Of a stretch of 64,000 nucleotides of DNA, positions 1 through 64,000 are shown one piece after another. Every line of letters begins with the position of its first letter. Position 1 is the stretch's first letter. The DNA comes from an uncultured Bifidobacteriaceae bacterium. GTDB lineage: Bacteria > Acidobacteriota > Vicinamibacteria > Vicinamibacterales > UBA2999. The position numbers and the translations under genes were made by a program. The DNA is taken from NCBI GenBank assembly GCA_964505975.1, contig CAZDLW010000003.1, positions 2,947-66,946 on the forward strand, given 5' to 3'. The notes beneath the pieces were generated by a model that did not search any database, was not told the origin of the DNA, and worked only from the letters and a program-made list of their open reading frames with translations.

Positions 1-620
1 CGCCCGTTGTAGCTGATGGGCGTCTCGTAAAGCCGGACCTGCCGCTTGGCCAGCTTGATGGTGACTTCGGGCTCGAAACCAAACCGCTGGCTCCTGATCG
101 GAATGCTCTGCAGGAGAGAAGTCCGGAACGCCTTGTAACACGTCTCCATGTCGGTCAGGTTCAGGTCCGAAAACAGGTTGCACATTCCGGTGAGCAGGCG
201 ATTGGCCAGCGAATGCCAGAAGTACAACACGCGCCGCTCGCCGCCGACCGCGAACCGGGAGCCGTACACGGCGTCGGCCCGGCCGTCCAGGAGCGGAGCG
301 AGGAGCCTAGGATAGTCCTTTGGGTCGTACTCGAGATCGGCATCTTGAATAACCGCAAAATCGCCCCGAGCCGCCGCAATCGCGCGCTGCAGTGCGGCAC
401 CCTTGCCCTGATTGCGTGCGCTCCGCAGGAGCCGGATGACGCCGGGATGTCGTGCGGCCACCAATTCGACAGCTTCTGCCGACCCATCGGTGGATCCGTC
501 GTCGGCAACGATGATTTCCAGTTCGAGGCCGGATGGCAACGGTGCGGAGATGACGCGTTCCAGCAACGTTCCCACGAAGTCTTCTTCGTTGAAGAGGGGT
601 ACGAGAACGGACAGCTTCAT
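1..620 (-). CDS. GT2 glycosyltransferase (DPM1-like), partial, runs off left edge; not in ORF track
   Basis: Manual translation from CAT at 618-620: MKLSVLVPLFNEEDFVGTLLERV...EIIVADDGSTDGS...IQDADLEYDP...YGSRF...DMETCYKAFRT...RFGFEPEVTIKL; typical GT-A motifs, and the frame reads as coding to the window edge. Confidence 0.9.
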   Translation of the reverse strand, partial: MKLSVLVPLFNEEDFVGTLLERVISAPLPSGLELEIIVADDGSTDGSAEAVELVAARHPGVIRLLRSARNQGKGAALQRAIAAARGDFAVIQDADLEYDPKDYPRLLAPLLDGRADAVYGSRFAVGGERRVLYFWHSLANRLLTGMCNLFSDLNLTDMETCYKAFRTSLLQSIPIRSQRFGFEPEVTIKLAKRQVRLYETPISYNG

Positions 621-858
621 GGCGTGATCCGAGGCTGTTGACGTCGATGCCGCGATGCCGCACTCAGGCATCGTTGCGATCGGCTTCGCGGACCCTGTTG
701 CATATCGCACCAGACGAAACTGCGACGAGATTCTTCGTGTGTGTGTCGGCCACGCGTCAGCAGCTCTGTTGGTGGCTTCAAAGACTCGAGCCGTCGCATG
801 CAGAAGGGCCGATTGTCGCGACTCACGGCTCGATCCGGCGCCCAGGCAGCAGCGCATC

Positions 859-1884
859 TCAGGCTGTCCAGAAGAAATCCGCATCGATCTGCCTGGTCTC
901 CAGGAGCCATTGGATCTGCTTCAACCTGGTGTGGGCGCGTGACTCGAACACCTCTCCAGGCATGTCGATCGCCTGGAAGACCTTCAAGAGCTGCTGCGCG
1001 CCCATGGCCACATCGAATCTGCACTTGAAGCCCGGGAGTCTCGTGTTGATCTTGTCGAAGTTGACCTTGTAGTCGCGTTTGTCGTCGCCGCGCGTCCCAA
1101 TCGAGAGCCGACAGCCGGGAAACGTGTCCGCGATGGCCCGGGCGACGTCCTTCACCTGGTAGTTCTCGGTATTGTTGCCTACGTTGAACGTCTCGGCGTG
1201 CACGAGCGACTCCGGCGCCTCGAGTGTGCAGGCAGCCGCCTGGCAGATGTCCAGTACGTGGACGAAGGGGCGCCACGGAGTGCCATCGGACTCCATTCTG
1301 ATCTCCCGGTTGCACCACGCGTGACCGGCGAGGTTGTTGACCACCAGATCGAAGCGTTGCCGTGGACTTGCGCCATATGCGGTCGCGTTTCGCAGGAACG
1401 TCGGCACGAAGTCGTCGCCGGCCATTGCGCCGAGATCGCCTTCGACGAGCAGCTTACACCGCGCGTACGCGGTCAGCGGATTCACCGCGCCGTTCTCGTC
1501 CGATGCACGAGTCGACGATGCGCCGTAGACGCTGCAGCTGGAGAAGTAGACGAAACGCCTCACCCCAACAGATCTGGCCTTCGTTGCGAGCGCGACGGTC
1601 CCGAGGTGGTTGATCTTGAACGTGATCTCGGGGTGAAGCTGCCCCACCGGATCGTTACTCAACTCCGCCAGGTGCACGATCGCGTCGAATCCGCGGAGGT
1701 CGTCCGCGGTGACCTGCCGAATGTCCTTGAACATGGTGTGCGGCATCCTCGTCACGCCATTGCACAGCCACGCGGCGCGGTGGAAGCCCGTGTCGAGGCC
1801 GATGACCTCGTGCCCGCGATCCATGAGATACGGCCCGAGGAGTGTGCCGATATAGCCGTCGCTGCCAGTCACGAGAACGTTCAT
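859..1884 (-). CDS. NAD-dependent epimerase/dehydratase (extended SDR)
   Basis: MNVLVTGSDGYIG Rossmann motif, HLAELSNDP, SSCSVYG, YARCK (YxxxK), FLRNATAYG.SPR.RFDLVVN. Start trimmed to the ATG at 1884. Confidence 0.9.
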   Translation of the reverse strand: MNVLVTGSDGYIGTLLGPYLMDRGHEVIGLDTGFHRAAWLCNGVTRMPHTMFKDIRQVTADDLRGFDAIVHLAELSNDPVGQLHPEITFKINHLGTVALATKARSVGVRRFVYFSSCSVYGASSTRASDENGAVNPLTAYARCKLLVEGDLGAMAGDDFVPTFLRNATAYGASPRQRFDLVVNNLAGHAWCNREIRMESDGTPWRPFVHVLDICQAAACTLEAPESLVHAETFNVGNNTENYQVKDVARAIADTFPGCRLSIGTRGDDKRDYKVNFDKINTRLPGFKCRFDVAMGAQQLLKVFQAIDMPGEVFESRAHTRLKQIQWLLETRQIDADFFWTA

Positions 1885-2168
1885 GTTCCATCTCACTCGA
1901 ATGGCGCATTTGGCACCAGCCGTCAGTCGGGGCCGGCAGCATCTGACCAGGGGCGGGTAACCAGCCCGCTGAGCCCCGCGGCTGGTTGCCAGTCTCTCTT
2001 CCACCCCACGGCGCAGCGTGCGCCGTGGGGGCCCGCTTGCCGCGCTTCGCGCGGCTAGTGCCGCTATGCGGTCGGGGGCAACGAGTACGAAATTCGCGTT
2101 CGGGCCGCATGGTGGTCCCACGCATGTCCAATTTTGCACCAGAGCATCGCGGACGGTAATATCAGCGC

Positions 2169-2384
2169 TCATCGTGGACGTAGGCTTGGCGGCAGGGGTG
2201 GACCTGTTTGCTGGTGGGGCACGCATTCACGCGTCCCCGGCTCACACTGGGGGCTCTGCGAAACGACACTTTGCAGATATAGTGGGCCGGGAACGGCACG
2301 ACTGTTTCCATTTCTTACACATGACGACAGGATCGCTACAGCTAGCCAGGCGACGACGTTGCGCGGCCGAGCCGTGGTCGCCAC
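2169..2384 (-). CDS. Possible small lipoprotein (71 aa), tentative
   Basis: AAGGAGGT 5 nt before a GTG; basic N-terminus, hydrophobic stretch and LSSC lipobox-like motif. Codon usage is atypical for this GC-rich DNA. Confidence 0.25.
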   Translation of the reverse strand: MATTARPRNVVAWLAVAILSSCVRNGNSRAVPGPLYLQSVVSQSPQCEPGTRECVPHQQTGPPLPPSLRPR

Positions 2385-2809
2385 TGGCGACCTCCTTCAG
2401 GGCAGGGTCAATCGCCAATGATCGACAGTTTCTTGCCCTTCGCCAAGTGGTACGATTCCCGCCGAATCAAGGCAACAGGCGCCCGTGCTACTCGCGGGTC
2501 CCAGGAAATGCTGGGGTCTGAACGGCTGTGCCTTCGTGGCTGGCAAGCTCATCTGTTGGTACGATTACGAGGAACGATCTGTGCAGCATATCGCCGTGCG
2601 GGGTGCGTGGATACCGGCGCAGCTCTTGCGCGAAAGACGCACGGGAGAGACATAAGGGGGAAGCGTAGCAGTGTCGGTGCAGCAGAGGAGCGATGCGCCG
2701 CGCTTCTGAAAGTTCCCGCCCCACGCCGCCGGCCGGGGATTCCTCTGCCCGCCAACATTCCTATCGCACGGCAGTCGCCGGCCGAGCGCAACTCTGCGGA
2801 CAGAAGAGC

Positions 2810-3676
2810 ATGCTGACGCCGCCGAAGGAGTCCTCGGAGTCCATCCGCCGGCCATCGAAGATGGTGGCTGTTGTCGTGCCGGCATCGCTCCGGCACGAGC
2901 TCACGCCGGACGAAGCGGTGTCCCTCAGACACCTGCTCCACTTCCTCGAGCCGTACGACAAGTTCCTCATCGCCCCCAAAGGGTCGAACGTTCGCCTGGA
3001 GGGCCTGGAGACGATCGAAACGAGCAAAAAGTACTTCGGCTCGGTCCAGGGCCATGGCTGGTTGCTGTACAGCGCGGACTTCTATCGAAGGTTCCAGGAC
3101 TACAAGTACATCCTTCTCTATCACCTCGATGCCCTGGTCTTTCGGGATGAGTTGCTCGGCTGGTGCGAGACGGATGTCGACTACCTCGGCGCTCCGTGGA
3201 TCCCGTGCGCGGACCTGCCATGGGTCGAGAAGCCGGCCGTGGGAAATGGCGGCTTCACGTTGATGAAGGTCGAGACCGTTCTGAGTGTCCTGCGCATTCG
3301 TCACGAATCGGAGCCGGCGAAGCGCTGGGAAGACCGGTTGGCGCCCGTGTGTCGCGTCGTGCAAGCTGTTCTCCGCCATCCGAGGCGGCTCGCACCGACC
3401 TGGCTGCGCAGGCAGGTGCCGCCTGCACTTCGCAGGCAACTGGACAAGATCGACGGCGTGGAAGTGAACACCCGTGAGGTGGATTTCTTCTGGTCATTCG
3501 ACGCCGTGAAATACGTCCCGGACTTCAGAATTCCAGACTGGCGTACGGCGCTTCGCTTCGCGTTCGAAGGCAGCCCGCGGTTGTGCTACGAGCTGAACGG
3601 GAGACAGCTGCCTTTCGGGTGTCACGCATGGGGCCGATACGACCGCGGTTTCTGGGAGCCCTGGCTGTTGAGGTAG
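2810..3676 (+). CDS. DUF5672-family protein (putative GT-A-like), copy 1
   Basis: YHLDALVFRDEL..WC...DYLGAPW, VGNGGFTL, DFFWS, ALRFAFE, LPFGCHAW pattern; paralog at 29716. Confidence 0.75.
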   Translation: MLTPPKESSESIRRPSKMVAVVVPASLRHELTPDEAVSLRHLLHFLEPYDKFLIAPKGSNVRLEGLETIETSKKYFGSVQGHGWLLYSADFYRRFQDYKYILLYHLDALVFRDELLGWCETDVDYLGAPWIPCADLPWVEKPAVGNGGFTLMKVETVLSVLRIRHESEPAKRWEDRLAPVCRVVQAVLRHPRRLAPTWLRRQVPPALRRQLDKIDGVEVNTREVDFFWSFDAVKYVPDFRIPDWRTALRFAFEGSPRLCYELNGRQLPFGCHAWGRYDRGFWEPWLLR

Positions 3677-3747
3677 AAGCACCGCCGTGGCTGTGGCGAT
3701 TCGGCTGCCGTGGTCGGCGGCTATTCTCGCCCGGGTCCCTGAGGGAG

Positions 3748-5079
3748 ATGCGCTTGACCGACAATGCGAGTCCGACACGGTTCTGCCGGCATTGCCGTGA
3801 AGAGCTACAGCATGTGTTCGTCGATCTGGGCTTTGCGCCGCTGGCGAATGCGTACCTGAGCGAGGCTGATCTCAACAGACCCGAGCGCTCGTACCCGCTC
3901 AGGCTGTACGTCTGCCGCCAGTGTTGGCTCGTGCAGACAGAGGACCATGCCTGGGCGGGTGAGCTCTTCGGGGAGGAGTACGCGTATTTCTCGTCCGTCT
4001 CGAGTAGCTGGGTGGCACATGCCGTCCGGTACGTGGCAACAATCACGCGAAGGCTCGAACTCGATCGCCATCGGATGGTCGTCGAGGTTGCATGCAATGA
4101 CGGATACCTGTTGGAACACTTCGTCGCGGCCGGAATCCCGTGTCTTGGAATCGAGCCGACCGCCAGTGCGGCGGCAGTCGCCCGGGCCAGGAATGTTCCG
4201 GTCGTGGAGGATTTCTTCGGTGCGCCATTGGCCAGGAAGCTCGTCGCACGTGGCATACAGGCGGACCTGGTAGTGGCGAACAACGTGCTGGCGCACGTGC
4301 CGGATATCAACGAGTTCGTGGCGGGATTCGCCGTGCTGCTCAAACCGCAGGGCATGGCGACCTTCGAGTTTCCCCATCTGCTCAGGCTGGTCGCGGACGC
4401 GCAGTTCGACACGATCTATCACGAGCATTTTTCCTATCTGTCGCTTACCGTGGTCGACCGCATCTTCACCGCCGGCGGGTTGACGGTCGTGGATGTGGAG
4501 GAACATCCGACTCATGGCGGCAGCCTGCGCGTGTTTGCGCAGCGACGCGACACGGGTCCGCATGCGCGCAGCGCCGCCGTGGAGGATCTGCTGCAGCGCG
4601 AGGCTCGGGCCGGCGTACTCACGCCCGGCTACTACGCCGGGTTCCAGACGAAGGCCGACGCCATCAAGAACCAGCTCCTCGGATTCCTCTTGGCCGCGAA
4701 ACGGCGTGGCAAAACGGTGGGCGCCTACGGGGCCGCCGCAAAGGGGAGCACGCTGCTCAACTACGCCGGTGTCAGGCCCGACCTGCTCCCGTTCGTCTGC
4801 GACGCCGCGCCGTTGAAACGGGGCAAGTACATGCCAGGGAGCCACATTCCCATCGTGCCGCCGGCGGCCCTGAGAGAACGCAAGCCGGACATCGTGCTGA
4901 TCCTGCCCTGGAACATCGCCGACGAAGTCGTGCGGGAGCATGGCTATATTCGTGAGTGGGGGGGGCGGTTTGCAGTGGCCTTGCCCGCGATGAAAGTACT
5001 CCCGACTGAATACCACATGGTTCCGGTGCTGGGTGGGACGATGCGGGGACGGACCACAACCCTGGTCGCCACCCCATAG
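3748..5079 (+). CDS. NDP-sugar C-methyltransferase (Zn-binding N-terminus, class I SAM MT)
   Basis: CRHC...CRQC zinc motif, VVEVACNDGYLL, NNVLAHVPD, FDTIYHEHFSY, HPTHGGSLR, YGAAAKGSTLLN, ILPWNI; GAGGGAG before the ATG. Confidence 0.9.
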   Translation: MRLTDNASPTRFCRHCREELQHVFVDLGFAPLANAYLSEADLNRPERSYPLRLYVCRQCWLVQTEDHAWAGELFGEEYAYFSSVSSSWVAHAVRYVATITRRLELDRHRMVVEVACNDGYLLEHFVAAGIPCLGIEPTASAAAVARARNVPVVEDFFGAPLARKLVARGIQADLVVANNVLAHVPDINEFVAGFAVLLKPQGMATFEFPHLLRLVADAQFDTIYHEHFSYLSLTVVDRIFTAGGLTVVDVEEHPTHGGSLRVFAQRRDTGPHARSAAVEDLLQREARAGVLTPGYYAGFQTKADAIKNQLLGFLLAAKRRGKTVGAYGAAAKGSTLLNYAGVRPDLLPFVCDAAPLKRGKYMPGSHIPIVPPAALRERKPDIVLILPWNIADEVVREHGYIREWGGRFAVALPAMKVLPTEYHMVPVLGGTMRGRTTTLVATP

Positions 5080-5211
5080 CGTGGTGTGACAGGAGTCGCC
5101 GGCGTCGACGAGGCAGTGTCGTCGCAGTTTTCCGTGGCGCCGCGGAATCTGCTGACGCTTCCGAGGGGCGCACGGCGCATCGACGATCATTCGCGAGCAG
5201 GAGTCCGCATC

Positions 5212-6060
5212 GTGCGAGTCATGGTGACCGGGGCCACGGGTTTCGTGGGCCGTCATGTCGTTGATGCCCTGGTGGCTCGCGGACACCAGGTCACCGCGGT
5301 AGCCCGGACCGTGCCTCGGACGGCGGAGTTGTCGTGGGGCGACGCCGTCGATTTCGTGGCGTGCGATGTGCACGACGCCGTGGAAGCCCTGACGCATCCC
5401 CAGGCTCCGGACGTGCTGGTGCATCTGGCATGGCCGGGGCTGCCCAATTTCAAGGCCCTGCTCCATTTCGAGGAGAACCTGCCAGCATCGTATCGCTTCA
5501 TCAAGGGCATGGTCGCTGCAGGCACGCCTCACGTGCTCGTGACCGGCACATGTCTCGAGTATGGGATGCAGGGTGGGCAGCTGTCGGAAGACGCCCCAGC
5601 CCTCCCGACCACGCCCTATGGCGTGGCCAAGAACACGTTGCGGCTCTTTCTGCAGGCGCTGCAGGCGCACCAGCCATTCGTGCTCCAGTGGGTGAGATTG
5701 TTCTATCTGTACGGCCCCGGACAGAGTGCCGGTAGCGTGCTCACCCAGCTCGATCGTGCGATTGATGCCGGTGAGCGCTGTTTCAACATGTCGGGCGGGG
5801 ATCAGTTGCGGGATTACCTTCCCGTGGAAGAAGCTGCCGGGTATCTGGCCACCCTCGTCGAGCAACGCGAATTCGCCGGCGTCACGAACTGCTGCAGCGG
5901 CCAGCCCACATCCATACGCAGTCTGGTCGAGCGGAGGATCGCGCAACGGGGCGCGAAGATCTCGCTGAATCTCGGGCACTACCCGTATCCCGATTACGAG
6001 CCCTTCGCCTTCTGGGGCTGCCGTCGGCGGCTCGATCAGCTCGTCGGAGCGCAACGATGA
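5212..6060 (+). CDS. NAD-dependent epimerase/4-keto-sugar reductase
   Basis: VMVTGATGFVG, HLAW, GTCLEYG, YGVAK, RLFYLYGPG, RDYL; GCAGGAG upstream of the GTG. Confidence 0.85.
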   Translation: MRVMVTGATGFVGRHVVDALVARGHQVTAVARTVPRTAELSWGDAVDFVACDVHDAVEALTHPQAPDVLVHLAWPGLPNFKALLHFEENLPASYRFIKGMVAAGTPHVLVTGTCLEYGMQGGQLSEDAPALPTTPYGVAKNTLRLFLQALQAHQPFVLQWVRLFYLYGPGQSAGSVLTQLDRAIDAGERCFNMSGGDQLRDYLPVEEAAGYLATLVEQREFAGVTNCCSGQPTSIRSLVERRIAQRGAKISLNLGHYPYPDYEPFAFWGCRRRLDQLVGAQR

Positions 6061-7148
6061 GGCGCGAGGTGTTTCGCGCTGAGGGCCTGCCCGCGCTGCA
6101 GAACCGAACCTTCGCCAGCGCGGCCGAGGCCAGAGCCAGCGTGACAGGCGATGTGGCGCTGGTCCAGGACGAACGCACCGGGCTCGTGTTCAATGCGGCG
6201 TTCGATCCACACCGGTTGCAGTACGACCGTCACTACCACAACGAACAGGAGCACTCACCTGTCTTTCGGCGACATCTCGCGGACGTGACCCAGGTAATCG
6301 CCCGTTTCTTCGCAGGACAGCGCCTGATCGAGGTCGGATGTGGGAAGGGCTATTTCCTCGAGCATCTGCAAGGGCTCGGGCACGAGATCACCGGCATCGA
6401 CCCTGCGTATGATGGCGACAACGTGGATGTGATCGCGGCCCCGTTCGAACGTGGGCTGGGATTGTCGGCCGACGGCGTCATCCTGAGGCACGTGCTGGAG
6501 CACATTCCCGATCCGATCGCATTCCTGTCGGACATCTCGGAGGCCAATGGCCGTCGCGGCGCCATCTACATCGAAGTGCCGTGCTTCGACTGGATACTGG
6601 GTCATCGTGCCTGGTTCGACGTGTTCTACGAGCACGTCAACTACTTCAGGCTCCATGATCTCGTCCGGATGTTCGGCTGCATCCACGAATACGGTCATCT
6701 GTTCGGAGGACAGTATCTGTATATCGTGGCCGACCTGGCCAGCCTGCGCGTCCCGGACGCACACGAATCCGACCGTATCACGATGCCCGACGACTTCCTG
6801 CACGGCATCGATCGCACGATAGCACTCATTCGGAGCAGCGGCGCCAGGCGCAATGCCATGTGGGGCGCGGCCTCGAAGGGGGTGATCTTCGCGGTGTACC
6901 TGCAGCGTGCGGGCATCACCCTCGACGAAGCAATCGATATCAACCCCGCCAAGCAGGGCCGATTCCTGCCCGTCAGTGCTCTCAGGGTCTCTGCTCCCGA
7001 GGACGCGGCGTCGCGGCTCGATGCCGAGGACAACCTGTTCGTGATGAACTCGAACTACCTCGATGAGATCATCGTTCGCTCGAATCGGCGTTATGCGTAC
7101 GTGGAGGTCGACTACCGCGACCGTCAGACGCGCGAGAGCGTGTCATGA
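6057..7148 (+). CDS. Class I SAM methyltransferase (C-methyltransferase-like)
   Basis: [44 protein letters not shown]; ATGA overlaps with both neighbours. Confidence 0.85.
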
Positions 7149-7921
7149 AGGTAGTCATTCTGGCCGGTGGACTCGGCTCGCGCCTCGCCGAGGAGACGTA
7201 TGTAAAGCCCAAGCCGATGGTGGAGATCGGTGGCAAGCCAATTCTGTGGCACATCATGAAGATCTATGCCGCTCACGATGTGAGCGAGTTCATCATCTGC
7301 TGCGGCTACAGAGGGCACATGATCAAGGAGTATTTCGCGAACTACTTCCTCTACGACGCCGACTGTCGCTTCGACCTGAAGAACAATCGCATGGAGGTGC
7401 TCCGCAACGGCGTGGAGCCCTGGATCGTCACACTCATCGATACCGGCGAGGCGACGATGACCGGCGGCCGCTTGAAGCGCGTGCGCGAGCATGTCGGCGA
7501 CGGGACGTTCTGTTTCACCTACGGCGACGGCGTCAGCGACGTCAACATCCGGGACCTGATTGCCTTTCACCGCGGTCAAGGGGCGCTCGCGACGCTCACG
7601 GCGGCGCAGCCGCCGGGCCGTTTCGGGACCCTCAGCCTGGGAAGCACGCAGACGCACGTGCGGAGCTTCCGCGAAAAGCCCGCAGGCGATGGCGCGTGGA
7701 TCAACGGCGGCTTCTTCGTGGTGGAGCCGCAGGCGCTGGATTACATTGCCGGCGACTCGACCGTCTGGGAGCGCGAACCACTCGAGAAACTGGCCGCGGA
7801 CGACGCGCTCGTCGCCTACAAACATCGGGGGTTCTGGCACCCCATGGATACCTTGCGCGACCGGATGTACCTGGAGGAGCTCTGGAACTCCGGCCAGGCG
7901 CCATGGAAGGTCTGGGAGTGA
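7145..7921 (+). CDS. rfbF: Glucose-1-phosphate cytidylyltransferase
   Basis: [74 protein letters not shown]. Confidence 0.95.
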
Positions 7922-7985
7922 CCGAGGCCTGGCCCGTTCGTCGCCGACTGCTTTCCAGCGCGGCACCGTTCGGAGGCGGAGCGGG

Positions 7986-8543
7986 ATGACGTTCACGGAA
8001 GAAACCACGATCCAAGGCGCGGTCGTCGTCGACGTGGAGCCGCGAAGCGACGATCGTGGCTTCTTCGCGCGCGCCTGGTGCGAGCAGGAATTCGAAGCTC
8101 ACGGCCTCAATCCACGGCTGGCCCAGGCGAATCTCTCCTATAACAGGAGGCGGGGCACGCTTCGCGGGTTGCATTACCAGGCAGCCCCGTACGAAGAGGC
8201 CAAGCTGGTCCGCTGCATCCGCGGAGCGATGTACGACGTGATCGTGGATCTCCGTCGTGCGTCATCCACGTACCTGCACTGGGCGGCAGTGGAGCTCAGT
8301 GCGGACAATCGTAAGGCGCTCTACGTACCTGAAGGGTGCGCTCACGGATTCCAGACGCTCGATGACGACACGGAAGTGTTGTACCTGATCACGCACCGCC
8401 ATATCCCCCACGCCGAACGGGGCGTGCGGTGGGATGACCCGGTATTCAATATCGCCTGGCCCCACGTGGAACATCGGGTGATGTCGGCAAAGGATCTCGC
8501 GTGGCCCCCATTCGCACCGGCAGGGGCTGTGGCTCGGCGATGA
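7986..8543 (+). CDS. rfbC: RmlC/RfbC-like NDP-4-keto-sugar 3,5-epimerase
   Basis: DDRGFFAR, RGTLRGLHYQ, EAKLVRC.RG..YDV.VDLR, LYVPEGCAHGFQTL, G.RWDDP. Confidence 0.9.
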   Translation: MTFTEETTIQGAVVVDVEPRSDDRGFFARAWCEQEFEAHGLNPRLAQANLSYNRRRGTLRGLHYQAAPYEEAKLVRCIRGAMYDVIVDLRRASSTYLHWAAVELSADNRKALYVPEGCAHGFQTLDDDTEVLYLITHRHIPHAERGVRWDDPVFNIAWPHVEHRVMSAKDLAWPPFAPAGAVARR

Positions 8544-8560
8544 CCTGGGGGCGCGTTGGA

Positions 8561-8586
8561 CCGGGCTAGCCCCGGGCTAGCCCGGG
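8561..8586. repeat. Perfect 16-bp palindrome CCCGGGCTAGCCCGGG (8571-8586) within a tandem duplication
   Basis: Read directly as ccgggctagc cccgggctag cccggg, 17 nt after the rfbC stop. Confidence 0.7.
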
Positions 8587-8702
8587 CGACGTCTTGAGCA
8601 CTTCGCGGAGCGCGGCAGAGGATACTGGCAACCGGGCATGCACGGCGTTCTGTCGGCCGCGGTGCTGGCTCACTTCATGCCGGCCTGCGGGCCACGGCAT
8701 CA

Positions 8703-8718
8703 TGGCACGAAATCAGCT
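8703..8718 (+). promoter_or_regulatory. Candidate sigma-54 promoter upstream of heptose operon
   Basis: TGGCACGAAATCAGCT: GG-N10-GC with a perfect TGGCACG -24 box and a weaker -12 box. Confidence 0.4.
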
Positions 8719-8830
8719 ACACTCCTCCTGAATAGGCGTATGAGATGGATGAGCGACGGTTGGACGCAACGTTGTTCTGCCAATCTCACCCGATTGAACT
8801 TCAGATTAGAATCTAGGCGGCGCTGAATTT

Positions 8831-8848
8831 CTTGCCCACGGCGTCAAG
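8831..8848. promoter_or_regulatory. Candidate operator CTTGCC-N6-GTCAAG
   Basis: Intergenic imperfect inverted repeat with the same spacing as the perfect copy at 37575-37592. Confidence 0.35.
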
Positions 8849-9116
8849 AATCAGAGGTTAAGGTCCGGCGTGAAGCAGACTTTCGTGAAGCTTGCGCATC
8901 AGTCACTCCACGGACAACGCGATAAAACCAGCGCCGGCGCCAGGTTACCGGCATCGTGGAAACCGTTCAGAGCCATGGACAGCCTCTTGCCTACGGTCTG
9001 GCTGCGACGGTCACGGAGCTAGGAAACCGTCCGTTGGCAAAGATCGGTTGCAGGACGGAATGTGACTGAGAGGGCGAAGCTGTGTGTATCTCTCTGGTTC
9101 GTTGCGAGAAATTGTC

Positions 9117-9755
9117 ATGATTCAAGACACGGACGCCCGGCGGGTGGCCGTCGAGTATCTGGATGTGCTCGGCCGCACTCTGCGCGATCTCGATCTCGAC
9201 GCGGTGCTGCGTGTCTGTGGGCACATCCAGCGCGTCCGGGACGTGGGCGGGATGGTCTATCTGGCTGGGAACGGGGGCAGTGCCGCTACGGCGTCACATT
9301 GGGCGAATGATCTTGGTAAGGCGACCAAACGGACCGACGCGAAGCCGATTCGGGTGATGAGCCTGGGAGATCAGCTATCGTGGCTGACCGCACTGGCGAA
9401 TGATGAAGGGTATGCGCGTGTGTTCGCCGGTCAGCTCGAGAATTTCGCCCACGCTGGAGATCTCCTGGCGGTTTTTTCGGCCAGCGGCAATTCGCCCAAT
9501 CTGGTCGAGGCCGTCCGCGTGGCCCGATCGCGGGGGGTGATGACCGTTGGGTTTCTCGGTTTCGACGGCGGAACGCTGAAATCCCTGGTGGACGACTACG
9601 TCTGGCTGCCAACCCCGATTGGGGCATATGGTGCGGCAGAGGACGGGCATCTGGTGGTCTGCCACCTCATGACGACGATCCTGGCGCGAGGTGCAGCGTC
9701 GAGCGAGCGAGCCGGCGTGACCGTGGCGTCCGAGTCGGGCTCCGTCCGGTCGTGA
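9117..9755 (+). CDS. gmhA: Phosphoheptose (sedoheptulose-7-P) isomerase, SIS domain
   Basis: GNGGSAATASHWANDLGK, LTALANDEGY, FSASGNSPN, GFDGG, EDGHL. Confidence 0.85.
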   Translation: MIQDTDARRVAVEYLDVLGRTLRDLDLDAVLRVCGHIQRVRDVGGMVYLAGNGGSAATASHWANDLGKATKRTDAKPIRVMSLGDQLSWLTALANDEGYARVFAGQLENFAHAGDLLAVFSASGNSPNLVEAVRVARSRGVMTVGFLGFDGGTLKSLVDDYVWLPTPIGAYGAAEDGHLVVCHLMTTILARGAASSERAGVTVASESGSVRS

Positions 9756-10990
9756 CCATCCGTACCAAAGGTGAGGGGTTGATTCGCCCCCGGCAGGCAG
9801 TCATTCTTGCCGGAGGCCGGGGCTCTCGGCTCGGTACGCTGACCGACGCTCGGCCAAAGCCCATGATCGAGGTGCACGGGCGCCCGTTTCTCGAGTATCT
9901 CGTGGAGATGCTCAGGGAGCAGGGATTCACCGAGGTGTTGCTCCTGCTTGGATACCGCGCGCACGTCGTGCAGGACCACTTCGGCGATGGCAGCCGATTT
10001 GGCGTACGTATCGAGTACTCCGTGACTCCTGCCGAGGACCTGACGGTCAGGCGCCTGCAGGCGGCGCGTAGTCGGATCGCCGACCCCTTCCTGCTGATGT
10101 ACTGCGACAACTACTGGCCGATGCCGTTCGAGAGGCTCTGGCGTCAATACGTCGGGGCGGGGGTCGCGGCGCTGACCACGGTCTATAGCAATAGAGACGG
10201 GTATTCGCGCAACACGGTCAAAGTCGGGTCGGATGGCGTGATTGAGATCTTCGACCGCACGCGAACCGCCCCGGGCCTCAACGGCATCGAGATCAGCTAC
10301 GCAATCCTGCGGCGCGATCTGCTCGACTTGCTGCCCGAACACGACATGCTGGTCGAGGAGGCCCTGTATCCGACACTGGCACTCCAGGGGCAGCTCGTGG
10401 CTCACGTCACGGATCACCGGTATTACAGCGTCGGTTCCGTGGATCGGCTCCCGCTGACCGAGGCATTTCTCGCCAGAACGCCCGCCGTCATCGTGGATCG
10501 CGACGGCGTCCTCAACCGTCGTCCGCCGCCGGGACAGTACGTGCGTGACGTCAGCGAGTTCGAGTGGCTGCCGGGGTCGCTCGAGGCACTTCGGGCGTTT
10601 CGCCAGGCTGGGTACCGTGTGATCGTCGCATCGAACCAGGCGGGCGTCGCGCGCGGCCACGTGAGTACCGACGCCCTCCACGCGATCCACGACATGATGC
10701 GAGCCCAGGCCGCCGAGGCGGGTGGGGGCATCGACGCCATTTACTACTGTCCGCACGATTGGGACGCGGGGTGCGAGTGCCGCAAACCGCGACCGGGTCT
10801 CCTGTTCCAGGCCCAACGCGATTTTTCGCTGGATCTCACACGGACATGCTTTCTGGGTGACGACGAACGGGACTTGCAGGCGGCGGAGGCCGCTGGCGCC
10901 CCCGGGCGGCTGGTCACCGCGACGGAACCACTTCTGGTTCATACTCGTCAACTGCTCGCTCACACGGCCTCCTCGGAGCTCCGCAACTGA
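9752..10990 (+). CDS. Fusion of HddC-like nucleotidyltransferase and GmhB-like heptose-1,7-bisphosphate phosphatase
   Basis: N-terminal ILAGGRGSRLGTLT..RPKPM; C-terminal HAD DRDGVLN, SNQAGVARG, CPH....CECRKP.PG, GDDERD. Confidence 0.9.
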   Translation: MTIRTKGEGLIRPRQAVILAGGRGSRLGTLTDARPKPMIEVHGRPFLEYLVEMLREQGFTEVLLLLGYRAHVVQDHFGDGSRFGVRIEYSVTPAEDLTVRRLQAARSRIADPFLLMYCDNYWPMPFERLWRQYVGAGVAALTTVYSNRDGYSRNTVKVGSDGVIEIFDRTRTAPGLNGIEISYAILRRDLLDLLPEHDMLVEEALYPTLALQGQLVAHVTDHRYYSVGSVDRLPLTEAFLARTPAVIVDRDGVLNRRPPPGQYVRDVSEFEWLPGSLEALRAFRQAGYRVIVASNQAGVARGHVSTDALHAIHDMMRAQAAEAGGGIDAIYYCPHDWDAGCECRKPRPGLLFQAQRDFSLDLTRTCFLGDDERDLQAAEAAGAPGRLVTATEPLLVHTRQLLAHTASSELRN

Positions 10991-10991
10991 T

Positions 10992-12041
10992 ATGTCGCGA
11001 ATTCAACGCATTCTCATGACCGGCCACAACGGCTATCTCGGTTCCGTCATGGCGCCGCACCTGACGAGTGCCGGCTACGACGTCGTTGGTCTCGACGCCA
11101 ACTACTTCCGCGAGTGCACACTCGTCCCTGGTGCCGAGGGGATGGAGATCGAAAAGGACCTGCGCGATCTGGACGCCGGCGATCTGAGGGACATCGATGC
11201 CGTCGTGCATCTGGCCGCGCTGAGCAACGATCCCATCGGAAATCTGAGCGCTGACTGGACGCGCGACATCAACCTGCTCGCCACGATACGGTTGGCGGAG
11301 CTGGCTCGAGCTGCGGGCGTGCGACGGTTTCTCTTCTCCTCCTCGTGCATCATGTACGGTCTGTCGGATGCGCCAGTCGTCAACGAGGAGTCGCCACTCG
11401 ATCCACGCACCGTGTACGCCCGATCGAAGGTCGAGGCCGAGCGCGCCCTCTCGGCGTTGGCCACGGCGGATTTCTCGCCGACGTTTCTTCGCAACGGCAC
11501 GGTGTACGGGTTGTCGTCCCGGATGCGATTCGACACGGTCCTGAACGATCTGGTCGGTGCTGCAGTCACCGAGGGTCGGGTGGTCGTCCAGGGTGATGGG
11601 ACACCGTGGCGTCCCGTCGTGCACGTCGAGGACGTGGCGCGGGCATTCGCCGCCGTGATCGAGGCGCCACGGGAGGCCGTGCACAATCAGGCGTTCAACG
11701 TCGGTGCCGACACGCTGAACATCCAGGTCGGCGACCTGGCCACGGTCGTGGCGCGGGTCGTGCCGGAATGCCAGCTCGAGGTAGCGGGATCGCCGGCTGC
11801 GGATCGTCGGTCGTATCGCGCGGATTTCTCCAAGTTCGGCCGCACCTTCCCGTCGGTGGTCTTCCGTTCGCCGGCCTCTGGTGCTCGTGACCTGTATGAC
11901 ACATTTGCCGCGTTGCCCCTCACGCGGGATCACTATCGCAGCGACCGCTTCATTCGCCTGAAGTGGCTGCACCGGTTGCTCGATTCGGGCCGTCTCGATC
12001 AGTCGCTGCGATGGACGGTCACCGTGGGGGCCGACCGATGA
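10992..12041 (+). CDS. NAD-dependent epimerase/dehydratase (paralog of 859-1884)
   Basis: ILMTGHNGYLG, HLAALSNDP, SSCIMYG, YARSK, FLRNGTVYG.S.RMRFD. Confidence 0.9.
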   Translation: MSRIQRILMTGHNGYLGSVMAPHLTSAGYDVVGLDANYFRECTLVPGAEGMEIEKDLRDLDAGDLRDIDAVVHLAALSNDPIGNLSADWTRDINLLATIRLAELARAAGVRRFLFSSSCIMYGLSDAPVVNEESPLDPRTVYARSKVEAERALSALATADFSPTFLRNGTVYGLSSRMRFDTVLNDLVGAAVTEGRVVVQGDGTPWRPVVHVEDVARAFAAVIEAPREAVHNQAFNVGADTLNIQVGDLATVVARVVPECQLEVAGSPAADRRSYRADFSKFGRTFPSVVFRSPASGARDLYDTFAALPLTRDHYRSDRFIRLKWLHRLLDSGRLDQSLRWTVTVGADR

Positions 12042-12487
12042 TCGACGGGGTGAAGGTTGTTCCGTTGCGTCAGATCGTGGACGAGCGGGGCAAGATCATG
12101 CATATGATGAAGGCCACCGATCCGCACTTCATCCGGTTCGGCGAGATCTACTTCTCGTGTGCCTGGCCCGGGACGATCAAAGCGTGGCATGTCCACACAC
12201 GCATGACCATCAACAATGCGGTCATGGTGGGGAGCGCCAAGCTGGTGATGTACGACCTGCGGCCCGACTCGCCCACACAGGGAGAGCTCCAGGAGGTGTT
12301 CCTGGGTGAGGACAACTACTGCCTCGTGCAGATTCCGCCGGGGATCGCGAACGGCTACAAGGCGTACGGGGACAAGATGGTCGTGCTGGCCAACTGTGCA
12401 ACCGAGTCGCACGACCCGGACGAGATCGTCAGAGTCGATCCATTCACGCCGGACATCCCCTACGACTGGTCATTGCGCCATGGCTGA
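12038..12487 (+). CDS. Short RmlC-like cupin (sugar epimerase/isomerase)
   Basis: MIDGVKVVPL...DERG, FGEIYFS, IKAWHVH, YDLRPDSPT, IPPGIANGYK. Confidence 0.85.
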   Translation: MIDGVKVVPLRQIVDERGKIMHMMKATDPHFIRFGEIYFSCAWPGTIKAWHVHTRMTINNAVMVGSAKLVMYDLRPDSPTQGELQEVFLGEDNYCLVQIPPGIANGYKAYGDKMVVLANCATESHDPDEIVRVDPFTPDIPYDWSLRHG

Positions 12488-12639
12488 GAGGCAGCTCGGG
12501 TCCGCACGCCGCGGGACCGTTGCAGGCCGACCGCCGCTCCACCCACACAGCACTCGTGTCCGGCCCGCGTGCGGCCGACACTCCGCTCACTGTGAGGCGT
12601 CGGGCGCGCCCCCTCGCCGCATGAGACTTGCTGAGGCGT

Positions 12640-13203
12640 ATGGTCTTCAGTGAAACACCGCTGCCCGGTGCGTTTCTCATCGACGTGGAACGCAGATCCG
12701 ATGATCGAGGCTTCAACGCACGAGCCTGGTGCGAACGGGAATTCGAGGCGCAGGGTCTCGTGTCTCGTATGGTTCAGGCGAATACGATAGTCAACCACCG
12801 CAAGGGCACGCTTCGCGGGCTGCACTATCAGGCAGGGGCTGCCGCCGAGGCCAAAGTGTTTCGCTGCGTGCGCGGAGCGATTTTCGACGTCATCGTCGAC
12901 CTCAGGGAAGAGTCTCCGACGTACACGCAATGGTTCGGCGTCGAGCTCACTGCGGAGAGCCGGCGGATGCTGTACGTGCCGCGGCGTTTTGCGCAGGGCT
13001 TCGTGACGCTCGCGGACGATACCGAGCTCTTCTATCACGTATCCGCTTTCTATGCCCCCGAATGCGAGCGGGGTATTCGTTACGACGATCCTGCAATCGG
13101 GATCGCATGGCCGGTCGGGCCGACCGTGATCTCGGAGAAGGACTTGGGTTGGCCGGACTTCACCTCACGAGTGCCGTTGGAGCACATCAATGATCGTCGT
13201 TGA
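12640..13203 (+). CDS. rfbC: RmlC/RfbC-like 3,5-epimerase, second full-length copy
   Basis: DDRGFNAR, KGTLRGLHYQ, EAKVFRC.RG, YVPRRFAQGF (the usual AHGF His is Gln), GIRYDDP. Confidence 0.85.
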   Translation: MVFSETPLPGAFLIDVERRSDDRGFNARAWCEREFEAQGLVSRMVQANTIVNHRKGTLRGLHYQAGAAAEAKVFRCVRGAIFDVIVDLREESPTYTQWFGVELTAESRRMLYVPRRFAQGFVTLADDTELFYHVSAFYAPECERGIRYDDPAIGIAWPVGPTVISEKDLGWPDFTSRVPLEHINDRR

Positions 13204-14506
13204 CAGCGCACTGGCCCGGCGAGCGCGCGAAGGGTCTCCAGTCCGTGTCGGGATGGTGGGTGCCGGAGCCATGGGCCGGGGGATTGCCCGGCAGATTCTT
13301 CATTCGGTGCCGGGTTTGCGTCTGGCCGCCGTCGCGAACCGTCACGTGGAACGTGCCGCCCAGGCGTACGTCGACGCGGGGGTTCAGGATGTCGTGACGG
13401 CACGGTCGGCGGCCGAGCTCGAGTCGGCCGTGACGGACAACCGTCCCGCAGTCATCCAGGACGGTATCGAGCTGTGCGCGGCGCCTTCTATCGACGTGAT
13501 CCTCGAGGTGACCGGTGCGGTTGATTTTGGTGCCCAGGTGGTGATGAATGCCATCCGACACCGGAAGCACGTCGTCACGATGAACGCAGAGCTTCAAGGA
13601 ACGGTGGGGCCCATCCTGAAGACCTTCGCGGACGAGGCCGGCGTTGTCTTGACAGACTCCGATGGCGATCAGCCGGGCGTCATCATGAACCTGTACCGGT
13701 TCGCACAGGCCATCGGCTGTCGTCCCGTGCTGGCCGGAAACATCAAGGGGTTGCACGACCGGTATCGGAATCCTTCGACGCAGGCCGAGTTTGCCCGGCG
13801 CAACAAGCTTGCACCGCACATGGCCGCGTCGTTTGCCGATGGCACGAAGGTGTCGTTCGAGATGGCCATTGTGGCGAACGCTACCGGGCTGCGCGTCGGC
13901 GTGCGTGGGATGTACGGGCCAGACTGCCAGGACGTGCAGGATGCGGCGCGCCTCTTCCCGCTCGATCGGCTCCTCGACGGCGGGCTCGTCGACTACGTCG
14001 TCGGGGCCAAACCCTCCCCCGGCGTGTTCGTCCTCGGCTATCAGGATGACGCCGTGCAACGGGAGTACTTGAAGCTGTACAAGATGGGCGACGGCCCGCT
14101 GTACACGTTCTACACCCCCTATCATCTCTGTCATTTCGAGGTCCCGCTCACGGTCGCCCGGGCGGCCCTGCTGGGTGATGCGGCGGTGGCGCCAATCGGT
14201 GCGCCGGTCGTCGAGGTCGTGGCGACGGCCAAGGCCGACCTTCGGGCCGGGATGATGCTCGACGGAATCGGCCATTTCATGTCGTACGGCCTGTGCGAGA
14301 ATGCCGACGTGGCCCTTGCCGAGCGGCTGCTGCCCATGGGTGTGGCCGAGGGCTGCCGGCTCGTACGGGACGTTCCCAGGGATCAGGTTCTCACCTACGA
14401 TGACGTGGACCTGCCGCCGGGTCGCGTCGTGGACGCTCTCCGCGCCCGCCAGACCGAGAGGTTTCGACAGGAATTGTCCACTCGATCGATGGCGGCGCCT
14501 GCCTGA
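13190..14506 (+). CDS. NAD(P)-dependent oxidoreductase, homoserine-dehydrogenase-like with C-terminal SAF domain
   Basis: VGMVGAGAMG, NAEL..TVGP, DGDQPGV, SFADGTK, YTPYHLCHFE, AKADL.AG..LDGIG, C-terminal SAF-like segment. Confidence 0.85.
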   Translation: MIVVDSALARRAREGSPVRVGMVGAGAMGRGIARQILHSVPGLRLAAVANRHVERAAQAYVDAGVQDVVTARSAAELESAVTDNRPAVIQDGIELCAAPSIDVILEVTGAVDFGAQVVMNAIRHRKHVVTMNAELQGTVGPILKTFADEAGVVLTDSDGDQPGVIMNLYRFAQAIGCRPVLAGNIKGLHDRYRNPSTQAEFARRNKLAPHMAASFADGTKVSFEMAIVANATGLRVGVRGMYGPDCQDVQDAARLFPLDRLLDGGLVDYVVGAKPSPGVFVLGYQDDAVQREYLKLYKMGDGPLYTFYTPYHLCHFEVPLTVARAALLGDAAVAPIGAPVVEVVATAKADLRAGMMLDGIGHFMSYGLCENADVALAERLLPMGVAEGCRLVRDVPRDQVLTYDDVDLPPGRVVDALRARQTERFRQELSTRSMAAPA

Positions 14507-14593
14507 CCACCGCACGACCGCGACTGCTGCGGTTCGATGCATTCCCGACACGGCACAGAACGGCCGGGACGTGACGCCCTCCTTGGAGTCCGC

Positions 14594-15661
14594 ATGATTG
14601 CGACAGCACGCACGACGCAGGTGACACCCGCTCTTCGCACGGCACGGCAGGCGTCGCCCTACGAGCACAGTGTCGTCATGACCAGGACTCCCCTGCGCAT
14701 CAGCCTGGCGGGAGGCGGGACCGACCTCGCCGAGTTCTACGAGCACGATTATGGCGCCGTGTTCAGCACGGCCATCGATCAGTACGTCTACGTGACGGTG
14801 AAGCGCCACAGCGAGCTGTTCTACGAGCCCATCCGGATCAATTACTCGAAGACCGAGCAGGTCAACGACACCTCGGAGATCGAGAACGGGATCGCCCGGG
14901 AGTGTCTGACGCTCATGGAGATCGAGCCGCCAATCTATGTCAGCGTCGTTGGCGACATGCCCGCGTCCACGGGCCTCGGCGGGTCCAGCAGTTTCGCGGT
15001 CGGTCTGCTGCATGCGTTGCATGCCCTGCGCGGTGAGCGCGTGTCGGCCGGCCAGCTCGCAGAGGAAGCCTCGCACATCGAGATCGATGTGTTGAAGCAG
15101 CCAATCGGCAAGCAGGATCAGTACGCCGCGGCGTTCGGAGGGTTGAATTACTTTCGCTTCGAGCCCGGCGGGCGGGTGACGGTCGAGCCGCAGCGGATTC
15201 CGGCGCACCGGCTGGCGGAGTTCTTCGACCACACGTTGTTGCTGTGGACCGGGATGCAGCGGGACACCGATTCGGTTCTCGCCGAACAGCGCCGGAATAC
15301 GCCCCAGAAGCTGGACCTCCTGCGTCAGATCCGGGCCCACGCCGAGCGCCTGCGCGGACTGGTCAGCGATGGCATCCTCGATCCGGTCGTCGTCGGGCGG
15401 ATCCTGCACGAGAGCTGGCTCAGGAAACGAGAGCTGGCGGGAAGCATCACGACCGAACAGATCGACAGCTGGTACGAGCGCGCGATGGCCGCCGGAGCCG
15501 AGGGTGGCAAGTTGTGCGGTGCCGGGGGAGGCGGGTTTCTGCTGCTGTTCGTGCGGCCCGAGAATCGCGAGCGCGTGCGGAACGCGCTGAGCGAATTGAA
15601 GGAGGTGGAGGTGCGACCTGAGGTGCACGGATCGCGGGTCATGCTTCCCTTTCTTCGCTGA
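14594..15661 (+). CDS. hddA: GHMP kinase, D-glycero-D-manno-heptose 7-phosphate kinase-like
   Basis: RTPLRISLAGGGTD, PASTGLGGSSS, IGKQDQYAAAFGG, GGKLCGAGGGGF; GGAG upstream of the ATG. Confidence 0.85.
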   Translation: MIATARTTQVTPALRTARQASPYEHSVVMTRTPLRISLAGGGTDLAEFYEHDYGAVFSTAIDQYVYVTVKRHSELFYEPIRINYSKTEQVNDTSEIENGIARECLTLMEIEPPIYVSVVGDMPASTGLGGSSSFAVGLLHALHALRGERVSAGQLAEEASHIEIDVLKQPIGKQDQYAAAFGGLNYFRFEPGGRVTVEPQRIPAHRLAEFFDHTLLLWTGMQRDTDSVLAEQRRNTPQKLDLLRQIRAHAERLRGLVSDGILDPVVVGRILHESWLRKRELAGSITTEQIDSWYERAMAAGAEGGKLCGAGGGGFLLLFVRPENRERVRNALSELKEVEVRPEVHGSRVMLPFLR

Positions 15662-15673
15662 AGGACCTTGGCC

Positions 15674-16351
15674 ATGCCCCAGTCGCCCCGACGTCGCGGC
15701 GTGGCACGTCCGCGGTTCATCGTGGTAGCCGGTCCGCCGTGCTCCGGCAAATCAACAGTGGCCAGGCGCCTCTCGGTGGAGCTCGGCTCGCCTCACCTCG
15801 AGATGGATGCCTTTCGCCGGCGGGTACTGCCGCAGTCGGATCAACGCGTCGAGCATCGTGACATCGCATACCGCGCGATGCACGCCGCGGCGGAGCTCCT
15901 GGCACCCTGGTGTGCCACGCTCGTGCTGGACGCGACGTATACGGCAGCCGTCTGCAGGCAGGATCTGCTCGGCACGATCGAACGCACCGGCGGAGATCTT
16001 GTCGTCGTCGAGTGCAAGGTCGATCCGATGATTGCGGTGCAGCGGTTCGAGAGTCGGGATGCTCATCCGGCGGTCGATCTCACCGCCGACCGCGTGACGG
16101 CCCTCGCCCGCGGCTATCCCTACTTCCCGGGCGCGTACATACTGCAGGGCGATCCCAGCCCCACGACTCATGTGTGTCACCTGGCTCTGGAGGGGTCCAC
16201 GCGACCGATGAGCCGCGTCGATCGCACCAGGTGGTGTCGGTACGGACAACCTCGTGAACGAGACGACCAGCGTGTGTCCCGCTCCGCTGCCGTGGTGGCG
16301 GCTTCTTCTTCCCCGTCGCGGTCCGTCGTCTCTCGAGCCAGTCGAGCGTGA
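15674..16351 (+). CDS. P-loop small-molecule kinase (AAA_33-like)
   Basis: IVVAGPPCSGKST Walker A, D..RR, LVLDATY, R...R lid motif. Confidence 0.7.
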   Translation: MPQSPRRRGVARPRFIVVAGPPCSGKSTVARRLSVELGSPHLEMDAFRRRVLPQSDQRVEHRDIAYRAMHAAAELLAPWCATLVLDATYTAAVCRQDLLGTIERTGGDLVVVECKVDPMIAVQRFESRDAHPAVDLTADRVTALARGYPYFPGAYILQGDPSPTTHVCHLALEGSTRPMSRVDRTRWCRYGQPRERDDQRVSRSAAVVAASSSPSRSVVSRASRA

Positions 16352-17903
16352 GGTGGCGTCTCCGCGTGTCGTGGGACCAGGAACAGGCGTGAGGCGGGAA
16401 GCGCGCGTGCTGTGGCTCTTCGTCTGGCTGCTGTGCGTGGGCTGTGTCACGCTGTTTCCGTTCGATTTCCGGTTGGCGCCTGCTGCGCTGACGCAAGGCC
16501 TGGAGACGTTCTGGGCCATGGCCTACACGCCTCCACCGGCCAGCGAGATTGTGCTCAACGTGCTGCTGTTCGTGCCTGTGGGGGCGTTGGTCTATGGCAG
16601 CGGCCAGGGCGGGCGTCGTGGGATGGGGCTCGTGGTACTCGCTGCGGCTGCGGGCGCGCTGATCTCGCTCACCGTCGAAGTGACGCAGGCGTTTCTCCCG
16701 CGCCGCGGTCCATCGGTGATGGACCTGCTCTCGAACACGATGGGCGCGCTCGCTGGCGCCCTCGCGCAGCGCGCGTGGGGCCCTGGTGCCGAGGCTGGTA
16801 TTGCGTGGGTGCGCAACCGGTCGCCGGCCATGCTGGTTGGCCTGATGACGGCGTTCACGGTGCTCGCGTTGCTCCTGTCGGCGGTCTTCCAGGGCCGGAC
16901 TCGGTTGAGCAACTGGAGCGCGGAGTATCCACTGCTCATCGGCAATGAGGGCACAGGCGACCGGCCGTGGCGAGGGCGCGTCTTCGCGCTCGAGGTGACC
17001 GATGCCGCCACACCAGCACGGCTCGTGCGCCAGTTCGCCGCCGGCGCGCCGCTGGATCTTCCCGGGAGCCGGGTTGCCGCGTTCCAGTTCGGAGGACCCG
17101 GGCCGTACCGAGATGCGACGGGAAATCTGCCGAGTCTCGAGTGGGTGAATCACCGCGATCGGTCCGGCCCCCCCGGTATCAGACTGGGTGCGGGCACGTT
17201 GTTGCGGACCGAGGGGCCTGCCGCGGCCGTCGCGCGACGACTTCGCGAGACCCACGCCTTCACGCTCCGCGTGCGGTGTGCCACTGACGACGCCAATCAG
17301 GATGGACCGGCGCGGATCGTGTCGTACTCGCGGGACGTCGAACACAGAAATTTCACGCTCGGCCAGCAGGGTGCCGACCTGGTGTTCCGGCTGCGCACGC
17401 CGAAGACCGGAGTCAATGGGAACCGGCCCGAATTGATCATCCCGGGCGTCTTCGCCGACAGGCAACCGCGAGATGTCCTCGTGACGTACGATGGAGCGAA
17501 CCTGCTCGTCACCGTGGCACATTCCCATCATGTCTCCCGGACGCGGTTGTACGTCGGCGCGAGCCTGGCACTGGCGGTGATCGATCTGGACATCAACGCC
17601 GAGGATGTGCCGGTCTTGAACGCGATGTACCTCGGCTTTCTGTTCCTCACTCCCGCTGCACTGGTGGGTGTGCTCGGACGCACGCGTCGCGAGCGCCTGC
17701 TGTTCGGCCTGTCCTGGGTTCTCGTCTTCACCGTCCTACTCGAGGGTACGCTCATGCGAGTGAGTGGACGAGCCTTCGACTGGGGCAACGTGGTCACGAC
17801 GGCCGTCGCGGGAACCGTTGTTGTCGGCGTGGTCGCGATCGCGCTCTCCAGGACGGGACGCGGGAACGTGTGGCGCGCTGACCGGCGTCCGGTTCGGGAG
17901 TGA
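16254..17903 (+). CDS. VanZ-family membrane protein with periplasmic LamG-like domain; start uncertain
   Basis: TLFPFDF, NVLLFVPVG, SLTVEVTQ.FLP.R.PSV.DLLSN (VanZ); Q.GPARIVSYS....RNFTLGQ.G.DLVFRLRTP (LamG-like); C-terminal TMs. Confidence 0.75.
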   Translation: MNETTSVCPAPLPWWRLLLPRRGPSSLEPVEREVASPRVVGPGTGVRREARVLWLFVWLLCVGCVTLFPFDFRLAPAALTQGLETFWAMAYTPPPASEIVLNVLLFVPVGALVYGSGQGGRRGMGLVVLAAAAGALISLTVEVTQAFLPRRGPSVMDLLSNTMGALAGALAQRAWGPGAEAGIAWVRNRSPAMLVGLMTAFTVLALLLSAVFQGRTRLSNWSAEYPLLIGNEGTGDRPWRGRVFALEVTDAATPARLVRQFAAGAPLDLPGSRVAAFQFGGPGPYRDATGNLPSLEWVNHRDRSGPPGIRLGAGTLLRTEGPAAAVARRLRETHAFTLRVRCATDDANQDGPARIVSYSRDVEHRNFTLGQQGADLVFRLRTPKTGVNGNRPELIIPGVFADRQPRDVLVTYDGANLLVTVAHSHHVSRTRLYVGASLALAVIDLDINAEDVPVLNAMYLGFLFLTPAALVGVLGRTRRERLLFGLSWVLVFTVLLEGTLMRVSGRAFDWGNVVTTAVAGTVVVGVVAIALSRTGRGNVWRADRRPVRE

Positions 17904-17922
17904 AGTTCGTGATGAAGCGTCG

Positions 17923-19470
17923 ATGATGTCCACTCTCGTGGGTCTCAGTGGAGCCAGGCGCAACGCGTGCGCCGCAATCTGTGTGGATGGACAGATACGC
18001 GCGGCGTGCGAGCAGGAGCGGCTGACTCGAGTGCGGGGCGTCGGCCTCGACACGTGTGGGCTGCCCGAGGAGGCCATCGACGAAGTAGTGGCGCTTGCCG
18101 GCTGCGCATCCGACGATGTGACCGGCTATGTTCTGGCGGAATCCCCCCTCAAATTCCAGCCGGCCGCGTCCGCCGTCGTGCTCGATCATCACGAGGCGCA
18201 CGCCGCCACTGCGTACCTGACGTCCCCTTTCAATCGCGCTGCCGTCCTCGTGTGCGACAGCCATCCCGACCGTGAGCTGAGTGTGTGGATGGGCGACGGC
18301 GGACGACTGCGCGACCAGGCCTGGCCCTGGAGGGGCCCCGCGTTCGCCAGGCTGTACTCTGACTGCGCCACGCTGTTCGCCTTGGAGCGCAACGGCAACG
18401 CACATCGACTGGAAACGCTGGCTCATCTGGGACGTGGTGACGCGGCCCGGCAACTCGAGCAGGTGCTCGGATACTCGGACGGGGGGTTGCAGCTCGCCGG
18501 CGACTGGCGGGAGCGGATCACACAGTTGATTCGACACGACCGCGGTCACCACGAACAGCCCATCGAAGCCGCCAGCGCCGTTCAGCGCAGGATCGGCGAG
18601 TTGTTGCTCGAGCTCGTGGCGGACATCCGTAAGACGGTCGACGCCGATGTGCTGTGCTTGAGTGGTGGCCTGTTTTTCAACACGTACTTCAACACGATCG
18701 TTCGCACCTCGGGGATCTTCGAAGACGTGTTCGTGCCGATCAATCCTGGGAACGCCGGCCTATCCGTTGGTGCGACACTGATGGTGGCTCGACAGGAGGC
18801 AAGTGGCTCGGCGAGCCCGCAGGAGGCCGTACACGAGACGGAGCCGGCGCGGTCCGTTTCGCCGTTCCTCGGTCCCGAATTCGACTCTGAAGCCATCAAG
18901 GCGGCGCTCGACGGCTGCAAGCTGGCGTACGAGTTCGTGAGCGAGACGGAAGCCATCGATGCCGCGGTCGTGGCGCTCGCCCGGGGACAGCTCGTGGCGT
19001 GGTTCCAAGGCCGGATGGAGTGGGGCCCCCGGGCGCTCGGTCATCGAAGCATCCTGGCGGATCCGCGATCGCCGTACGTGCTCGACAACCTGAATTTCTT
19101 CCTGCGCAAACGCGATCGCTCGCGGCCGTTTGGTGTGTCGGCCTGCCGCGATCGCGTCCCGGAGCTTTTCTGCGGCCCGCCGGTCTCGCCCTTCATGGAG
19201 TACGAGTACACACTCCGCAGCGGGCACCTGCAGCATGTCGTGCCGTCGGGAGCCAGGTCGATCCGCGTCCAGACTGTGACTGCCGACAACGGCATGTTCT
19301 GGACGTTGCACGAGCGTCTGGAGCAGGCGACGGGCAGCGGCGTTCTCGTCAACACCTCGTTCAATGGGTTCCATGAGCCGATTGTCTGCAGCCCTCGGGA
19401 TGCCATTCGAGTCTTCTACGGTACCGGGTTGGACATCCTGATCATGGGCCGGTTCATTCTCAGGAAGTAG
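17923..19470 (+). CDS. Divergent NodU/CmcH-family carbamoyltransferase
   Basis: EQERLTR, DHHEAHAA, LSGGLFFN, EWGPRALGHRSILADP, RVQTV, NTSFN...EPIV; several catalytic motifs altered. Confidence 0.85.
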   Translation: MMSTLVGLSGARRNACAAICVDGQIRAACEQERLTRVRGVGLDTCGLPEEAIDEVVALAGCASDDVTGYVLAESPLKFQPAASAVVLDHHEAHAATAYLTSPFNRAAVLVCDSHPDRELSVWMGDGGRLRDQAWPWRGPAFARLYSDCATLFALERNGNAHRLETLAHLGRGDAARQLEQVLGYSDGGLQLAGDWRERITQLIRHDRGHHEQPIEAASAVQRRIGELLLELVADIRKTVDADVLCLSGGLFFNTYFNTIVRTSGIFEDVFVPINPGNAGLSVGATLMVARQEASGSASPQEAVHETEPARSVSPFLGPEFDSEAIKAALDGCKLAYEFVSETEAIDAAVVALARGQLVAWFQGRMEWGPRALGHRSILADPRSPYVLDNLNFFLRKRDRSRPFGVSACRDRVPELFCGPPVSPFMEYEYTLRSGHLQHVVPSGARSIRVQTVTADNGMFWTLHERLEQATGSGVLVNTSFNGFHEPIVCSPRDAIRVFYGTGLDILIMGRFILRK

Positions 19471-19479
19471 CTCGTCTCC

Positions 19480-20298
19480 ATGCAGGAACTGATTATCGAG
19501 GCCGGTCGGACGGAACGGCAGTACTGGAGGGATCTCTGGCGGTATCGGGAGCTGTTCTACTTCCTGGCGTGGCGCGACATCCTGGTTCGCTACAAGCAGA
19601 CCGTTGTCGGGGCGGCATGGGCCGTCGTACGTCCGTTCCTGACGATGGTGGTCTTGACCATCGTTTTCGGCAGGTTGGCGAACATGCCGTCGGGAGGAGT
19701 GCCGTACCCGATCCTGGTGTTCTGCGGCATGCTGCCGTGGCAGTTCTTTGCGACGGCCCTGGCGGAGTCTGGTAACAGCCTGATCAGCAACGCCGCGCTC
19801 GTCTCGAAGGTCTACTTCCCGCGCATGGCCATTCCGGCGAGCACGCTAGTGACGAGCTTCGTCGACTTTTCCATCTCCGCGGGCATGCTGGTCCTCCTGA
19901 TGATCTGGTACCAGTACATGCCGGGTCCTGAAATACTGCTGCTGCCGTTCTTCGTCCTCGTGGCTCTCGCGGCGGCATTCGGGCTGGGCCTGTGGATCTC
20001 GGCGCTCATGGTCAGGTATCGGGACTTCAAGTACATCGTCCCCTTCATCGTGCAGTTCGGGCTGTACATCTCGCCCGTCGGATTCAGCAGCAGCGTCGTA
20101 CCCGAGCAGTGGCGGCTGCTGTACTCGCTGAACCCGATGGTCGGCGTGATCGACGGATTCCGATGGGCGATCCTCGGCGGAGATGTCGAGCTCTACTGGC
20201 CGGGCTTCGTGTTGTCACTCGCGATTATCGCGTTCGTGCTGGTCGGAGGCGTTCGGTACTTCCGCAGGACGGAACGCACATTCGCCGACGTCATCTGA
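19480..20298 (+). CDS. wzm: Polysaccharide ABC transporter permease
   Basis: RDILVRYKQT..G..WA, LVSKVYFPR, V.YRDF, YSLNPMVGVIDGFR, ERTFADVI; six TMs. Confidence 0.95.
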   Translation: MQELIIEAGRTERQYWRDLWRYRELFYFLAWRDILVRYKQTVVGAAWAVVRPFLTMVVLTIVFGRLANMPSGGVPYPILVFCGMLPWQFFATALAESGNSLISNAALVSKVYFPRMAIPASTLVTSFVDFSISAGMLVLLMIWYQYMPGPEILLLPFFVLVALAAAFGLGLWISALMVRYRDFKYIVPFIVQFGLYISPVGFSSSVVPEQWRLLYSLNPMVGVIDGFRWAILGGDVELYWPGFVLSLAIIAFVLVGGVRYFRRTERTFADVI

Positions 20299-20353
20299 GG
20301 GTCCCTGGTTCAGGCTGCAGGGACGACCGGTGTCCCGTACCGACACAACGGGT

Positions 20354-21670
20354 ATGAGCCAACCTATCATCACCGTCGAGCATCTCTCGAAACGCTACAT
20401 CATCGGCCATCAGGCCAGCCATGGGGATGGCCTGCGTCACGTGCTCGAACAGGCGTTTCGCAGCCCCTGGCGAATGCTGCGTCGAGCGGCGGAGCGTCTA
20501 TCGCAGCAGGAAGAGGAGTTCTGGGCGCTGCGAGACGTGAGCCTCGACATCCAAGCCGGCGAGGTCGTCGGCTTCATCGGCCGGAATGGCGCGGGCAAGT
20601 CCACAGTGCTCAAGATTCTCAGCCGCATCACCGAACCAACGGAAGGTCGAGTCCGTATCCGTGGGCGAACGGCGAGCCTCCTCGAAGTCGGCACCGGGTT
20701 CCACCCCGAGCTGACCGGGCGGGAGAACATCTTCCTGAACGGAGCCGTGCTCGGGATGAGCCGCGCCGAGATCGCGCGCAAGTTCGACGAAATCGTTGCG
20801 TTTGCCGAGGTGGAGCGGTTTCTCGATACGCCGGTGAAGCGCTACAGCAGCGGCATGTACGTGCGGCTGGCGTTTGCCGTTGCCGCTCACCTCGAACCCG
20901 ACATCCTCCTGGTCGACGAGGTGCTGGCGGTCGGTGATGCGGCCTTCCAGAAAAAGTGTCTGGACAAGATGGACGCCGTGGGGCACACGGGCCGCACCGT
21001 CTTGTTCGTCTCTCACAACATGCAGGCGGTGACGCGGCTCTGTCAACGTTGCGTGTTGCTCGACCGCGGTACGGTCAGGCTCGATGGCCCATCGCATCGG
21101 GTGGCCGCCGCGTACCTGAGCTCGGGAGTCGGCACGACAGCGGTTCGTGAATGGCCAGACCTGTCCAGCGCGCCGGGTGACGACGTGGTCCGTCTGTGCG
21201 CCGTGCGCGTGCGATCGGAGGAGGGTGAGCTCATCGACACCGTCGATATCCGCCGGCCCGTCGGCATCGAGCTGGAGTACGAGGTCCTGCAGCCCGGATT
21301 TGTGTTTCATCCCCACTTCGGCCTGCGGAACGAGGATGGGATCCTCTTGTTCGTGGCGCAGGATGTGGACCTGACCTGGCGGGGGCGGCGGCGACCTGCA
21401 GGCCGCTACGTCAGCACCGGATGGATTCCTGGGAACCTCCTCGCGGAGGGACCGATGTCGGTGATGCCCGTGCTGATGACGCTTGGGCCTGAGCATGCGC
21501 ATGCCGTGGTGGAGGATGCGGTGCTGTTCCGAGTCGTCGACTGTCTGCCCGCGACGGATACCTCGCGCGGCGACTACCCACGGCCTATTCCGGGGGTGAT
21601 GAGGCCGCTCCTGAAGTGGACCACGACTCGTGTACCGAAAGATCAGGCGGCTGGTGTGCTGATTCCGTGA
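20354..21670 (+). CDS. wzt: Polysaccharide ABC transporter ATPase with C-terminal carbohydrate-binding domain
   Basis: FWALRDVS, GRNGAGKST, GFHPELTGRENI, YSSGMYVRLAF, LLVDEVLAVGD, about 170-aa C-terminal extension. Confidence 0.95.
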   Translation: MSQPIITVEHLSKRYIIGHQASHGDGLRHVLEQAFRSPWRMLRRAAERLSQQEEEFWALRDVSLDIQAGEVVGFIGRNGAGKSTVLKILSRITEPTEGRVRIRGRTASLLEVGTGFHPELTGRENIFLNGAVLGMSRAEIARKFDEIVAFAEVERFLDTPVKRYSSGMYVRLAFAVAAHLEPDILLVDEVLAVGDAAFQKKCLDKMDAVGHTGRTVLFVSHNMQAVTRLCQRCVLLDRGTVRLDGPSHRVAAAYLSSGVGTTAVREWPDLSSAPGDDVVRLCAVRVRSEEGELIDTVDIRRPVGIELEYEVLQPGFVFHPHFGLRNEDGILLFVAQDVDLTWRGRRRPAGRYVSTGWIPGNLLAEGPMSVMPVLMTLGPEHAHAVVEDAVLFRVVDCLPATDTSRGDYPRPIPGVMRPLLKWTTTRVPKDQAAGVLIP

Positions 21671-23025
21671 GGCTGCCGGGAGCATTCGAGATAACGTCTC
21701 ACCGTACCGCGGCCGCGGTGGGCGTGACCGTTGCGGCCGCCAGGTCCTCCTGGCGCGTGCTGGTTCGAGTGGCGACCTGGACGGCCGGGCTCGCGCTGCT
21801 GCTGGTGCTGGTGCAGCAGCTGATCCTGCCGCGGTTGCCGGCGCGTGGTTTTGCGAACGGGAGCTTCGAAGCGGGTTATCTCGGCTGGAACGTCGGCGGT
21901 CACCAGCACCTTGCCGCGGATCATCCGACGTACCCCGCGAGCGACGGGTCTACCGTCGTGGTGTTCGACCACCCTGGCAACCTGCCCAGTCAGGCGGTGC
22001 TCTCCCGGACGGTCGCAACAGTTCCAGGTCAGCGCTATGGCCTCTCGTTCGACCTGGGCACCGTGGGACGCACTGCGGATCAAGCGATACGAGTCTCGGT
22101 GGCGGGCAACCGCCTTCTCATGAACAGTGTGTTCGTGGTCGCCAGCGCCGACGGGACACCGCCCTACACCACGCACCACGTCAGCTTCGTTGCCGATGCC
22201 GCCCGGACGACTCTGACGTTCGCGGACGTGTCGTCCAACTACTGGTTCATCGATGCGCTGCTCGACAACGTTCGGCTGGGGATCGAGCACCCCGACGCAC
22301 CGCTCGTGATACGACCGCCTCGACGGACCGCCGTCGCTGACGGCGCCGAGGCAACGTTCACCGTGGAGGCGTCCGGACCGGGACCCTCGAGATATCAGTG
22401 GCGTGTGGACGGGACCGACATCCCCGGCGCGAACGGCCAGACCTACACGATCGCCGGAGCCGACGGCAGTCACGCGGGGAGCTACAGCGTCGTGGTGTCG
22501 AATGCCGCGGGCACGGTGACCAGTTCGTCGGCGCGGCTGAGCGTGCTACCGCGCGCCATCCTTCTCAACGGCAGCTTCGAGCACGGATCGGCGGCATGGA
22601 CGTTCAGCAATGACAGCGTGGCGGTGTCGACGAATACGACGTATGGCGTGACCGACGGAGCTCAGCTCGTGCACTTCAACTGGGGCCAGCAGGAGCCGAA
22701 CGGCTCGGTGTCCCAGGCGTTCGCGACGGTTCCGGGGCAGGAGTACGTGCTCGCGTTCGATGTGGGCGCTTTCTCGCTGCTGAATCAGTACGAGCAGCGC
22801 CTGCACGTGACAGTGGAAGGAGAAGGGATGCTGTTATCGGCGCGCGTGTCGGTGTTCGCGCCGGGCAATGGATGGACCTACCGTCCCCAGACCTTCACAT
22901 TCGTTGCGGACGACACGGCGGCAGTGCTCACGTTCCGGGATGCATCACCGACAACGGAGAACGTCGATCTCCTGTTGGACAACGTCCGCGTGATGGAGGG
23001 CCGACACCGAGCGGCCTCGGAGTGA
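21667..23025 (+). CDS. Membrane-anchored DUF642(CBM-like)-Ig-DUF642 protein
   Basis: GTGA overlap with the wzt stop; N-terminal TM; two repeats NGSFE...ATVPGQ.Y.L.FD.G...FVAD....LTF.D...LLDNVR flanking an Ig domain (YQW..DG..IPGA...YSVVVSNAAG). Confidence 0.75.
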   Translation: MRLPGAFEITSHRTAAAVGVTVAAARSSWRVLVRVATWTAGLALLLVLVQQLILPRLPARGFANGSFEAGYLGWNVGGHQHLAADHPTYPASDGSTVVVFDHPGNLPSQAVLSRTVATVPGQRYGLSFDLGTVGRTADQAIRVSVAGNRLLMNSVFVVASADGTPPYTTHHVSFVADAARTTLTFADVSSNYWFIDALLDNVRLGIEHPDAPLVIRPPRRTAVADGAEATFTVEASGPGPSRYQWRVDGTDIPGANGQTYTIAGADGSHAGSYSVVVSNAAGTVTSSSARLSVLPRAILLNGSFEHGSAAWTFSNDSVAVSTNTTYGVTDGAQLVHFNWGQQEPNGSVSQAFATVPGQEYVLAFDVGAFSLLNQYEQRLHVTVEGEGMLLSARVSVFAPGNGWTYRPQTFTFVADDTAAVLTFRDASPTTENVDLLLDNVRVMEGRHRAASE

Positions 23026-23283
23026 CAGTCGCTCCAGACAGAGCACGAACGGTTCGGGTGTGTGTTGTAGGAATCCTTCCGGCGTCTCCCGACGGAATGT
23101 ACTCGTCGCGTCAACGACCGTGGCGTGTGCGATCTGTTGGGGCGACCCGCCATGCACCCTTCATGTCAGGAGTTGTCGTTCGTTCGTAGCGGAGAGGGCG
23201 TGTGTGAGATCGGATGTGGCTCGGGCCCGCTGGCGGATCTCGCGATCCCACGGCCGTAGAGTCCGAGGGAGGCGCAGGTTCTG

Positions 23284-26074
23284 ATGGTGGCTGACTTTCC
23301 CGATGAGGAGACCGAGGGGTCCATCCCAGACAGGTTCGAGCGGATGGCGCGCCGGTATCCGGAGCGGGTCGCCCTCGAGGGGCGCGTCCGGCCGCTGACG
23401 TACCGGGAACTGAATGCAGCGGCCAATCGTGTCTCACGAGCGATCCTCGCCCGCCGGGGAACGGCTCCTGAACCCGTCGCGCTGCTGTTCGAGCAGGGCA
23501 CCGACGCTATCGTCGCGATGCTCGGTACGTTGAAGGCGGGAAAATTCTACGTGCCGCTCGATCCCGTTCATCCTGCCGCGAGAAACGCTCATATCCTGGA
23601 CGAGACGGAGGCGGTCCTCGTCGCCATGCACGAGAGGACGTGCGAGCGCGCCAGCCAGATCCGTCCGGGACTCGACGTGCTGGATATCAACCAGCTCGAG
23701 TCTGGAATCTCCTCCGAAGACGTGGGACTTCGGATCGCTCCGGATGACCTCGCGTACGTGGCCTACACGTCGGGGTCCACCGGTGGCCCGAAGGGCGTGA
23801 TGCAGACCCATCGCAACGTCCTTCACAAGACCAGGACACATACCCGCAGCGCCGGAATCTGCGCTGACGATCGTGTAGCCCTTCTCTATTCTCACGCGTC
23901 GAGTGGTTCCGTGCGCGACATTTTCGGCGCCCTTCTCAACGGGGCCGCACTGTGTCCCTTCGATGTCAACACGGAGGGCTTCGGTGGACTGGCTCGGTGG
24001 CTCGCTGAGCAGGAGATCTCCGTGTACAACTCCGCAGCCACCCTCTTTCGGCACTTCGCGAACAGTCTGACGGGGCGGGAATCGTTTCCGCACCTGAGGC
24101 TGATTCATGTTGGCAGCGAGACCATCTACAAGAGCGACGCAGAGCTCTTCAGGAAGCACTTTGGGTCGGACTGTGTGTTCGTGGCGCGCCTGGGCTCGAC
24201 CGAGTTCAGCCCCATCCGGGAATACTCCATCCGGAGCGACACTCGAATCACGGGAAACACCGTACCGGCGGGCTATGCAGCCGAGGGTGCCGACGTGCTC
24301 CTGCTCGACGAGACCGGTGCCGAGGTTCGTGTGAACGAAATCGGAGAGATAGCGGTGAGGAGCCGCTACCTGTTCCCCGGATATTGGCGGCGTCCCGACC
24401 TGACGCGATTGGCACTTGTCCAGGATCCGCAGAGTCCGCATCTGCGAATCTACAAGACAGGGGATCTCGGCCGCATGGGGCCCGATGGCTGCCTCGAGCA
24501 TCTGGGGCGCAAGGACTTTCAGGTGAAGGTCCGCGGGTATCGCGTAGAAGTGCTCGAGATCGAGACGGTGCTCCGCAGCCTGGACTCGGTTCGCGAGGCG
24601 GCGGTTGTGGCAACGGAGGCGACATCTGGAGAACCACGCCTCGTTGCGTTCATCGTCGCCGCTCCGGCGGTGGCGGTGACGGCCGCCGATCTGGCGTCTC
24701 GTCTGCGCGAGATGCTGCCGGAGCACATGATCCCCCGGGCGTTCGCGTTCGTGGATTCCCTGCCGCTGACGGCAACGGGAAAGATTGATCGTCGCGCCCT
24801 CCTGGCCCTGGCGCCGATGGACGGTGGGGCCGCGTCGTCTGTGGCACCGCGGAACGCATTGGAAGCGCGGCTTGCCTCCATCTGGCAGACGGTGCTGAAC
24901 ACGCCGAAAGTCGGGATGACGGACAATGTGTTCGCGCTCGGGGCCACGTCGCTGGCCTGCCTCCGTGTCGTCAGCCAGATCGAGAAGGCGCTCGGTATCA
25001 GAGTGCCTGTGAGCACGCTCTTTCAGGCGCCTACGATTGCGGAGCTGGCGACGCTGATTGGCGATGCGGCTGCCGGCCGCGGACTATTCGCTGCGCGCGC
25101 TCCGGACCGTGGGCACCAAACCTCCATTCTTCTGGATTCACGGAGAGCTGAGCGACGCGTGGCTCCCCCTGTACCTGGATCAGGATCAGCCGCTTTACGG
25201 CATCGTCCATCAAGGTGAAGACGGAAGTCCGGCCCGCTACACGACGGTCGAGGCCATGGCGGCACACCATCTCGACCTGATGCGCCGCCTTCAGGCCGAT
25301 GGTCCGTACTATCTGGGGGGGTACTGTTTCGGGGGGTTGATTGCATTCGAGATGGCACACCACCTGAAAGCCAGTGGAGCGGAGGTGGGGCTGCTGATGG
25401 TGCTGGAACCCAGCCCGCTGGAGCGGTGTGGCGTATCGTCACTGTTGCCCTTGCCTAGCGACGCTCGCCCCAGATCGATCTGTGAACGAACCTCGCGCCA
25501 CGCCCAGGCGTTGAAGACGCTGAAGTCGTCACAGCGGCTCGCGTATGTCGCTCGGGGCGTGCAGGGCAAGGTGTCGGCCTGGCTGTCGCCGTTACGGGGA
25601 GCTGGCAAGAACGCGCTCTGCCGGACGTACCACTGGCTGCGTATTCCCCTGCCGCGTTCGCTTCGAAGCTTCTACATCCTGGGAGTGTACCGGCGCGCGA
25701 GGGCCCATTACGCGCTGCGGACGTATCCGGGACCGGTCACGCTGTTCGTGGCGGCGGACTCCCCGCACAACAGACCGAGCTGGGAAGGGCTGGCTACCGG
25801 GGCGATCGACATCTACAACGTGCCGGGAGATCACCACTCCGTGCTGAGGGACCCGCACTCCGTGCGGGCGTGGGCCGGGATCCTTCAGAGATGCCTCGAC
25901 AGTGCACGGAGACGCCAGGCGGCAGATTCGTCAGCGTGCGTCCCCTCTGCGGCCGACGAGCAGCGTATCGACGAGGTGGTGACGAGGAGGCCCGCGATCG
26001 AGGCGGTGTCGGCGGGTGAATCCTGTGCAGCTGCCGGTAGTGTCCTTCCTTCATCCGATCCGGGGCATCGCTGA
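23284..26074 (+). pseudogene. NRPS-like adenylation-PCP-thioesterase enzyme split by a frameshift near 25060-25090 (real lesion or assembly error)
   Basis: A-domain motifs LTYREL, YTSGSTGGPKG, YKTGDL, GRKDFQVKVRGYRVE, TGKIDR and the PCP (FALGATSL) are in ORF 23284-25218. The TE (PPFFWIHG, GPYYLGGYCFGG, VPGDH) is in the +1 frame ORF 25058-26074. Confidence 0.8.
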
Positions 26075-26158
26075 ATAGAGCGCCCGAGCGCCGGCCCGGC
26101 TCTCCTGAGCGCCGTAGGCAATCGGGAGCATGGTGCGGTTGCTGACGTCACACATGTC

Positions 26159-28015
26159 ATGACGGTACACGTTCTTGGAATCTCGGCCTTCTATCACGAC
26201 TCGGCCGCGGCGATCCTGCGCGATGGCGAGATCGTGGCCGCCGCACAGGAGGAGCGCTTCACACGACAGAAGCACGACGCGCGATATCCGGAACATGCCA
26301 TCGCGTTCTGTCTGGAGGCGGCGGGAGTGACCGCAGCCGACCTCGACGCCGTCGCCTTCTACGAGCGGCCGGTGGTGAAGCGCGAACGCTTGCTGGAGAC
26401 GTATCTGGCGTGGGCCCCGAAAGGGTTCGAGCTGTTTCGCGAGTCGATGCCGAGATGGGCGCAGCACACGCTCGACGTGCCGGACCGGATACGGGCCGGA
26501 TTGCCCGGGTTTGGCGGCCGCGTCCATTGTGCCGATCACCACGAGTCCCACGCTGCCAGCGCGTTCTTTCCGGCGCCGTTCGACGAAGCGGCGATTCTGA
26601 CCCTTGACGCCGTGGGCGAGTGGAGCACCAGCGCGATTGGCGTGGGCCGCGGATCGCGGATCGCCCTCACTCACGAACAACGGTTCCCGCATTCGCTCGG
26701 CTTGCTGTATTCCGCGTTCACGTACTACGCGGGGTTCCGCGTCAATTCCGGCGAATACAAGCTCATGGGGTTGGCGCCGTACGGGCAGCCCCGCTACGTG
26801 GATGTGATCTTGAAGCGGCTCGCGACACTGGCAGAGGACGGCTCGCTCGCGCTGGATATGCGGTACTTCGACTACGCCGCAGGCCTCACGATGACGTCGC
26901 CGTCGTTCGAGGAGCTGTTCGGCGGCCCGGCGCGTGAGCCGGAAGCGTTGATCACGCAGAAGGAGATGGATCTGGCCGCGTCGGTGCAGGTCGTGTGCGA
27001 AGAGGCGATGCTGCGTGCGGCCCGTCACGTGCATGCCCTGACCGGGTTGCCAGACCTCGTGATGGCCGGCGGTGTTGCGCTGAACTGCGTGGCAAACGGC
27101 CGCCTGCTCCGTGAGGGGCCCTTCGAGCGGATCTGGATTCAGCCGGCGGCCGGCGACGCCGGGGGAGCGCTTGGGGCTGCGCTGCTCGTCTGGCACCATC
27201 ACATGGGCCGGTCCAGGCAGCCGCAGTGTGGGGATGCGCAGAAGGGATCGCTGCTCGGACCGATGTTCCCCAACGACGACATCGGGCTGTTTCTCGACGC
27301 CATGGGGGCCACGTACGATCGCGTGGAGGACGAGACGGAGCTGCTGGATCGTGTCTCGCGCCTCATCGCGGATGAGAAGGTCGTCGGGTGGTTCCAGGGG
27401 CCGATGGAGTTCGGCCCCCGCGCGCTGGGCTGCCGCAGCATCATCGGTGATCCGCGCTCGCCGCGGATGCAACAGAAGATGAACGTCGCCATCAAGTTTC
27501 GCGAATCCTTTCGCCCGTTTGCGCCCTGTGTGCTGCGCGAGCATGCCGACGAGTACTTCGAGATGCGGGCTGGCGAGGAGAGCCCGTACATGCTCTTTGT
27601 CGCACCGGTGCGGCCAGAGCACCGGACGCCAATGAGCGAGGCGGATCGACAGAAGATGGCGGACCCGGATCTCAGGATTCGGCTGTCGGTTCCGCGATCG
27701 ACGCTGCCGGCCATCACGCACGTCGACTACTCGGCGCGAGTGCAGACCGTCGATGCTGGGCGTCACGGTCGCTTCTATCGGCTGATGCAGCGATTCCATG
27801 CGCTGACCGGTTGCCCGGTCGTCGTCAATACCAGCTTCAACATTCGCGGGGAGCCGATCGTGTGCACGCCCGAGGACGCGTATCGCTGTTTCATGGCGAC
27901 CGATATGGACTGTCTCGTGCTGGAAGATCACATCCTATTGAAGGCGGATCAGGTGTTCAGCCTTCTGCCCGACATGGACGGCTATCGCAAGCGGTACTCG
28001 AGTGCCCTCGATTAG
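26159..28015 (+). CDS. O-carbamoyltransferase (NodU/CmcH/SxtI family), canonical
   Basis: GISAFYHDSAA, QEERFTR.KHD, HHESHAAS, LTLDAVGE, GEYKLMGLAPYG, GGVALNC, GDAGG, IKFRESFRPFAP, THVDYSARVQTV, NTSFN. Confidence 0.95.
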   Translation: MTVHVLGISAFYHDSAAAILRDGEIVAAAQEERFTRQKHDARYPEHAIAFCLEAAGVTAADLDAVAFYERPVVKRERLLETYLAWAPKGFELFRESMPRWAQHTLDVPDRIRAGLPGFGGRVHCADHHESHAASAFFPAPFDEAAILTLDAVGEWSTSAIGVGRGSRIALTHEQRFPHSLGLLYSAFTYYAGFRVNSGEYKLMGLAPYGQPRYVDVILKRLATLAEDGSLALDMRYFDYAAGLTMTSPSFEELFGGPAREPEALITQKEMDLAASVQVVCEEAMLRAARHVHALTGLPDLVMAGGVALNCVANGRLLREGPFERIWIQPAAGDAGGALGAALLVWHHHMGRSRQPQCGDAQKGSLLGPMFPNDDIGLFLDAMGATYDRVEDETELLDRVSRLIADEKVVGWFQGPMEFGPRALGCRSIIGDPRSPRMQQKMNVAIKFRESFRPFAPCVLREHADEYFEMRAGEESPYMLFVAPVRPEHRTPMSEADRQKMADPDLRIRLSVPRSTLPAITHVDYSARVQTVDAGRHGRFYRLMQRFHALTGCPVVVNTSFNIRGEPIVCTPEDAYRCFMATDMDCLVLEDHILLKADQVFSLLPDMDGYRKRYSSALD

Positions 28016-28568
28016 GCCGCTGTCGCCGCTGGTGCTGTCTCTGCGCCGAGCGGATACCATCGCGTTCTGGCTGCTGGGCACGACTCTCGTGTGCGTATCG
28101 CTCGGGCTCGTTGCGGCCGTATGGGGCGCGCAGTCCCCCTGGTTGTGGGGAGCGGGTGGAGTCAGCGTGCTGGTGCCGGGGCTCGTCTGGGAGCCCTGGT
28201 TCGAGACCGGCGTCAAGGCCTGGAACAAAGGAGCGCGTCTGGTCGCATCCGCCCTCCGCACCTACGTCCTGATGGTGTGTTACTACGTGCTGGTCGGCGC
28301 TGTCAGCCGAGCCGGGGCGTCGAGACATGTGGCGCCCGAGCCGGCCCCAGTCGCCTCCCGGTGGGCCGCTCGACGGGGACGCGACAGCCGTGAGGATGGG
28401 GCGTTGCCGTCCATGGAAGAACGGTGGCGGCAGGAGCTCAACGCCTCCGCGCAGCGGCCGGGACAGGGCTGGGTCCTGTGCCTGTTTCCGTGCGTGTTCC
28501 TGTTGCGTCTCCTGGGTGAGGAAGGCCACGACGGCGTGCCGCCGTCGAGTACGTACACGCTCTATTAG
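28002..28568 (+). CDS. Membrane protein, SxtJ-like with SxtK(DUF5989)-like C-terminus
   Basis: TM helices, KAWNK...LRTYVLMVCYY segment, C-terminus PPSSTYTLY; overlaps the carbamoyltransferase stop. Confidence 0.55.
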   Translation: MPSIRPLSPLVLSLRRADTIAFWLLGTTLVCVSLGLVAAVWGAQSPWLWGAGGVSVLVPGLVWEPWFETGVKAWNKGARLVASALRTYVLMVCYYVLVGAVSRAGASRHVAPEPAPVASRWAARRGRDSREDGALPSMEERWRQELNASAQRPGQGWVLCLFPCVFLLRLLGEEGHDGVPPSSTYTLY

Positions 28569-28585
28569 CCGAGAGGAGGTCGAGT

Positions 28586-29719
28586 CTGTCGAGTTCCCTG
28601 ACGCGTGCACTGCTTGCTGCTGTCGCGTTCGTTCCGGCAGTCGTGCTGCTCCTGCCGGCGTTGGCCGCGGCCCTCGCACTCTTTCTGTTCGCGGCGTGCG
28701 TGCGCACCCTCGGGCGCTTGCTCGAGCCGCGCTTCGTCTCGTGGACGGAGCTCATCGCGTTCGACCAGAAGCTGGGGTGGAAGCCTCGGCCCGCGCTGGA
28801 CACGCATTATCTGGCCGATTACGACGACGTCTTCCGCATCGTGACCGATCGGGAGGGGTGGCCGGGACGCCGCTCCATCGAGGAGAGCCCGGTGGTGGTT
28901 ATCGGGGATTCGTTCGCATTCGGGTACGGGATGGATACGCCCCGATCGTTCGCGGAGCTCTGTCAGGTGTCCGTGAAGGCCGTCGGCGCACCCGGCTACA
29001 GCATGGTCCATGGCGTACGCCTGATGGAGGAATTCGGATCCCGCCTGTCCGGGAAGCTCGTCGTCTGGTTCGTGTACCTGGAGAACGATCTCCAGGACAA
29101 CCTGGCGCCGGAGATGCGAGGGTACCGCACACCGTTCGTCAGACCGGCCCCTCGGGGCGGGTGGGAGATTGTCGACGATCACGTCTCACCCGCCACATGG
29201 CATTCCTCTCGCCTCGATAGGCGACGGCTCTTTCCGACATTCTGTGTCCCGGGTCCTTTGGCCGATCGGGCGTATGCGGCCAGCGACTACCTGATTTGTC
29301 GCGCGCACACAGCGTGCCACGGGGCCGGGGCCCATCTGGTGCTCGTGACCGTTCCGCATCCGATACAGCTGACCGCACCCGGTCGGGTGCGGCTGGCCGC
29401 CCTCAGCGGTAGTCCGGCGTCGTGCGACGCGACGCTGCCGGATCGCCGGATCGCCGAAAGTTGTCAATCGCGTGGTATTCCAATGGTGCCAGGTGCGGCC
29501 CGCCTGTCGTTCCGCCACTACAAGCGGCGTGAGGGCATTCACTGGAACGCACGGGGCCATCGCCGCATGGCGACGTTGCTCGATGAGCTGTACGGCAGCT
29601 TCACGTCGGGCACCCTGACCGCGCTCGTCCCCCACAGTGCTGCCGAACCTGCCTCGGTGTATGCCAGTGCAGACTGCAAGGGAGCGGCGGGCCCTCCCTC
29701 GCCCCTCTACCGGACGTGA
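28586..29719 (+). CDS. SGNH/GDSL-like hydrolase or acyltransferase, membrane-anchored; probable CTG start
   Basis: D..LGW, VVVIGDSFAFG, GAPGYS, ENDLQDN, EGIHWNARGH; AGGAGGT 5 nt before the in-frame CTG at 28586 (next conventional start is the GTG at 28643). Confidence 0.75.
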   Translation: MSSSLTRALLAAVAFVPAVVLLLPALAAALALFLFAACVRTLGRLLEPRFVSWTELIAFDQKLGWKPRPALDTHYLADYDDVFRIVTDREGWPGRRSIEESPVVVIGDSFAFGYGMDTPRSFAELCQVSVKAVGAPGYSMVHGVRLMEEFGSRLSGKLVVWFVYLENDLQDNLAPEMRGYRTPFVRPAPRGGWEIVDDHVSPATWHSSRLDRRRLFPTFCVPGPLADRAYAASDYLICRAHTACHGAGAHLVLVTVPHPIQLTAPGRVRLAALSGSPASCDATLPDRRIAESCQSRGIPMVPGAARLSFRHYKRREGIHWNARGHRRMATLLDELYGSFTSGTLTALVPHSAAEPASVYASADCKGAAGPPSPLYRT

Positions 29720-30759
29720 TGGAGCACAAGGACCGGAGTGTGACGGTCCGTCGAAGAGGCCCGGGGCTGGTGACGCTGGAGCTGCTCACGAGAGCCTTCG
29801 CCCCCTCCTGCCGGACGTCGCGGCCCCCGTCCAAGACCGTAGCGATCGTCGTCCCCGTGTCGTCGCGGCCCGTACTGCTGCCGGAGGAAGAGATTGCGCT
29901 CCGCCATCTCTGTCACTTCCTCGGGCCGTACGACAAGTACTTCGCTGCCCCGATCGGGTCGCCCATTCGGCGTGACGGCTTCGAGACGAGTCAATTTCCC
30001 AGGAAATTCTTCGGCTCGCCGGTCGCCCACAATCACCTGGTCTTCTGGCCGGACTTCTATCGGACATTCGAGGAGTACGAGTACATTCTCATCTACCATC
30101 TCGACAGCCTCGTGTTCTCGGACGAACTGATGCGGTGGTGCAGAGCGGGGTGGGATTACATCGGCGCGCCGTGGCTTCCGTGCGCAGACACGCCCTGGGT
30201 GAAAGAGGCGCGCGTCGGGAACGGGGGGTTCGCGCTGATGAAGGTGGAAAGCGTCCTCGACGTGCTCGACGCGCGATATCGACAGAAGCCGGCGTCGTAC
30301 TGGGCCGACCTGCTGACCAGGAACGGGCGCTGGCTGCGACCCTTCTTCCGGACACTCGAGTGGCTGCAGCCCCGCCTCCCCCCGTGGGACACCATGAGTC
30401 GCGTGACAGGCCGCTGGCGCGCCAGTGAGAACCCGACTGCATACGGGTACCACAACGACCTGTTCTGGGCGTACGAGGCGGCAGACTATGTGCCTACCTT
30501 CAAGGTGGCACCGGTCGAGGATGGACTGCGGTTCGCATTCGAGGCGGCGCCGCGAACGTGCTTCGAGCTGAACGGCCGCCAGCTCCCTTTCGGCTGTCAT
30601 GCCTGGACAAAGTTCGATCGCGGCTTCTGGGAGCCGCTCCTGTTGCCACCAGCGGGAACCGCTCCGGAGGCACAGCCGGAGTGGGTGCCCTCAGAAACGC
30701 CGTCCCCCGGCCCAGCACAGCCTCGGCCCCGCATCACTGACTCGCGAGCCGGAAGGTAG
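29716..30759 (+). CDS. DUF5672-family protein, copy 2
   Basis: YHLDSLVFSDEL..WC...DYIGAPWLPCAD.PWV, VGNGGFALMKVE, LRFAFE, LNGRQLPFGCHAW; clearly paralogous to 2810-3676. Confidence 0.75.
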   Translation: MMEHKDRSVTVRRRGPGLVTLELLTRAFAPSCRTSRPPSKTVAIVVPVSSRPVLLPEEEIALRHLCHFLGPYDKYFAAPIGSPIRRDGFETSQFPRKFFGSPVAHNHLVFWPDFYRTFEEYEYILIYHLDSLVFSDELMRWCRAGWDYIGAPWLPCADTPWVKEARVGNGGFALMKVESVLDVLDARYRQKPASYWADLLTRNGRWLRPFFRTLEWLQPRLPPWDTMSRVTGRWRASENPTAYGYHNDLFWAYEAADYVPTFKVAPVEDGLRFAFEAAPRTCFELNGRQLPFGCHAWTKFDRGFWEPLLLPPAGTAPEAQPEWVPSETPSPGPAQPRPRITDSRAGR

Positions 30760-30774
30760 ACGATCCGTGTGTCT

Positions 30775-31689
30775 TCAGGCGATCCGCTGCAGCCACAGAC
30801 TGGCGCCGGTGTTGTGCAGGAACAATGGCATCTCCGCTTCGAAGCGATCCCGATGAAAGTGCTCGAGATAGGTGTTGAAGAATACGATGCGGTATGCGTA
30901 GTTGAACGTCAGGAAGGCGCGCACCATGTAGGCCTCGTTCCAGGCCCGTCCTTCGGCGACCCACTCACGAAAATACTCGAATGGGTACGGCACATCGTGG
31001 ACGTGAACGTACACACCTGCCGCAAGCGTGGGGAGCACCTCGGTGAGCAGGTAGACCACGTCGCTGCCGATCTTGGCGACATGGCTGGAGTCGATGAAGA
31101 GCATGTCGTTCGCCTCGAGCGTCGCGAACAGGGCCCGATCCACATGCTGTACCGGTGATGCGAGAAGCGTGATGCGGTTCCGGTCTTCTGCGCGGAGGAC
31201 CGACAGCAGGCGGTCAGGATGGGGCTCGATGAAGGTACATTGGATGCGGCCATCGAAGAACAGCTCGTTCGTGTCGAGCATCAGCGCGGACGAGAAGCCA
31301 GAGCCGACCTCAATGATCCGCTGAGGACGTACGTGGCGCATCATGCAATACAGAGTGAGGCCGTCCGCGTGCGAGAACATCGGGTTCTCGAAGTAGTATC
31401 GCCGTCCTCCCGCCGAGAACGGCTGCTCATGGTAGTACGTCACGAAGTCGTCGAACAGTGCGAGCTGATCCGCTTCACGGAGGTCGATGCCCGACAGCTC
31501 TGCCGGCACGCTCCACAAGCGAGAGGTCCGCAGCGACTGGTCGAAATCTGGCAGCGGCGAATAGAAGTGACCCGGTGGGACGAAGCCGCATCCTCGCAGC
31601 AGGGTCTCACGCTCCGCCAGGAGTCGAGCCGTTCCCGGCAGGTGCCGAGCGACGTACGCGGCGCACCGTTTCACGATTCTCTTCACCAT
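30775..31689 (-). CDS. Class I SAM methyltransferase (Methyltransf_24-like)
   Basis: [48 protein letters not shown]. Confidence 0.85.
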
Positions 31690-31765
31690 CTTCGATCATA
31701 CCTGCCCGTCGTTTCACACCACGGGTCGGGATCGGGGCTCGGCTCGACGCCGGGCCGCACATGAT

Positions 31766-32821
31766 ATGCCCACGACGATCCTCATCACCGGTTCGAATGG
31801 TCTGATCGGCTCTGAAATGGTCAAGCATTTCCACGGGCTCGGCTGGCGCGTCCATGGGATCGACAACAATATGCGGGCCGACTTCTTCGGGCCGCAGGGC
31901 GACACCCGGTGGAATCAACGGAGGCTCCAGCGCGAGTACCCCGGTTTCACGCATCATGAAACGGACGTGCGGGACCGTCAGGCGATGCTGGATCTGATGG
32001 CCGAGATCCAGCCGCGTGCCGTGCTGCATGCCGCCGCGCAGCCCAGCCACGATCTGGCGGCGAGCCGGCCGTTCGACGATTTCGACGTGAACGCCGTAGG
32101 GACGCTCAACCTGCTCGAGGCGGTGAGACGGTGCTGCCCGGAATCGCCGTTCGTGTATCTGTCGACCAACAAGGTATATGGAGACGCGCCCAACCGCATC
32201 AGGCTGAAGGAGCTCGAGACGCGCTGGGACTATGACGATCCGGCTTATGCGGACGGCATCGCCGAGGATTTCACCATCGACCAGTCGAAGCATTCGCTGT
32301 TTGGAGCCTCGAAAGTGGCAGCCGACATCATGGTTCAGGAGTACGGACGGTACTTCGGCATTCCGACGTGCTGCTTACGAGGCGGGTGTCTCACTGGTCC
32401 AAGCCATTCCGGAGTGGAGCTGCACGGCTTCCTGAGCTACCTGATCAAGCAGCACCTCGGCGGCGGCGTGTACTACGTGTACGGTTACAAAGGCAAGCAG
32501 GTGCGGGACAACATCCATTCGTACGACGTGGCGCGGTTCGTCGAAGAGTTCCTGGCCGCACCCAGGTGCGCGGAAGTCTACAACCTCGGGGGGGGGCGCG
32601 AGAATTCGTGCTCGATTCTGGAGGCGTTCTCCCGGATCGAGGCGATCACCGGGAAGCCCGCCACGTGGCAATACGTAGACAAGGCGCGCGAAGGCGACCA
32701 TATCTGCTACATCAGCAATCTGGACAGGATCCGGGCGCATTATCCGCGCTGGAGGATCACGAAGACTCTTGACGACATCTTCTTGGAAGTCGCCGCAGCG
32801 TGGGAAGAACGGGCCGTATGA
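31766..32821 (+). CDS. NAD-dependent epimerase, CDP-paratose 2-epimerase (RfbE/Tyv)-like
   Basis: [62 protein letters not shown]. Confidence 0.85.
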
Positions 32822-33912
32822 GCGTCCCTCGCGTGTCGATCTGTCTGCCGAACCGGAACACACGAGCGTACCTGGAAGAACGGATCGAGACCATCCTCGC
32901 CCAGACCTACACGAACTGGGAGCTGGTGGTCAGCGACAACCATTCCGACGACGGCGCGTGGGAATTGCTCGAGTCGGTGGCCCGGACTGACCATCGTGTG
33001 TCGCTCGCGCAGGCGCCACGAGAAGGGCTGTACGCCAACTGGAACCGGTGCCTCGAACGGGCTCGGGGGGAACTGATCTATATCGCCACCAGCGACGACA
33101 CCATGGCGACCGATTGTCTCGAAAGGCTGGTGGCCGCCCTGGATATCCACCCGGAGTGCGACATCGCCCATTGCCCGCTGCGCACGATCGATGAGACCGG
33201 GCAGAATCTGCCCGAGTGGTGGTCCCAGGGCTCCGTGTTCGCCCTCAGCAGCGGCCCGCTTCTCGACGTGGCGCACGTACGGAAAGCGCCGTTCGACGGC
33301 CTGCTCCATCTGCTGGGAGGCTCCGTCTACGTCTCGATCACGCAGTTGCTCATCCGCCGCTCGTTGTTCGATCGCATCGGTTTCTTCGAATCGACCTGGC
33401 AATCGCTGGGCGACTTCAACTGGAACATGCGGGCCGGACTGGTCGCAAACACCGTCCACGTGCCGGATACGTGGGGCGGGTGGCGAATTCATCGCAGTCA
33501 GGCGACGGCGGGTGCCGGAATTGGATCGGCGGATCATGCCCGTAGGATCGATGAGATGATCGAGCACGCGATTGATACGTGCAACGGGCTCCTGTCGCCG
33601 GTGGTTTCCGAGCAGCTGACGCGTCACTGGCAGCACGAGGCGAAGGCGTTTCGCTGTTACATGCGGGACATCGCCGATCATCGGACCTCCTTTGGCCAGA
33701 AGGCCTATATCCTTCGACGGGCGTTGGCCGGCTCTGCACCGGCCTGGCAGCACCTCAAGCTGCGCTTGCGTGGGCGCACATTGTTGGATTGGGTGCGGAC
33801 GCGTCTGGACGACGCGGGCGTCGGTCCGATGCTCGTGCCAGCGCTCGGGCCATCTTCCTGGCCCGCCGGTTCTCAGCGTGAACCGGTTCGAACCCTGAGC
33901 GGAAACGTATGA
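32818..33912 (+). CDS. GT2 glycosyltransferase
   Basis: [39 protein letters not shown]. Confidence 0.9.
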
Positions 33913-34092
33913 GGCACACCCGTCTGTTGAGGCAGCTCCAGGGCTTCGACGCTTTCCAAGATATTCGGCTCCAGAGCAGAAGCGGCCAGTGTTGCGTTGG
34001 ACACCGTGATGCCGCAAACGAGGTTGGCCACTTCATCGGTTCCGGGCGCTTCACTGCTTGAAGGCCAAAATCGGTACGCGCGTGGAGATGTC

Positions 34093-35115
34093 ATGATGAC
34101 GAATACGGACGACCTGATCGTGGTGTGCGGTGCTGGCGGGTTCATCGGCGGCCATCTCGTGGCTGACCTCGTGCGGCAGGGCCACCGGCGCATCCGAGCG
34201 GTCGATGTCAAGCCGCTGGAGGATTGGTACCAGTGCGTTCCGGACGCAGAGAATGTGCGCCTGGACCTTCAACGCCGGGAAGCGTGCTCGCTGGCGCTGC
34301 GCGATGCGGCGGTCGTCTACAACCTGGCGGCCGACATGGGCGGTATGGGCTTCATCGAGGCGAATCGGGGCTTGTGCATGCTGTCGGTGTTGATCAACAC
34401 GCACCTGCTGATGGTGGCTCGGGAAGTGGGCATCGGGCGGTTTTTCTTCTCCTCGTCGGCGTGCGTGTACGCTGCTGACAAGCAAGTTTCGGAGAACGTA
34501 ACCCCGCTGAAGGAGAGCGACGCCTATCCCGCGATGCCGGAGGACGGGTATGGTTGGGAGAAGCTGTTCAGCGAGCGTCTGTGCCGGCACTTCCGCGAGG
34601 ACTTCGGCGTCGAGACCCGCGTGGCGCGGTACCACAACGTCTATGGCCCTTACGGCACATGGACGGGAGGGCGCGAGAAGGCGCCGGCGGCCATCTGCCG
34701 AAAGGTAATCGAGGCCAAGCTCTCGGGTCGGCCCGAGATCGAGATCTGGGGCACGGGCAATCAGACTCGCAGCTTCATGTATATCGACGACTGCCTGCAG
34801 GGCACCCAGAGGATTCTGGCCAGCGATGTCGAAGAGCCGCTGAACCTCGGCAGTGACGAGCTCGTGACCATCAATCAACTCGTGGACCTTGTCGAGGAAA
34901 TCGCAGGCATCACGCTGAAACGTCGCTACAATCTCGATGCGCCGAAAGGTGTCAATGGGCGTAACAGCGATAACACGCTGATCAGGGAGCGTCTCGGCTG
35001 GGCCCCAGACATTCGGCTGCGCGACGGGCTGGAGCCGACCTATCGGTGGATCTACGATCAGATGGTGTCGGATTCGGGAGCCCTGCGTGCCCGCCGTGCG
35101 GTTGCGGCCGGTTGA
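34093..35115 (+). CDS. GDP-mannose 3,5-epimerase-like SDR
   Basis: GAGGFIG, NLAADMGGMGFI, SSACVY, YGWEK, GGREKAPAAICRK, TRSF.YIDDC, GV.GRNSDN; recalled as hallmarks of plant GME. Confidence 0.85.
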   Translation: MMTNTDDLIVVCGAGGFIGGHLVADLVRQGHRRIRAVDVKPLEDWYQCVPDAENVRLDLQRREACSLALRDAAVVYNLAADMGGMGFIEANRGLCMLSVLINTHLLMVAREVGIGRFFFSSSACVYAADKQVSENVTPLKESDAYPAMPEDGYGWEKLFSERLCRHFREDFGVETRVARYHNVYGPYGTWTGGREKAPAAICRKVIEAKLSGRPEIEIWGTGNQTRSFMYIDDCLQGTQRILASDVEEPLNLGSDELVTINQLVDLVEEIAGITLKRRYNLDAPKGVNGRNSDNTLIRERLGWAPDIRLRDGLEPTYRWIYDQMVSDSGALRARRAVAAG

Positions 35116-35275
35116 AGCGGGAGTGCCCCTCTGAATATCCGTTTCTGGCCGGATTTCTTGCCTCCCAGTGTCTGCTATGAGGAGGATGTTCTCTGCACGT
35201 TTCATCTCGTTGCGGCCGCCAGCGTCGGGCGGGTGGCCGAAATGTTCCACGGAGATACAAGGATCGTGAGGAGCG

Positions 35276-35291
35276 TGGCCATCTCTTTGCA
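35276..35291 (+). promoter_or_regulatory. Candidate sigma-54 promoter upstream of the export operon
   Basis: TGGCCATCTCTTTGCA: GG-N10-GC with TTGCA -12 box. Confidence 0.45.
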
Positions 35292-35406
35292 AGGCTCAGC
35301 CGCAAGGCGACTGTTCTCGGTGGTCGTCGTGCCACCCGGACGCGACACGGTGCACAGAGCAATCAGCAGTCGTGCTGTCCATGGGCGTAACTCACAGGGC
35401 AAAGCT

Positions 35407-36609
35407 GTGTCGTGGCTGCGGACCGGAATAATCGTGGTTGTGAGCGTGACCTCGATCGTCGCGATGTCGACATCGGCGATGGCGCAAAATTCGACCCCGC
35501 CTGACGATGCGCGCGTCCACGCCGGGCCGGTGACGCTGTCGCCAACGATTGCCGTTACGAATCTGGGGCACGACAACAACGTGTATTTCGAAGCCGACCA
35601 TCCGCGGAGTGACTTCACCGCTACCGTGAGCCCGGCAGTCCAGGGATGGATGAGTTTGGGGCAGATGCAGCTCACCGGCCGGAGCCAGATCGATGCCGTC
35701 TATTACAAGGAACTGTCGGACCTGAGGGCGATCGATACCGACCACTCGGGGATGCTGCAGGTTCGGCTGAATAGACTGGCTCCGTACGTCTCCGGGACCC
35801 GGGCACTCACCCGTCACCGCCGCAACCTGGAGATCGACGCGCCGGTGAGGCGCCTGGATCAGGGGTGGAGCGTTGGCGCGGATCTCCGGTTAACGGCCAA
35901 GACGACCGTCGGCGCGGCAATCGCAAAATCGAACGTGGAGTACGAAGGGGACACGTTGTACTTTGGCAGTGATTTGGCAGAGCTCCTGAATCGACGGTCC
36001 ACCGCCGAGCACGTGGTGTTCCGGTACGAGTTGACGCCGCTGACGACGATCGCGGTCGAAGCACAGCGGGGACGAGACCGATTCGTCGCCACACCGGACC
36101 GGGACTCCAATAGTTGGGGTATTGCACCTGTCGTGGAATTCAAGCCGCTCGCTCTGATCAGCGGCCGCGCGCAGATTGGGTGGCGCCGCCACAGGTTCCT
36201 GGATGGCGAGATCCCGGAGTTCAGAGGCGTATTCGCACAGGTGAACCTGCGTTATACGCTCCTGGGACGGACACAGTTCGAAGTGGGCGCGCAGCGCGAT
36301 CTCGGATATTCCTACCTTCTCGAGGAGCAGCAGTACGTGATCAGCGGCCTGTCGCTTTCCGTCACACATACCCTGGTTGAGCCGTGGGAGGTCACGGGCC
36401 GCGTCGGGCGGTACTCTTTGGATTACCAGACCAGCCGGCGTGCGGACCTCGGCGAGTCCATCCCCAATTATGGGGCAGGCCTGATCTATCGCCTCGGACG
36501 CACGAGGATCGGTGTACAGCTAGACCACTTCCGACGCCGGTCGGACGTGTCGCGGCAGCGCCAGTCGACGCGGACGCTGGTCTCTTCGTCCATCACACAT
36601 ACCTTCTAG
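35407..36609 (+). CDS. Outer-membrane beta-barrel associated with polysaccharide export; start uncertain
   Basis: Signal peptide ending AMA-Q, G.DNNVY...SDF motif, amphipathic beta strands, terminal Phe (ITHTF); directly upstream of wza. Confidence 0.75.
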   Translation: MSWLRTGIIVVVSVTSIVAMSTSAMAQNSTPPDDARVHAGPVTLSPTIAVTNLGHDNNVYFEADHPRSDFTATVSPAVQGWMSLGQMQLTGRSQIDAVYYKELSDLRAIDTDHSGMLQVRLNRLAPYVSGTRALTRHRRNLEIDAPVRRLDQGWSVGADLRLTAKTTVGAAIAKSNVEYEGDTLYFGSDLAELLNRRSTAEHVVFRYELTPLTTIAVEAQRGRDRFVATPDRDSNSWGIAPVVEFKPLALISGRAQIGWRRHRFLDGEIPEFRGVFAQVNLRYTLLGRTQFEVGAQRDLGYSYLLEEQQYVISGLSLSVTHTLVEPWEVTGRVGRYSLDYQTSRRADLGESIPNYGAGLIYRLGRTRIGVQLDHFRRRSDVSRQRQSTRTLVSSSITHTF

Positions 36610-36625
36610 GACAAGGCACGTCGAG

Positions 36626-37525
36626 ATGTTGCCATACGAAAGGACGGCGATGACGCGGACAGCGGACTTTGGAGTCGAGGCGCGACGGCGGCCCTGGTCC
36701 CTTGTATTGCTCCTGGTTCTGGCACTCCCGCACACTGCCGTGCTCGGCCAGGGAGACGCGCCCGGCATGTACATCGTTGGCCCCAACGATGTGCTGACGA
36801 TCAGGGTATACAACCATGCCGACCTTTCACGCGAGTACACAGTTGAGGCCGACGGCGCATTCACGTTCCCGCTCATCGGACGTGTGCCCGCGATTGGCTT
36901 CACTGTTCGGGCGATTGAAGACGAAGTGCGGAACCGCTTGGCCAAAGGCTATCTGCGGGATCCGCAGGTGAGCGTGTCGGTGGAGACGCATCGCAGTCAG
37001 CAGGTCTTCGTGGTCGGTGAAGTCCGGTCGCCGGGCGGCCTGCAGCTCATTGGTGCCATGACGCTGATAGAGGCGTTGGCCCGCGTCGGGTCGATTACGG
37101 AGCGAGCCGGTCCGGAACTGATGATCGTGCGGCCGCGACCGGGTGCCCCGCCACCGGACTTGTCCGAGCTTGCCCTCGTGGACGGTACGAAGAATGCCGA
37201 GGTGATTCGTGTGAACGTGCAGAATCTTCAGGCCGGAGCGCTCGGGCAGAATATCCCCCTTCAAGCCGGGGACACGATTTTCGTTCCGCGCGCGGAGACC
37301 GTGTTCGTGTCCGGTCACGTGCACAGCTCAGGTGAGTACGTCATCCGGAAGGGCATGACAGTGCGCCAGGTGCTGGCGCTGGCGGGCGGCGTGACGGATC
37401 GCGGTTCGACGCGGCGGATTCAAATCATCAGGCGGGTCAACGGGGTGGAGACCACAATTGGCGTGGACCAACAGGAACCCGTGCAGGCCGATGACACGAT
37501 TGTCGTGCGCGAGCGACTGTTCTAG
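36626..37525 (+). CDS. wza: Polysaccharide export (OPX) protein, Poly_export plus two SLBB domains
   Basis: YIVGPNDVL.I.V, DG.FTFPLIG, YLRDPQVSV, GEV..PG, LALAGG; ends DTIVVRERLF. Confidence 0.9.
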   Translation: MLPYERTAMTRTADFGVEARRRPWSLVLLLVLALPHTAVLGQGDAPGMYIVGPNDVLTIRVYNHADLSREYTVEADGAFTFPLIGRVPAIGFTVRAIEDEVRNRLAKGYLRDPQVSVSVETHRSQQVFVVGEVRSPGGLQLIGAMTLIEALARVGSITERAGPELMIVRPRPGAPPPDLSELALVDGTKNAEVIRVNVQNLQAGALGQNIPLQAGDTIFVPRAETVFVSGHVHSSGEYVIRKGMTVRQVLALAGGVTDRGSTRRIQIIRRVNGVETTIGVDQQEPVQADDTIVVRERLF

Positions 37526-37574
37526 TGGGTCGCGGACCAGCCGCGCCCCGATAACTCACATACCCGCTCGAAAA

Positions 37575-37592
37575 CTTGACTCATTCGTCAAG
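37575..37592. promoter_or_regulatory. Perfect inverted repeat CTTGAC-N6-GTCAAG between wza and wzc
   Basis: gaaaaCTTGACtcattcGTCAAGatttc; the arms extend to 10/11 complementary; 60 nt upstream of the wzc ATG. Confidence 0.5.
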
Positions 37593-37652
37593 ATTTCTCG
37601 CGCTCGAGGGTTCTAGGGCGCTATCGTCTCAGCACCGGAAAGGTATCTTCTG

Positions 37653-39773
37653 ATGTCATCCGTTCCAGTTCACGACGGCGCGTCGTGGGACGTGCGCGTA
37701 CTCCTGCACGATTACTTGCGAGTGATGTATCGGCGACGGTGGCTCGCCGCGGCGGTGTGTTCGGCAGTGGTCCTGGGCACCGCCGTGTACACCTATAGGG
37801 CAGAGCCGCTGTATCAGGCACAGGTGTCGATTCTCATCGAGCTGGAACAGCCGAACGTTGTCGATATCCCGGAAGTCTTCAGTGAACGCCCGGACTACCA
37901 GACGCAGTACGAACTTCTGCAGAGCCGGGCACTGATGCAGCGGACCGTCGCCGCGCTGGAACTGTGGACGCGTCCTGATTTCCCCGTGACCACGGAGGCC
38001 GGTGCGGTTGATGCCGTGCGAGGAGCTTTGCAGGTCGTGCCCGTGCGGGGTACTCGACTCGTTCAGGTCCGCCTCAGATGGCCAGATCCGGACCTGGCCA
38101 TGGAAATCGTCAACGAGCACGCGCGGCAGTACGTGGAGCAGAGTCTCGACGTGCGCTTCGAGGCGTCCAAGCAGGCCGGCGACTGGCTCGAGGAGCAGCT
38201 GGCCCAGGAGCGGAAGCGGGTGGAAGCCAGTGAGTCCGCGTTGCAGGCCTACCGGGAGCGGTACGATGCGGTCTCACTGACCGAGGGCCAGAACATCGTA
38301 GTGCAGAAACTCGGGGACTTGAACGCGGCCGTCACGAGGGCCAAGACCCAGCGGATCGAAGCAGAAGCGCAGTATCGTGAGCTCGAAGCGATTAAGCACG
38401 ACCGGGATGCACTCGACTCCTTCCCGGCCATCCTTTCTAATCCGTTCATTCAACAACTGAAGGCCAACCTGGTTGCAGAGCAACGACAGTACGCGCAGCT
38501 CTCGCAGACGTTGGGTGAGCGACATCCGCAACTCGTCGAGGTGCGCACCACGCTGGAGACCACTGCAAAGCGACTGGATGCCGAGGTCAACCGAGTCGTG
38601 GATTCGCTCCGACAGACCTATCAGTCGGCCCTGGCGGAAGAGACCAGCTTGACGCGCGCCCTGGACGAAGCAAAGCGCGAGGCCCTTGCCCTGAATCGGA
38701 GGGGGATCGAGTATGCCGCCCTCGAGCGCGAGGCCGAGAGCCTGCGACTCGTGTACCAGACCCTGCTGCAGCGGGCCAAGGAGACGAGCGTGTCGCGGGA
38801 GCTGCGAGCAACGAACATTCGCATCATCGATCCCGCTCGGCGACCGGGAGGTCCAGTCTTTCCACGCACGACGATGAATATGCTGGTCGCAGTTGTTGCG
38901 GGCCTGCTTCTGGCCGTGGGCGCAGTCTTCGCCGTGGAGTTGATCGACGATCGCATCAAGACACCAGACGATGTGCGGAGTCAGCTCGGTTTGCCGTTCT
39001 TCGGGCTCGTTCCGGAGGTCCGTTCGGACGAAAGGGGTCCGTCACTCCTGCAGGACGTGCCCGCGGCGTTCGTGGAAGCGTTCCGCACGGTGCGCACGAG
39101 TGTTCTGTCGTCTCCGGGTGCCAACGGTCCGGTCGCGCTGGTCGTGGCCAGCGCATCTCCAGGCGAGGGGAAGACCATGGTTGCCAGCAATCTGGCCATG
39201 ACGCTGGCGCAGGCACACCAGCGGGTCCTACTCGTCGATGCTGACATGAGACGGCCACGCGCCCACGAGATTGTTGGTCACCAGCTCGAGCCCGGCCTGG
39301 CGAACGTCCTTGCCGGGACCGCGTCGCTGGCAGATGTGCTGCGGCCCTCGGCAATGCCCGGACTCACGGTGCTGTCTGCGGGGACCCGATCCGCGGAGGC
39401 GCCGGAACTGCTCGGCTCTGCTGCGTTCGATCACCTGTTCGGGATCCTGAAGGAGCACTACCCCTGGGTGATCGTCGATTGTCCCCCCGCACTCACCGTC
39501 ACCGACGCCAGCGTTGTCGCGTCACGGGCTACGGGGATTGTGTTCGTGGTCGGGTCGGGCATGACTAGCGCTCGGGCTGCCCGGCTCGCGGTCGATGAGC
39601 TGCAGCGTACGGGCGCGCGCGTGTTGGGAGCGGTGCTGAACCGGGCAGACCTCGAGCATCACCCGTACTATTTTGCTCCCTACTTGCGTGGTGAGTACCT
39701 GAAGGCGCTCGAGAGGACCGCTGGGAATCGCCAGGCTGCCGCATCGTCTGCGGCGTTCGGCGGTGGCGCATGA
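37653..39773 (+). CDS. wzc: Polysaccharide co-polymerase / tyrosine autokinase
   Basis: Two TMs flanking a coiled coil, EAFRTVRT, SASPGEGKT, LVDADMRRP, IVDCPP, Tyr-containing tail. Confidence 0.95.
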   Translation: MSSVPVHDGASWDVRVLLHDYLRVMYRRRWLAAAVCSAVVLGTAVYTYRAEPLYQAQVSILIELEQPNVVDIPEVFSERPDYQTQYELLQSRALMQRTVAALELWTRPDFPVTTEAGAVDAVRGALQVVPVRGTRLVQVRLRWPDPDLAMEIVNEHARQYVEQSLDVRFEASKQAGDWLEEQLAQERKRVEASESALQAYRERYDAVSLTEGQNIVVQKLGDLNAAVTRAKTQRIEAEAQYRELEAIKHDRDALDSFPAILSNPFIQQLKANLVAEQRQYAQLSQTLGERHPQLVEVRTTLETTAKRLDAEVNRVVDSLRQTYQSALAEETSLTRALDEAKREALALNRRGIEYAALEREAESLRLVYQTLLQRAKETSVSRELRATNIRIIDPARRPGGPVFPRTTMNMLVAVVAGLLLAVGAVFAVELIDDRIKTPDDVRSQLGLPFFGLVPEVRSDERGPSLLQDVPAAFVEAFRTVRTSVLSSPGANGPVALVVASASPGEGKTMVASNLAMTLAQAHQRVLLVDADMRRPRAHEIVGHQLEPGLANVLAGTASLADVLRPSAMPGLTVLSAGTRSAEAPELLGSAAFDHLFGILKEHYPWVIVDCPPALTVTDASVVASRATGIVFVVGSGMTSARAARLAVDELQRTGARVLGAVLNRADLEHHPYYFAPYLRGEYLKALERTAGNRQAAASSAAFGGGA

Positions 39774-41002
39774 GCGCATCGTTCACTGGTACGGCGGCTC
39801 ACAGCCGGTTACTCGTACCGATGTCCAGCCCGGACATCACCGAGGCAGACGTCTCCGCCGTGGCGGCTGTCCTGCGCAGCGGCTGCCTGAGCCTGGGGCC
39901 CCGGCTCGAGGAGTTCGAGCGTCAGGTGGCCGCCTTCACCGGCGCGAAGCACGCGATTGGCGTGTCGAGCGGGACCGCCGGGCTTCATCTAGCCGTGCTT
40001 GCCGCAGGCATCAAAGCCGGCGATCTGGTGATCACGACACCATTTTCTTTCGTGGCGTCGGCGAACTGCGTCCTCTACGAACGCGCGGTCCCTGTGTTCG
40101 TCGACGTGGATCCGATGACCGGCAATATCGATCCAGCGCTCGTGGATCGGGCGGCGCGCGACTTGCGCGCTGGCGGGCCCGCCCGCCGGCGGTGGTTGCC
40201 TCCCGCGCTTCGTGACGACGCCTCCCGCGCCGGAGAATTGAAAGCGATCCTTCCGGTCCATGCCTTCGGTCAGCCCGCCGACATGGATCCCATCCTGGAA
40301 GTGGCTCGCGCGCACGCCCTCGCCGTACTCGAGGATTCCTGCGAGGCGTTCGGGGCCAGCTATACGGGCCGTCGAGCCGGCGCGATTGGCGACGTCGGCG
40401 TGTTCGCGTTCTATCCGAACAAGCAGCTGACGACGGGCGAGGGCGGGATGATCGTCACGGATCACGACGAGTGGGCCTGTCGATTCCGCTCGTGGCGCAA
40501 CCAGGGCCGCGACACGATGGATGCGTGGCTCCAGCACGATCGTCTGGGCTACAATTACCGCATGAACGAGCTGAGCGCAGCGCTGGGCATCGCGCAGCTC
40601 TCGAGAATCGACCGGCTCCTTCATGCGCGCGACCGTGTTGCAGAATGGTACAACGATCGCCTGAGCGCGGTCCCTGGGATTCACGTGCCGCGAATCGTCC
40701 CGACCACGACCCGCATGTCATGGTTCGCGTACGTCGTGCGACTCCTCCGTGGTGTCGATCGCCGGCAGGTGATGGACCGCCTGGCGCAGCAGGGAGTGCC
40801 CTCCCGCGCTTACTTCGCGCCGATCCACCTCCAGCCGTTCTACGCCAGACAGTTCGGCTACACTCGCGGCGATTTCCCTGTCACGGAAGCGCTCGGGGAG
40901 TCGTGTCTCGCGCTGCCGTTCTCGGGGACGCTGACTGAGGAGCAGGTGCACCGCGTCTGTCTCGGGCTGGCGGCTGTGTTCGCCGCGCCCGAGCTCACCT
41001 GA
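39770..41002 (+). CDS. DegT/DnrJ/EryC1/StrS sugar aminotransferase
   Basis: SSGTAGLHL, PVFVDVD, PVHAFGQPADM, EDSCEA, FAFYPNKQLTTGEGG, GYNYRM. Confidence 0.95.
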   Translation: MSASFTGTAAHSRLLVPMSSPDITEADVSAVAAVLRSGCLSLGPRLEEFERQVAAFTGAKHAIGVSSGTAGLHLAVLAAGIKAGDLVITTPFSFVASANCVLYERAVPVFVDVDPMTGNIDPALVDRAARDLRAGGPARRRWLPPALRDDASRAGELKAILPVHAFGQPADMDPILEVARAHALAVLEDSCEAFGASYTGRRAGAIGDVGVFAFYPNKQLTTGEGGMIVTDHDEWACRFRSWRNQGRDTMDAWLQHDRLGYNYRMNELSAALGIAQLSRIDRLLHARDRVAEWYNDRLSAVPGIHVPRIVPTTTRMSWFAYVVRLLRGVDRRQVMDRLAQQGVPSRAYFAPIHLQPFYARQFGYTRGDFPVTEALGESCLALPFSGTLTEEQVHRVCLGLAAVFAAPELT

Positions 41003-42471
41003 TGTCCGTGATACCCGCTCCGCGTGTGCAGGCAACGGCGGGGGTGCGCGCGATCCCTGGGAGCACACCTCTCGCGTTTTTTCCGATACACATCGCGTTC
41101 TCGGGCTTGGTCCTGATGGCCGGCCTCGTCGCGCTCGGCACAGAGGTGTACGAACCCAGTCAGAGCCACGATACGATTGCGCTCGTATCCGGCCTCGTCG
41201 TCATTGCGCTGATTGCCTACGCTCGCTATGTCGTACAGCTCCCGTGGATGTCGGCGTCAGTGGTGTACCTGCTGCTGTTCTGGATGTTCCACTTCGGCAT
41301 GACGTTCACGGCCGTGTTGGTTCCGGACGTGCTCGCGCCCTTCGAGGCATGGGCAATCGAGTGGCTGTACTGGCCGAACGTGCGCATAGCCATGATCCTC
41401 GGAGTGATCGGAGCGGTTGGCTTCGTATTCGGAGTCGGGTTGTTCGGCACGCAGGCGGCCACCAGACGAGCATCACCGGTCGACAACGCACACGATCCGG
41501 CCCTGTATGGCGTCGGATGGATCGTCATGACCGTCGGGATCGCGACCTCGGTTGTGATCGCTGCACAGTATGCCGGTCCGGCCATCTTCTCGATGGGCTA
41601 CATGGCCTTTCTCGGGATGATCTCGGACACGATGCTCTCAACGACCCTCCCCCTGGCGCATGTCGGTTGTCTGCTCGCCATATGCGGCGCCGGTGGGCGC
41701 CGGTGGGTGGCGCCGCTGGCCGTCTGGAGCGTCTTCATCGGGGTCCCCACGCTCGTGCTCGGAGGACGTGCGGGGGCCATGATTTCGGCGGTTGCTTTCG
41801 CTGTCGTTCTGGCCCATCGTGGCGTCCGGTTCCGGCGCAGCCTGCTCGTCGCAGCTGTGCTCGCGTCGCTGATCGTGATCCCGGCTGTTCAAGCATTCCG
41901 TCTCGTGGGCTTCGCCAATCGGTCATTGGTGAGCTGGACGGAGGTCACGCCGCTCGACACGTTCATGGAGCTGGGCGGCTCACTGCAGGCCACCAAGGCC
42001 TACGTGGACTGGATTGAACGCGGCGATCCGTACCTGCTCGGCGCCAGCTATTGGGCTCCCTTCGACCGGCAGGTACTGGTGCGGCTGGTGCCTGGTCGTG
42101 AGGCGATCCCGTACGAGGAGGATCACCGAATACCGTCGCTCAACATCGTCAGCGAAGGGGCCGTAGGACTGTCCGCGACGGGAGAGGCGTATTACAACTT
42201 TGGATCAGTCGGCCCGTTCCTCTACTTTGGCCTGCTGGGCATGCTGTTCGGGTGGCTGGAGCGCCGGGCCGTCACGACACGCCATGGCTGCGCGTTGCTG
42301 GGCACCATGATGTTTCTGTTTTATTTCAACATCCGCGGTGAATGGCTTCCCATCCCATCGCAGATCGCCACCAACCTTGCGCTTATCTGGTTCTGTTACG
42401 CGCTTGGAAGATTCCGTCTCGCGTCAATGAACCGCGAACCATCCGGCAATCCTTTGTACAGGTTCAACTGA
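41002..42471 (+). CDS. wzy: O-antigen/EPS polymerase (Wzy-like)
   Basis: About 11 TMs, GGR motif, large periplasmic loop, GLSATGEAYYNFG. Confidence 0.7.
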   Translation: MSVIPAPRVQATAGVRAIPGSTPLAFFPIHIAFSGLVLMAGLVALGTEVYEPSQSHDTIALVSGLVVIALIAYARYVVQLPWMSASVVYLLLFWMFHFGMTFTAVLVPDVLAPFEAWAIEWLYWPNVRIAMILGVIGAVGFVFGVGLFGTQAATRRASPVDNAHDPALYGVGWIVMTVGIATSVVIAAQYAGPAIFSMGYMAFLGMISDTMLSTTLPLAHVGCLLAICGAGGRRWVAPLAVWSVFIGVPTLVLGGRAGAMISAVAFAVVLAHRGVRFRRSLLVAAVLASLIVIPAVQAFRLVGFANRSLVSWTEVTPLDTFMELGGSLQATKAYVDWIERGDPYLLGASYWAPFDRQVLVRLVPGREAIPYEEDHRIPSLNIVSEGAVGLSATGEAYYNFGSVGPFLYFGLLGMLFGWLERRAVTTRHGCALLGTMMFLFYFNIRGEWLPIPSQIATNLALIWFCYALGRFRLASMNREPSGNPLYRFN

Positions 42472-42559
42472 TGCGACAGCCGCCCGCCGGCATGGTCGTC
42501 CGTGACACGGCGGCGGCGCTCGCGGCAACCTCGCCGGGCTGAAGAACCGCTCTCTGATC

Positions 42560-43699
42560 GTGCAGGTCCAGACCAACGTCGTCGTCGACGCATTCGCCGC
42601 GCGCGTATCGCCACTCCGGCTGTCGATCGTCGTGCCAACGTTCAACGAGTCTCAGAACGTGCACGAACTGTTGCGCCGCGTGGAACAGGCGCTCGGTCCC
42701 AGCGGATGGGAGATCTTGTTCGTCGACGACGATTCTCCTGACGGCACGGCCGCGGTGGTACGGTCGATAGCCCAAGTCGATGTTCGCGTCCGCTGCCTGC
42801 AGCGAGTCGGCCGGCGCGGTCTGTCGTCCGCGTGTATCGAGGGGATGCTCGCCACGGCCGCTTCGGTCATTGGCGTCATGGACGCCGACCTCCAGCATGA
42901 CGAGACCATACTTCCGGCAATGCTCGACGAGATCGAGCGCAATGGGGCAGACGTGGCGATCGCCACGCGATACGCCCAGGGCGGCAGTACGGGGGATTGG
43001 AGCGAGCGGCGCAAAGGCTTTAGTCACCTGGCGACAGCAACAAGCCGGCTGATTGTCAGCCGTCACGTGTCCGATCCCATGAGCGGGTTCTTCCTGATCC
43101 GGCGACGCGTCCTGGAGTCGACGGTCCGTGGTCTCTCGGGCCTGGGTTTCAAGATCCTGATCGATATCCTGGCGACTGCCAAACGGGAACAGCTGCACAT
43201 ATCCGAAGTGCCGTACCGGTTCCGCGATCGCTTCGCCGGAGAGAGCAAGCTCGACGAGATGGTCATCTGGGAATACGGCATGTTGCTGGCCGACAAAGCG
43301 GTCGGACGCTTCGTGCCCGTGCGCTTCATCAGTTTCTCGATCATCGGTGGCCTGGGAGTCATCGTCCATATGACCGTGCTTGCCCTGGCCCTGAACAGCG
43401 TCGGTCTTCGGTTCACGGCAGCGCAATCCATCGCCACCGGTGTCGCAATGGTCTTCAACTTCGCGCTGAACAACGTGCTGACCTATCGTCGCAACCGGCT
43501 GCGAGGCCTGGCGTGGTGGACGGGTCTTGCCGTCTTCATAGCTGCCTGCAGCGTCGGCGCGTTCGCCAATGTGGGGGTGGCGACCTACCTGTTCGATCGC
43601 CATACGGAGTGGATGATCGCAGGGCTTGCTGGCATTCTGGTCGGTTCCGTCTGGAACTACGCCGTGACGCAACTCTACGCCTGGCGCCAGAAGGTATAG
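42560..43699 (+). CDS. Polyprenol-phosphate glycosyltransferase (GT2) fused to GtrA-like domain
   Basis: VVPTFNE, VDDDSPDGT, RRGLSSA, VMDADLQHD, DPMSGFF, GFKIL, GESKLD; C-terminal four-TM GtrA-like region (FNF.LNN..TY, WNY). Confidence 0.9.
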   Translation: MQVQTNVVVDAFAARVSPLRLSIVVPTFNESQNVHELLRRVEQALGPSGWEILFVDDDSPDGTAAVVRSIAQVDVRVRCLQRVGRRGLSSACIEGMLATAASVIGVMDADLQHDETILPAMLDEIERNGADVAIATRYAQGGSTGDWSERRKGFSHLATATSRLIVSRHVSDPMSGFFLIRRRVLESTVRGLSGLGFKILIDILATAKREQLHISEVPYRFRDRFAGESKLDEMVIWEYGMLLADKAVGRFVPVRFISFSIIGGLGVIVHMTVLALALNSVGLRFTAAQSIATGVAMVFNFALNNVLTYRRNRLRGLAWWTGLAVFIAACSVGAFANVGVATYLFDRHTEWMIAGLAGILVGSVWNYAVTQLYAWRQKV

Positions 43700-43701
43700 C
43701 T

Positions 43702-45288
43702 GTGAACGCATCGGTGAGGCTCGTCGAGCGCGAGGCAGCACGTTCGCCCTCGAGTGGGCTCTCCACGAGATATGGACTGTCGTGGGAAGTGGTTGCGCTC
43801 ACGACACTGATAGTTGTCGGCGTGGCGATCCGTCTCCACGAGATCGGCTACAGTTTCGACGGGGACGAAGTCTTTTCCGTCAGACTGGCGAGTAGTTCGT
43901 TTAGCGAGGTCATTTCGCAGTCGCTTCGAGACAGACCACACCCACCTCTTCACAACATCCTGCTGCACCTCTGGATCACGAAGGCGTTCGGCGCGTCGGA
44001 GGCGTCCGTTCGAGCGTTGAGCGTGCTGTTCTCCGCCCTGCTCCTGCTGGTTGCGCATGGTCTGTTTCGCCGTCTGATGCCGGTGTGGACCGCGCTTGGT
44101 GCCGGGGGCATGCTGACCTTGAGCCCTTTCTTCGTCTATTACGGGCAGCAGGCGCGCCCCTACGCACTGATCGCGCTCCTGTCGGCCGCCAACCTCTATG
44201 CGTTCTCGAGGTTGATGGATGATCCGCGCAGTCGTTCTCGTCTCGCGGCGTGGTCTGTCGCCTCGGCCCTGCTCCTGTACTCTCAGTACTTGGGCATCGC
44301 GTTGATCGCTTGCGAGATTCTGTATGCGGCGTGCTTCCTTCGGTTGCGGCGTGGTGCAGTTCTTGCCGGTGGCTTCCTGGCATGCGCTCTCGTACTGCCG
44401 TGGCAGCTCGCTGCCATGGGTGCCCCGGCCTTGGCAGGAGCCGATCCTCTGGATGGCATCGACTGGATGTCAGCTCCTACCGCTCGGATGTTGGTGTCGT
44501 TCTACGTGCACGTTTTCGGGAGTGTGCCTGGGGTCCCTGGCCTGCAACCACCGTGGTTGCTCGTCGTATTGTTGACTACTCTCGGCTGGGCGTACATGCG
44601 GCGCCTTGTCCTCTGGGCACACATTCCCCGCGAGCATGTGTTCGTGATCCTGATTGCGATCGGCGTGCCGCTGATGGTGTGGGCCGGTTCGGTATGGGGG
44701 CCCAAGCCGGTGTTTGCTTCGCGACAACTGATTGGATCGGCCGTGGCGTTCGTAACCCTCATCGGATTGTGTCTGACAGCGCTGCCGAGGCGTGCGGCGG
44801 CCGTGTTCGTGCTGATATTGCTGTTCTGGTCGGCTGCAGCCGTCCCCGAGGCATTCCCCTACAACGCGAAGCCGCCGTGGCGCGACATGGCAGCCGCGAT
44901 TGACGCCAGGTACGGGCCCATAACAGTGGCCGCCCAGGATGTATGGGTGAGCGGACCGCTCGCTCACTATCGCACGGTCGGAGCGGTCACGCTGTGGAGC
45001 GACCTTTTGGATGACGAACGGCGTGAACGAGTGCTGTTCGCGTGTCGTCCAACTCTTTGCCCCGACATCGACGGGGACGCGCTTCGATCACGCCGCGCGC
45101 TCGTGGAAACCTGGTCCTGGGGCGATCTCGGTCTCCAGCTCCATCTCTTCGAGATTGCCGCCGAACACGTTGCAGAGGACGCACGCGGGGCAGCTCCGCT
45201 CGACCAACAACAGCAGACGCCACGGCGCTCCAGCCACGTTGGAGGTGCTCGGCAGCGATTCGACTCGCACGGGACACCGGCTACCTGA
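43702..45288 (+). CDS. GT-C (GT39/ArnT-like) lipid-donor glycosyltransferase
   Basis: FDGDE, HPPL, E.SVR.LS, YGQQARPYAL, multiple TMs. Confidence 0.8.
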   Translation: MNASVRLVEREAARSPSSGLSTRYGLSWEVVALTTLIVVGVAIRLHEIGYSFDGDEVFSVRLASSSFSEVISQSLRDRPHPPLHNILLHLWITKAFGASEASVRALSVLFSALLLLVAHGLFRRLMPVWTALGAGGMLTLSPFFVYYGQQARPYALIALLSAANLYAFSRLMDDPRSRSRLAAWSVASALLLYSQYLGIALIACEILYAACFLRLRRGAVLAGGFLACALVLPWQLAAMGAPALAGADPLDGIDWMSAPTARMLVSFYVHVFGSVPGVPGLQPPWLLVVLLTTLGWAYMRRLVLWAHIPREHVFVILIAIGVPLMVWAGSVWGPKPVFASRQLIGSAVAFVTLIGLCLTALPRRAAAVFVLILLFWSAAAVPEAFPYNAKPPWRDMAAAIDARYGPITVAAQDVWVSGPLAHYRTVGAVTLWSDLLDDERRERVLFACRPTLCPDIDGDALRSRRALVETWSWGDLGLQLHLFEIAAEHVAEDARGAAPLDQQQQTPRRSSHVGGARQRFDSHGTPAT

Positions 45289-45303
45289 GGTCCAGAGCTC
45301 CAT

Positions 45304-47313
45304 ATGTGCGGCATCGTTGGTATCGTCGGTCTTCCGGGCCCGCTTGACGAAGCGACTCGCGCGGTGTCGGCGATGGCGGCGCAGATCCGGCACCGTGGAC
45401 CCGACGGCGGAGGCGTGGTCACACATCCAGACGCGACGCTGGCAATGACGAGACTGGCGATCGTTGACGTGGAACACGGACATCAGCCCATGGCCAACGA
45501 CGATGGGTCGATCGTGATCGTGTACAACGGGGAGGTCTACAACGCGCCCCTGCTTCGCCGCGATCTCGAGCGGGCGGGCACGCGCTTTCGCACTCGCAGC
45601 GACACCGAAGTCATCCTGCGGCTGTACGAGCGCGATCCCGAGCAGGTGGAGGAGTACCTGGTCGGGATGTGGGCGTTCGCGATCCACGATCGGCGCCGGC
45701 GCCGCCTCGTACTCAGTCGCGACAGATTCGGCATCAAGCCGCTGTTCGTCGCCGACACGGGTTCCGCGCTGACGTTTGCTTCGGAGCTTCGCTGCTTCGA
45801 TCGCAGTCTCGATCCGTTCGCGAGGCTGTTCCGCATCGATCATGACGCCGCGCACGCCATGCTGTCGTGGAGCTACGTGCCGGAGAGCAGCACCATCTAC
45901 GAAGGAGTGACACGCCTGGCGCCCGCCAGTCGACTGACAATCGACCTCGCCAGCGGCAGGCGAGAGCGACGGGCCTACTGGACCCTGGCACCCTCACGCG
46001 ACGCCGCCCGAGTTCAATCTCTCGATGAGGCCTGCGAGCAGGTGGATGTGCTGCTGAGACACGCCGTCAAAGAGCACCTCGAGAGCGACGTGCCAGTTGC
46101 GACATTCCTCTCGGGCGGCATCGACTCGTCGTTGGTGACGGCCTACGCGTACGAAGAAGCAGGGTCGCCCATCAAGGCGTACTCGATCGGCTTTCGCGAA
46201 CGGGAGCTCGACGAGTCGCCGTTCGCCCGGGCGGTTGCCGGGAAGATTGGCGTGCCGATTTGCGTCGAGACTTTCGACGAGGGGAAGGCTCGCGCCAGGC
46301 TGGCGGATGCGCTCCTCGCGTACGACGAGCCCTTCGGAGACTCCTCGAGCCTGGCTACGTACCTGCTCGCCCATCATGTCAGCCGCGACTTCAAAGTCGC
46401 CCTGGGTGGCGATGGGGGCGACGAAGTATTCGCAGGGTACAAGCGGTTCATGATTGTTCACCTACGGCGTCCGCTGGCCGCGATGCCGCGCCTGCGAAAT
46501 GCACTGGGTCGGACACTGAGACGGTTGCCGGCGCATGACGATCGGACGCGGTACTGGACCAATCTGTTACGCCAGGTGCGTCTGTTGGCGAAGGGGCTCG
46601 ACGGGTCCGACGGGCAGGTGTACGCGCGGCTCACACAGTGGGCGCCGCTCGCGTATACCGAGCCGCTGGTGCGCAGGCCCGTCTCGACCGCACGCTTCGA
46701 GGAAGAGGCGTGGAAGCGGTTCAACCAGGCCGAAGGGACGGAGCTTCAACGGTCGCTCGCGACCGACATGGGCAGTCCGCTGTGCAACGACATGCTCGTG
46801 AAAGTCGATAGAGCCAGCATGGCGTGCAGCCTGGAAGCGCGTGTGCCGTTCCTGGACCACCGCCTCGTCGAGTTCGGAGTGGGCCTGCCCGAGAGGTTCA
46901 CGGTGGGACCCCCGGGGAGCGCCTTCAGCGGCAAGCGTGTGCTCAGGGCGTTGCACGAGCGGCGTTTCGGCCCGGAGCTGGCGCACCGCAAGAAGCAGGG
47001 ATTCGGTGTGCCCGTTCAGCAGTGGTTGGCGGGGCCGTTCGATGCCGCTTGTGAGCGCCTCTTCGAGCGGAGGCGGCTCGACCGGTTCGGCATCCTGTCC
47101 AGCGCCGAGCTGTCAGACGGCCGATTCCGTCGTTGGGTAACCGGAGGGCTGCCGTGGATAGCGTGGCATGCCTTTGCGCTTGCCGCCTGGTGCGAGGCGA
47201 CGCTGGGCGACGGGCCGGACGCGCTCCGTGAGCTCATCGAGGAACGCCGGTTCCAACCAGGCGGGATGGCTCCGGCCGCCATCTCGCTGCGCAGTGCTGG
47301 TTCGATGGAATGA
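45304..47313 (+). CDS. asnB: Asparagine synthase-like glutamine amidotransferase
   Basis: MCGIVG, HRGPD, RLAIVD, YNGEVYN, SDTEV, RDRFGIKPL, LSGGIDSS, GDGGDEVFAGY, LEARVPFLD, KKQGF. Confidence 0.95.
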   Translation: MCGIVGIVGLPGPLDEATRAVSAMAAQIRHRGPDGGGVVTHPDATLAMTRLAIVDVEHGHQPMANDDGSIVIVYNGEVYNAPLLRRDLERAGTRFRTRSDTEVILRLYERDPEQVEEYLVGMWAFAIHDRRRRRLVLSRDRFGIKPLFVADTGSALTFASELRCFDRSLDPFARLFRIDHDAAHAMLSWSYVPESSTIYEGVTRLAPASRLTIDLASGRRERRAYWTLAPSRDAARVQSLDEACEQVDVLLRHAVKEHLESDVPVATFLSGGIDSSLVTAYAYEEAGSPIKAYSIGFRERELDESPFARAVAGKIGVPICVETFDEGKARARLADALLAYDEPFGDSSSLATYLLAHHVSRDFKVALGGDGGDEVFAGYKRFMIVHLRRPLAAMPRLRNALGRTLRRLPAHDDRTRYWTNLLRQVRLLAKGLDGSDGQVYARLTQWAPLAYTEPLVRRPVSTARFEEEAWKRFNQAEGTELQRSLATDMGSPLCNDMLVKVDRASMACSLEARVPFLDHRLVEFGVGLPERFTVGPPGSAFSGKRVLRALHERRFGPELAHRKKQGFGVPVQQWLAGPFDAACERLFERRRLDRFGILSSAELSDGRFRRWVTGGLPWIAWHAFALAAWCEATLGDGPDALRELIEERRFQPGGMAPAAISLRSAGSME

Positions 47314-47416
47314 CGGAACTGGCTTCAGGTGCAGGACGAAGCACGGAGCATGTCGATTCGAAGTGTCGAGGTTGGTGGCTCCACGCGACGGGCGAAATGA
47401 GGTCGAGGTCCGGCGG

Positions 47417-48775
47417 ATGTTCCTGATGTCGGATGCGTTTCGTGCACTCGACGAGCGCCATCTGCAGGCGTGGAACTGGCGGTCCGTCAGCATCCTGTTC
47501 ATTTCGTACGACTTCGGCCCTGCCAGCGGCCCGGAGGGGCTCGCCGGGCGTCGGCTGGTCAACTGCCTGCTGGAAGCCGGTGCGCAGGTGCATGTCCTCA
47601 CTGCCGGTGGAGCCGACGAGTGCCGCGACTACGATGCGACTGTCGTGCCACAGCGACCACTCTCGGACAACAAGGTGCTCAGGACCGTGCAGATGGTGCG
47701 GTGTGGTATCCCAGAGGGGGTTGGTCTCTGGGTAGAGCGGGCGGTCTGTGCCGGTATCCGGGTGCTGAAATCGCTTCCCGCCGACACGATCATCTATGGG
47801 CGCGCCATGCCGGCATCGAGCAATATCGCCGCGTGGCACGTCGCGCGATTGAGCGGGCTGCCCTGGGTGGCCCACTTCAGCGATCCGTTCCCGCCCGTTG
47901 AGTACCGGTCTCACCGCTGGAACTGGCTCGCCACCTACAAGTGGCCGATGTTTCAGCGCTGGCGCCGTCGAATTCTCGAAGACGCCGGGGCCCTGAGCTT
48001 CACCAACCCGCACGAAGCCTCGGCCTTTCTGGGACGCGAGCGTGAGCGTTACCTGTCCAAGGCTTTCGTCGTCACGCATCTGCCTTCCGCGACGATGTGG
48101 CCTTCCGCGGCACCGCAGTACGATGTGTTTCACATCGTGCACACGGGCAACTTCTACTTTCTGCCCGGACGTTCTCCAGGTGTCCACACATCCGGAACGG
48201 TTCTGCACGGCCTGCGTCTGTTTCTCGACCGTACTCCGTCGGCGCAGGGGCTCGTTCGCTTCACGCAAGCTGGATGGGCTCATGGCGACGTCGCGGAGTG
48301 GACGGACCGATGCGGGCTGCATGACGTCGTACGCAACGTCGGGCGACTCACACAGCCTGAGGTGATGGCGCTGCTGAACGCCGCGAATCTCCTGATTGCG
48401 GTGGACTACGCGCGTGCGGACAGCACCGCCTTGCTGTCCAAGCTGCCCGACTATATCGGTGCCGGTCGCCCGATTCTTGCCGTCACCGCACGTTCGTCGG
48501 CGATGGGCCGTCTGTTCAACGAGGACGGGGCCGGCCTCATCGCCCACTACGATGCGCCCGAGGAAGTCGCGCAGCGCATCGGCCTGATCTTCGGTGAATG
48601 GCGTGAGCGTCGAGCGGAGGCGTTTCTTCCGCGACCGACGGCAATCGAGTCGTTCATGCCGCAGCGCGTCCTTGCTGAGCTCGCGGGCGCCTGTCTGGTT
48701 GCGCAGCGGGGACGGGGCACCAGTGACGCGGAGACTGCACGTGTCCCCGAACTGGTCGGCGAAGGAACTACCTGA
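47417..48775 (+). CDS. GT4-like glycosyltransferase; start uncertain
   Basis: ILFISYDF.P, PWVAHFSDP, IVHTGNFY, SKL.DY...GRPILA. Confidence 0.75.
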   Translation: MFLMSDAFRALDERHLQAWNWRSVSILFISYDFGPASGPEGLAGRRLVNCLLEAGAQVHVLTAGGADECRDYDATVVPQRPLSDNKVLRTVQMVRCGIPEGVGLWVERAVCAGIRVLKSLPADTIIYGRAMPASSNIAAWHVARLSGLPWVAHFSDPFPPVEYRSHRWNWLATYKWPMFQRWRRRILEDAGALSFTNPHEASAFLGRERERYLSKAFVVTHLPSATMWPSAAPQYDVFHIVHTGNFYFLPGRSPGVHTSGTVLHGLRLFLDRTPSAQGLVRFTQAGWAHGDVAEWTDRCGLHDVVRNVGRLTQPEVMALLNAANLLIAVDYARADSTALLSKLPDYIGAGRPILAVTARSSAMGRLFNEDGAGLIAHYDAPEEVAQRIGLIFGEWRERRAEAFLPRPTAIESFMPQRVLAELAGACLVAQRGRGTSDAETARVPELVGEGTT

Positions 48776-50094
48776 TGAACTCGCTGGTGATGACACACTA
48801 TCGCCCTCACAGACCCGCCAGCGGTGCGGCGCTGCGAAACTGGCAGAACATCAGCGCATTGGCGTCGCTCGGGCCAGTGGACGTCGTGACAGTTGGCGTG
48901 GAGGAGACGGACGAGCCGATCGAGCGCGTGCGCGAGTGGGTACCGTTCCCACTGACTACCCGATCGAGGTGGGACCGCATCAAGACGGTGTGTGCACCGT
49001 TGCGTCCGGGAATCTATCCCGGCATCGATCTGTATCACTCGCAACGTGTCGCCTCGTGGCTGCGGCAGCGTGCGTCGCAGGGCCGGTATGATGTCGCCGT
49101 GATCGAGACCATCTCGTTGGCGTCCTATCTCGACGATTTGAGGTATGCAGCCGATCGGGTCGTGTTCGACGCGCACAACGTGGAGGGTGCTCTGGATACG
49201 ACGGTCGGCAAGGCACTATCCAGCGCTGCATCGCCGAGCGTGGACCCTCTGAAGCGTTGGGTATTGAATCGCCGGTTGATCGCGGCAGAGGGGCGCGTCG
49301 TCAGAGGCGCCGATCTCGTCTGGGTCTGCAGCGACCCCGATGCCCGAGAGATCGCGCAGGTGTACGGCAGGCGAACCGGCCTGACAGTTGTGCCGAACGC
49401 CGTCGATGTCGACGCCTACCGGCGCCCCGGTGCGTCACCTGCGGGAGGCGACTGGAGCCGCATGCCGGTGACGATGGTGTATCCAGCGCTGTTCGCCTAT
49501 TTCCCGAACGAAGACGCCGCACTGCGCCTGATCCGGGAGGTGCTGCCGGCCGTTCGAGCGCGGGGCCACGACGCTCGTGTCGTGCTCGTGGGTCGGGACG
49601 CGACGCCGGCGCTCGTCAACGCAGCCGCGCAGACCGCCGGCGTCGAGCTCACCGGTGCGGTCGAGAGTATCGTGCCGTACTTGGAGCAGCCATGCGTGGT
49701 AACGCTGCCCATCCAGCTGGGAGGCGGAACACGTCTGAAGATTCTCGAGGCCTTTGCGGTTGGCCGGCCGGTCGTCAGTACCGCGAAGGGCGCAGAGGGT
49801 CTCGACACAGTCGATGGCGAACAAATCCTGATCCGCGACGATCCGGATTCGATCGCTGCAGCCGTGGTCGAGTTGTGGCGTCATCCGATCATGCGCGCGA
49901 ACCTCTGCGACAAGGCGCTCCAGCTGGTGCGCTCGCATTATTCATGGCACGTGGCCGCGCAACGGGTCGCTCACAGTCTTGGGGTGGCATCGCCCCGTGC
50001 ACATCCTCCTGATACGATGGGGCCTGCGCGAGCCACCGGGCATGACAGGATTCCGCCGGCTCAGGAGCTCTGCGAGGAGGCATGCTCGCCATGA
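48775..50094 (+). CDS. GT4 glycosyltransferase
   Basis: SG..LR, DAHNVE, VVPNAVD, PN.DA, GGGTRLKILEAFA.G.PVVST.KGAEG, YSW. Confidence 0.9.
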   Translation: MNSLVMTHYRPHRPASGAALRNWQNISALASLGPVDVVTVGVEETDEPIERVREWVPFPLTTRSRWDRIKTVCAPLRPGIYPGIDLYHSQRVASWLRQRASQGRYDVAVIETISLASYLDDLRYAADRVVFDAHNVEGALDTTVGKALSSAASPSVDPLKRWVLNRRLIAAEGRVVRGADLVWVCSDPDAREIAQVYGRRTGLTVVPNAVDVDAYRRPGASPAGGDWSRMPVTMVYPALFAYFPNEDAALRLIREVLPAVRARGHDARVVLVGRDATPALVNAAAQTAGVELTGAVESIVPYLEQPCVVTLPIQLGGGTRLKILEAFAVGRPVVSTAKGAEGLDTVDGEQILIRDDPDSIAAAVVELWRHPIMRANLCDKALQLVRSHYSWHVAAQRVAHSLGVASPRAHPPDTMGPARATGHDRIPPAQELCEEACSP

Positions 50095-50336
50095 CTCGAC
50101 ACCGTCTTCACCGTTGCAGTGCGACCAAGTCCTTTGCTGGCCGATCAGTGCCTCACGCGTCGATCGGCGACACCACCTCGGCCACACGGATAGGACTGCG
50201 GTGTTCGAATGGGTGAGAACACACGGACAATGGACGAGGGCGATCGATCGCGCGTCGAGAACGAGGTGTGCAGAAGTGACAGGCACGCTTGGAGGAACGT
50301 GAAAGAGACATTGCGCCAGTCTTCGAAACGTCGGGG

Positions 50337-51242
50337 ATGAACGTGGCGAACTGTGCGTCTCTCGTGCGTTGGCTTGCGGGCGAGACCAACGTGATCAGGC
50401 TGAAAGCCTGGCGCGATCTCTATCGGCGCGGCGTGCTGTTCAGGTATTTGGTGGGCCGGTCCCTCGTCGCCGTGGATCTGTCGCAGTGGTTGGATATTCA
50501 GCGCAACGGTTACAAGCTCCGGTTTTTTCCATCAGCCCTCTCCGTTGCCATGTGGACAGACTCCAGTTACTTTCGAGAAGATGAAGAGCTTCTCATACAC
50601 TACTTACGGCCGGGCGACACCGTGATTGACGTTGGTGCCAATATCGGCGCGATTACCCTGGCAGCCGCTCAGGTCGTTGGCGAGACTGGTCGAGTCGTCG
50701 CCATCGAAGCGCATCCTCGGACGTTCGCGTACTTGCGTGAGAACGTACGTCTGAACGAGAGAGCGAACGTAGATCTGCACAACGTGGCGATTGGCAGTGA
50801 GCCGGGACGGATTTGGTTTACCGACTACCGCTTGGATGAGCAGAATCACGTTGTGACGGATGGCCAGGGGTTCGAGGTGGCGGCCGTGCCACTGGATGAT
50901 CTGGCGCGCGACGTTGTACGTGTAGCGCTACTGAAGGTTGACGTGGAGGGATACGAGCGGGCGGTATTCGAAGGGGCCGTGCAGGTACTTGGCAGGACTG
51001 AAGCCGTGCTCTTTGAGTCTTGGGAGCGGCACTTCCGCAAGTACGGCGACACGACCTCGGATGTTCTGACATTACTGCGCGGATGCGGGTTCGAGCTGTT
51101 TCGCACGGCGCCGGGCCTCACACCGATTCCAGACGACTATGTTTCACAGCGGTGCGAGAACCTTCTCGCTCTGCGCCCTCCGGCGCTCGAACGGTTGAGA
51201 CCGCCATTGATGCGGTCGTCTGGCAGTGCGTCCGCGGCCTGA
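50337..51242 (+). CDS. FkbM-family methyltransferase; start uncertain
   Basis: LRPGDTVIDVGANIG, G.V.AIEAHP, LDD, LLKVDVEGYE. Confidence 0.9.
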   Translation: MNVANCASLVRWLAGETNVIRLKAWRDLYRRGVLFRYLVGRSLVAVDLSQWLDIQRNGYKLRFFPSALSVAMWTDSSYFREDEELLIHYLRPGDTVIDVGANIGAITLAAAQVVGETGRVVAIEAHPRTFAYLRENVRLNERANVDLHNVAIGSEPGRIWFTDYRLDEQNHVVTDGQGFEVAAVPLDDLARDVVRVALLKVDVEGYERAVFEGAVQVLGRTEAVLFESWERHFRKYGDTTSDVLTLLRGCGFELFRTAPGLTPIPDDYVSQRCENLLALRPPALERLRPPLMRSSGSASAA

Positions 51243-51520
51243 TCGTTCGAGCGACATCGAACTAGACATGGTCCAGCAACGATTGCTCTCGGTACGACGA
51301 GCGGCTGGTTGGGGCTGTGCGCCCAGTCGTGTCCTCTGAGTTCCACTCGTCGATGTCCGCTCGAAGGCGGCTTGAGTCGCCTTCAGGGCGAAGGCAAGTT
51401 GTTCCGAGTTCTCCGAAGGAACTTCCCGGTCGTCGCGAGACTGACATCACCACGGCTCAACAGGTGCGGAAGCGCGATTGTCTCGCCTCGGCCGGGGTCT
51501 ATGAGGAGGTGTGCTAGCCG

Positions 51521-52591
51521 ATGAAGCCCGACGCGACACGGTTTTTCGTCTGTCCTGAGTGCTACGGAGATCTTTGCCTGCAGAGTGCGGACAGTCGCGA
51601 AGTCATCGAGGGACAGCTCGATTGCGGATGTGGCCGATCGTACCCGGTTGTGCGTGGCGTGCCGCGCTTTGTCTCGAGCGAGGACTACGCCGACACCTTT
51701 GGACGACAATGGACGCGCTGGGCGCGCACGCAGCACGACAGCCTCAACGGAACGAGGATCTTTCGCGGACGCCTCGAAAGCTACACGGGATGGACTCCCG
51801 AGGCGCTGGCTGACGAGGTCATCGTGGACGCGGGTTGTGGACCAGGTGGGTTCATCGATGTCATCGAGCGGCATGTCCGAGCGGTCATCGGGTTCGACTT
51901 GTCGAAGGCGATCGATGCGTGTTATGAGCTGCACGGACGAAGCCCGTCCGTCTATCTGGCGCAAGCGGACATCTTCAGGCCGCCGGTTCGGCCAGGTGTC
52001 GCCGATCGACTCTTCACCTTCGGCGTTGTCCAGCACACGCCGGATCCGGAGCGCGCGTTCCGATCGCTCGTCCCGCTCGTGAGACCCGGTGGCGAGATCG
52101 CCGTGTGGGTCTACCGACGTTACTTCATCCCACAGCCCGCCTACTGGCTTCGCCGCGTCACGGCAGGTATGCCAGAGCCGAAAGCCACGCACTTCATCGA
52201 GTGGTATGTCCCGAAAGCGCTGGCCGTCGCCACTCTCCTTGGTCACGTTCCCCTGATTGGGCGTCAGCTCCGCCGGCTCGTGCCGGTCGCGGACTACCGC
52301 CAGACGCTTTCCTTGACCGAGGATCAGCATCGCGAGTGGTCGTTGATGGATACGCATGACGGTCTCATCACGCGATTCACCTTCCCCCAGCGCTGGCGGG
52401 ACCTGGAGCGGTGGATGGCCGATCTCGAAGGCGTGCGGCGTCCGGACCCGAAGCAAATGGCGGCTGTGGCACGGTTGCCTGGGCCTCCTGCAACTGCCCA
52501 ACCGGACCCTGCGGTTGTTGGCCCCCTTCACCTTCTGCCAGGAAGCTCGGGGCGAGCTGCAGAGCGCGTGCGTATGGACAGGGAGCGATGA
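51521..52591 (+). CDS. Class I SAM methyltransferase with N-terminal Trm112-like zinc module
   Basis: CPEC...EGQLDCGCGRSYPVVRGVPRF, FG.QW, VDAGCGPG, FGVVQHTPDP; GAGGAGG RBS. Confidence 0.85.
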   Translation: MKPDATRFFVCPECYGDLCLQSADSREVIEGQLDCGCGRSYPVVRGVPRFVSSEDYADTFGRQWTRWARTQHDSLNGTRIFRGRLESYTGWTPEALADEVIVDAGCGPGGFIDVIERHVRAVIGFDLSKAIDACYELHGRSPSVYLAQADIFRPPVRPGVADRLFTFGVVQHTPDPERAFRSLVPLVRPGGEIAVWVYRRYFIPQPAYWLRRVTAGMPEPKATHFIEWYVPKALAVATLLGHVPLIGRQLRRLVPVADYRQTLSLTEDQHREWSLMDTHDGLITRFTFPQRWRDLERWMADLEGVRRPDPKQMAAVARLPGPPATAQPDPAVVGPLHLLPGSSGRAAERVRMDRER

Positions 52592-53532
52592 GGGACACCG
52601 TCACGTTCTCGATCGTCATCCCGACCTACAATCGCGCGCCGTTCGTGACCCGTGCCATCGCCAGCTGCCTGCGCCAGCGCCATTCGGCGTTCGAGGTCCT
52701 TGTCGTCGACGACGGGTCGAGCGACGGGACCGCGGGCGCGGTTTCCGAAATCACCGATCCTCGAGTGCGGCTCTTCGTTCAACCAGTCAATCGCGGCGTG
52801 TCTCCCGCGCGGAATCTCGCAGTCGAGCGTGCGCGCGGCGAGTGGATTGTGTGCCTGGACAGCGACGACGAACTGACCTCCGATGCGCTCGCGCTCATGG
52901 ACGGGGAGATGCAGTGGGCGCCAGAGGGCGTGCAGGCGTTTCGCTTCATGTGCCGCTTCGACGACGGCTCCCTCTCCCCTGCCCCCCCGTTGCGCCGGGA
53001 GGTGTGGGATTACGAGGCGTATCTCCGATGGGCGGAGGACGTGTGTCTTCGCGGCGCGCAGGAGACATTACTCTGCATCAGGCGCCAGACGTTCGATACC
53101 GTCCGGTTTCCCGACGGGCACGCCCTGGAACCGCTGTACCATATGGACTTCGCCTCACGCTTTCTGACGGCGAGCAGTCCTGCTGTTGCGCGTCTCTATC
53201 ACAGCGATGCACCCGACCAGTTGACGCGGCCGAACGTGGCACGGACGCTCGCAACAGCGGTCGACCATGCCAGAAGCCTCGAAACGCTGTTGGAGCGTCA
53301 CGGCGAGGCACTGGCACGCTGGGCTCCGGGTCTGTTCGCCATGTACACTCGTGGACTTGCCACCCAGCAGTTTCTCGCCGGCGATCGCATAGCGGGCGTC
53401 AGAACGATCCATCGACTGATTCGTACGAGAGGCGGGTCAGTAGGCGCGTGGACGGTCCTCGGCTTGGGACTGATCGGCCGTCGCACGCTGGCGCACGCCC
53501 AGGCGCATCGGAGGCGCGCGCGAGCGTCTTGA
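52588..53532 (+). CDS. GT2 glycosyltransferase
   Basis: FSIVIPTYNR, VVDDGSSDGT, NRGVSPARN, LDSDD. Confidence 0.9.
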   Translation: MRDTVTFSIVIPTYNRAPFVTRAIASCLRQRHSAFEVLVVDDGSSDGTAGAVSEITDPRVRLFVQPVNRGVSPARNLAVERARGEWIVCLDSDDELTSDALALMDGEMQWAPEGVQAFRFMCRFDDGSLSPAPPLRREVWDYEAYLRWAEDVCLRGAQETLLCIRRQTFDTVRFPDGHALEPLYHMDFASRFLTASSPAVARLYHSDAPDQLTRPNVARTLATAVDHARSLETLLERHGEALARWAPGLFAMYTRGLATQQFLAGDRIAGVRTIHRLIRTRGGSVGAWTVLGLGLIGRRTLAHAQAHRRRARAS

Positions 53533-53847
53533 AGTCTCGTCAACAACGTGTCGCGTCGCGGTGCGATTCGCCAACGTCGCCACAGCGGTCTGGTGTTCCG
53601 ATCCGGACGCGGGTCAGTCCGTGTCCTCGTGTCCCGATGGCGTCCTGGTGCTGAAGGTCGCCCAACGGCAGTGGATGCTCAGAGCTTCACTCCCCGGTGA
53701 CTTGCCCCGGTCCTCGGTCCGGTTCCGTCGCTCCCACGACGGCGGCTTGGAACGCTCAGAGCCGATGACATACCGGCGCCCCGTGCGGTCCCGCATGATG
53801 GACACAATGCGACAACACAGTCGAGTCTCCTGCCGGCGGATAGCTTC

Positions 53848-56256
53848 ATGAAATCAGTAGTTGTTGGTATGGAGGCCTCCGGCCGGGATGGGGTCCAGAG
53901 GTGGCAGATCGGCCTGTATCTGATCTTCTTCGTGGGTGGCATGCCAGCGCTGATCTATCAAGTGGCGTGGCAGCGCGTGCTGACCCTCTACTTCGGCGTC
54001 GACATCTATTCCACATCTGTGATCGTCGCCACGTTCATGTTTGGCCTGGGTATCGGTTCCCTCATTGGCGGGTGGCTCGCTGACCGCGTGTCGAAGCCGG
54101 TGATGTACTACGCCGGTATCGAGGTCCTGATGGGCGGCTTCGGGTTCCTGAGCGTGCCACTATTTTCCGCCGTGGGGCAGTGGCTCGGCGGCGGAGCCCT
54201 CGCGACAGTCATCGTCGTGGACTTCGTACTGCTGCTCGTGCCGACAACGCTCATGGGCATGACGCTTCCTCTCATGTGCCGCGTGATTATCGGCCAGGAT
54301 CGCACGATCGGCCGCCACCTTTCCTGGCTGTACGGCGTGAACACGCTCGGTGCCGCAGTCGGTGCACTGGTGTCGGCGTACGTACTCATCGGAATCGTCG
54401 GCCTCGACGGCGCCACTCGGCTCGCTGCGTGGTTGAACATCGTTTTGGCGGTAGCGGTGTACGTCCTTGTCGCCAGTATGGGGGCGGGCGTCGCGAGAGA
54501 ACAGACGGCCGTCGCGCCAGCGTCCGTCCCGGAACAGCACTCTCGAGACAGCGGAGGACAGACGGTTCTGGACTACCGGTGGGTACTCGTGTTCGCTGGC
54601 CTGTCCGGCTTCACGGCTCTTGGGTACGAGATTGTTTGGTACCGAGTTCTCGGCATCATCCTGCACAGCACGGTCTATGTCTTCGGAACGATTCTCTTCT
54701 TCTTCCTCGCCGGCATGGCGGTGGGCTCACTGCTGGCCCGTAAGCATATCGACGCCGGCCGATGCATCGAGCGCTTTGGCCTGTGCCAGCTCGGCATCAG
54801 CGCATACGCATTCGTGCTCTTCACGCTACTTGGTCACTTCAGTGGATTGCCGGGAGTGCGACACGTCCTCGCGGCGTCGTTCTTCACGACGTTCCATCCG
54901 TCGCCGGAGCTGATCGCCGGGCACGTCGATCTCTTTTCCCTGTACTCCGTCGCCTCGATCGGGATCTGGGCGCTTGTGATCGTCGGCGTACCGGCGGTTC
55001 TGATGGGCTACGGCTTCACGAATCTGATGCGCGAAGGTGCCCAACACGTGCAGAGACTTGGGCGTGCGATCGGCGGAGTGTACTTCGCGAACATTCTGGG
55101 GTCGACCCTCGGAAGTCTGACGATTGGCTTCGGCGTCATTCATTACGCCGGCAGCGAGGCAGCCTTGAAGCTCCTGATCGTCTTGGGCACGCTCGTGCCC
55201 TTGGTCATCTTCATGAGGGCACGACCGGTTGCGGGATCGTCGCGAGGGTCGAGGGCCGCGGCGCCACGCCGTTTGGTGGTGGCCGCCATCGCGCTCGTGA
55301 TGCTCGCGGTATTCACATTCCCGGGCAGGACCGCGATTATCAAGGCCATTCACCTCGCCGATTTCGAGATGGTGGACTTCATGGGGCTGGAGGACCGGAC
55401 GGGCGTGTCGGTGCTGCGCCGCCAGCACGAGATCATCGCGTTTTCCCAAGAGCAGATCGTGTTGGGAGAAGAGCGCCTGTACATCGACGGCTCCCATCAT
55501 GGTCAGGCGCCGACTACGGGGCTCCAGGAGGACGGCGGCGTGACCGTGGCCCTCGCTGCTCACGAGGCGCCTCGGCGCGTCCTCGCCATCGGCCTCGGTG
55601 ACGGCCAGATGGCGTTGTCGGCTGTCCGGTCACCGGACGTGGAAGAAGTCGTCATCGTCGAGTTGAACGGTACTCTCGACCGTGTATTGTTGCGGACGAG
55701 CCAAGGACGGACCGTGTTGAGCTCGGAAAAGACGAAATATGTCGTCGATGACGGCAGACGATGGCTGCTCGCGAACCCCGACGAGAAATTCGATCTGATC
55801 ATGATGTTTCCCTTGCACGCCGCGCATGCACATAGTGGAACTCTGTACTCAATCGAGTTCTTCGGCCTGCTCACGAAACATCTCAACCATGGTGGAATCG
55901 TGTTCTTGAGAACGACCGACCTGTATTCGACAGCAAGAACGCTTGCGTTCGCGTTTCCACACGTGCTCCGGCTTGGCGACAGCGCCTATCTCGCGAGCAC
56001 GGGAAGCATGCGGTTCCGAGTTGATCGGTTGCCGTCTTCGCCTGAAGAGGTTCCACAACTTATCAGGGCCGACCGCCGCGACATTCTCGCCCACACGGAG
56101 CAGGCGCGGATCAACACGGACCTGCGGCCGAATAGCGAGTACTACATCACATACCCATTCGTGGCCGCTCTACAGACGAGGATACGGCCACCTGAGCCGT
56201 ACAAATCTGAACCGGCGCACCGGTTTCGGGGGCTCATCGGCGGAGGAGTGGAGTGA
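53848..56256 (+). CDS. Fused MFS-like membrane domain / spermidine-synthase-like SAM-fold protein
   Basis: LIYQVAW.R.L, PT.LMG.TLP, LYGVNTLG repeated as YFANILGS; C-terminal LYIDG, VLAIGLGDG, VELN, DDGR.WL, FDLI. Confidence 0.85.
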   Translation: MKSVVVGMEASGRDGVQRWQIGLYLIFFVGGMPALIYQVAWQRVLTLYFGVDIYSTSVIVATFMFGLGIGSLIGGWLADRVSKPVMYYAGIEVLMGGFGFLSVPLFSAVGQWLGGGALATVIVVDFVLLLVPTTLMGMTLPLMCRVIIGQDRTIGRHLSWLYGVNTLGAAVGALVSAYVLIGIVGLDGATRLAAWLNIVLAVAVYVLVASMGAGVAREQTAVAPASVPEQHSRDSGGQTVLDYRWVLVFAGLSGFTALGYEIVWYRVLGIILHSTVYVFGTILFFFLAGMAVGSLLARKHIDAGRCIERFGLCQLGISAYAFVLFTLLGHFSGLPGVRHVLAASFFTTFHPSPELIAGHVDLFSLYSVASIGIWALVIVGVPAVLMGYGFTNLMREGAQHVQRLGRAIGGVYFANILGSTLGSLTIGFGVIHYAGSEAALKLLIVLGTLVPLVIFMRARPVAGSSRGSRAAAPRRLVVAAIALVMLAVFTFPGRTAIIKAIHLADFEMVDFMGLEDRTGVSVLRRQHEIIAFSQEQIVLGEERLYIDGSHHGQAPTTGLQEDGGVTVALAAHEAPRRVLAIGLGDGQMALSAVRSPDVEEVVIVELNGTLDRVLLRTSQGRTVLSSEKTKYVVDDGRRWLLANPDEKFDLIMMFPLHAAHAHSGTLYSIEFFGLLTKHLNHGGIVFLRTTDLYSTARTLAFAFPHVLRLGDSAYLASTGSMRFRVDRLPSSPEEVPQLIRADRRDILAHTEQARINTDLRPNSEYYITYPFVAALQTRIRPPEPYKSEPAHRFRGLIGGGVE

Positions 56257-56930
56257 ATCGGGCTCTCTATTCCCGACTGGTCAAGCGTGTGTTTGACGCC
56301 ATCGGTGCCGGCACGTTGTTGGTCATCGCTGCTCCGGTCATGGCCGGAATCGCGGTCACGATTTGGGCGACCATGGGACGACCGGTTCTATATGGGCAGG
56401 TGCGTCCGGGGCTTCATGAACGGCCGTTTCGTGTCTGGAAATTCCGGACGATGTCAGAGGCGAGAGACAGCGATGGACGACTTCTCTCCGACGGCGAGCG
56501 GCTGACGGCCGTTGGGCGGTGGCTTCGCGAACGGAGTCTGGACGAGCTTCCACAGTTGCTCAACGTGCTCGTGGGCGACATGAGCCTGGTCGGTCCGCGT
56601 CCGCTCCTTCTGAGATATCTGGATCGGTACTCTCCCAACCAGCGACGCCGGCATGCCGTACGGCCTGGCATCACAGGCTGGGCGCAGGTCAACGGGCGCA
56701 ATGCAGCCGACTGGGACATGCGCCTCGAGTACGATGTGTGGTACGCGCAGAACGCCTCGTTGACGCTCGACTGCCGGATCCTCTTGTTGACGGTTCGGAG
56801 CCTGCTCGATCGCGGCGACGTCTTCGCTGGTGCAGGGGCTGAACTGGATGAGTTTTGGGGCACTCACGGCGTGCCAGGTGCTGGACCGCGCGCCTACCCG
56901 GTGGAGTCTGACGAGCGGACGCGACGATGA
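56253..56930 (+). CDS. Monotopic phosphoglycosyl transferase (PglC-like initiating sugar transferase)
   Basis: KRVFD, Q.RPG, KFRTM, SLDELPQL.NVL.GDMSLVGPRP, RPGITGWAQVNGRN. Confidence 0.95.
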   Translation: MNRALYSRLVKRVFDAIGAGTLLVIAAPVMAGIAVTIWATMGRPVLYGQVRPGLHERPFRVWKFRTMSEARDSDGRLLSDGERLTAVGRWLRERSLDELPQLLNVLVGDMSLVGPRPLLLRYLDRYSPNQRRRHAVRPGITGWAQVNGRNAADWDMRLEYDVWYAQNASLTLDCRILLLTVRSLLDRGDVFAGAGAELDEFWGTHGVPGAGPRAYPVESDERTRR

Positions 56931-57165
56931 AGACCCAGGGAGAGTTCTGGTGGGCGACTTAGGAGTGTCGTCGTCACCGGGGGTCTTTCTGGCTGGACTA
57001 CTCACACGACCGCGTGCAGGTACAGACGTTCGGAGTCGCGCTCCAGACGGCCGGTTCCGTCAAGGGAGCTGAGTATATGAAAGGACCATTGGCCCTCTCG
57101 CAGCACCGGAGAGAGTGTCGTCGTTCCAGCGACCGTATGCTCCGCACCTGGCCGTGGTTGCCAGC

Positions 57166-58740
57166 CTAATGGACGATCCGTACGTTTGGAGGAGGTGGCG
57201 GAGGCTCCACTTCGGATACCGATCGAGACTGTAGCCATCGGGGTTCCAGCAGTCTGGCGAAGTCCTCCAGCCACATTTCGATATTCGTTCGAAACTTCTG
57301 GCCAGGCGCGACGGTGTGAGGATTCGCTGGAACGTCGAGCAATCGGATATGTTGCGCCAGAATGGGATGTCCGCCCATATCGCTTTCACTCTTGACCCTT
57401 CCACCCATGTTGTTGGTGTCGCGAGTGAGCCCGGCCTGGGCCTGAGCAACGGCGGCCTGATCGACGCGATCACGATCGAGCGGGCGAGCGCCGGCATTGG
57501 CGAACACGAATGCGGGCACATCCTCGGTCGCGAGGATGGAGTAGTTGAACTGAGCATGCCAGGACGGCTCGGCACTTGGCGCCAACGCGGAACGCAATGT
57601 GTTGAGGTCGGTGACGCCGGCGTATCGTGAGCCGAGGTTGTTGCAGACCGTGCTCGGCAGCACTCCGGCCCACTGTCCGTCTTCATCGGGACCGGTGAAC
57701 CCGTCTTTCAGATGCGGCGATTGATTCCCACGCATCCACAGTTCGTGGCGTTGATAAGTCAGATTGTCTCGATTGATGTTGAGGAAGAACGGCTTCTGAG
57801 ACGTGGAGCTCCCGTTCCCGATGCCTTGCGACGGAATGACCACGTTATTGACGTAAGCCAAGTACGAGCTATGTTTGGCGTCGGTGTCGGTACTGTGTCC
57901 ACCTCCGCAGGAATTGGGCCAGAACATCGTAAACGTATAGTCTTCTGCCTCGTCACCGGGGCCAGAACCGTATATCACATTGTTGAACATACTGCCGAGA
58001 GAGGCGATTTGACCGCCAGGTCCTGTAATCGGCTGCCGATGACTGTTGTGAACATATAGATTTCTCGCGTGTGTAGCACGCTCTCGAATCGCGCCGCCCA
58101 TGCCAGTGTAGGAGCCACCGCGATCGAGACCAAACGCACCAATGGAATCAAGTACGCTCGAGTCCGATGAAAATATCAACCAGTTCATATACATGTTCCA
58201 CGCGACCGACACATGGTCCAAGATGACATGACTCGAGGAGTAACCGATCCCCCCATCCATCCCAGACTGGATCGTCCCCCATCCTCCTAGCGGCATTCCA
58301 CCCGTGCCTGTACGAAACCGAAGATGCTGCACAACCACATGAGAGGTCGTGATCACGAGCGGCCAGCCACGGATGTTGATGCCCGGTGACGGCGCTGTCT
58401 GCCCAGCGATCGTGATATAGGGGCTCCTGACGTAGAGCGTCGACCGCAACGCAATCGTCCCACTCGTCTCGAAAATGACGATACGTGGACCAGCGGCCTC
58501 CACCGCGGCCCTGAGCGATCCAGGTCCGCTGTCGCTCAGGTTCGTGACTCGAAGAATGGCTCCGCCGCGTCCGCCAGGTGTGTCGATGCCGTACCCCTGA
58601 TAATGCGGGCGGTAGCCTCCGTAATCGGGCGTCGACGTGCCCATGGAGGAGCCTGGTTGCACTAGAGCGCCGGCTAACACGATGGTCGCGGCTAGTCTCA
58701 CGCGATGAGCACGTATCTGAGGCACGGGATCGAACTCCAC
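57166..58740 (-). CDS. Secreted pectate-lyase (PL1)-like beta-helix protein; start uncertain
   Basis: GYG..TPGGRGG...VTNLSDSGPGSLRAA, PRIVIFETSGTI, TIAGQTAPSPGI, HLRFR.G, DHVSV.W, HNSHRQP, AGARP.DRD.VD. Confidence 0.8.
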   Translation of the reverse strand: MEFDPVPQIRAHRVRLAATIVLAGALVQPGSSMGTSTPDYGGYRPHYQGYGIDTPGGRGGAILRVTNLSDSGPGSLRAAVEAAGPRIVIFETSGTIALRSTLYVRSPYITIAGQTAPSPGINIRGWPLVITTSHVVVQHLRFRTGTGGMPLGGWGTIQSGMDGGIGYSSSHVILDHVSVAWNMYMNWLIFSSDSSVLDSIGAFGLDRGGSYTGMGGAIRERATHARNLYVHNSHRQPITGPGGQIASLGSMFNNVIYGSGPGDEAEDYTFTMFWPNSCGGGHSTDTDAKHSSYLAYVNNVVIPSQGIGNGSSTSQKPFFLNINRDNLTYQRHELWMRGNQSPHLKDGFTGPDEDGQWAGVLPSTVCNNLGSRYAGVTDLNTLRSALAPSAEPSWHAQFNYSILATEDVPAFVFANAGARPLDRDRVDQAAVAQAQAGLTRDTNNMGGRVKSESDMGGHPILAQHIRLLDVPANPHTVAPGQKFRTNIEMWLEDFARLLEPRWLQSRSVSEVEPPPPPPNVRIVH

Positions 58741-58980
58741 TGGATAGGGATGATAGCGACTCGCTGGAGCAAGCTTGCCTCCAGAGACAGATTACCTGGA
58801 CCTGCACATTCTCGCACCTTCAGACCACGAGGCGGCACCACTTCGACCATGATTCCGTTACCATCTCGACAACATTCCCACACTTGTGTCGGGTCAGGTC
58901 ACGAAGCGTGGGTGTTGGGCATGTGCGGGCTACGCTCCGGTCTCCGACAGCCTCCCCTACTATCGTCGTTGCCGTTCCGG

Positions 58981-58996
58981 TGGTATAGCCCATGCT
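58981..58996 (+). promoter_or_regulatory. Candidate sigma-54 (or extended -10) promoter upstream of GT4-acetyltransferase-GT4 unit
   Basis: TGGTATAGCCCATGCT: GG-N10-GC. Confidence 0.35.
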
Positions 58997-59218
58997 ATAG
59001 CTGATGGGACCGTCTCGGGTAGCTCGAGTTGTGCGAAGGGCCCGACAGCAGGATCGATGGTTCAGCACGATAGAAGAGGGATACGGAGGTCTGATGCGGT
59101 GGAAGGTCTGAGACTGGCAAGTGTCGCGCCAGGAGTTTCGACAGTGCCGGACGTGGCGTCGAGGATCGAAGGCGTCTCGGAACGAGCTCGTCATGGCGCC
59201 AGGCAGGGCTTCACGTCA

Positions 59219-60421
59219 TTGCGAGTGGCTCTGGAACAGCATTTTGTGGAGGTCGAGGGGTGGATCTACACCGACATCGCATTCGGGTACGACTACTGGC
59301 GGGAGTACTTGGCCGTGTTCGAGTCTGTCCACCCGATTGCTCGCGTACGAGTCGCTCGAGATGTACCAGACGGTTGGATCCGCGCGGACGGCCCAGGCGT
59401 ACACTTCCACCGCGTGTACGACTACCGAGGATTCTGGCGGTTTCTGGGTTGTTTCCCGAGAGTCATCCGCGACTGCCGGCGGGCTCTTGCGGGACCGGGG
59501 CCTGTCCTGCTCAGAACAGGCAATATTTCACTGATGTGCTGGTTGAACTTGGTGCTCTCCCGACGGCCGTACGCGATCGAGGTCGTTGGGCACGCGGGCG
59601 AAGGTGCCGCGACCGTACCGAGTATTCGGCGCTTTGGACTCGGTCGTGTGATTGCGGGCGTGCTTCACCAGACCTGCCGTATTCAGGCCTGGCAGGCTGA
59701 GTGCGCCAGCTACGTGAGCGAGTTCGTCCAGAGGCTGTACCCAACCGGCAACGGCCGCGAGTGGGTGTTTTCGGGCGTCAAATTGACGGATGGCTCATTT
59801 GGCCGTCCACGCCAGCGCGCTGATTTCGGGGAGAGTCCACTGCGGATTATCTCCGTCGGCCGGATCGAACGCGAGAAAGGGCACCATGTCGCGGTCGAAG
59901 CAGTTGCGTTGCTTGCGCGGCGGAATGTCCCGGTTCGGCTGTCCCTGGTCGGGCCCGGGAGTCAGATCGAACCGCTCCGCCAACTAGCGAATCACTTGGG
60001 CATCGCGGATCGAGTGCAATTGCTAGGTTTGGTACCACCCGGGGATCGATTGCAAGCGCTCCTGCGGGACAATCACCTCTTTGTCCTGCCGTCGTTGACC
60101 GAGGGCATGCCCCGGGCGCTCTTGGAGGCAATGGCGACAGGTCTGCCGGCGATCGGTTCCTCAGTCGGCGGCGTCGTCGAGATCCTCGACCCGGATGCCC
60201 TGGTGCCGCCCAACTATCCGCAGGCGTTGGCCGATCGGATCGCGACATTGGCACGCTCACCCGACAAGATGGCCGCATTGTCCGCTCGTGGCTTCGCGAC
60301 GACTCAGCAGTATCGCAAACACATCATGGACGAGCGAAAGAGAGCGTTCTGGTATTGTCTCGCGGAGCGCTCAGCGCGCGACGATCGCCCCCCATCGGGC
60401 CGGAGCCTATGCAACAGCTGA
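59219..60421 (+). CDS. GT4 glycosyltransferase; start uncertain (TTG 59219 or upstream)
   Basis: YL.VF..V...AR, PYAIEVVG, SVGRIE.EKG, FVLPSLTEGMPRALLEAMATGLP.IGSSVGG..E. Confidence 0.88.
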   Translation: MRVALEQHFVEVEGWIYTDIAFGYDYWREYLAVFESVHPIARVRVARDVPDGWIRADGPGVHFHRVYDYRGFWRFLGCFPRVIRDCRRALAGPGPVLLRTGNISLMCWLNLVLSRRPYAIEVVGHAGEGAATVPSIRRFGLGRVIAGVLHQTCRIQAWQAECASYVSEFVQRLYPTGNGREWVFSGVKLTDGSFGRPRQRADFGESPLRIISVGRIEREKGHHVAVEAVALLARRNVPVRLSLVGPGSQIEPLRQLANHLGIADRVQLLGLVPPGDRLQALLRDNHLFVLPSLTEGMPRALLEAMATGLPAIGSSVGGVVEILDPDALVPPNYPQALADRIATLARSPDKMAALSARGFATTQQYRKHIMDERKRAFWYCLAERSARDDRPPSGRSLCNS

Positions 60422-60990
60422 TCTACCAGGTGCGGTATGCGCTGCCATTGTGGTTGATCGGACTGCTCAGCGACTGGTGGCCCGACAATCGGGTGACAAT
60501 CCGCCTTCGCGGCGGGATGTGCCGTCCCTTCTTCAAGCGATGCGGCAAACGATTCACATGCGCCCGCCGTGTGACGTTTCTCAACACCCCTGGAATCGAG
60601 ATCGGCGAGAACGTGTACGTGGCTACCGGAGCGTGGATCGACGGCATCGGAGGCGTGACCATCGGTGACGAAGTCAAGATTAGCCCTTACGTGGTGATCG
60701 CCTCCAGCTCGCACTGTTTCAGGAACGGCTCAGTGGCCCAGGGGGGGGCACTCGCCGCCCCCATTTCTGTCGGTCGGGGCAGTTGGATTGCTTCCCACGC
60801 GATACTTGTCGGAGGCACGCGGATCGGCAACGGCTGTCTCGTTGCGGGCAATGCGGTTGTCACCCGCGACGTACCCGACCACATGATGGTTGGTGGCGTG
60901 CCGGCGAGCATCGTGGGTCCGGTGCCCGAGCGCGTGCCCACGCACTTTGCCCGGTTCACCGAGACCGCGGAGACGACCGAGGGTGGGTGA
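60409..60990 (+). CDS. Hexapeptide-repeat O/N-acetyltransferase
   Basis: IEIGENVYV, VTIGDEVKI, SSSH, VGRGSWI, NAVVTRDVP, GGVPA. Confidence 0.9.
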   Translation: MQQLIYQVRYALPLWLIGLLSDWWPDNRVTIRLRGGMCRPFFKRCGKRFTCARRVTFLNTPGIEIGENVYVATGAWIDGIGGVTIGDEVKISPYVVIASSSHCFRNGSVAQGGALAAPISVGRGSWIASHAILVGGTRIGNGCLVAGNAVVTRDVPDHMMVGGVPASIVGPVPERVPTHFARFTETAETTEGG

Positions 60991-61084
60991 AACACGGTCT
61001 GAGCCGAGTCTCCTGTCCGGCGCGGTCACCAGACCGGAATCGGCGCGCCCCTTCGAGACCGGTGGGGAGGCTCAGGGTCATTAC

Positions 61085-62305
61085 GTGATCCGCGCCGGCC
61101 TGATAGCCACCATCGGTTTGAACATTCGTGCATTTTTCCGCGGGCAGCTGGCATATCTGCAGCAGCATGGATTTCACTTCACGGTCATTACCAGCGATCC
61201 CACGCCGGAGAATATCGAGCTGCCGGATGGGGCAAACTATCTGTCCGTTCCGCTCACGCGCAGCATCACCCCCTGGACCGACCTGAGATCGATTTGGAAA
61301 TTGTGGCGCATTCTTGTCCGCCGCCGGCTCGACATGGTCCAATACACGACGCCGAAAGGGGCCCTGCTGGCCAGCATCGCCGCAGTTCTCGCCCGTGTGC
61401 CGATCCGGATCTACTTGTTCTGGGGGGTCTACTACAGTACGCAGACGGGCATCAAGCGCCAGTTCTTCAAACTGCTCGAAAAGCTGACATGCCGTCTGAG
61501 CACACACGTCCTTTTCGACGGCCACGGCATCCGCACGTTTGCCCTTGCCGAAGGACTTTCTTCGGAGAGTCAGAGCAGCGTCATCGGTCACGGCAGCGAT
61601 AACGGCGTGGACCTGGAGTACTTCGATCGCGAGTCATGGGTATCGGAGGCGCGTGATGTCCGTATTCGCTGGAGCATCCCTCCCGAGGCCGTCGTGATCG
61701 GAGCCGTCATGCGACTGGTGGGCGACAAGGGCATCAACGAGCTCGTGGAGGGGTTTCGCCGCCTGACCGAGCACGACAGGCAGATCTGGCTGCTGCTGGT
61801 TGGGCCGCTGGAGGACAAGCACGCCCCTCGCCACGACGTACTGTCCATCATGCGACGCCATCCGCGCATCGTGTTGGCCGGGCTCCAGACGGACGTGCGC
61901 CCTTACTATGCAGCCATGGATCTCTTCGTGCTTCCCACGTATCGCGAGGGGTTCAGTGCCGTGACGCTCGAGGCTGCCGCCATGACGTTGCCGGTTATCA
62001 CGACCGATGCGATTGGTGCCGCCGAGACCATTCTCGATGGCCGGACGGGTCTTGTGGTTCCGGCCCGCAGCGTGGGTCCGCTCGCAGATGCCATGCGCCG
62101 GCTGGTCGAGAACCCCGATCTGCGCCATGCAATGGGTCGGGCGGGACGGAGGTTCGTCCAAGAGCATTTCGAACAACGGGTCTTCTGGGAACAGCTCCGG
62201 CGGCACCGGGAGGAACTGCTGATTGCCAGCGGCCGATTCGTGCGCCACAACGGCCGCCTTGTGCCGCAGACAGACTCTCGGCGTCAACCGTCAGGAGTCT
62301 GCTGA
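61085..62305 (+). CDS. GT4 glycosyltransferase; start uncertain (GTG 60983 or 61085)
   Basis: F.GQL.YL, TPKGALL, GSDNGVD, RLVGDKGINEL, FVLPTYREGF....LEAAAM.LPVI. Confidence 0.9.
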   Translation: MIRAGLIATIGLNIRAFFRGQLAYLQQHGFHFTVITSDPTPENIELPDGANYLSVPLTRSITPWTDLRSIWKLWRILVRRRLDMVQYTTPKGALLASIAAVLARVPIRIYLFWGVYYSTQTGIKRQFFKLLEKLTCRLSTHVLFDGHGIRTFALAEGLSSESQSSVIGHGSDNGVDLEYFDRESWVSEARDVRIRWSIPPEAVVIGAVMRLVGDKGINELVEGFRRLTEHDRQIWLLLVGPLEDKHAPRHDVLSIMRRHPRIVLAGLQTDVRPYYAAMDLFVLPTYREGFSAVTLEAAAMTLPVITTDAIGAAETILDGRTGLVVPARSVGPLADAMRRLVENPDLRHAMGRAGRRFVQEHFEQRVFWEQLRRHREELLIASGRFVRHNGRLVPQTDSRRQPSGVC

Positions 62306-62364
62306 ATCGCGAACTCTCTGTCGGTCTCCTTGCCGATCCTCCTGGCGGCTGCGTTCCTGAGTGT

Positions 62365-63288
62365 TCAGGCACCGGTCGCAGTGGCGATGTCCCCCATCGA
62401 CATGAAGCGTGTGGACGGTGGTGCCGCGAAGTGAACGGCATCGAGGAGCTCGGCTACCCGCGCGACTCCGTGCTCCGGAGCCGCGCCAATGTTGTGCGGG
62501 TGGAACCAGAGGTGCAGCGCCTCGTCATCCTTGAGCTTTCGTGCCTCAGCGACGATTCGGCGCCGATGCAGGCGCCAAAGGGCCGGCGGCAGCGTCAGCC
62601 GGAGGAAGTACGACGCGCGGTGCGCTCGTGCGACCGCTATTCGACGGCCCAAAGGTGCCACACTGTCGGTGAACCGGAGGGCGCGCACGACCGGCGTCTG
62701 GTCGGCCATTCTGCTCGCGTTCCAGTAGAACGCGTGTGGATTCTCACGCCAGCACACGATGCCTCGCTCGAGGAACACGTCCGTGTGTCCCACTTGGTTG
62801 CGGGGAAATACCAGGCTCCGTGGCCTCATGCTCCAATTGTCTTCGAAGAGCTGTGCCATCGCATCTGTGTCGGCGACGGCATCTTTGCGCAAGAAACCCG
62901 CCTCACGGATGTAGATGTGGCCGAATGTGTGCGATGCGAGTTCCTGCCCGTCTGTCCGGACGATGCTGTCAACAAGGTGCCGCGCGAAGTGGAGTCGACC
63001 CGTCGGGTCCAGTGTTCGGTAGCTGTCGCGCCATCGGAGCTTCGGATTGTGATAGTGGGGACGCGCAGGGGCTCGGACGCTCCACTCGTCCCAGTTGCGA
63101 CACGCGAGCGCTCCGACGATGGCCCAGGTCGCGCACACGCCACGCGCGGCGAATGCGTCGAGCAAGCGTGGGACGACGTCTTCGACGCCCTCGAGGTTTT
63201 GGCGATAAAGACTCATGTCGTCGCCGAACAGCTCGATCCCGCCCCACCGAAGCTCGAAGTCGAGTGAGAGTACAATCGCCGGACTCAT
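62365..63288 (-). CDS. Polysaccharide deacetylase (NodB/CE4-like)
   Basis: LSLDFELRWG, ATWAIVG, ELASHTFGH, LVFPRNQ, HLWFHPHN. Confidence 0.85.
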   Translation of the reverse strand: MSPAIVLSLDFELRWGGIELFGDDMSLYRQNLEGVEDVVPRLLDAFAARGVCATWAIVGALACRNWDEWSVRAPARPHYHNPKLRWRDSYRTLDPTGRLHFARHLVDSIVRTDGQELASHTFGHIYIREAGFLRKDAVADTDAMAQLFEDNWSMRPRSLVFPRNQVGHTDVFLERGIVCWRENPHAFYWNASRMADQTPVVRALRFTDSVAPLGRRIAVARAHRASYFLRLTLPPALWRLHRRRIVAEARKLKDDEALHLWFHPHNIGAAPEHGVARVAELLDAVHFAAPPSTRFMSMGDIATATGA

Positions 63289-63585
63289 TCGGAAGGCCCC
63301 CACATGCCGATCGTCACATCCTCTCGAAACGCCGAGCCGCCGTATTGTAGTTGACGCTTCTGTCGCCATGCAATTCGCGTGACGCGGATCCGGTCATGGT
63401 CACCAGGGCGTCGAGCGCTGCACGAGATGCTTTCATCGAGCGAGATCCTCATCCGTGGAACACTGGCAGCTGAAATCTCGGCGTTCTAGCCGGTCGGAGA
63501 GCCACGGCATTGTCCGCGGTGTTGGCGACAATTCCCGCATCTCGCCAGCATCCTCACAGACGCGTGCCCATCGAGAGACACGACT

Positions 63586-64000
63586 GTGCTTCAAATAGGT
63601 CATCCGTGCGGCCTATGCAACCGCCTCGACGTCATCACGACAGGCTACGTCTTGGCGAGGATGCAAGGTGATGAAGAGGTCGAAGTGCAGTGGCCACTGA
63701 ATTGGCACCTGTCGGTGAGCTTTTACGACCTCTTCACGCATTTGCCCTTTGGACGGGTGGTCGACGGAACGTTGGATCCGAAGGTGCACGCAGACTATAT
63801 GACCACGATCGCCGGGCTGTCTCGTGATTACCGCGATGAGCCCATCTATGGCGAGACGCTCAGACGGCTTCTCGATTGTGCTGTCCCTGCCGTCCGCTCC
63901 GAAGTCACGGAGTTCATGCAATCTCACTTCCATGCCGCCCCCGGACGCGGACCCTTCGGTGTCCACATACGACGTGTCGAAAAGCCGCTGCCATTTTGCA
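63586..64000 (+). CDS. Fucosyltransferase-like (GT11/GT23-type fold) glycosyltransferase, partial, runs off right edge; not in ORF track
   Basis: Manual translation from the GTG at 63586: VLQIGHPCGLCNRLDVI...W..NWHL..SFYDLF...GPFGVHIRRVE, with no stop to the window end. Confidence 0.65.
   Translation, partial: MLQIGHPCGLCNRLDVITTGYVLARMQGDEEVEVQWPLNWHLSVSFYDLFTHLPFGRVVDGTLDPKVHADYMTTIAGLSRDYRDEPIYGETLRRLLDCAVPAVRSEVTEFMQSHFHAAPGRGPFGVHIRRVEKPLPFC

Follow-up and report, generated by a model that had tools for sequence, protein, structure and literature searches.

Saxitoxin gene clusters of cyanobacteria carry a carbamoyltransferase gene, two membrane ORFs of approximately 134 and 54 amino acids (aa), and then a gene for a GDSL/SGNH protein (PMC2679770). 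The same report proposes a decarbamoylase role for SxtL and suggests that SxtJ and SxtK act "in conjunction" with SxtI, while PMC2885083 and a 2026 preprint give the function of SxtJ and SxtK as uncharacterized. Passage of acyl groups to an SGNH partner has been described for DltX and PatA, where FxYxxF is an acyl-tyrosine shuttle motif and the Tyr carries the group (PMC12148441). For glycans, a putative stand-alone enzyme has been described in WapO (PA5005), the heptose 7-O-carbamoyltransferase assigned to the LPS core of Pseudomonas (PMC8005017). Here, we describe a gene block of an uncultured soil bacterium that resembles these systems in part and sits inside a large polysaccharide locus; the window referred to below is the whole 64-kb stretch of DNA that was analyzed.

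Organization of the gene block

All nine genes named in the original prediction were found co-directionally on the + strand and where it had placed them, as judged from ORFs, Pfam, and NCBIfam (Table 1). Overlapping stop and start codons were present as well, but the "several" that had been claimed came down to two true ones, of 14 nt between the genes for CT2 and the membrane protein and of 4 nt between the SGNH and DUF5672 genes, and there were gaps of 258, 84, and 74 nt ahead of the A-PCP, CT2, and SGNH genes, respectively. The Methyltransf_24 protein encoded just beyond the block has a 49% identical paralog that adjoins the canonical cassette on contig C65.

Table 1. Genes of the block and its immediate neighbors
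Feature	Position	Strand	Evidence
VanZ (lipocone) membrane domain, LamG-like domain, and three C-terminal TM helices	16254..17903	+	Pfam VanZ 2.4e-13
CT1, divergent carbamoyltransferase	17923..19470	+	Carbam_trans_C 1.6e-44; N domain partial, 5.1e-19
Wzm, ABC-2 permease	19480..20298	+	ABC2_membrane 1.5e-19
Wzt, ATPase with 183-aa C-terminal extension	20330..21670 (ORF 20183-21670)	+	ABC_tran 1.9e-22
Signal-anchored DUF642/choice-of-anchor-C, Ig, and CBM_4_9 protein	21616..23025, start uncertain	+	Pfam, NCBIfam
A-PCP ORF	23284..25218	+	TIGR01733 325 bits (cutoff, 317)
Thioesterase (TE) ORF, +1 frame	25058/25064-26074	+	Thioesterase 1.4e-18
CT2, canonical O-carbamoyltransferase	26159..28015	+	Pfam Carbam_trans_N 3.9e-88, Carbam_trans_C 1.4e-70
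188-aa membrane protein (SxtJ-like and putatively DUF5989/SxtK-like)	28002..28568	+	hhalign; no Pfam/NCBIfam match
SGNH enzyme, one N-terminal TM anchor	28643..29719	+	GDSL_2 E 0.006; invariant motifs
DUF5672 protein, second copy in window	29716..30759	+	Pfam 4.5e-46
Methyltransf_24 protein, possibly associated	30775..31689	-	Pfam 5.3e-10

The polysaccharide setting held for the entire window. Sugar-nucleotide, glycosyltransferase, and export genes, including Wzm/Wzt and Wza/Wzc/Wzy, were detected throughout by Pfam, together with heptose-type sugar-nucleotide genes (SIS, GHMP kinase, and NTP-transferase/HAD). Chance does not account for the arrangement, as parts of it reappear in other genomes. 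On balance, we lean toward reading the block as a mosaic of three units within one large polysaccharide locus and not as a single system.

Export genes shared within the genus

The block has a backbone, shared with the same-genus genome G436, that consists of the genes for VanZ/LamG, CT1, Wzm, Wzt, and DUF5672. The true start of the VanZ/LamG gene is probably near 16392; E96-x-x-Q99, D111, and N115 of its VanZ domain were invariant (n = 5 sequences), and the polar motifs of lipocone helices 3 and 4, as named in PMC12419801, were present. Relatives with 47 to 52% identity lie directly 5' of CT2-type genes in loci L027, L028, and L029; in G436, such a relative precedes CT1. CT1, whose start at 17923 agrees with its alignment to CT2, is 28% identical to CT2 and retains DHHEAHA and GPRALG, and its 64% identical ortholog in G436 adjoins VanZ and Wzm. 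Wzm orthologs with 71% identity were found in G413 and G436. The probable start of Wzt is 20330 or 20354. The permease and ATPase pair is that of a Wzm/Wzt-type glycan exporter, with NCBIfam equivalog cutoffs not reached (TagH/Wzt-type matches of 1e-56 and 3e-55 for Wzt). The C-terminal extension of Wzt gave no Pfam match to the Wzt_C glycan-binding domain and is 67 to 75% identical in G436 and G413. The DUF642/Ig/CBM_4_9 protein has a single hydrophobic N-terminal segment and a 35% identical relative within the G436 locus, and a gene 51% identical to that for DUF5672 lies 3' of Wzt in the same genome; a search for a solved relative of the DUF5672 protein found none. This genus-conserved unit would export a glycan by way of the ABC transporter.

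A recurring carbamoyltransferase, membrane protein, and SGNH module

CT2 contains both Pfam domains of an SxtI-like O-carbamoyltransferase, matches GdmN, NovN, and TobZ at 1e-74 to 1e-89, and is 72 to 81% identical across six metagenome loci. With regard to the carbamoyl donor, genes for the small and large chains of CPSase adjoin the carbamoyltransferase gene in another locus (L143). The membrane protein encoded next to CT2 had no Pfam or NCBIfam match even at E ≤ 10, and the Pfam models for SxtJ and DUF5989 did not detect it directly. However, profile-profile alignment with hhalign related it to SxtJ (97.5%, E = 6.3e-12, 116 columns), a custom SxtJ HMM matched it at E = 2.9e-5, and DUF5989 aligned end to end (51.8%, E = 1.5e-4), which is weak by profile alone. 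The two alignments were collinear, the family profile spanned J-stop-K pairs in relatives, and in G436, where K is an ORF of its own, the K-part of the profile matched it at 5.3e-7. By these comparisons, the predicted protein is a fusion of an SxtJ-like part (approximately residues 14 to 130) and, after a basic loop, a putative SxtK/DUF5989-like TM helix with the tail ...PPSSTYTLY. SxtK itself probably belongs to DUF5989, judging from its size and position. The analogy with sxtIJKL drawn in the original prediction was thus borne out, with the order carbamoyltransferase, J/K, and SGNH the same.

The C-terminal tail is the most conserved part of the 188-aa family, which comprised 645 representatives. 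Y-T-L-[Y/F] ended 141 of the 150 best members, the remaining nine being shorter entries, and Y185, T186, and L187 were three of only four invariant columns (n = 100 sequences). The tail consensus was [SNGD]-[TI]-Y-T-L-[YF]. Separate DUF5989 proteins ended in F-x-Y-x-x-F in 29 of 30 cases, and an MBOAT of a genus mate (G411) terminates in SPFIYFQF. Charge-based topology placed the basic loop of the 188-aa protein inside and its acidic tail outside, with a net charge of +3 on the N side of DUF5989.

Both motifs and position identify the next gene as encoding the GDSL/SGNH protein expected after J and K. Its TM anchor comprises residues 2 to 20, and all 51 relatives matched GDSL_2 at E ≤ 0.01 and retained blocks I, III, and V (GDS, ND, and ExxH) unchanged; the invariant residues were GDS 88-90, N148/D149, E297, H300, C201, C225, and C274. 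The SGNH ortholog of G436 matched Pfam ALGX (6.6e-7).

These three genes recur together. A CT2-type gene lies directly 5' of a 188-aa-type membrane protein gene in six of six metagenome EPS loci (L028 and L029 being near-duplicates), and an SGNH gene of 54 to 63% identity follows directly 3' in all five that extend that far. One of them, L027, encodes Wzc, an epimerase, a GT, Bac_transf, and DegT, and VanZ/LamG was found in four loci carrying the CT2-type module. In G436, a carbamoyltransferase, split J (E = 8e-18) and K (E = 5e-7), and a 42% identical SGNH enzyme share a locus with the export backbone. EPS genes surround all other copies of the module. Co-occurrence was supported for the genes encoding the carbamoyltransferase, J/K, SGNH, VanZ, CT1, Wzm/Wzt, DUF5672, and a DUF642-like protein, all present in the G436 polysaccharide locus, but not for A-PCP/TE, which is missing from G436 and from six of six metagenome loci that keep the carbamoyltransferase, J/K, and SGNH.

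Proposed tyrosine relay and a cytoplasmic alternative

For the conserved trio of CT2, tyrosine-tailed membrane protein, and SGNH enzyme, the comparisons show homology, a shared gene order, sequence conservation, and catalytic motifs that are intact. The trio probably decorates an exported glycan; it would most likely add or edit O-carbamoyl groups while the glycan is lipid linked or once it has been exported, and it is a set of the sxtI-J-K-L kind. The reading that we favor by a modest degree of confidence is tailoring of the glycan by O-carbamoylation through this module with a tyrosine relay. Cytoplasmic CT2 would make an activated carbamoyl, the invariant C-terminal Tyr of the membrane protein would receive it outside the membrane, and the tail would pass it to the periplasmic SGNH enzyme. 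By analogy with DltX/PatA and their acyl groups, such a relay is possible, here without an MBOAT. The claim that the window holds no MBOAT was correct, and neither PF03062 nor an AT3 gene was found anywhere in the 88%-complete assembly. Similarly, none of 17 canonical CT-J-K loci had an MBOAT or AT3 gene nearby, and an MBOAT was not found in 36 of 85 DUF5989-bearing genomes.

Several observations count against the relay. Across genomes, DUF5989 shows a positive association with MBOAT (49, 36, 37, and 79), the position of the first Phe of the shuttle motif is occupied by S, N, G, or D in the 188-aa family, and only 4 of the 17 canonical loci have a Pfam-detectable SGNH neighbor; the surroundings of several of those loci are housekeeping genes and not glycan genes. 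When serine hydrolases form carbamoyl-serine intermediates, these usually persist for a long time, so an SGNH carbamoyl transferase would be chemically awkward. Additionally, a periplasmic Tyr is out of reach of a cytoplasmic carbamoyltransferase without a conduit. The group may cross the membrane by a route not yet described.

A possible but doubtful alternative keeps carbamoylation entirely in the cytoplasm: at the inner face, CT2 would modify a nucleotide sugar or undecaprenyl-linked glycan, the only task of the SxtJ/K-like protein would be to tether or orient CT2 at the membrane, and the SGNH enzyme would be a periplasmic esterase trimming carbamoyl or acetyl groups. The solved relatives of CT2, all soluble enzymes acting directly on hydroxyl acceptors, are consistent with this, as are the 14-nt overlap, which fits a complex, the roles proposed for SxtL and SxtJ/K (PMC2679770), and the stand-alone WapO (PMC8005017). 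However, a tether leaves unexplained both the top conservation of the last four residues and the correspondence of the tail to the DltX/MBOAT acyl-shuttle motif.

The tyrosine relay can be generalized, although we consider the general form unlikely. Sets of carbamoyltransferase, SxtJ, SxtK/DUF5989, and SGNH, split or fused, might constitute a third trans-envelope machine for polymer modification beside MBOAT-SGNH and AT3-SGNH, in which the invariant Tyr would carry O-carbamoyl (or acyl) from the cytoplasmic carbamoyltransferase to the periplasmic SGNH transferase without an MBOAT. If true, this would give a function to SxtJ, SxtK, and SxtL, for which the sources cited above give it as unknown or only hypothesized.

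The split adenylation-carrier and thioesterase genes

A-PCP-TE had been described as one gene; instead, the reading frame of A-PCP differs from that of TE. The adenylation and carrier domains extend to near 25060, beyond which ~52 codons of the ORF make up an out-of-frame tail, and the TE ORF overlaps that tail. Lys517 of A-PCP was retained in 116 of 120 relatives, and the Asp235 position is Ser, with no frequent Asp in that column among the 120. The TE nucleophile is Cys (GGYCFGG), as in 8 of 10 fused relatives. This unit would activate a carboxylic acid other than an α-amino acid.

Genes for a carbamoyltransferase, the membrane protein, SGNH, or DUF5672 were present in 0 of 80 genome loci of the A-PCP family, and 9 of 13 sampled family loci were classical NRPS loading modules. 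Among the loci examined, A-PCP/TE stood beside Wzm/Wzt only in L096 and G412 besides this one. Because A-PCP/TE is outside the conserved set, belongs to an NRPS-like family, and is split, the single system that had been envisaged, in which an NRPS-activated acyl group is loaded as well as carbamoyl, is not what the comparisons show. The unit may be accessory to this locus alone; its role could be cytoplasmic acylation of the glycan that the ABC transporter exports, and it may be in decay.

It seems to us somewhat improbable that A-PCP/TE is now without a role and persists as a remnant in decay. This reading accords with the frame change relative to the closest relative, a single 906-aa protein (P0009) to whose residues 630 to 904 TE aligns, with the identical frame break in contigs of two studies, and with the restriction of the unit at this locus to this genome within the genus. 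On the other side, the motifs of both halves are intact (PCP Ser, Lys517, the Cys nucleophile, and the GDHH His), and an in-frame ATG at 25064 could initiate a separate TE, with no further stops. We give little credence to the integrated model, in which A-PCP-loaded acyl would pass through the Tyr-tailed membrane protein to the SGNH enzyme, as D-alanine does in Dlt, alongside carbamoylation. A carrier protein, a Tyr-tailed membrane protein, and an SGNH enzyme anchored in the membrane do lie within 5 kb, exactly the parts that the Dlt pathway employs (PMC12148441), and the genome has two phosphopantetheinyl transferases, but the separate distributions of the two gene sets, the split, and the lack of an MBOAT speak against it. 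A carbamoylated, acylated metabolite made by A-PCP/TE and the carbamoyltransferases and exported by the ABC transporter is very improbable: the NRPS loading modules among A-PCP relatives, the small-molecule substrate of sxtIJKL, and the frequent location of canonical CT-J-K sets outside glycan loci agree with it, but Pfam detected neither a condensation domain nor any further NRPS/PKS gene in the 64-kb window, Wzm/Wzt is of the glycan/teichoic acid export type, and all other copies of the CT2 module lie amid EPS genes.

Comparison with known systems

The A-PCP and TE genes share 45 to 56% identity, domain order, and the loss of Asp235 with NRPS loading modules and stand-alone A-PCP-TE proteins; here, in contrast, they are frame-split beside Wzm/Wzt, and A, PCP, and TE are neither in one polypeptide nor followed by a condensation module. 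The DltA-DltC-DltB-DltX-DltD system for D-alanylation likewise combines an adenylation domain with a carrier, a membrane-anchored SGNH-type partner, and a small membrane protein whose C-terminal Tyr motif faces outward. Unlike Dlt, this locus has no MBOAT (DltB), its conserved cytoplasmic partner is the carbamoyltransferase and not A-PCP, the tail is without the first Phe of FxYxxF, and the A domain is not a DltA equivalog (TIGR01734, 219 bits versus a cutoff of 560). In polymer O-acetylation by the MBOAT-SGNH systems PatA/PatB and AlgI/AlgJ/AlgX, a C-terminal hexapeptide Tyr passes a group to a periplasmic SGNH transferase, as proposed here; in this locus, however, the Tyr tail is on an SxtJ/K-type protein and not an MBOAT, and acetyl-CoA would be replaced as donor by carbamoyl-AMP or carbamoyl phosphate.

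The order and sizes of sxtI-sxtJ-sxtK-sxtL match most directly, with J and K fused here (134 + 54 = 188 aa), too diverged for the Pfam models, and in a polysaccharide context. The acceptor in sxt clusters is a small molecule, which counts against a glycan reading here; among the Pfam matches of the window ORFs scanned, there was no PKS-like, amidinotransferase, or Rieske oxygenase family of the other saxitoxin genes. WapO offers the corresponding likeness on the glycan side, a NodU/CmcH-family enzyme assigned to glycan O-carbamoylation, and heptose-type genes are found in this window as well.

Gene content of the window

The G+C content of the window is about 64%, and Pfam searches of its ORFs showed polysaccharide genes filling it from end to end (see the table). 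Region 2693-15661 holds genes for SIS, NTP-transferase/HAD, GHMP kinase, DRL oxidoreductase and two C-methyltransferase-type proteins, together with three dTDP-sugar isomerase-like ORFs and a first DUF5672 copy (2693-3676), and this content suggests a precursor pathway for a modified heptose or deoxysugar. A second export route of the same locus, comprising a BBP2_2 porin, Wza, Wzc, DegT and Wzy, occupies 35158-42471. Immediately 5' of a Bac_transf initiating transferase, an 802-aa protein (53848-56256) has a spermine/spermidine synthase-like domain as its sole Pfam match (1.2e-10). Rfam, repeat and promoter/terminator scans yielded nothing useful.

The nine genes that the original prediction had assigned to one glycan-tailoring system were all recovered on the + strand at 17923-30759 by ORF calls, Pfam and NCBIfam. 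Several stop/start overlaps had been described; only two pairs are true overlaps, CT2 with the membrane protein gene (14 nt) and the SGNH gene with DUF5672 (4 nt). The SGNH identity is based on conserved blocks and not on the weak Pfam match (E 0.006): GDS 88-90, N148/D149 and E297/H300 were invariant in 51 relatives, and 51/51 relatives matched GDSL_2 at E≤0.01.

Features of the window and of the compared loci (percentages in remarks are identities; orders are listed as found)
Feature	Locus	Position	Strand	Remark
Heptose-type and deoxysugar nucleotide-sugar enzymes	window			SIS, GHMP kinase, NTP-transferase/HAD, epimerases, C-methyltransferases
Glycosyltransferases	window
Wzm/Wzt ABC exporter	window
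Porin, Wza, Wzc, Wzy set	window
CT1, carbamoyltransferase	window	17923-19470	+
A-PCP ORF	window	23284-25218	+	frame differs from TE
TE ORF	window	25058/25064-26074	+	frame differs from A-PCP
CT2, carbamoyltransferase	window	26159-28015	+
Membrane protein, 188 aa	window	28002-28568	+
SGNH enzyme	window	28643-29719	+
Canonical cassette, same genome	L002, G000 contig C65	4430-12580	-	six genes
Methyltransf_24 protein	C65 cassette			49% identical to window 30775-31689 product
SGNH-like membrane protein, 469 aa	C65 cassette			phmmer 2e-16 to GDSL_2-positive G411 protein
SxtJ	C65 cassette			Pfam 5e-12
DUF5989	C65 cassette			Pfam 1.2e-24
Carbamoyltransferase	C65 cassette			57% identical to CT2
AsnB	C65 cassette
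Order, start	G436 C11			DUF642-like gene, NTP-transferase, GMC oxidoreductase
Order, next	G436 C11			CT (42-46%), J, K, SGNH (42%; Pfam ALGX 6.6e-7)
Order, next	G436 C11			UDP-glucose dehydrogenase, RmlC (58%), DRL (59%), VanZ (49%), CT1 (64%)
Order, next	G436 C11			Wzm (71%), Wzt (71%), 448-aa gene without assignment, DUF5672 (51%)
Order, end	G436 C11			sulfotransferase, GTs, PEP-CTERM protein, Wza, split Wzc
Order, first part	L027			Wzc, epimerase, VanZ, CT, membrane protein, SGNH, epimerase, GT4
Order, continued	L027			methyltransferase, transketolase halves, Bac_transf, TylF, DegT, GT2

The A-PCP and TE ORFs

A-PCP-TE had been read as a single gene, which the two reading frames contradict. 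The carrier domain ends at about 25060, the last 52 codons of the A-PCP ORF are Arg-rich out-of-frame sequence, and the thioesterase resumes in the +1 frame at the exact point where fused relatives run on. The break is present in the DNA: Logan contigs from the runs of two studies (X1 from 2019, which may be the source sample, and X3 from 2022, a different study) matched 24700-25449 with zero mismatches and zero gaps. A minority intact allele may exist, because contigs drop rare variants. The A-PCP retains the carrier Ser and a Lys517 conserved in 116/120 relatives; in the TE the nucleophile elbow reads GGYCFGG, its Cys being shared by 8/10 fused relatives, and the GDHH histidine is retained. 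Two phosphopantetheinyl transferase genes are present in the genome.

The A-PCP family is very large (at least 6827 proteins at E≤1e-30 among 8000 candidates scored). Its best non-self match, P0009 (56% identity), is a single 906-aa A-PCP-TE protein, and 10 of the 120 matches listed carry a thioesterase domain. A glycine-type A domain, proposed from a 501-bit PDB match to linear gramicidin synthase, was rejected, as that score sums two modules of about 248 bits each. When aligned by HMMER with two modules of gramicidin synthase, the protein shows Ser at the position of Asp235, the residue that binds the alpha-amino group. Since the frequent residues of this column in 120 relatives (S39, A27, N23, V9, T8, G8) also lack Asp, the substrate is probably something other than an alpha-amino acid.

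Relatives of CT1, CT2, the membrane protein, SGNH, DUF5672, VanZ and DUF642 were found at 0/80 A-PCP-family genome loci (E≤1e-8), and Wzm plus Wzt (50% and 55% identity) at one, L096 from a Verrucomicrobia MAG. Pfam searches of the neighbours at 13 A-PCP loci placed nine beside or fused with a condensation-domain NRPS, one in a glycan setting (L096) and three elsewhere; among 12 A-PCP-TE loci, glycan-type neighbours occurred at L096 and L099 (same MAG), L042 (one GT4) and L104 (PGA_cap). Within the genus the best A-PCP match reached 43% identity, and in one member, G412, a Wzt-Wzm pair (44% and 50% identity) is oriented convergently to an A-PCP-TE (40-42% and 26%). Among the loci examined, A-PCP-TE lies beside Wzm/Wzt at three, in two phyla, and the carbamoyl module accompanies it in the window alone. 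We also considered whether the Wzt C-domain might recognise the A-PCP/TE product as a chain-end cap. This reading was dropped because conservation of that domain does not track A-PCP/TE presence: it is 67-75% identical in genus mates G436 and G413, both without A-PCP/TE, and unrelated in L096 and G412, both with them.

Recurrence of the carbamoyltransferase module

The metagenome scan returned six module loci, two of them near-duplicates (L028 and L029). A CT2-type gene (72-81% identity) lay directly 5' of the membrane protein gene in 6/6, and an SGNH gene (54-63% identity) followed in 5/5 loci reaching that far. A VanZ/LamG gene was present in four loci and immediately preceded the transferase gene in three of these (L027, L028 and L029). 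A-PCP, TE, Wzm, Wzt, DUF642 and DUF5672 were absent from all six. In these relatives the CT2 module adjoins Wzc, not Wzm/Wzt.

The 188-aa membrane protein had no Pfam or NCBIfam match even at E≤10. Its family had appeared very rare when a word-indexed search gave 4 relatives and a 4-sequence profile gave only noise in 400 phylum genomes; that view was wrong, because a full HMM search found a large family, with 645 representatives at E≤0.001, of which 441 also pass E≤1e-10. With 645 representatives and no Pfam model, the fused family is thus an annotation gap. Scoring of SGNH candidates gave at least 324 family members at E≤1e-5, none of them named, and BLAST and phmmer failed to join SGNH proteins of different cassettes because these are too diverged.

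The gene list of G436 contig C11 shows that all of the predicted set apart from A-PCP/TE recurs within a second polysaccharide locus, differently ordered. Compared with G436, what separates Wzt from DUF5672 in the window is DUF642, A-PCP/TE, CT2, the membrane protein and SGNH. The G436 carbamoyltransferase (L175, 5645-7512) matches CT2 in three frames, which may reflect sequencing indels and not real breaks; the assembly has few contigs. In G413, Wzm/Wzt orthologs are 71-73% identical, and none of the genes that separate Wzt from DUF5672 in the window lies beside them. A further genus locus (G403 contig C40, 5591-11284) has in a row a Wzt_C ORF that looks partial, a 954-aa carbamoyltransferase-methyltransferase fusion, a K-like ORF and a 527-aa SGNH protein. 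Overall, the observation behind the original prediction was real and its interpretation partly right. The block is a mosaic and not one system; the most interesting part of the mosaic is the module of carbamoyltransferase, fused SxtJK and SGNH enzyme, with its shuttle-like tyrosine tail.

SxtJ, SxtK and DUF5989

With 135 family sequences set against 18 SxtJ and 30 DUF5989 sequences from the phylum, hhalign matched the membrane family to SxtJ over 116 columns (residues 14-130; 97.5%, E 6.3e-12) and, collinearly, its last 49 columns to DUF5989 (51.8%, E 1.5e-4). Deeper alignments were required, as single-sequence hhalign of the membrane protein against the genome's own SxtJ gave no match. The family profile spans adjoining J and K genes in genus mates (query 23-184, one internal stop), and in G436 it matches separate J (8e-18) and K (5.3e-7) genes. 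On these profile alignments, the 188-aa membrane protein reads as a fusion of an SxtJ-like part and a probable SxtK/DUF5989-like part.

MBOAT and AT3 were not found in the assembly (88% complete), in line with the MBOAT absence noted originally. On INDEPENDENCE from MBOAT, no MBOAT was found in 36 genomes that carry the DUF5989 microprotein. The figures come from one sample of 201 phylum genomes, which includes related and so non-independent genomes: 85 had DUF5989 and 86 had MBOAT (both 49, DUF5989 alone 36, MBOAT alone 37, neither 79), a positive association. Some genomes that contribute to the tallies are flagged as unpublished (G152, G024 and G049, with G408 in genus searches); leaving out G152, DUF5989 stands alone in 35/84, and no locus-level claim depends on any of the four. 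All 58 genomes with Pfam SxtJ were DUF5989-positive, and a CT2-like gene lay within 1.5 kb of DUF5989 at 23/30 loci. Pfam searches of 121 neighbours at 17 wider loci found GDSL_2 adjacent in 4 and MBOAT or AT3 in none; the settings were mixed, with glycan genes in some and ribosomal, DnaB or Mla genes in others. Carbamoyl-phosphate synthase chains adjoin the transferase in one of the 17 (L143, G002 contig C1, 10089-14482), where both chains, small and large, come immediately 3' of the CT-SxtJ set, an arrangement that fits local supply of the carbamoyl donor.

Tyrosine tail and topology

Only W121, Y185, T186 and L187 were invariant in 100 aligned members of the membrane family. The ending x-x-Y-T-L-[Y/F] was present in 141 of the best 150 matches, the other nine being shorter entries (91-179 aa) that stop before the motif, and 29/30 separate DUF5989 proteins ended in F-x-Y-x-x-F, the exception being MIYTIF. 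PMC12148441 names FXYXXF as an acyl-shuttle hexapeptide that occurs in the microprotein DltX and at the C-termini of bacterial MBOATs, PatA among them; its tyrosine delivers the acyl group to an SGNH partner, DltD or PatB.

Judged by charge counts, the 102-155 loop of the membrane protein, with a mean K+R of 6.9, lies inside, and the tail, with K+R 0.7 and D+E 3.2, lies outside; the net charge of DUF5989 is +3 ahead of its helix and 0 behind it. A single N-terminal helix and three invariant cysteines (C201, C225 and C274) were found in the SGNH enzyme. No membrane helix was predicted in CT2, CT1, A-PCP or TE, and the only hydrophobic stretch of A-PCP (453-471) was read as internal. The ExxQ and D...N positions of VanZ were invariant in five relatives.

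In genus mate G411 (L026, contig C174, 14531-19000), genes for an SGNH protein and for an MBOAT ending SPFIYFQF come after a CT1-like gene (42% identity) that has lost the metal-binding His motif. In Microseira wollei NIES-4236 (L186), a DUF5989-like frame is broken in two, one part ending APFIYTLF. A 69-residue fragment of a carbamoyltransferase adjoins it, as do oxygenase ORFs of Rieske type and PhyH type.

Proposed route and comparison with known systems

We observed the homology, order, conservation and intact motifs of the module, and the MBOAT/AT3 absence. In the route that we propose, CT2 would make an activated carbamoyl in the cytoplasm, and the group would finish on a glycan, either at the membrane or on its far side. 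The crossing could be served by the SxtJ-like helices or by VanZ; the term "carbamoyl" is absent from the VanZ/lipocone paper (PMC12419801). By analogy with DltX-DltD, the invariant tyrosine and the SGNH enzyme could form the outer half of a relay. A simpler arrangement, cytoplasmic-only carbamoylation with a membrane tether plus esterase, is a less probable but realistic alternative. The relay, by tying the tyrosine tail to the DltX/PatA shuttle motif, offers a directly testable mechanism and points to modification of an exported polymer without an MBOAT or AT3 protein. Carbamoyl and acyl decorations alter how phages, hosts and antibiotics see surface glycans, and SxtJ/SxtK-type genes accompany one carbamoyltransferase branch in 85/201 phylum genomes without an assigned role.

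The literature searched yielded no mention of DUF5989 and, in the text available, no link of DltX or an acyl shuttle to carbamoyltransferases. Where sxtJ and sxtK are treated in the available text of PMC2679770, PMC2885083 and a 2026 preprint, their function is unknown or they are "hypothesised to work in conjunction" with the carbamoyltransferase. Judged by size and position, SxtK itself would be a DUF5989 member. The sizes in the available text of PMC2679770, 405 bp for sxtJ and 165 bp for sxtK, sum to 188 codons, the length of the window membrane protein.
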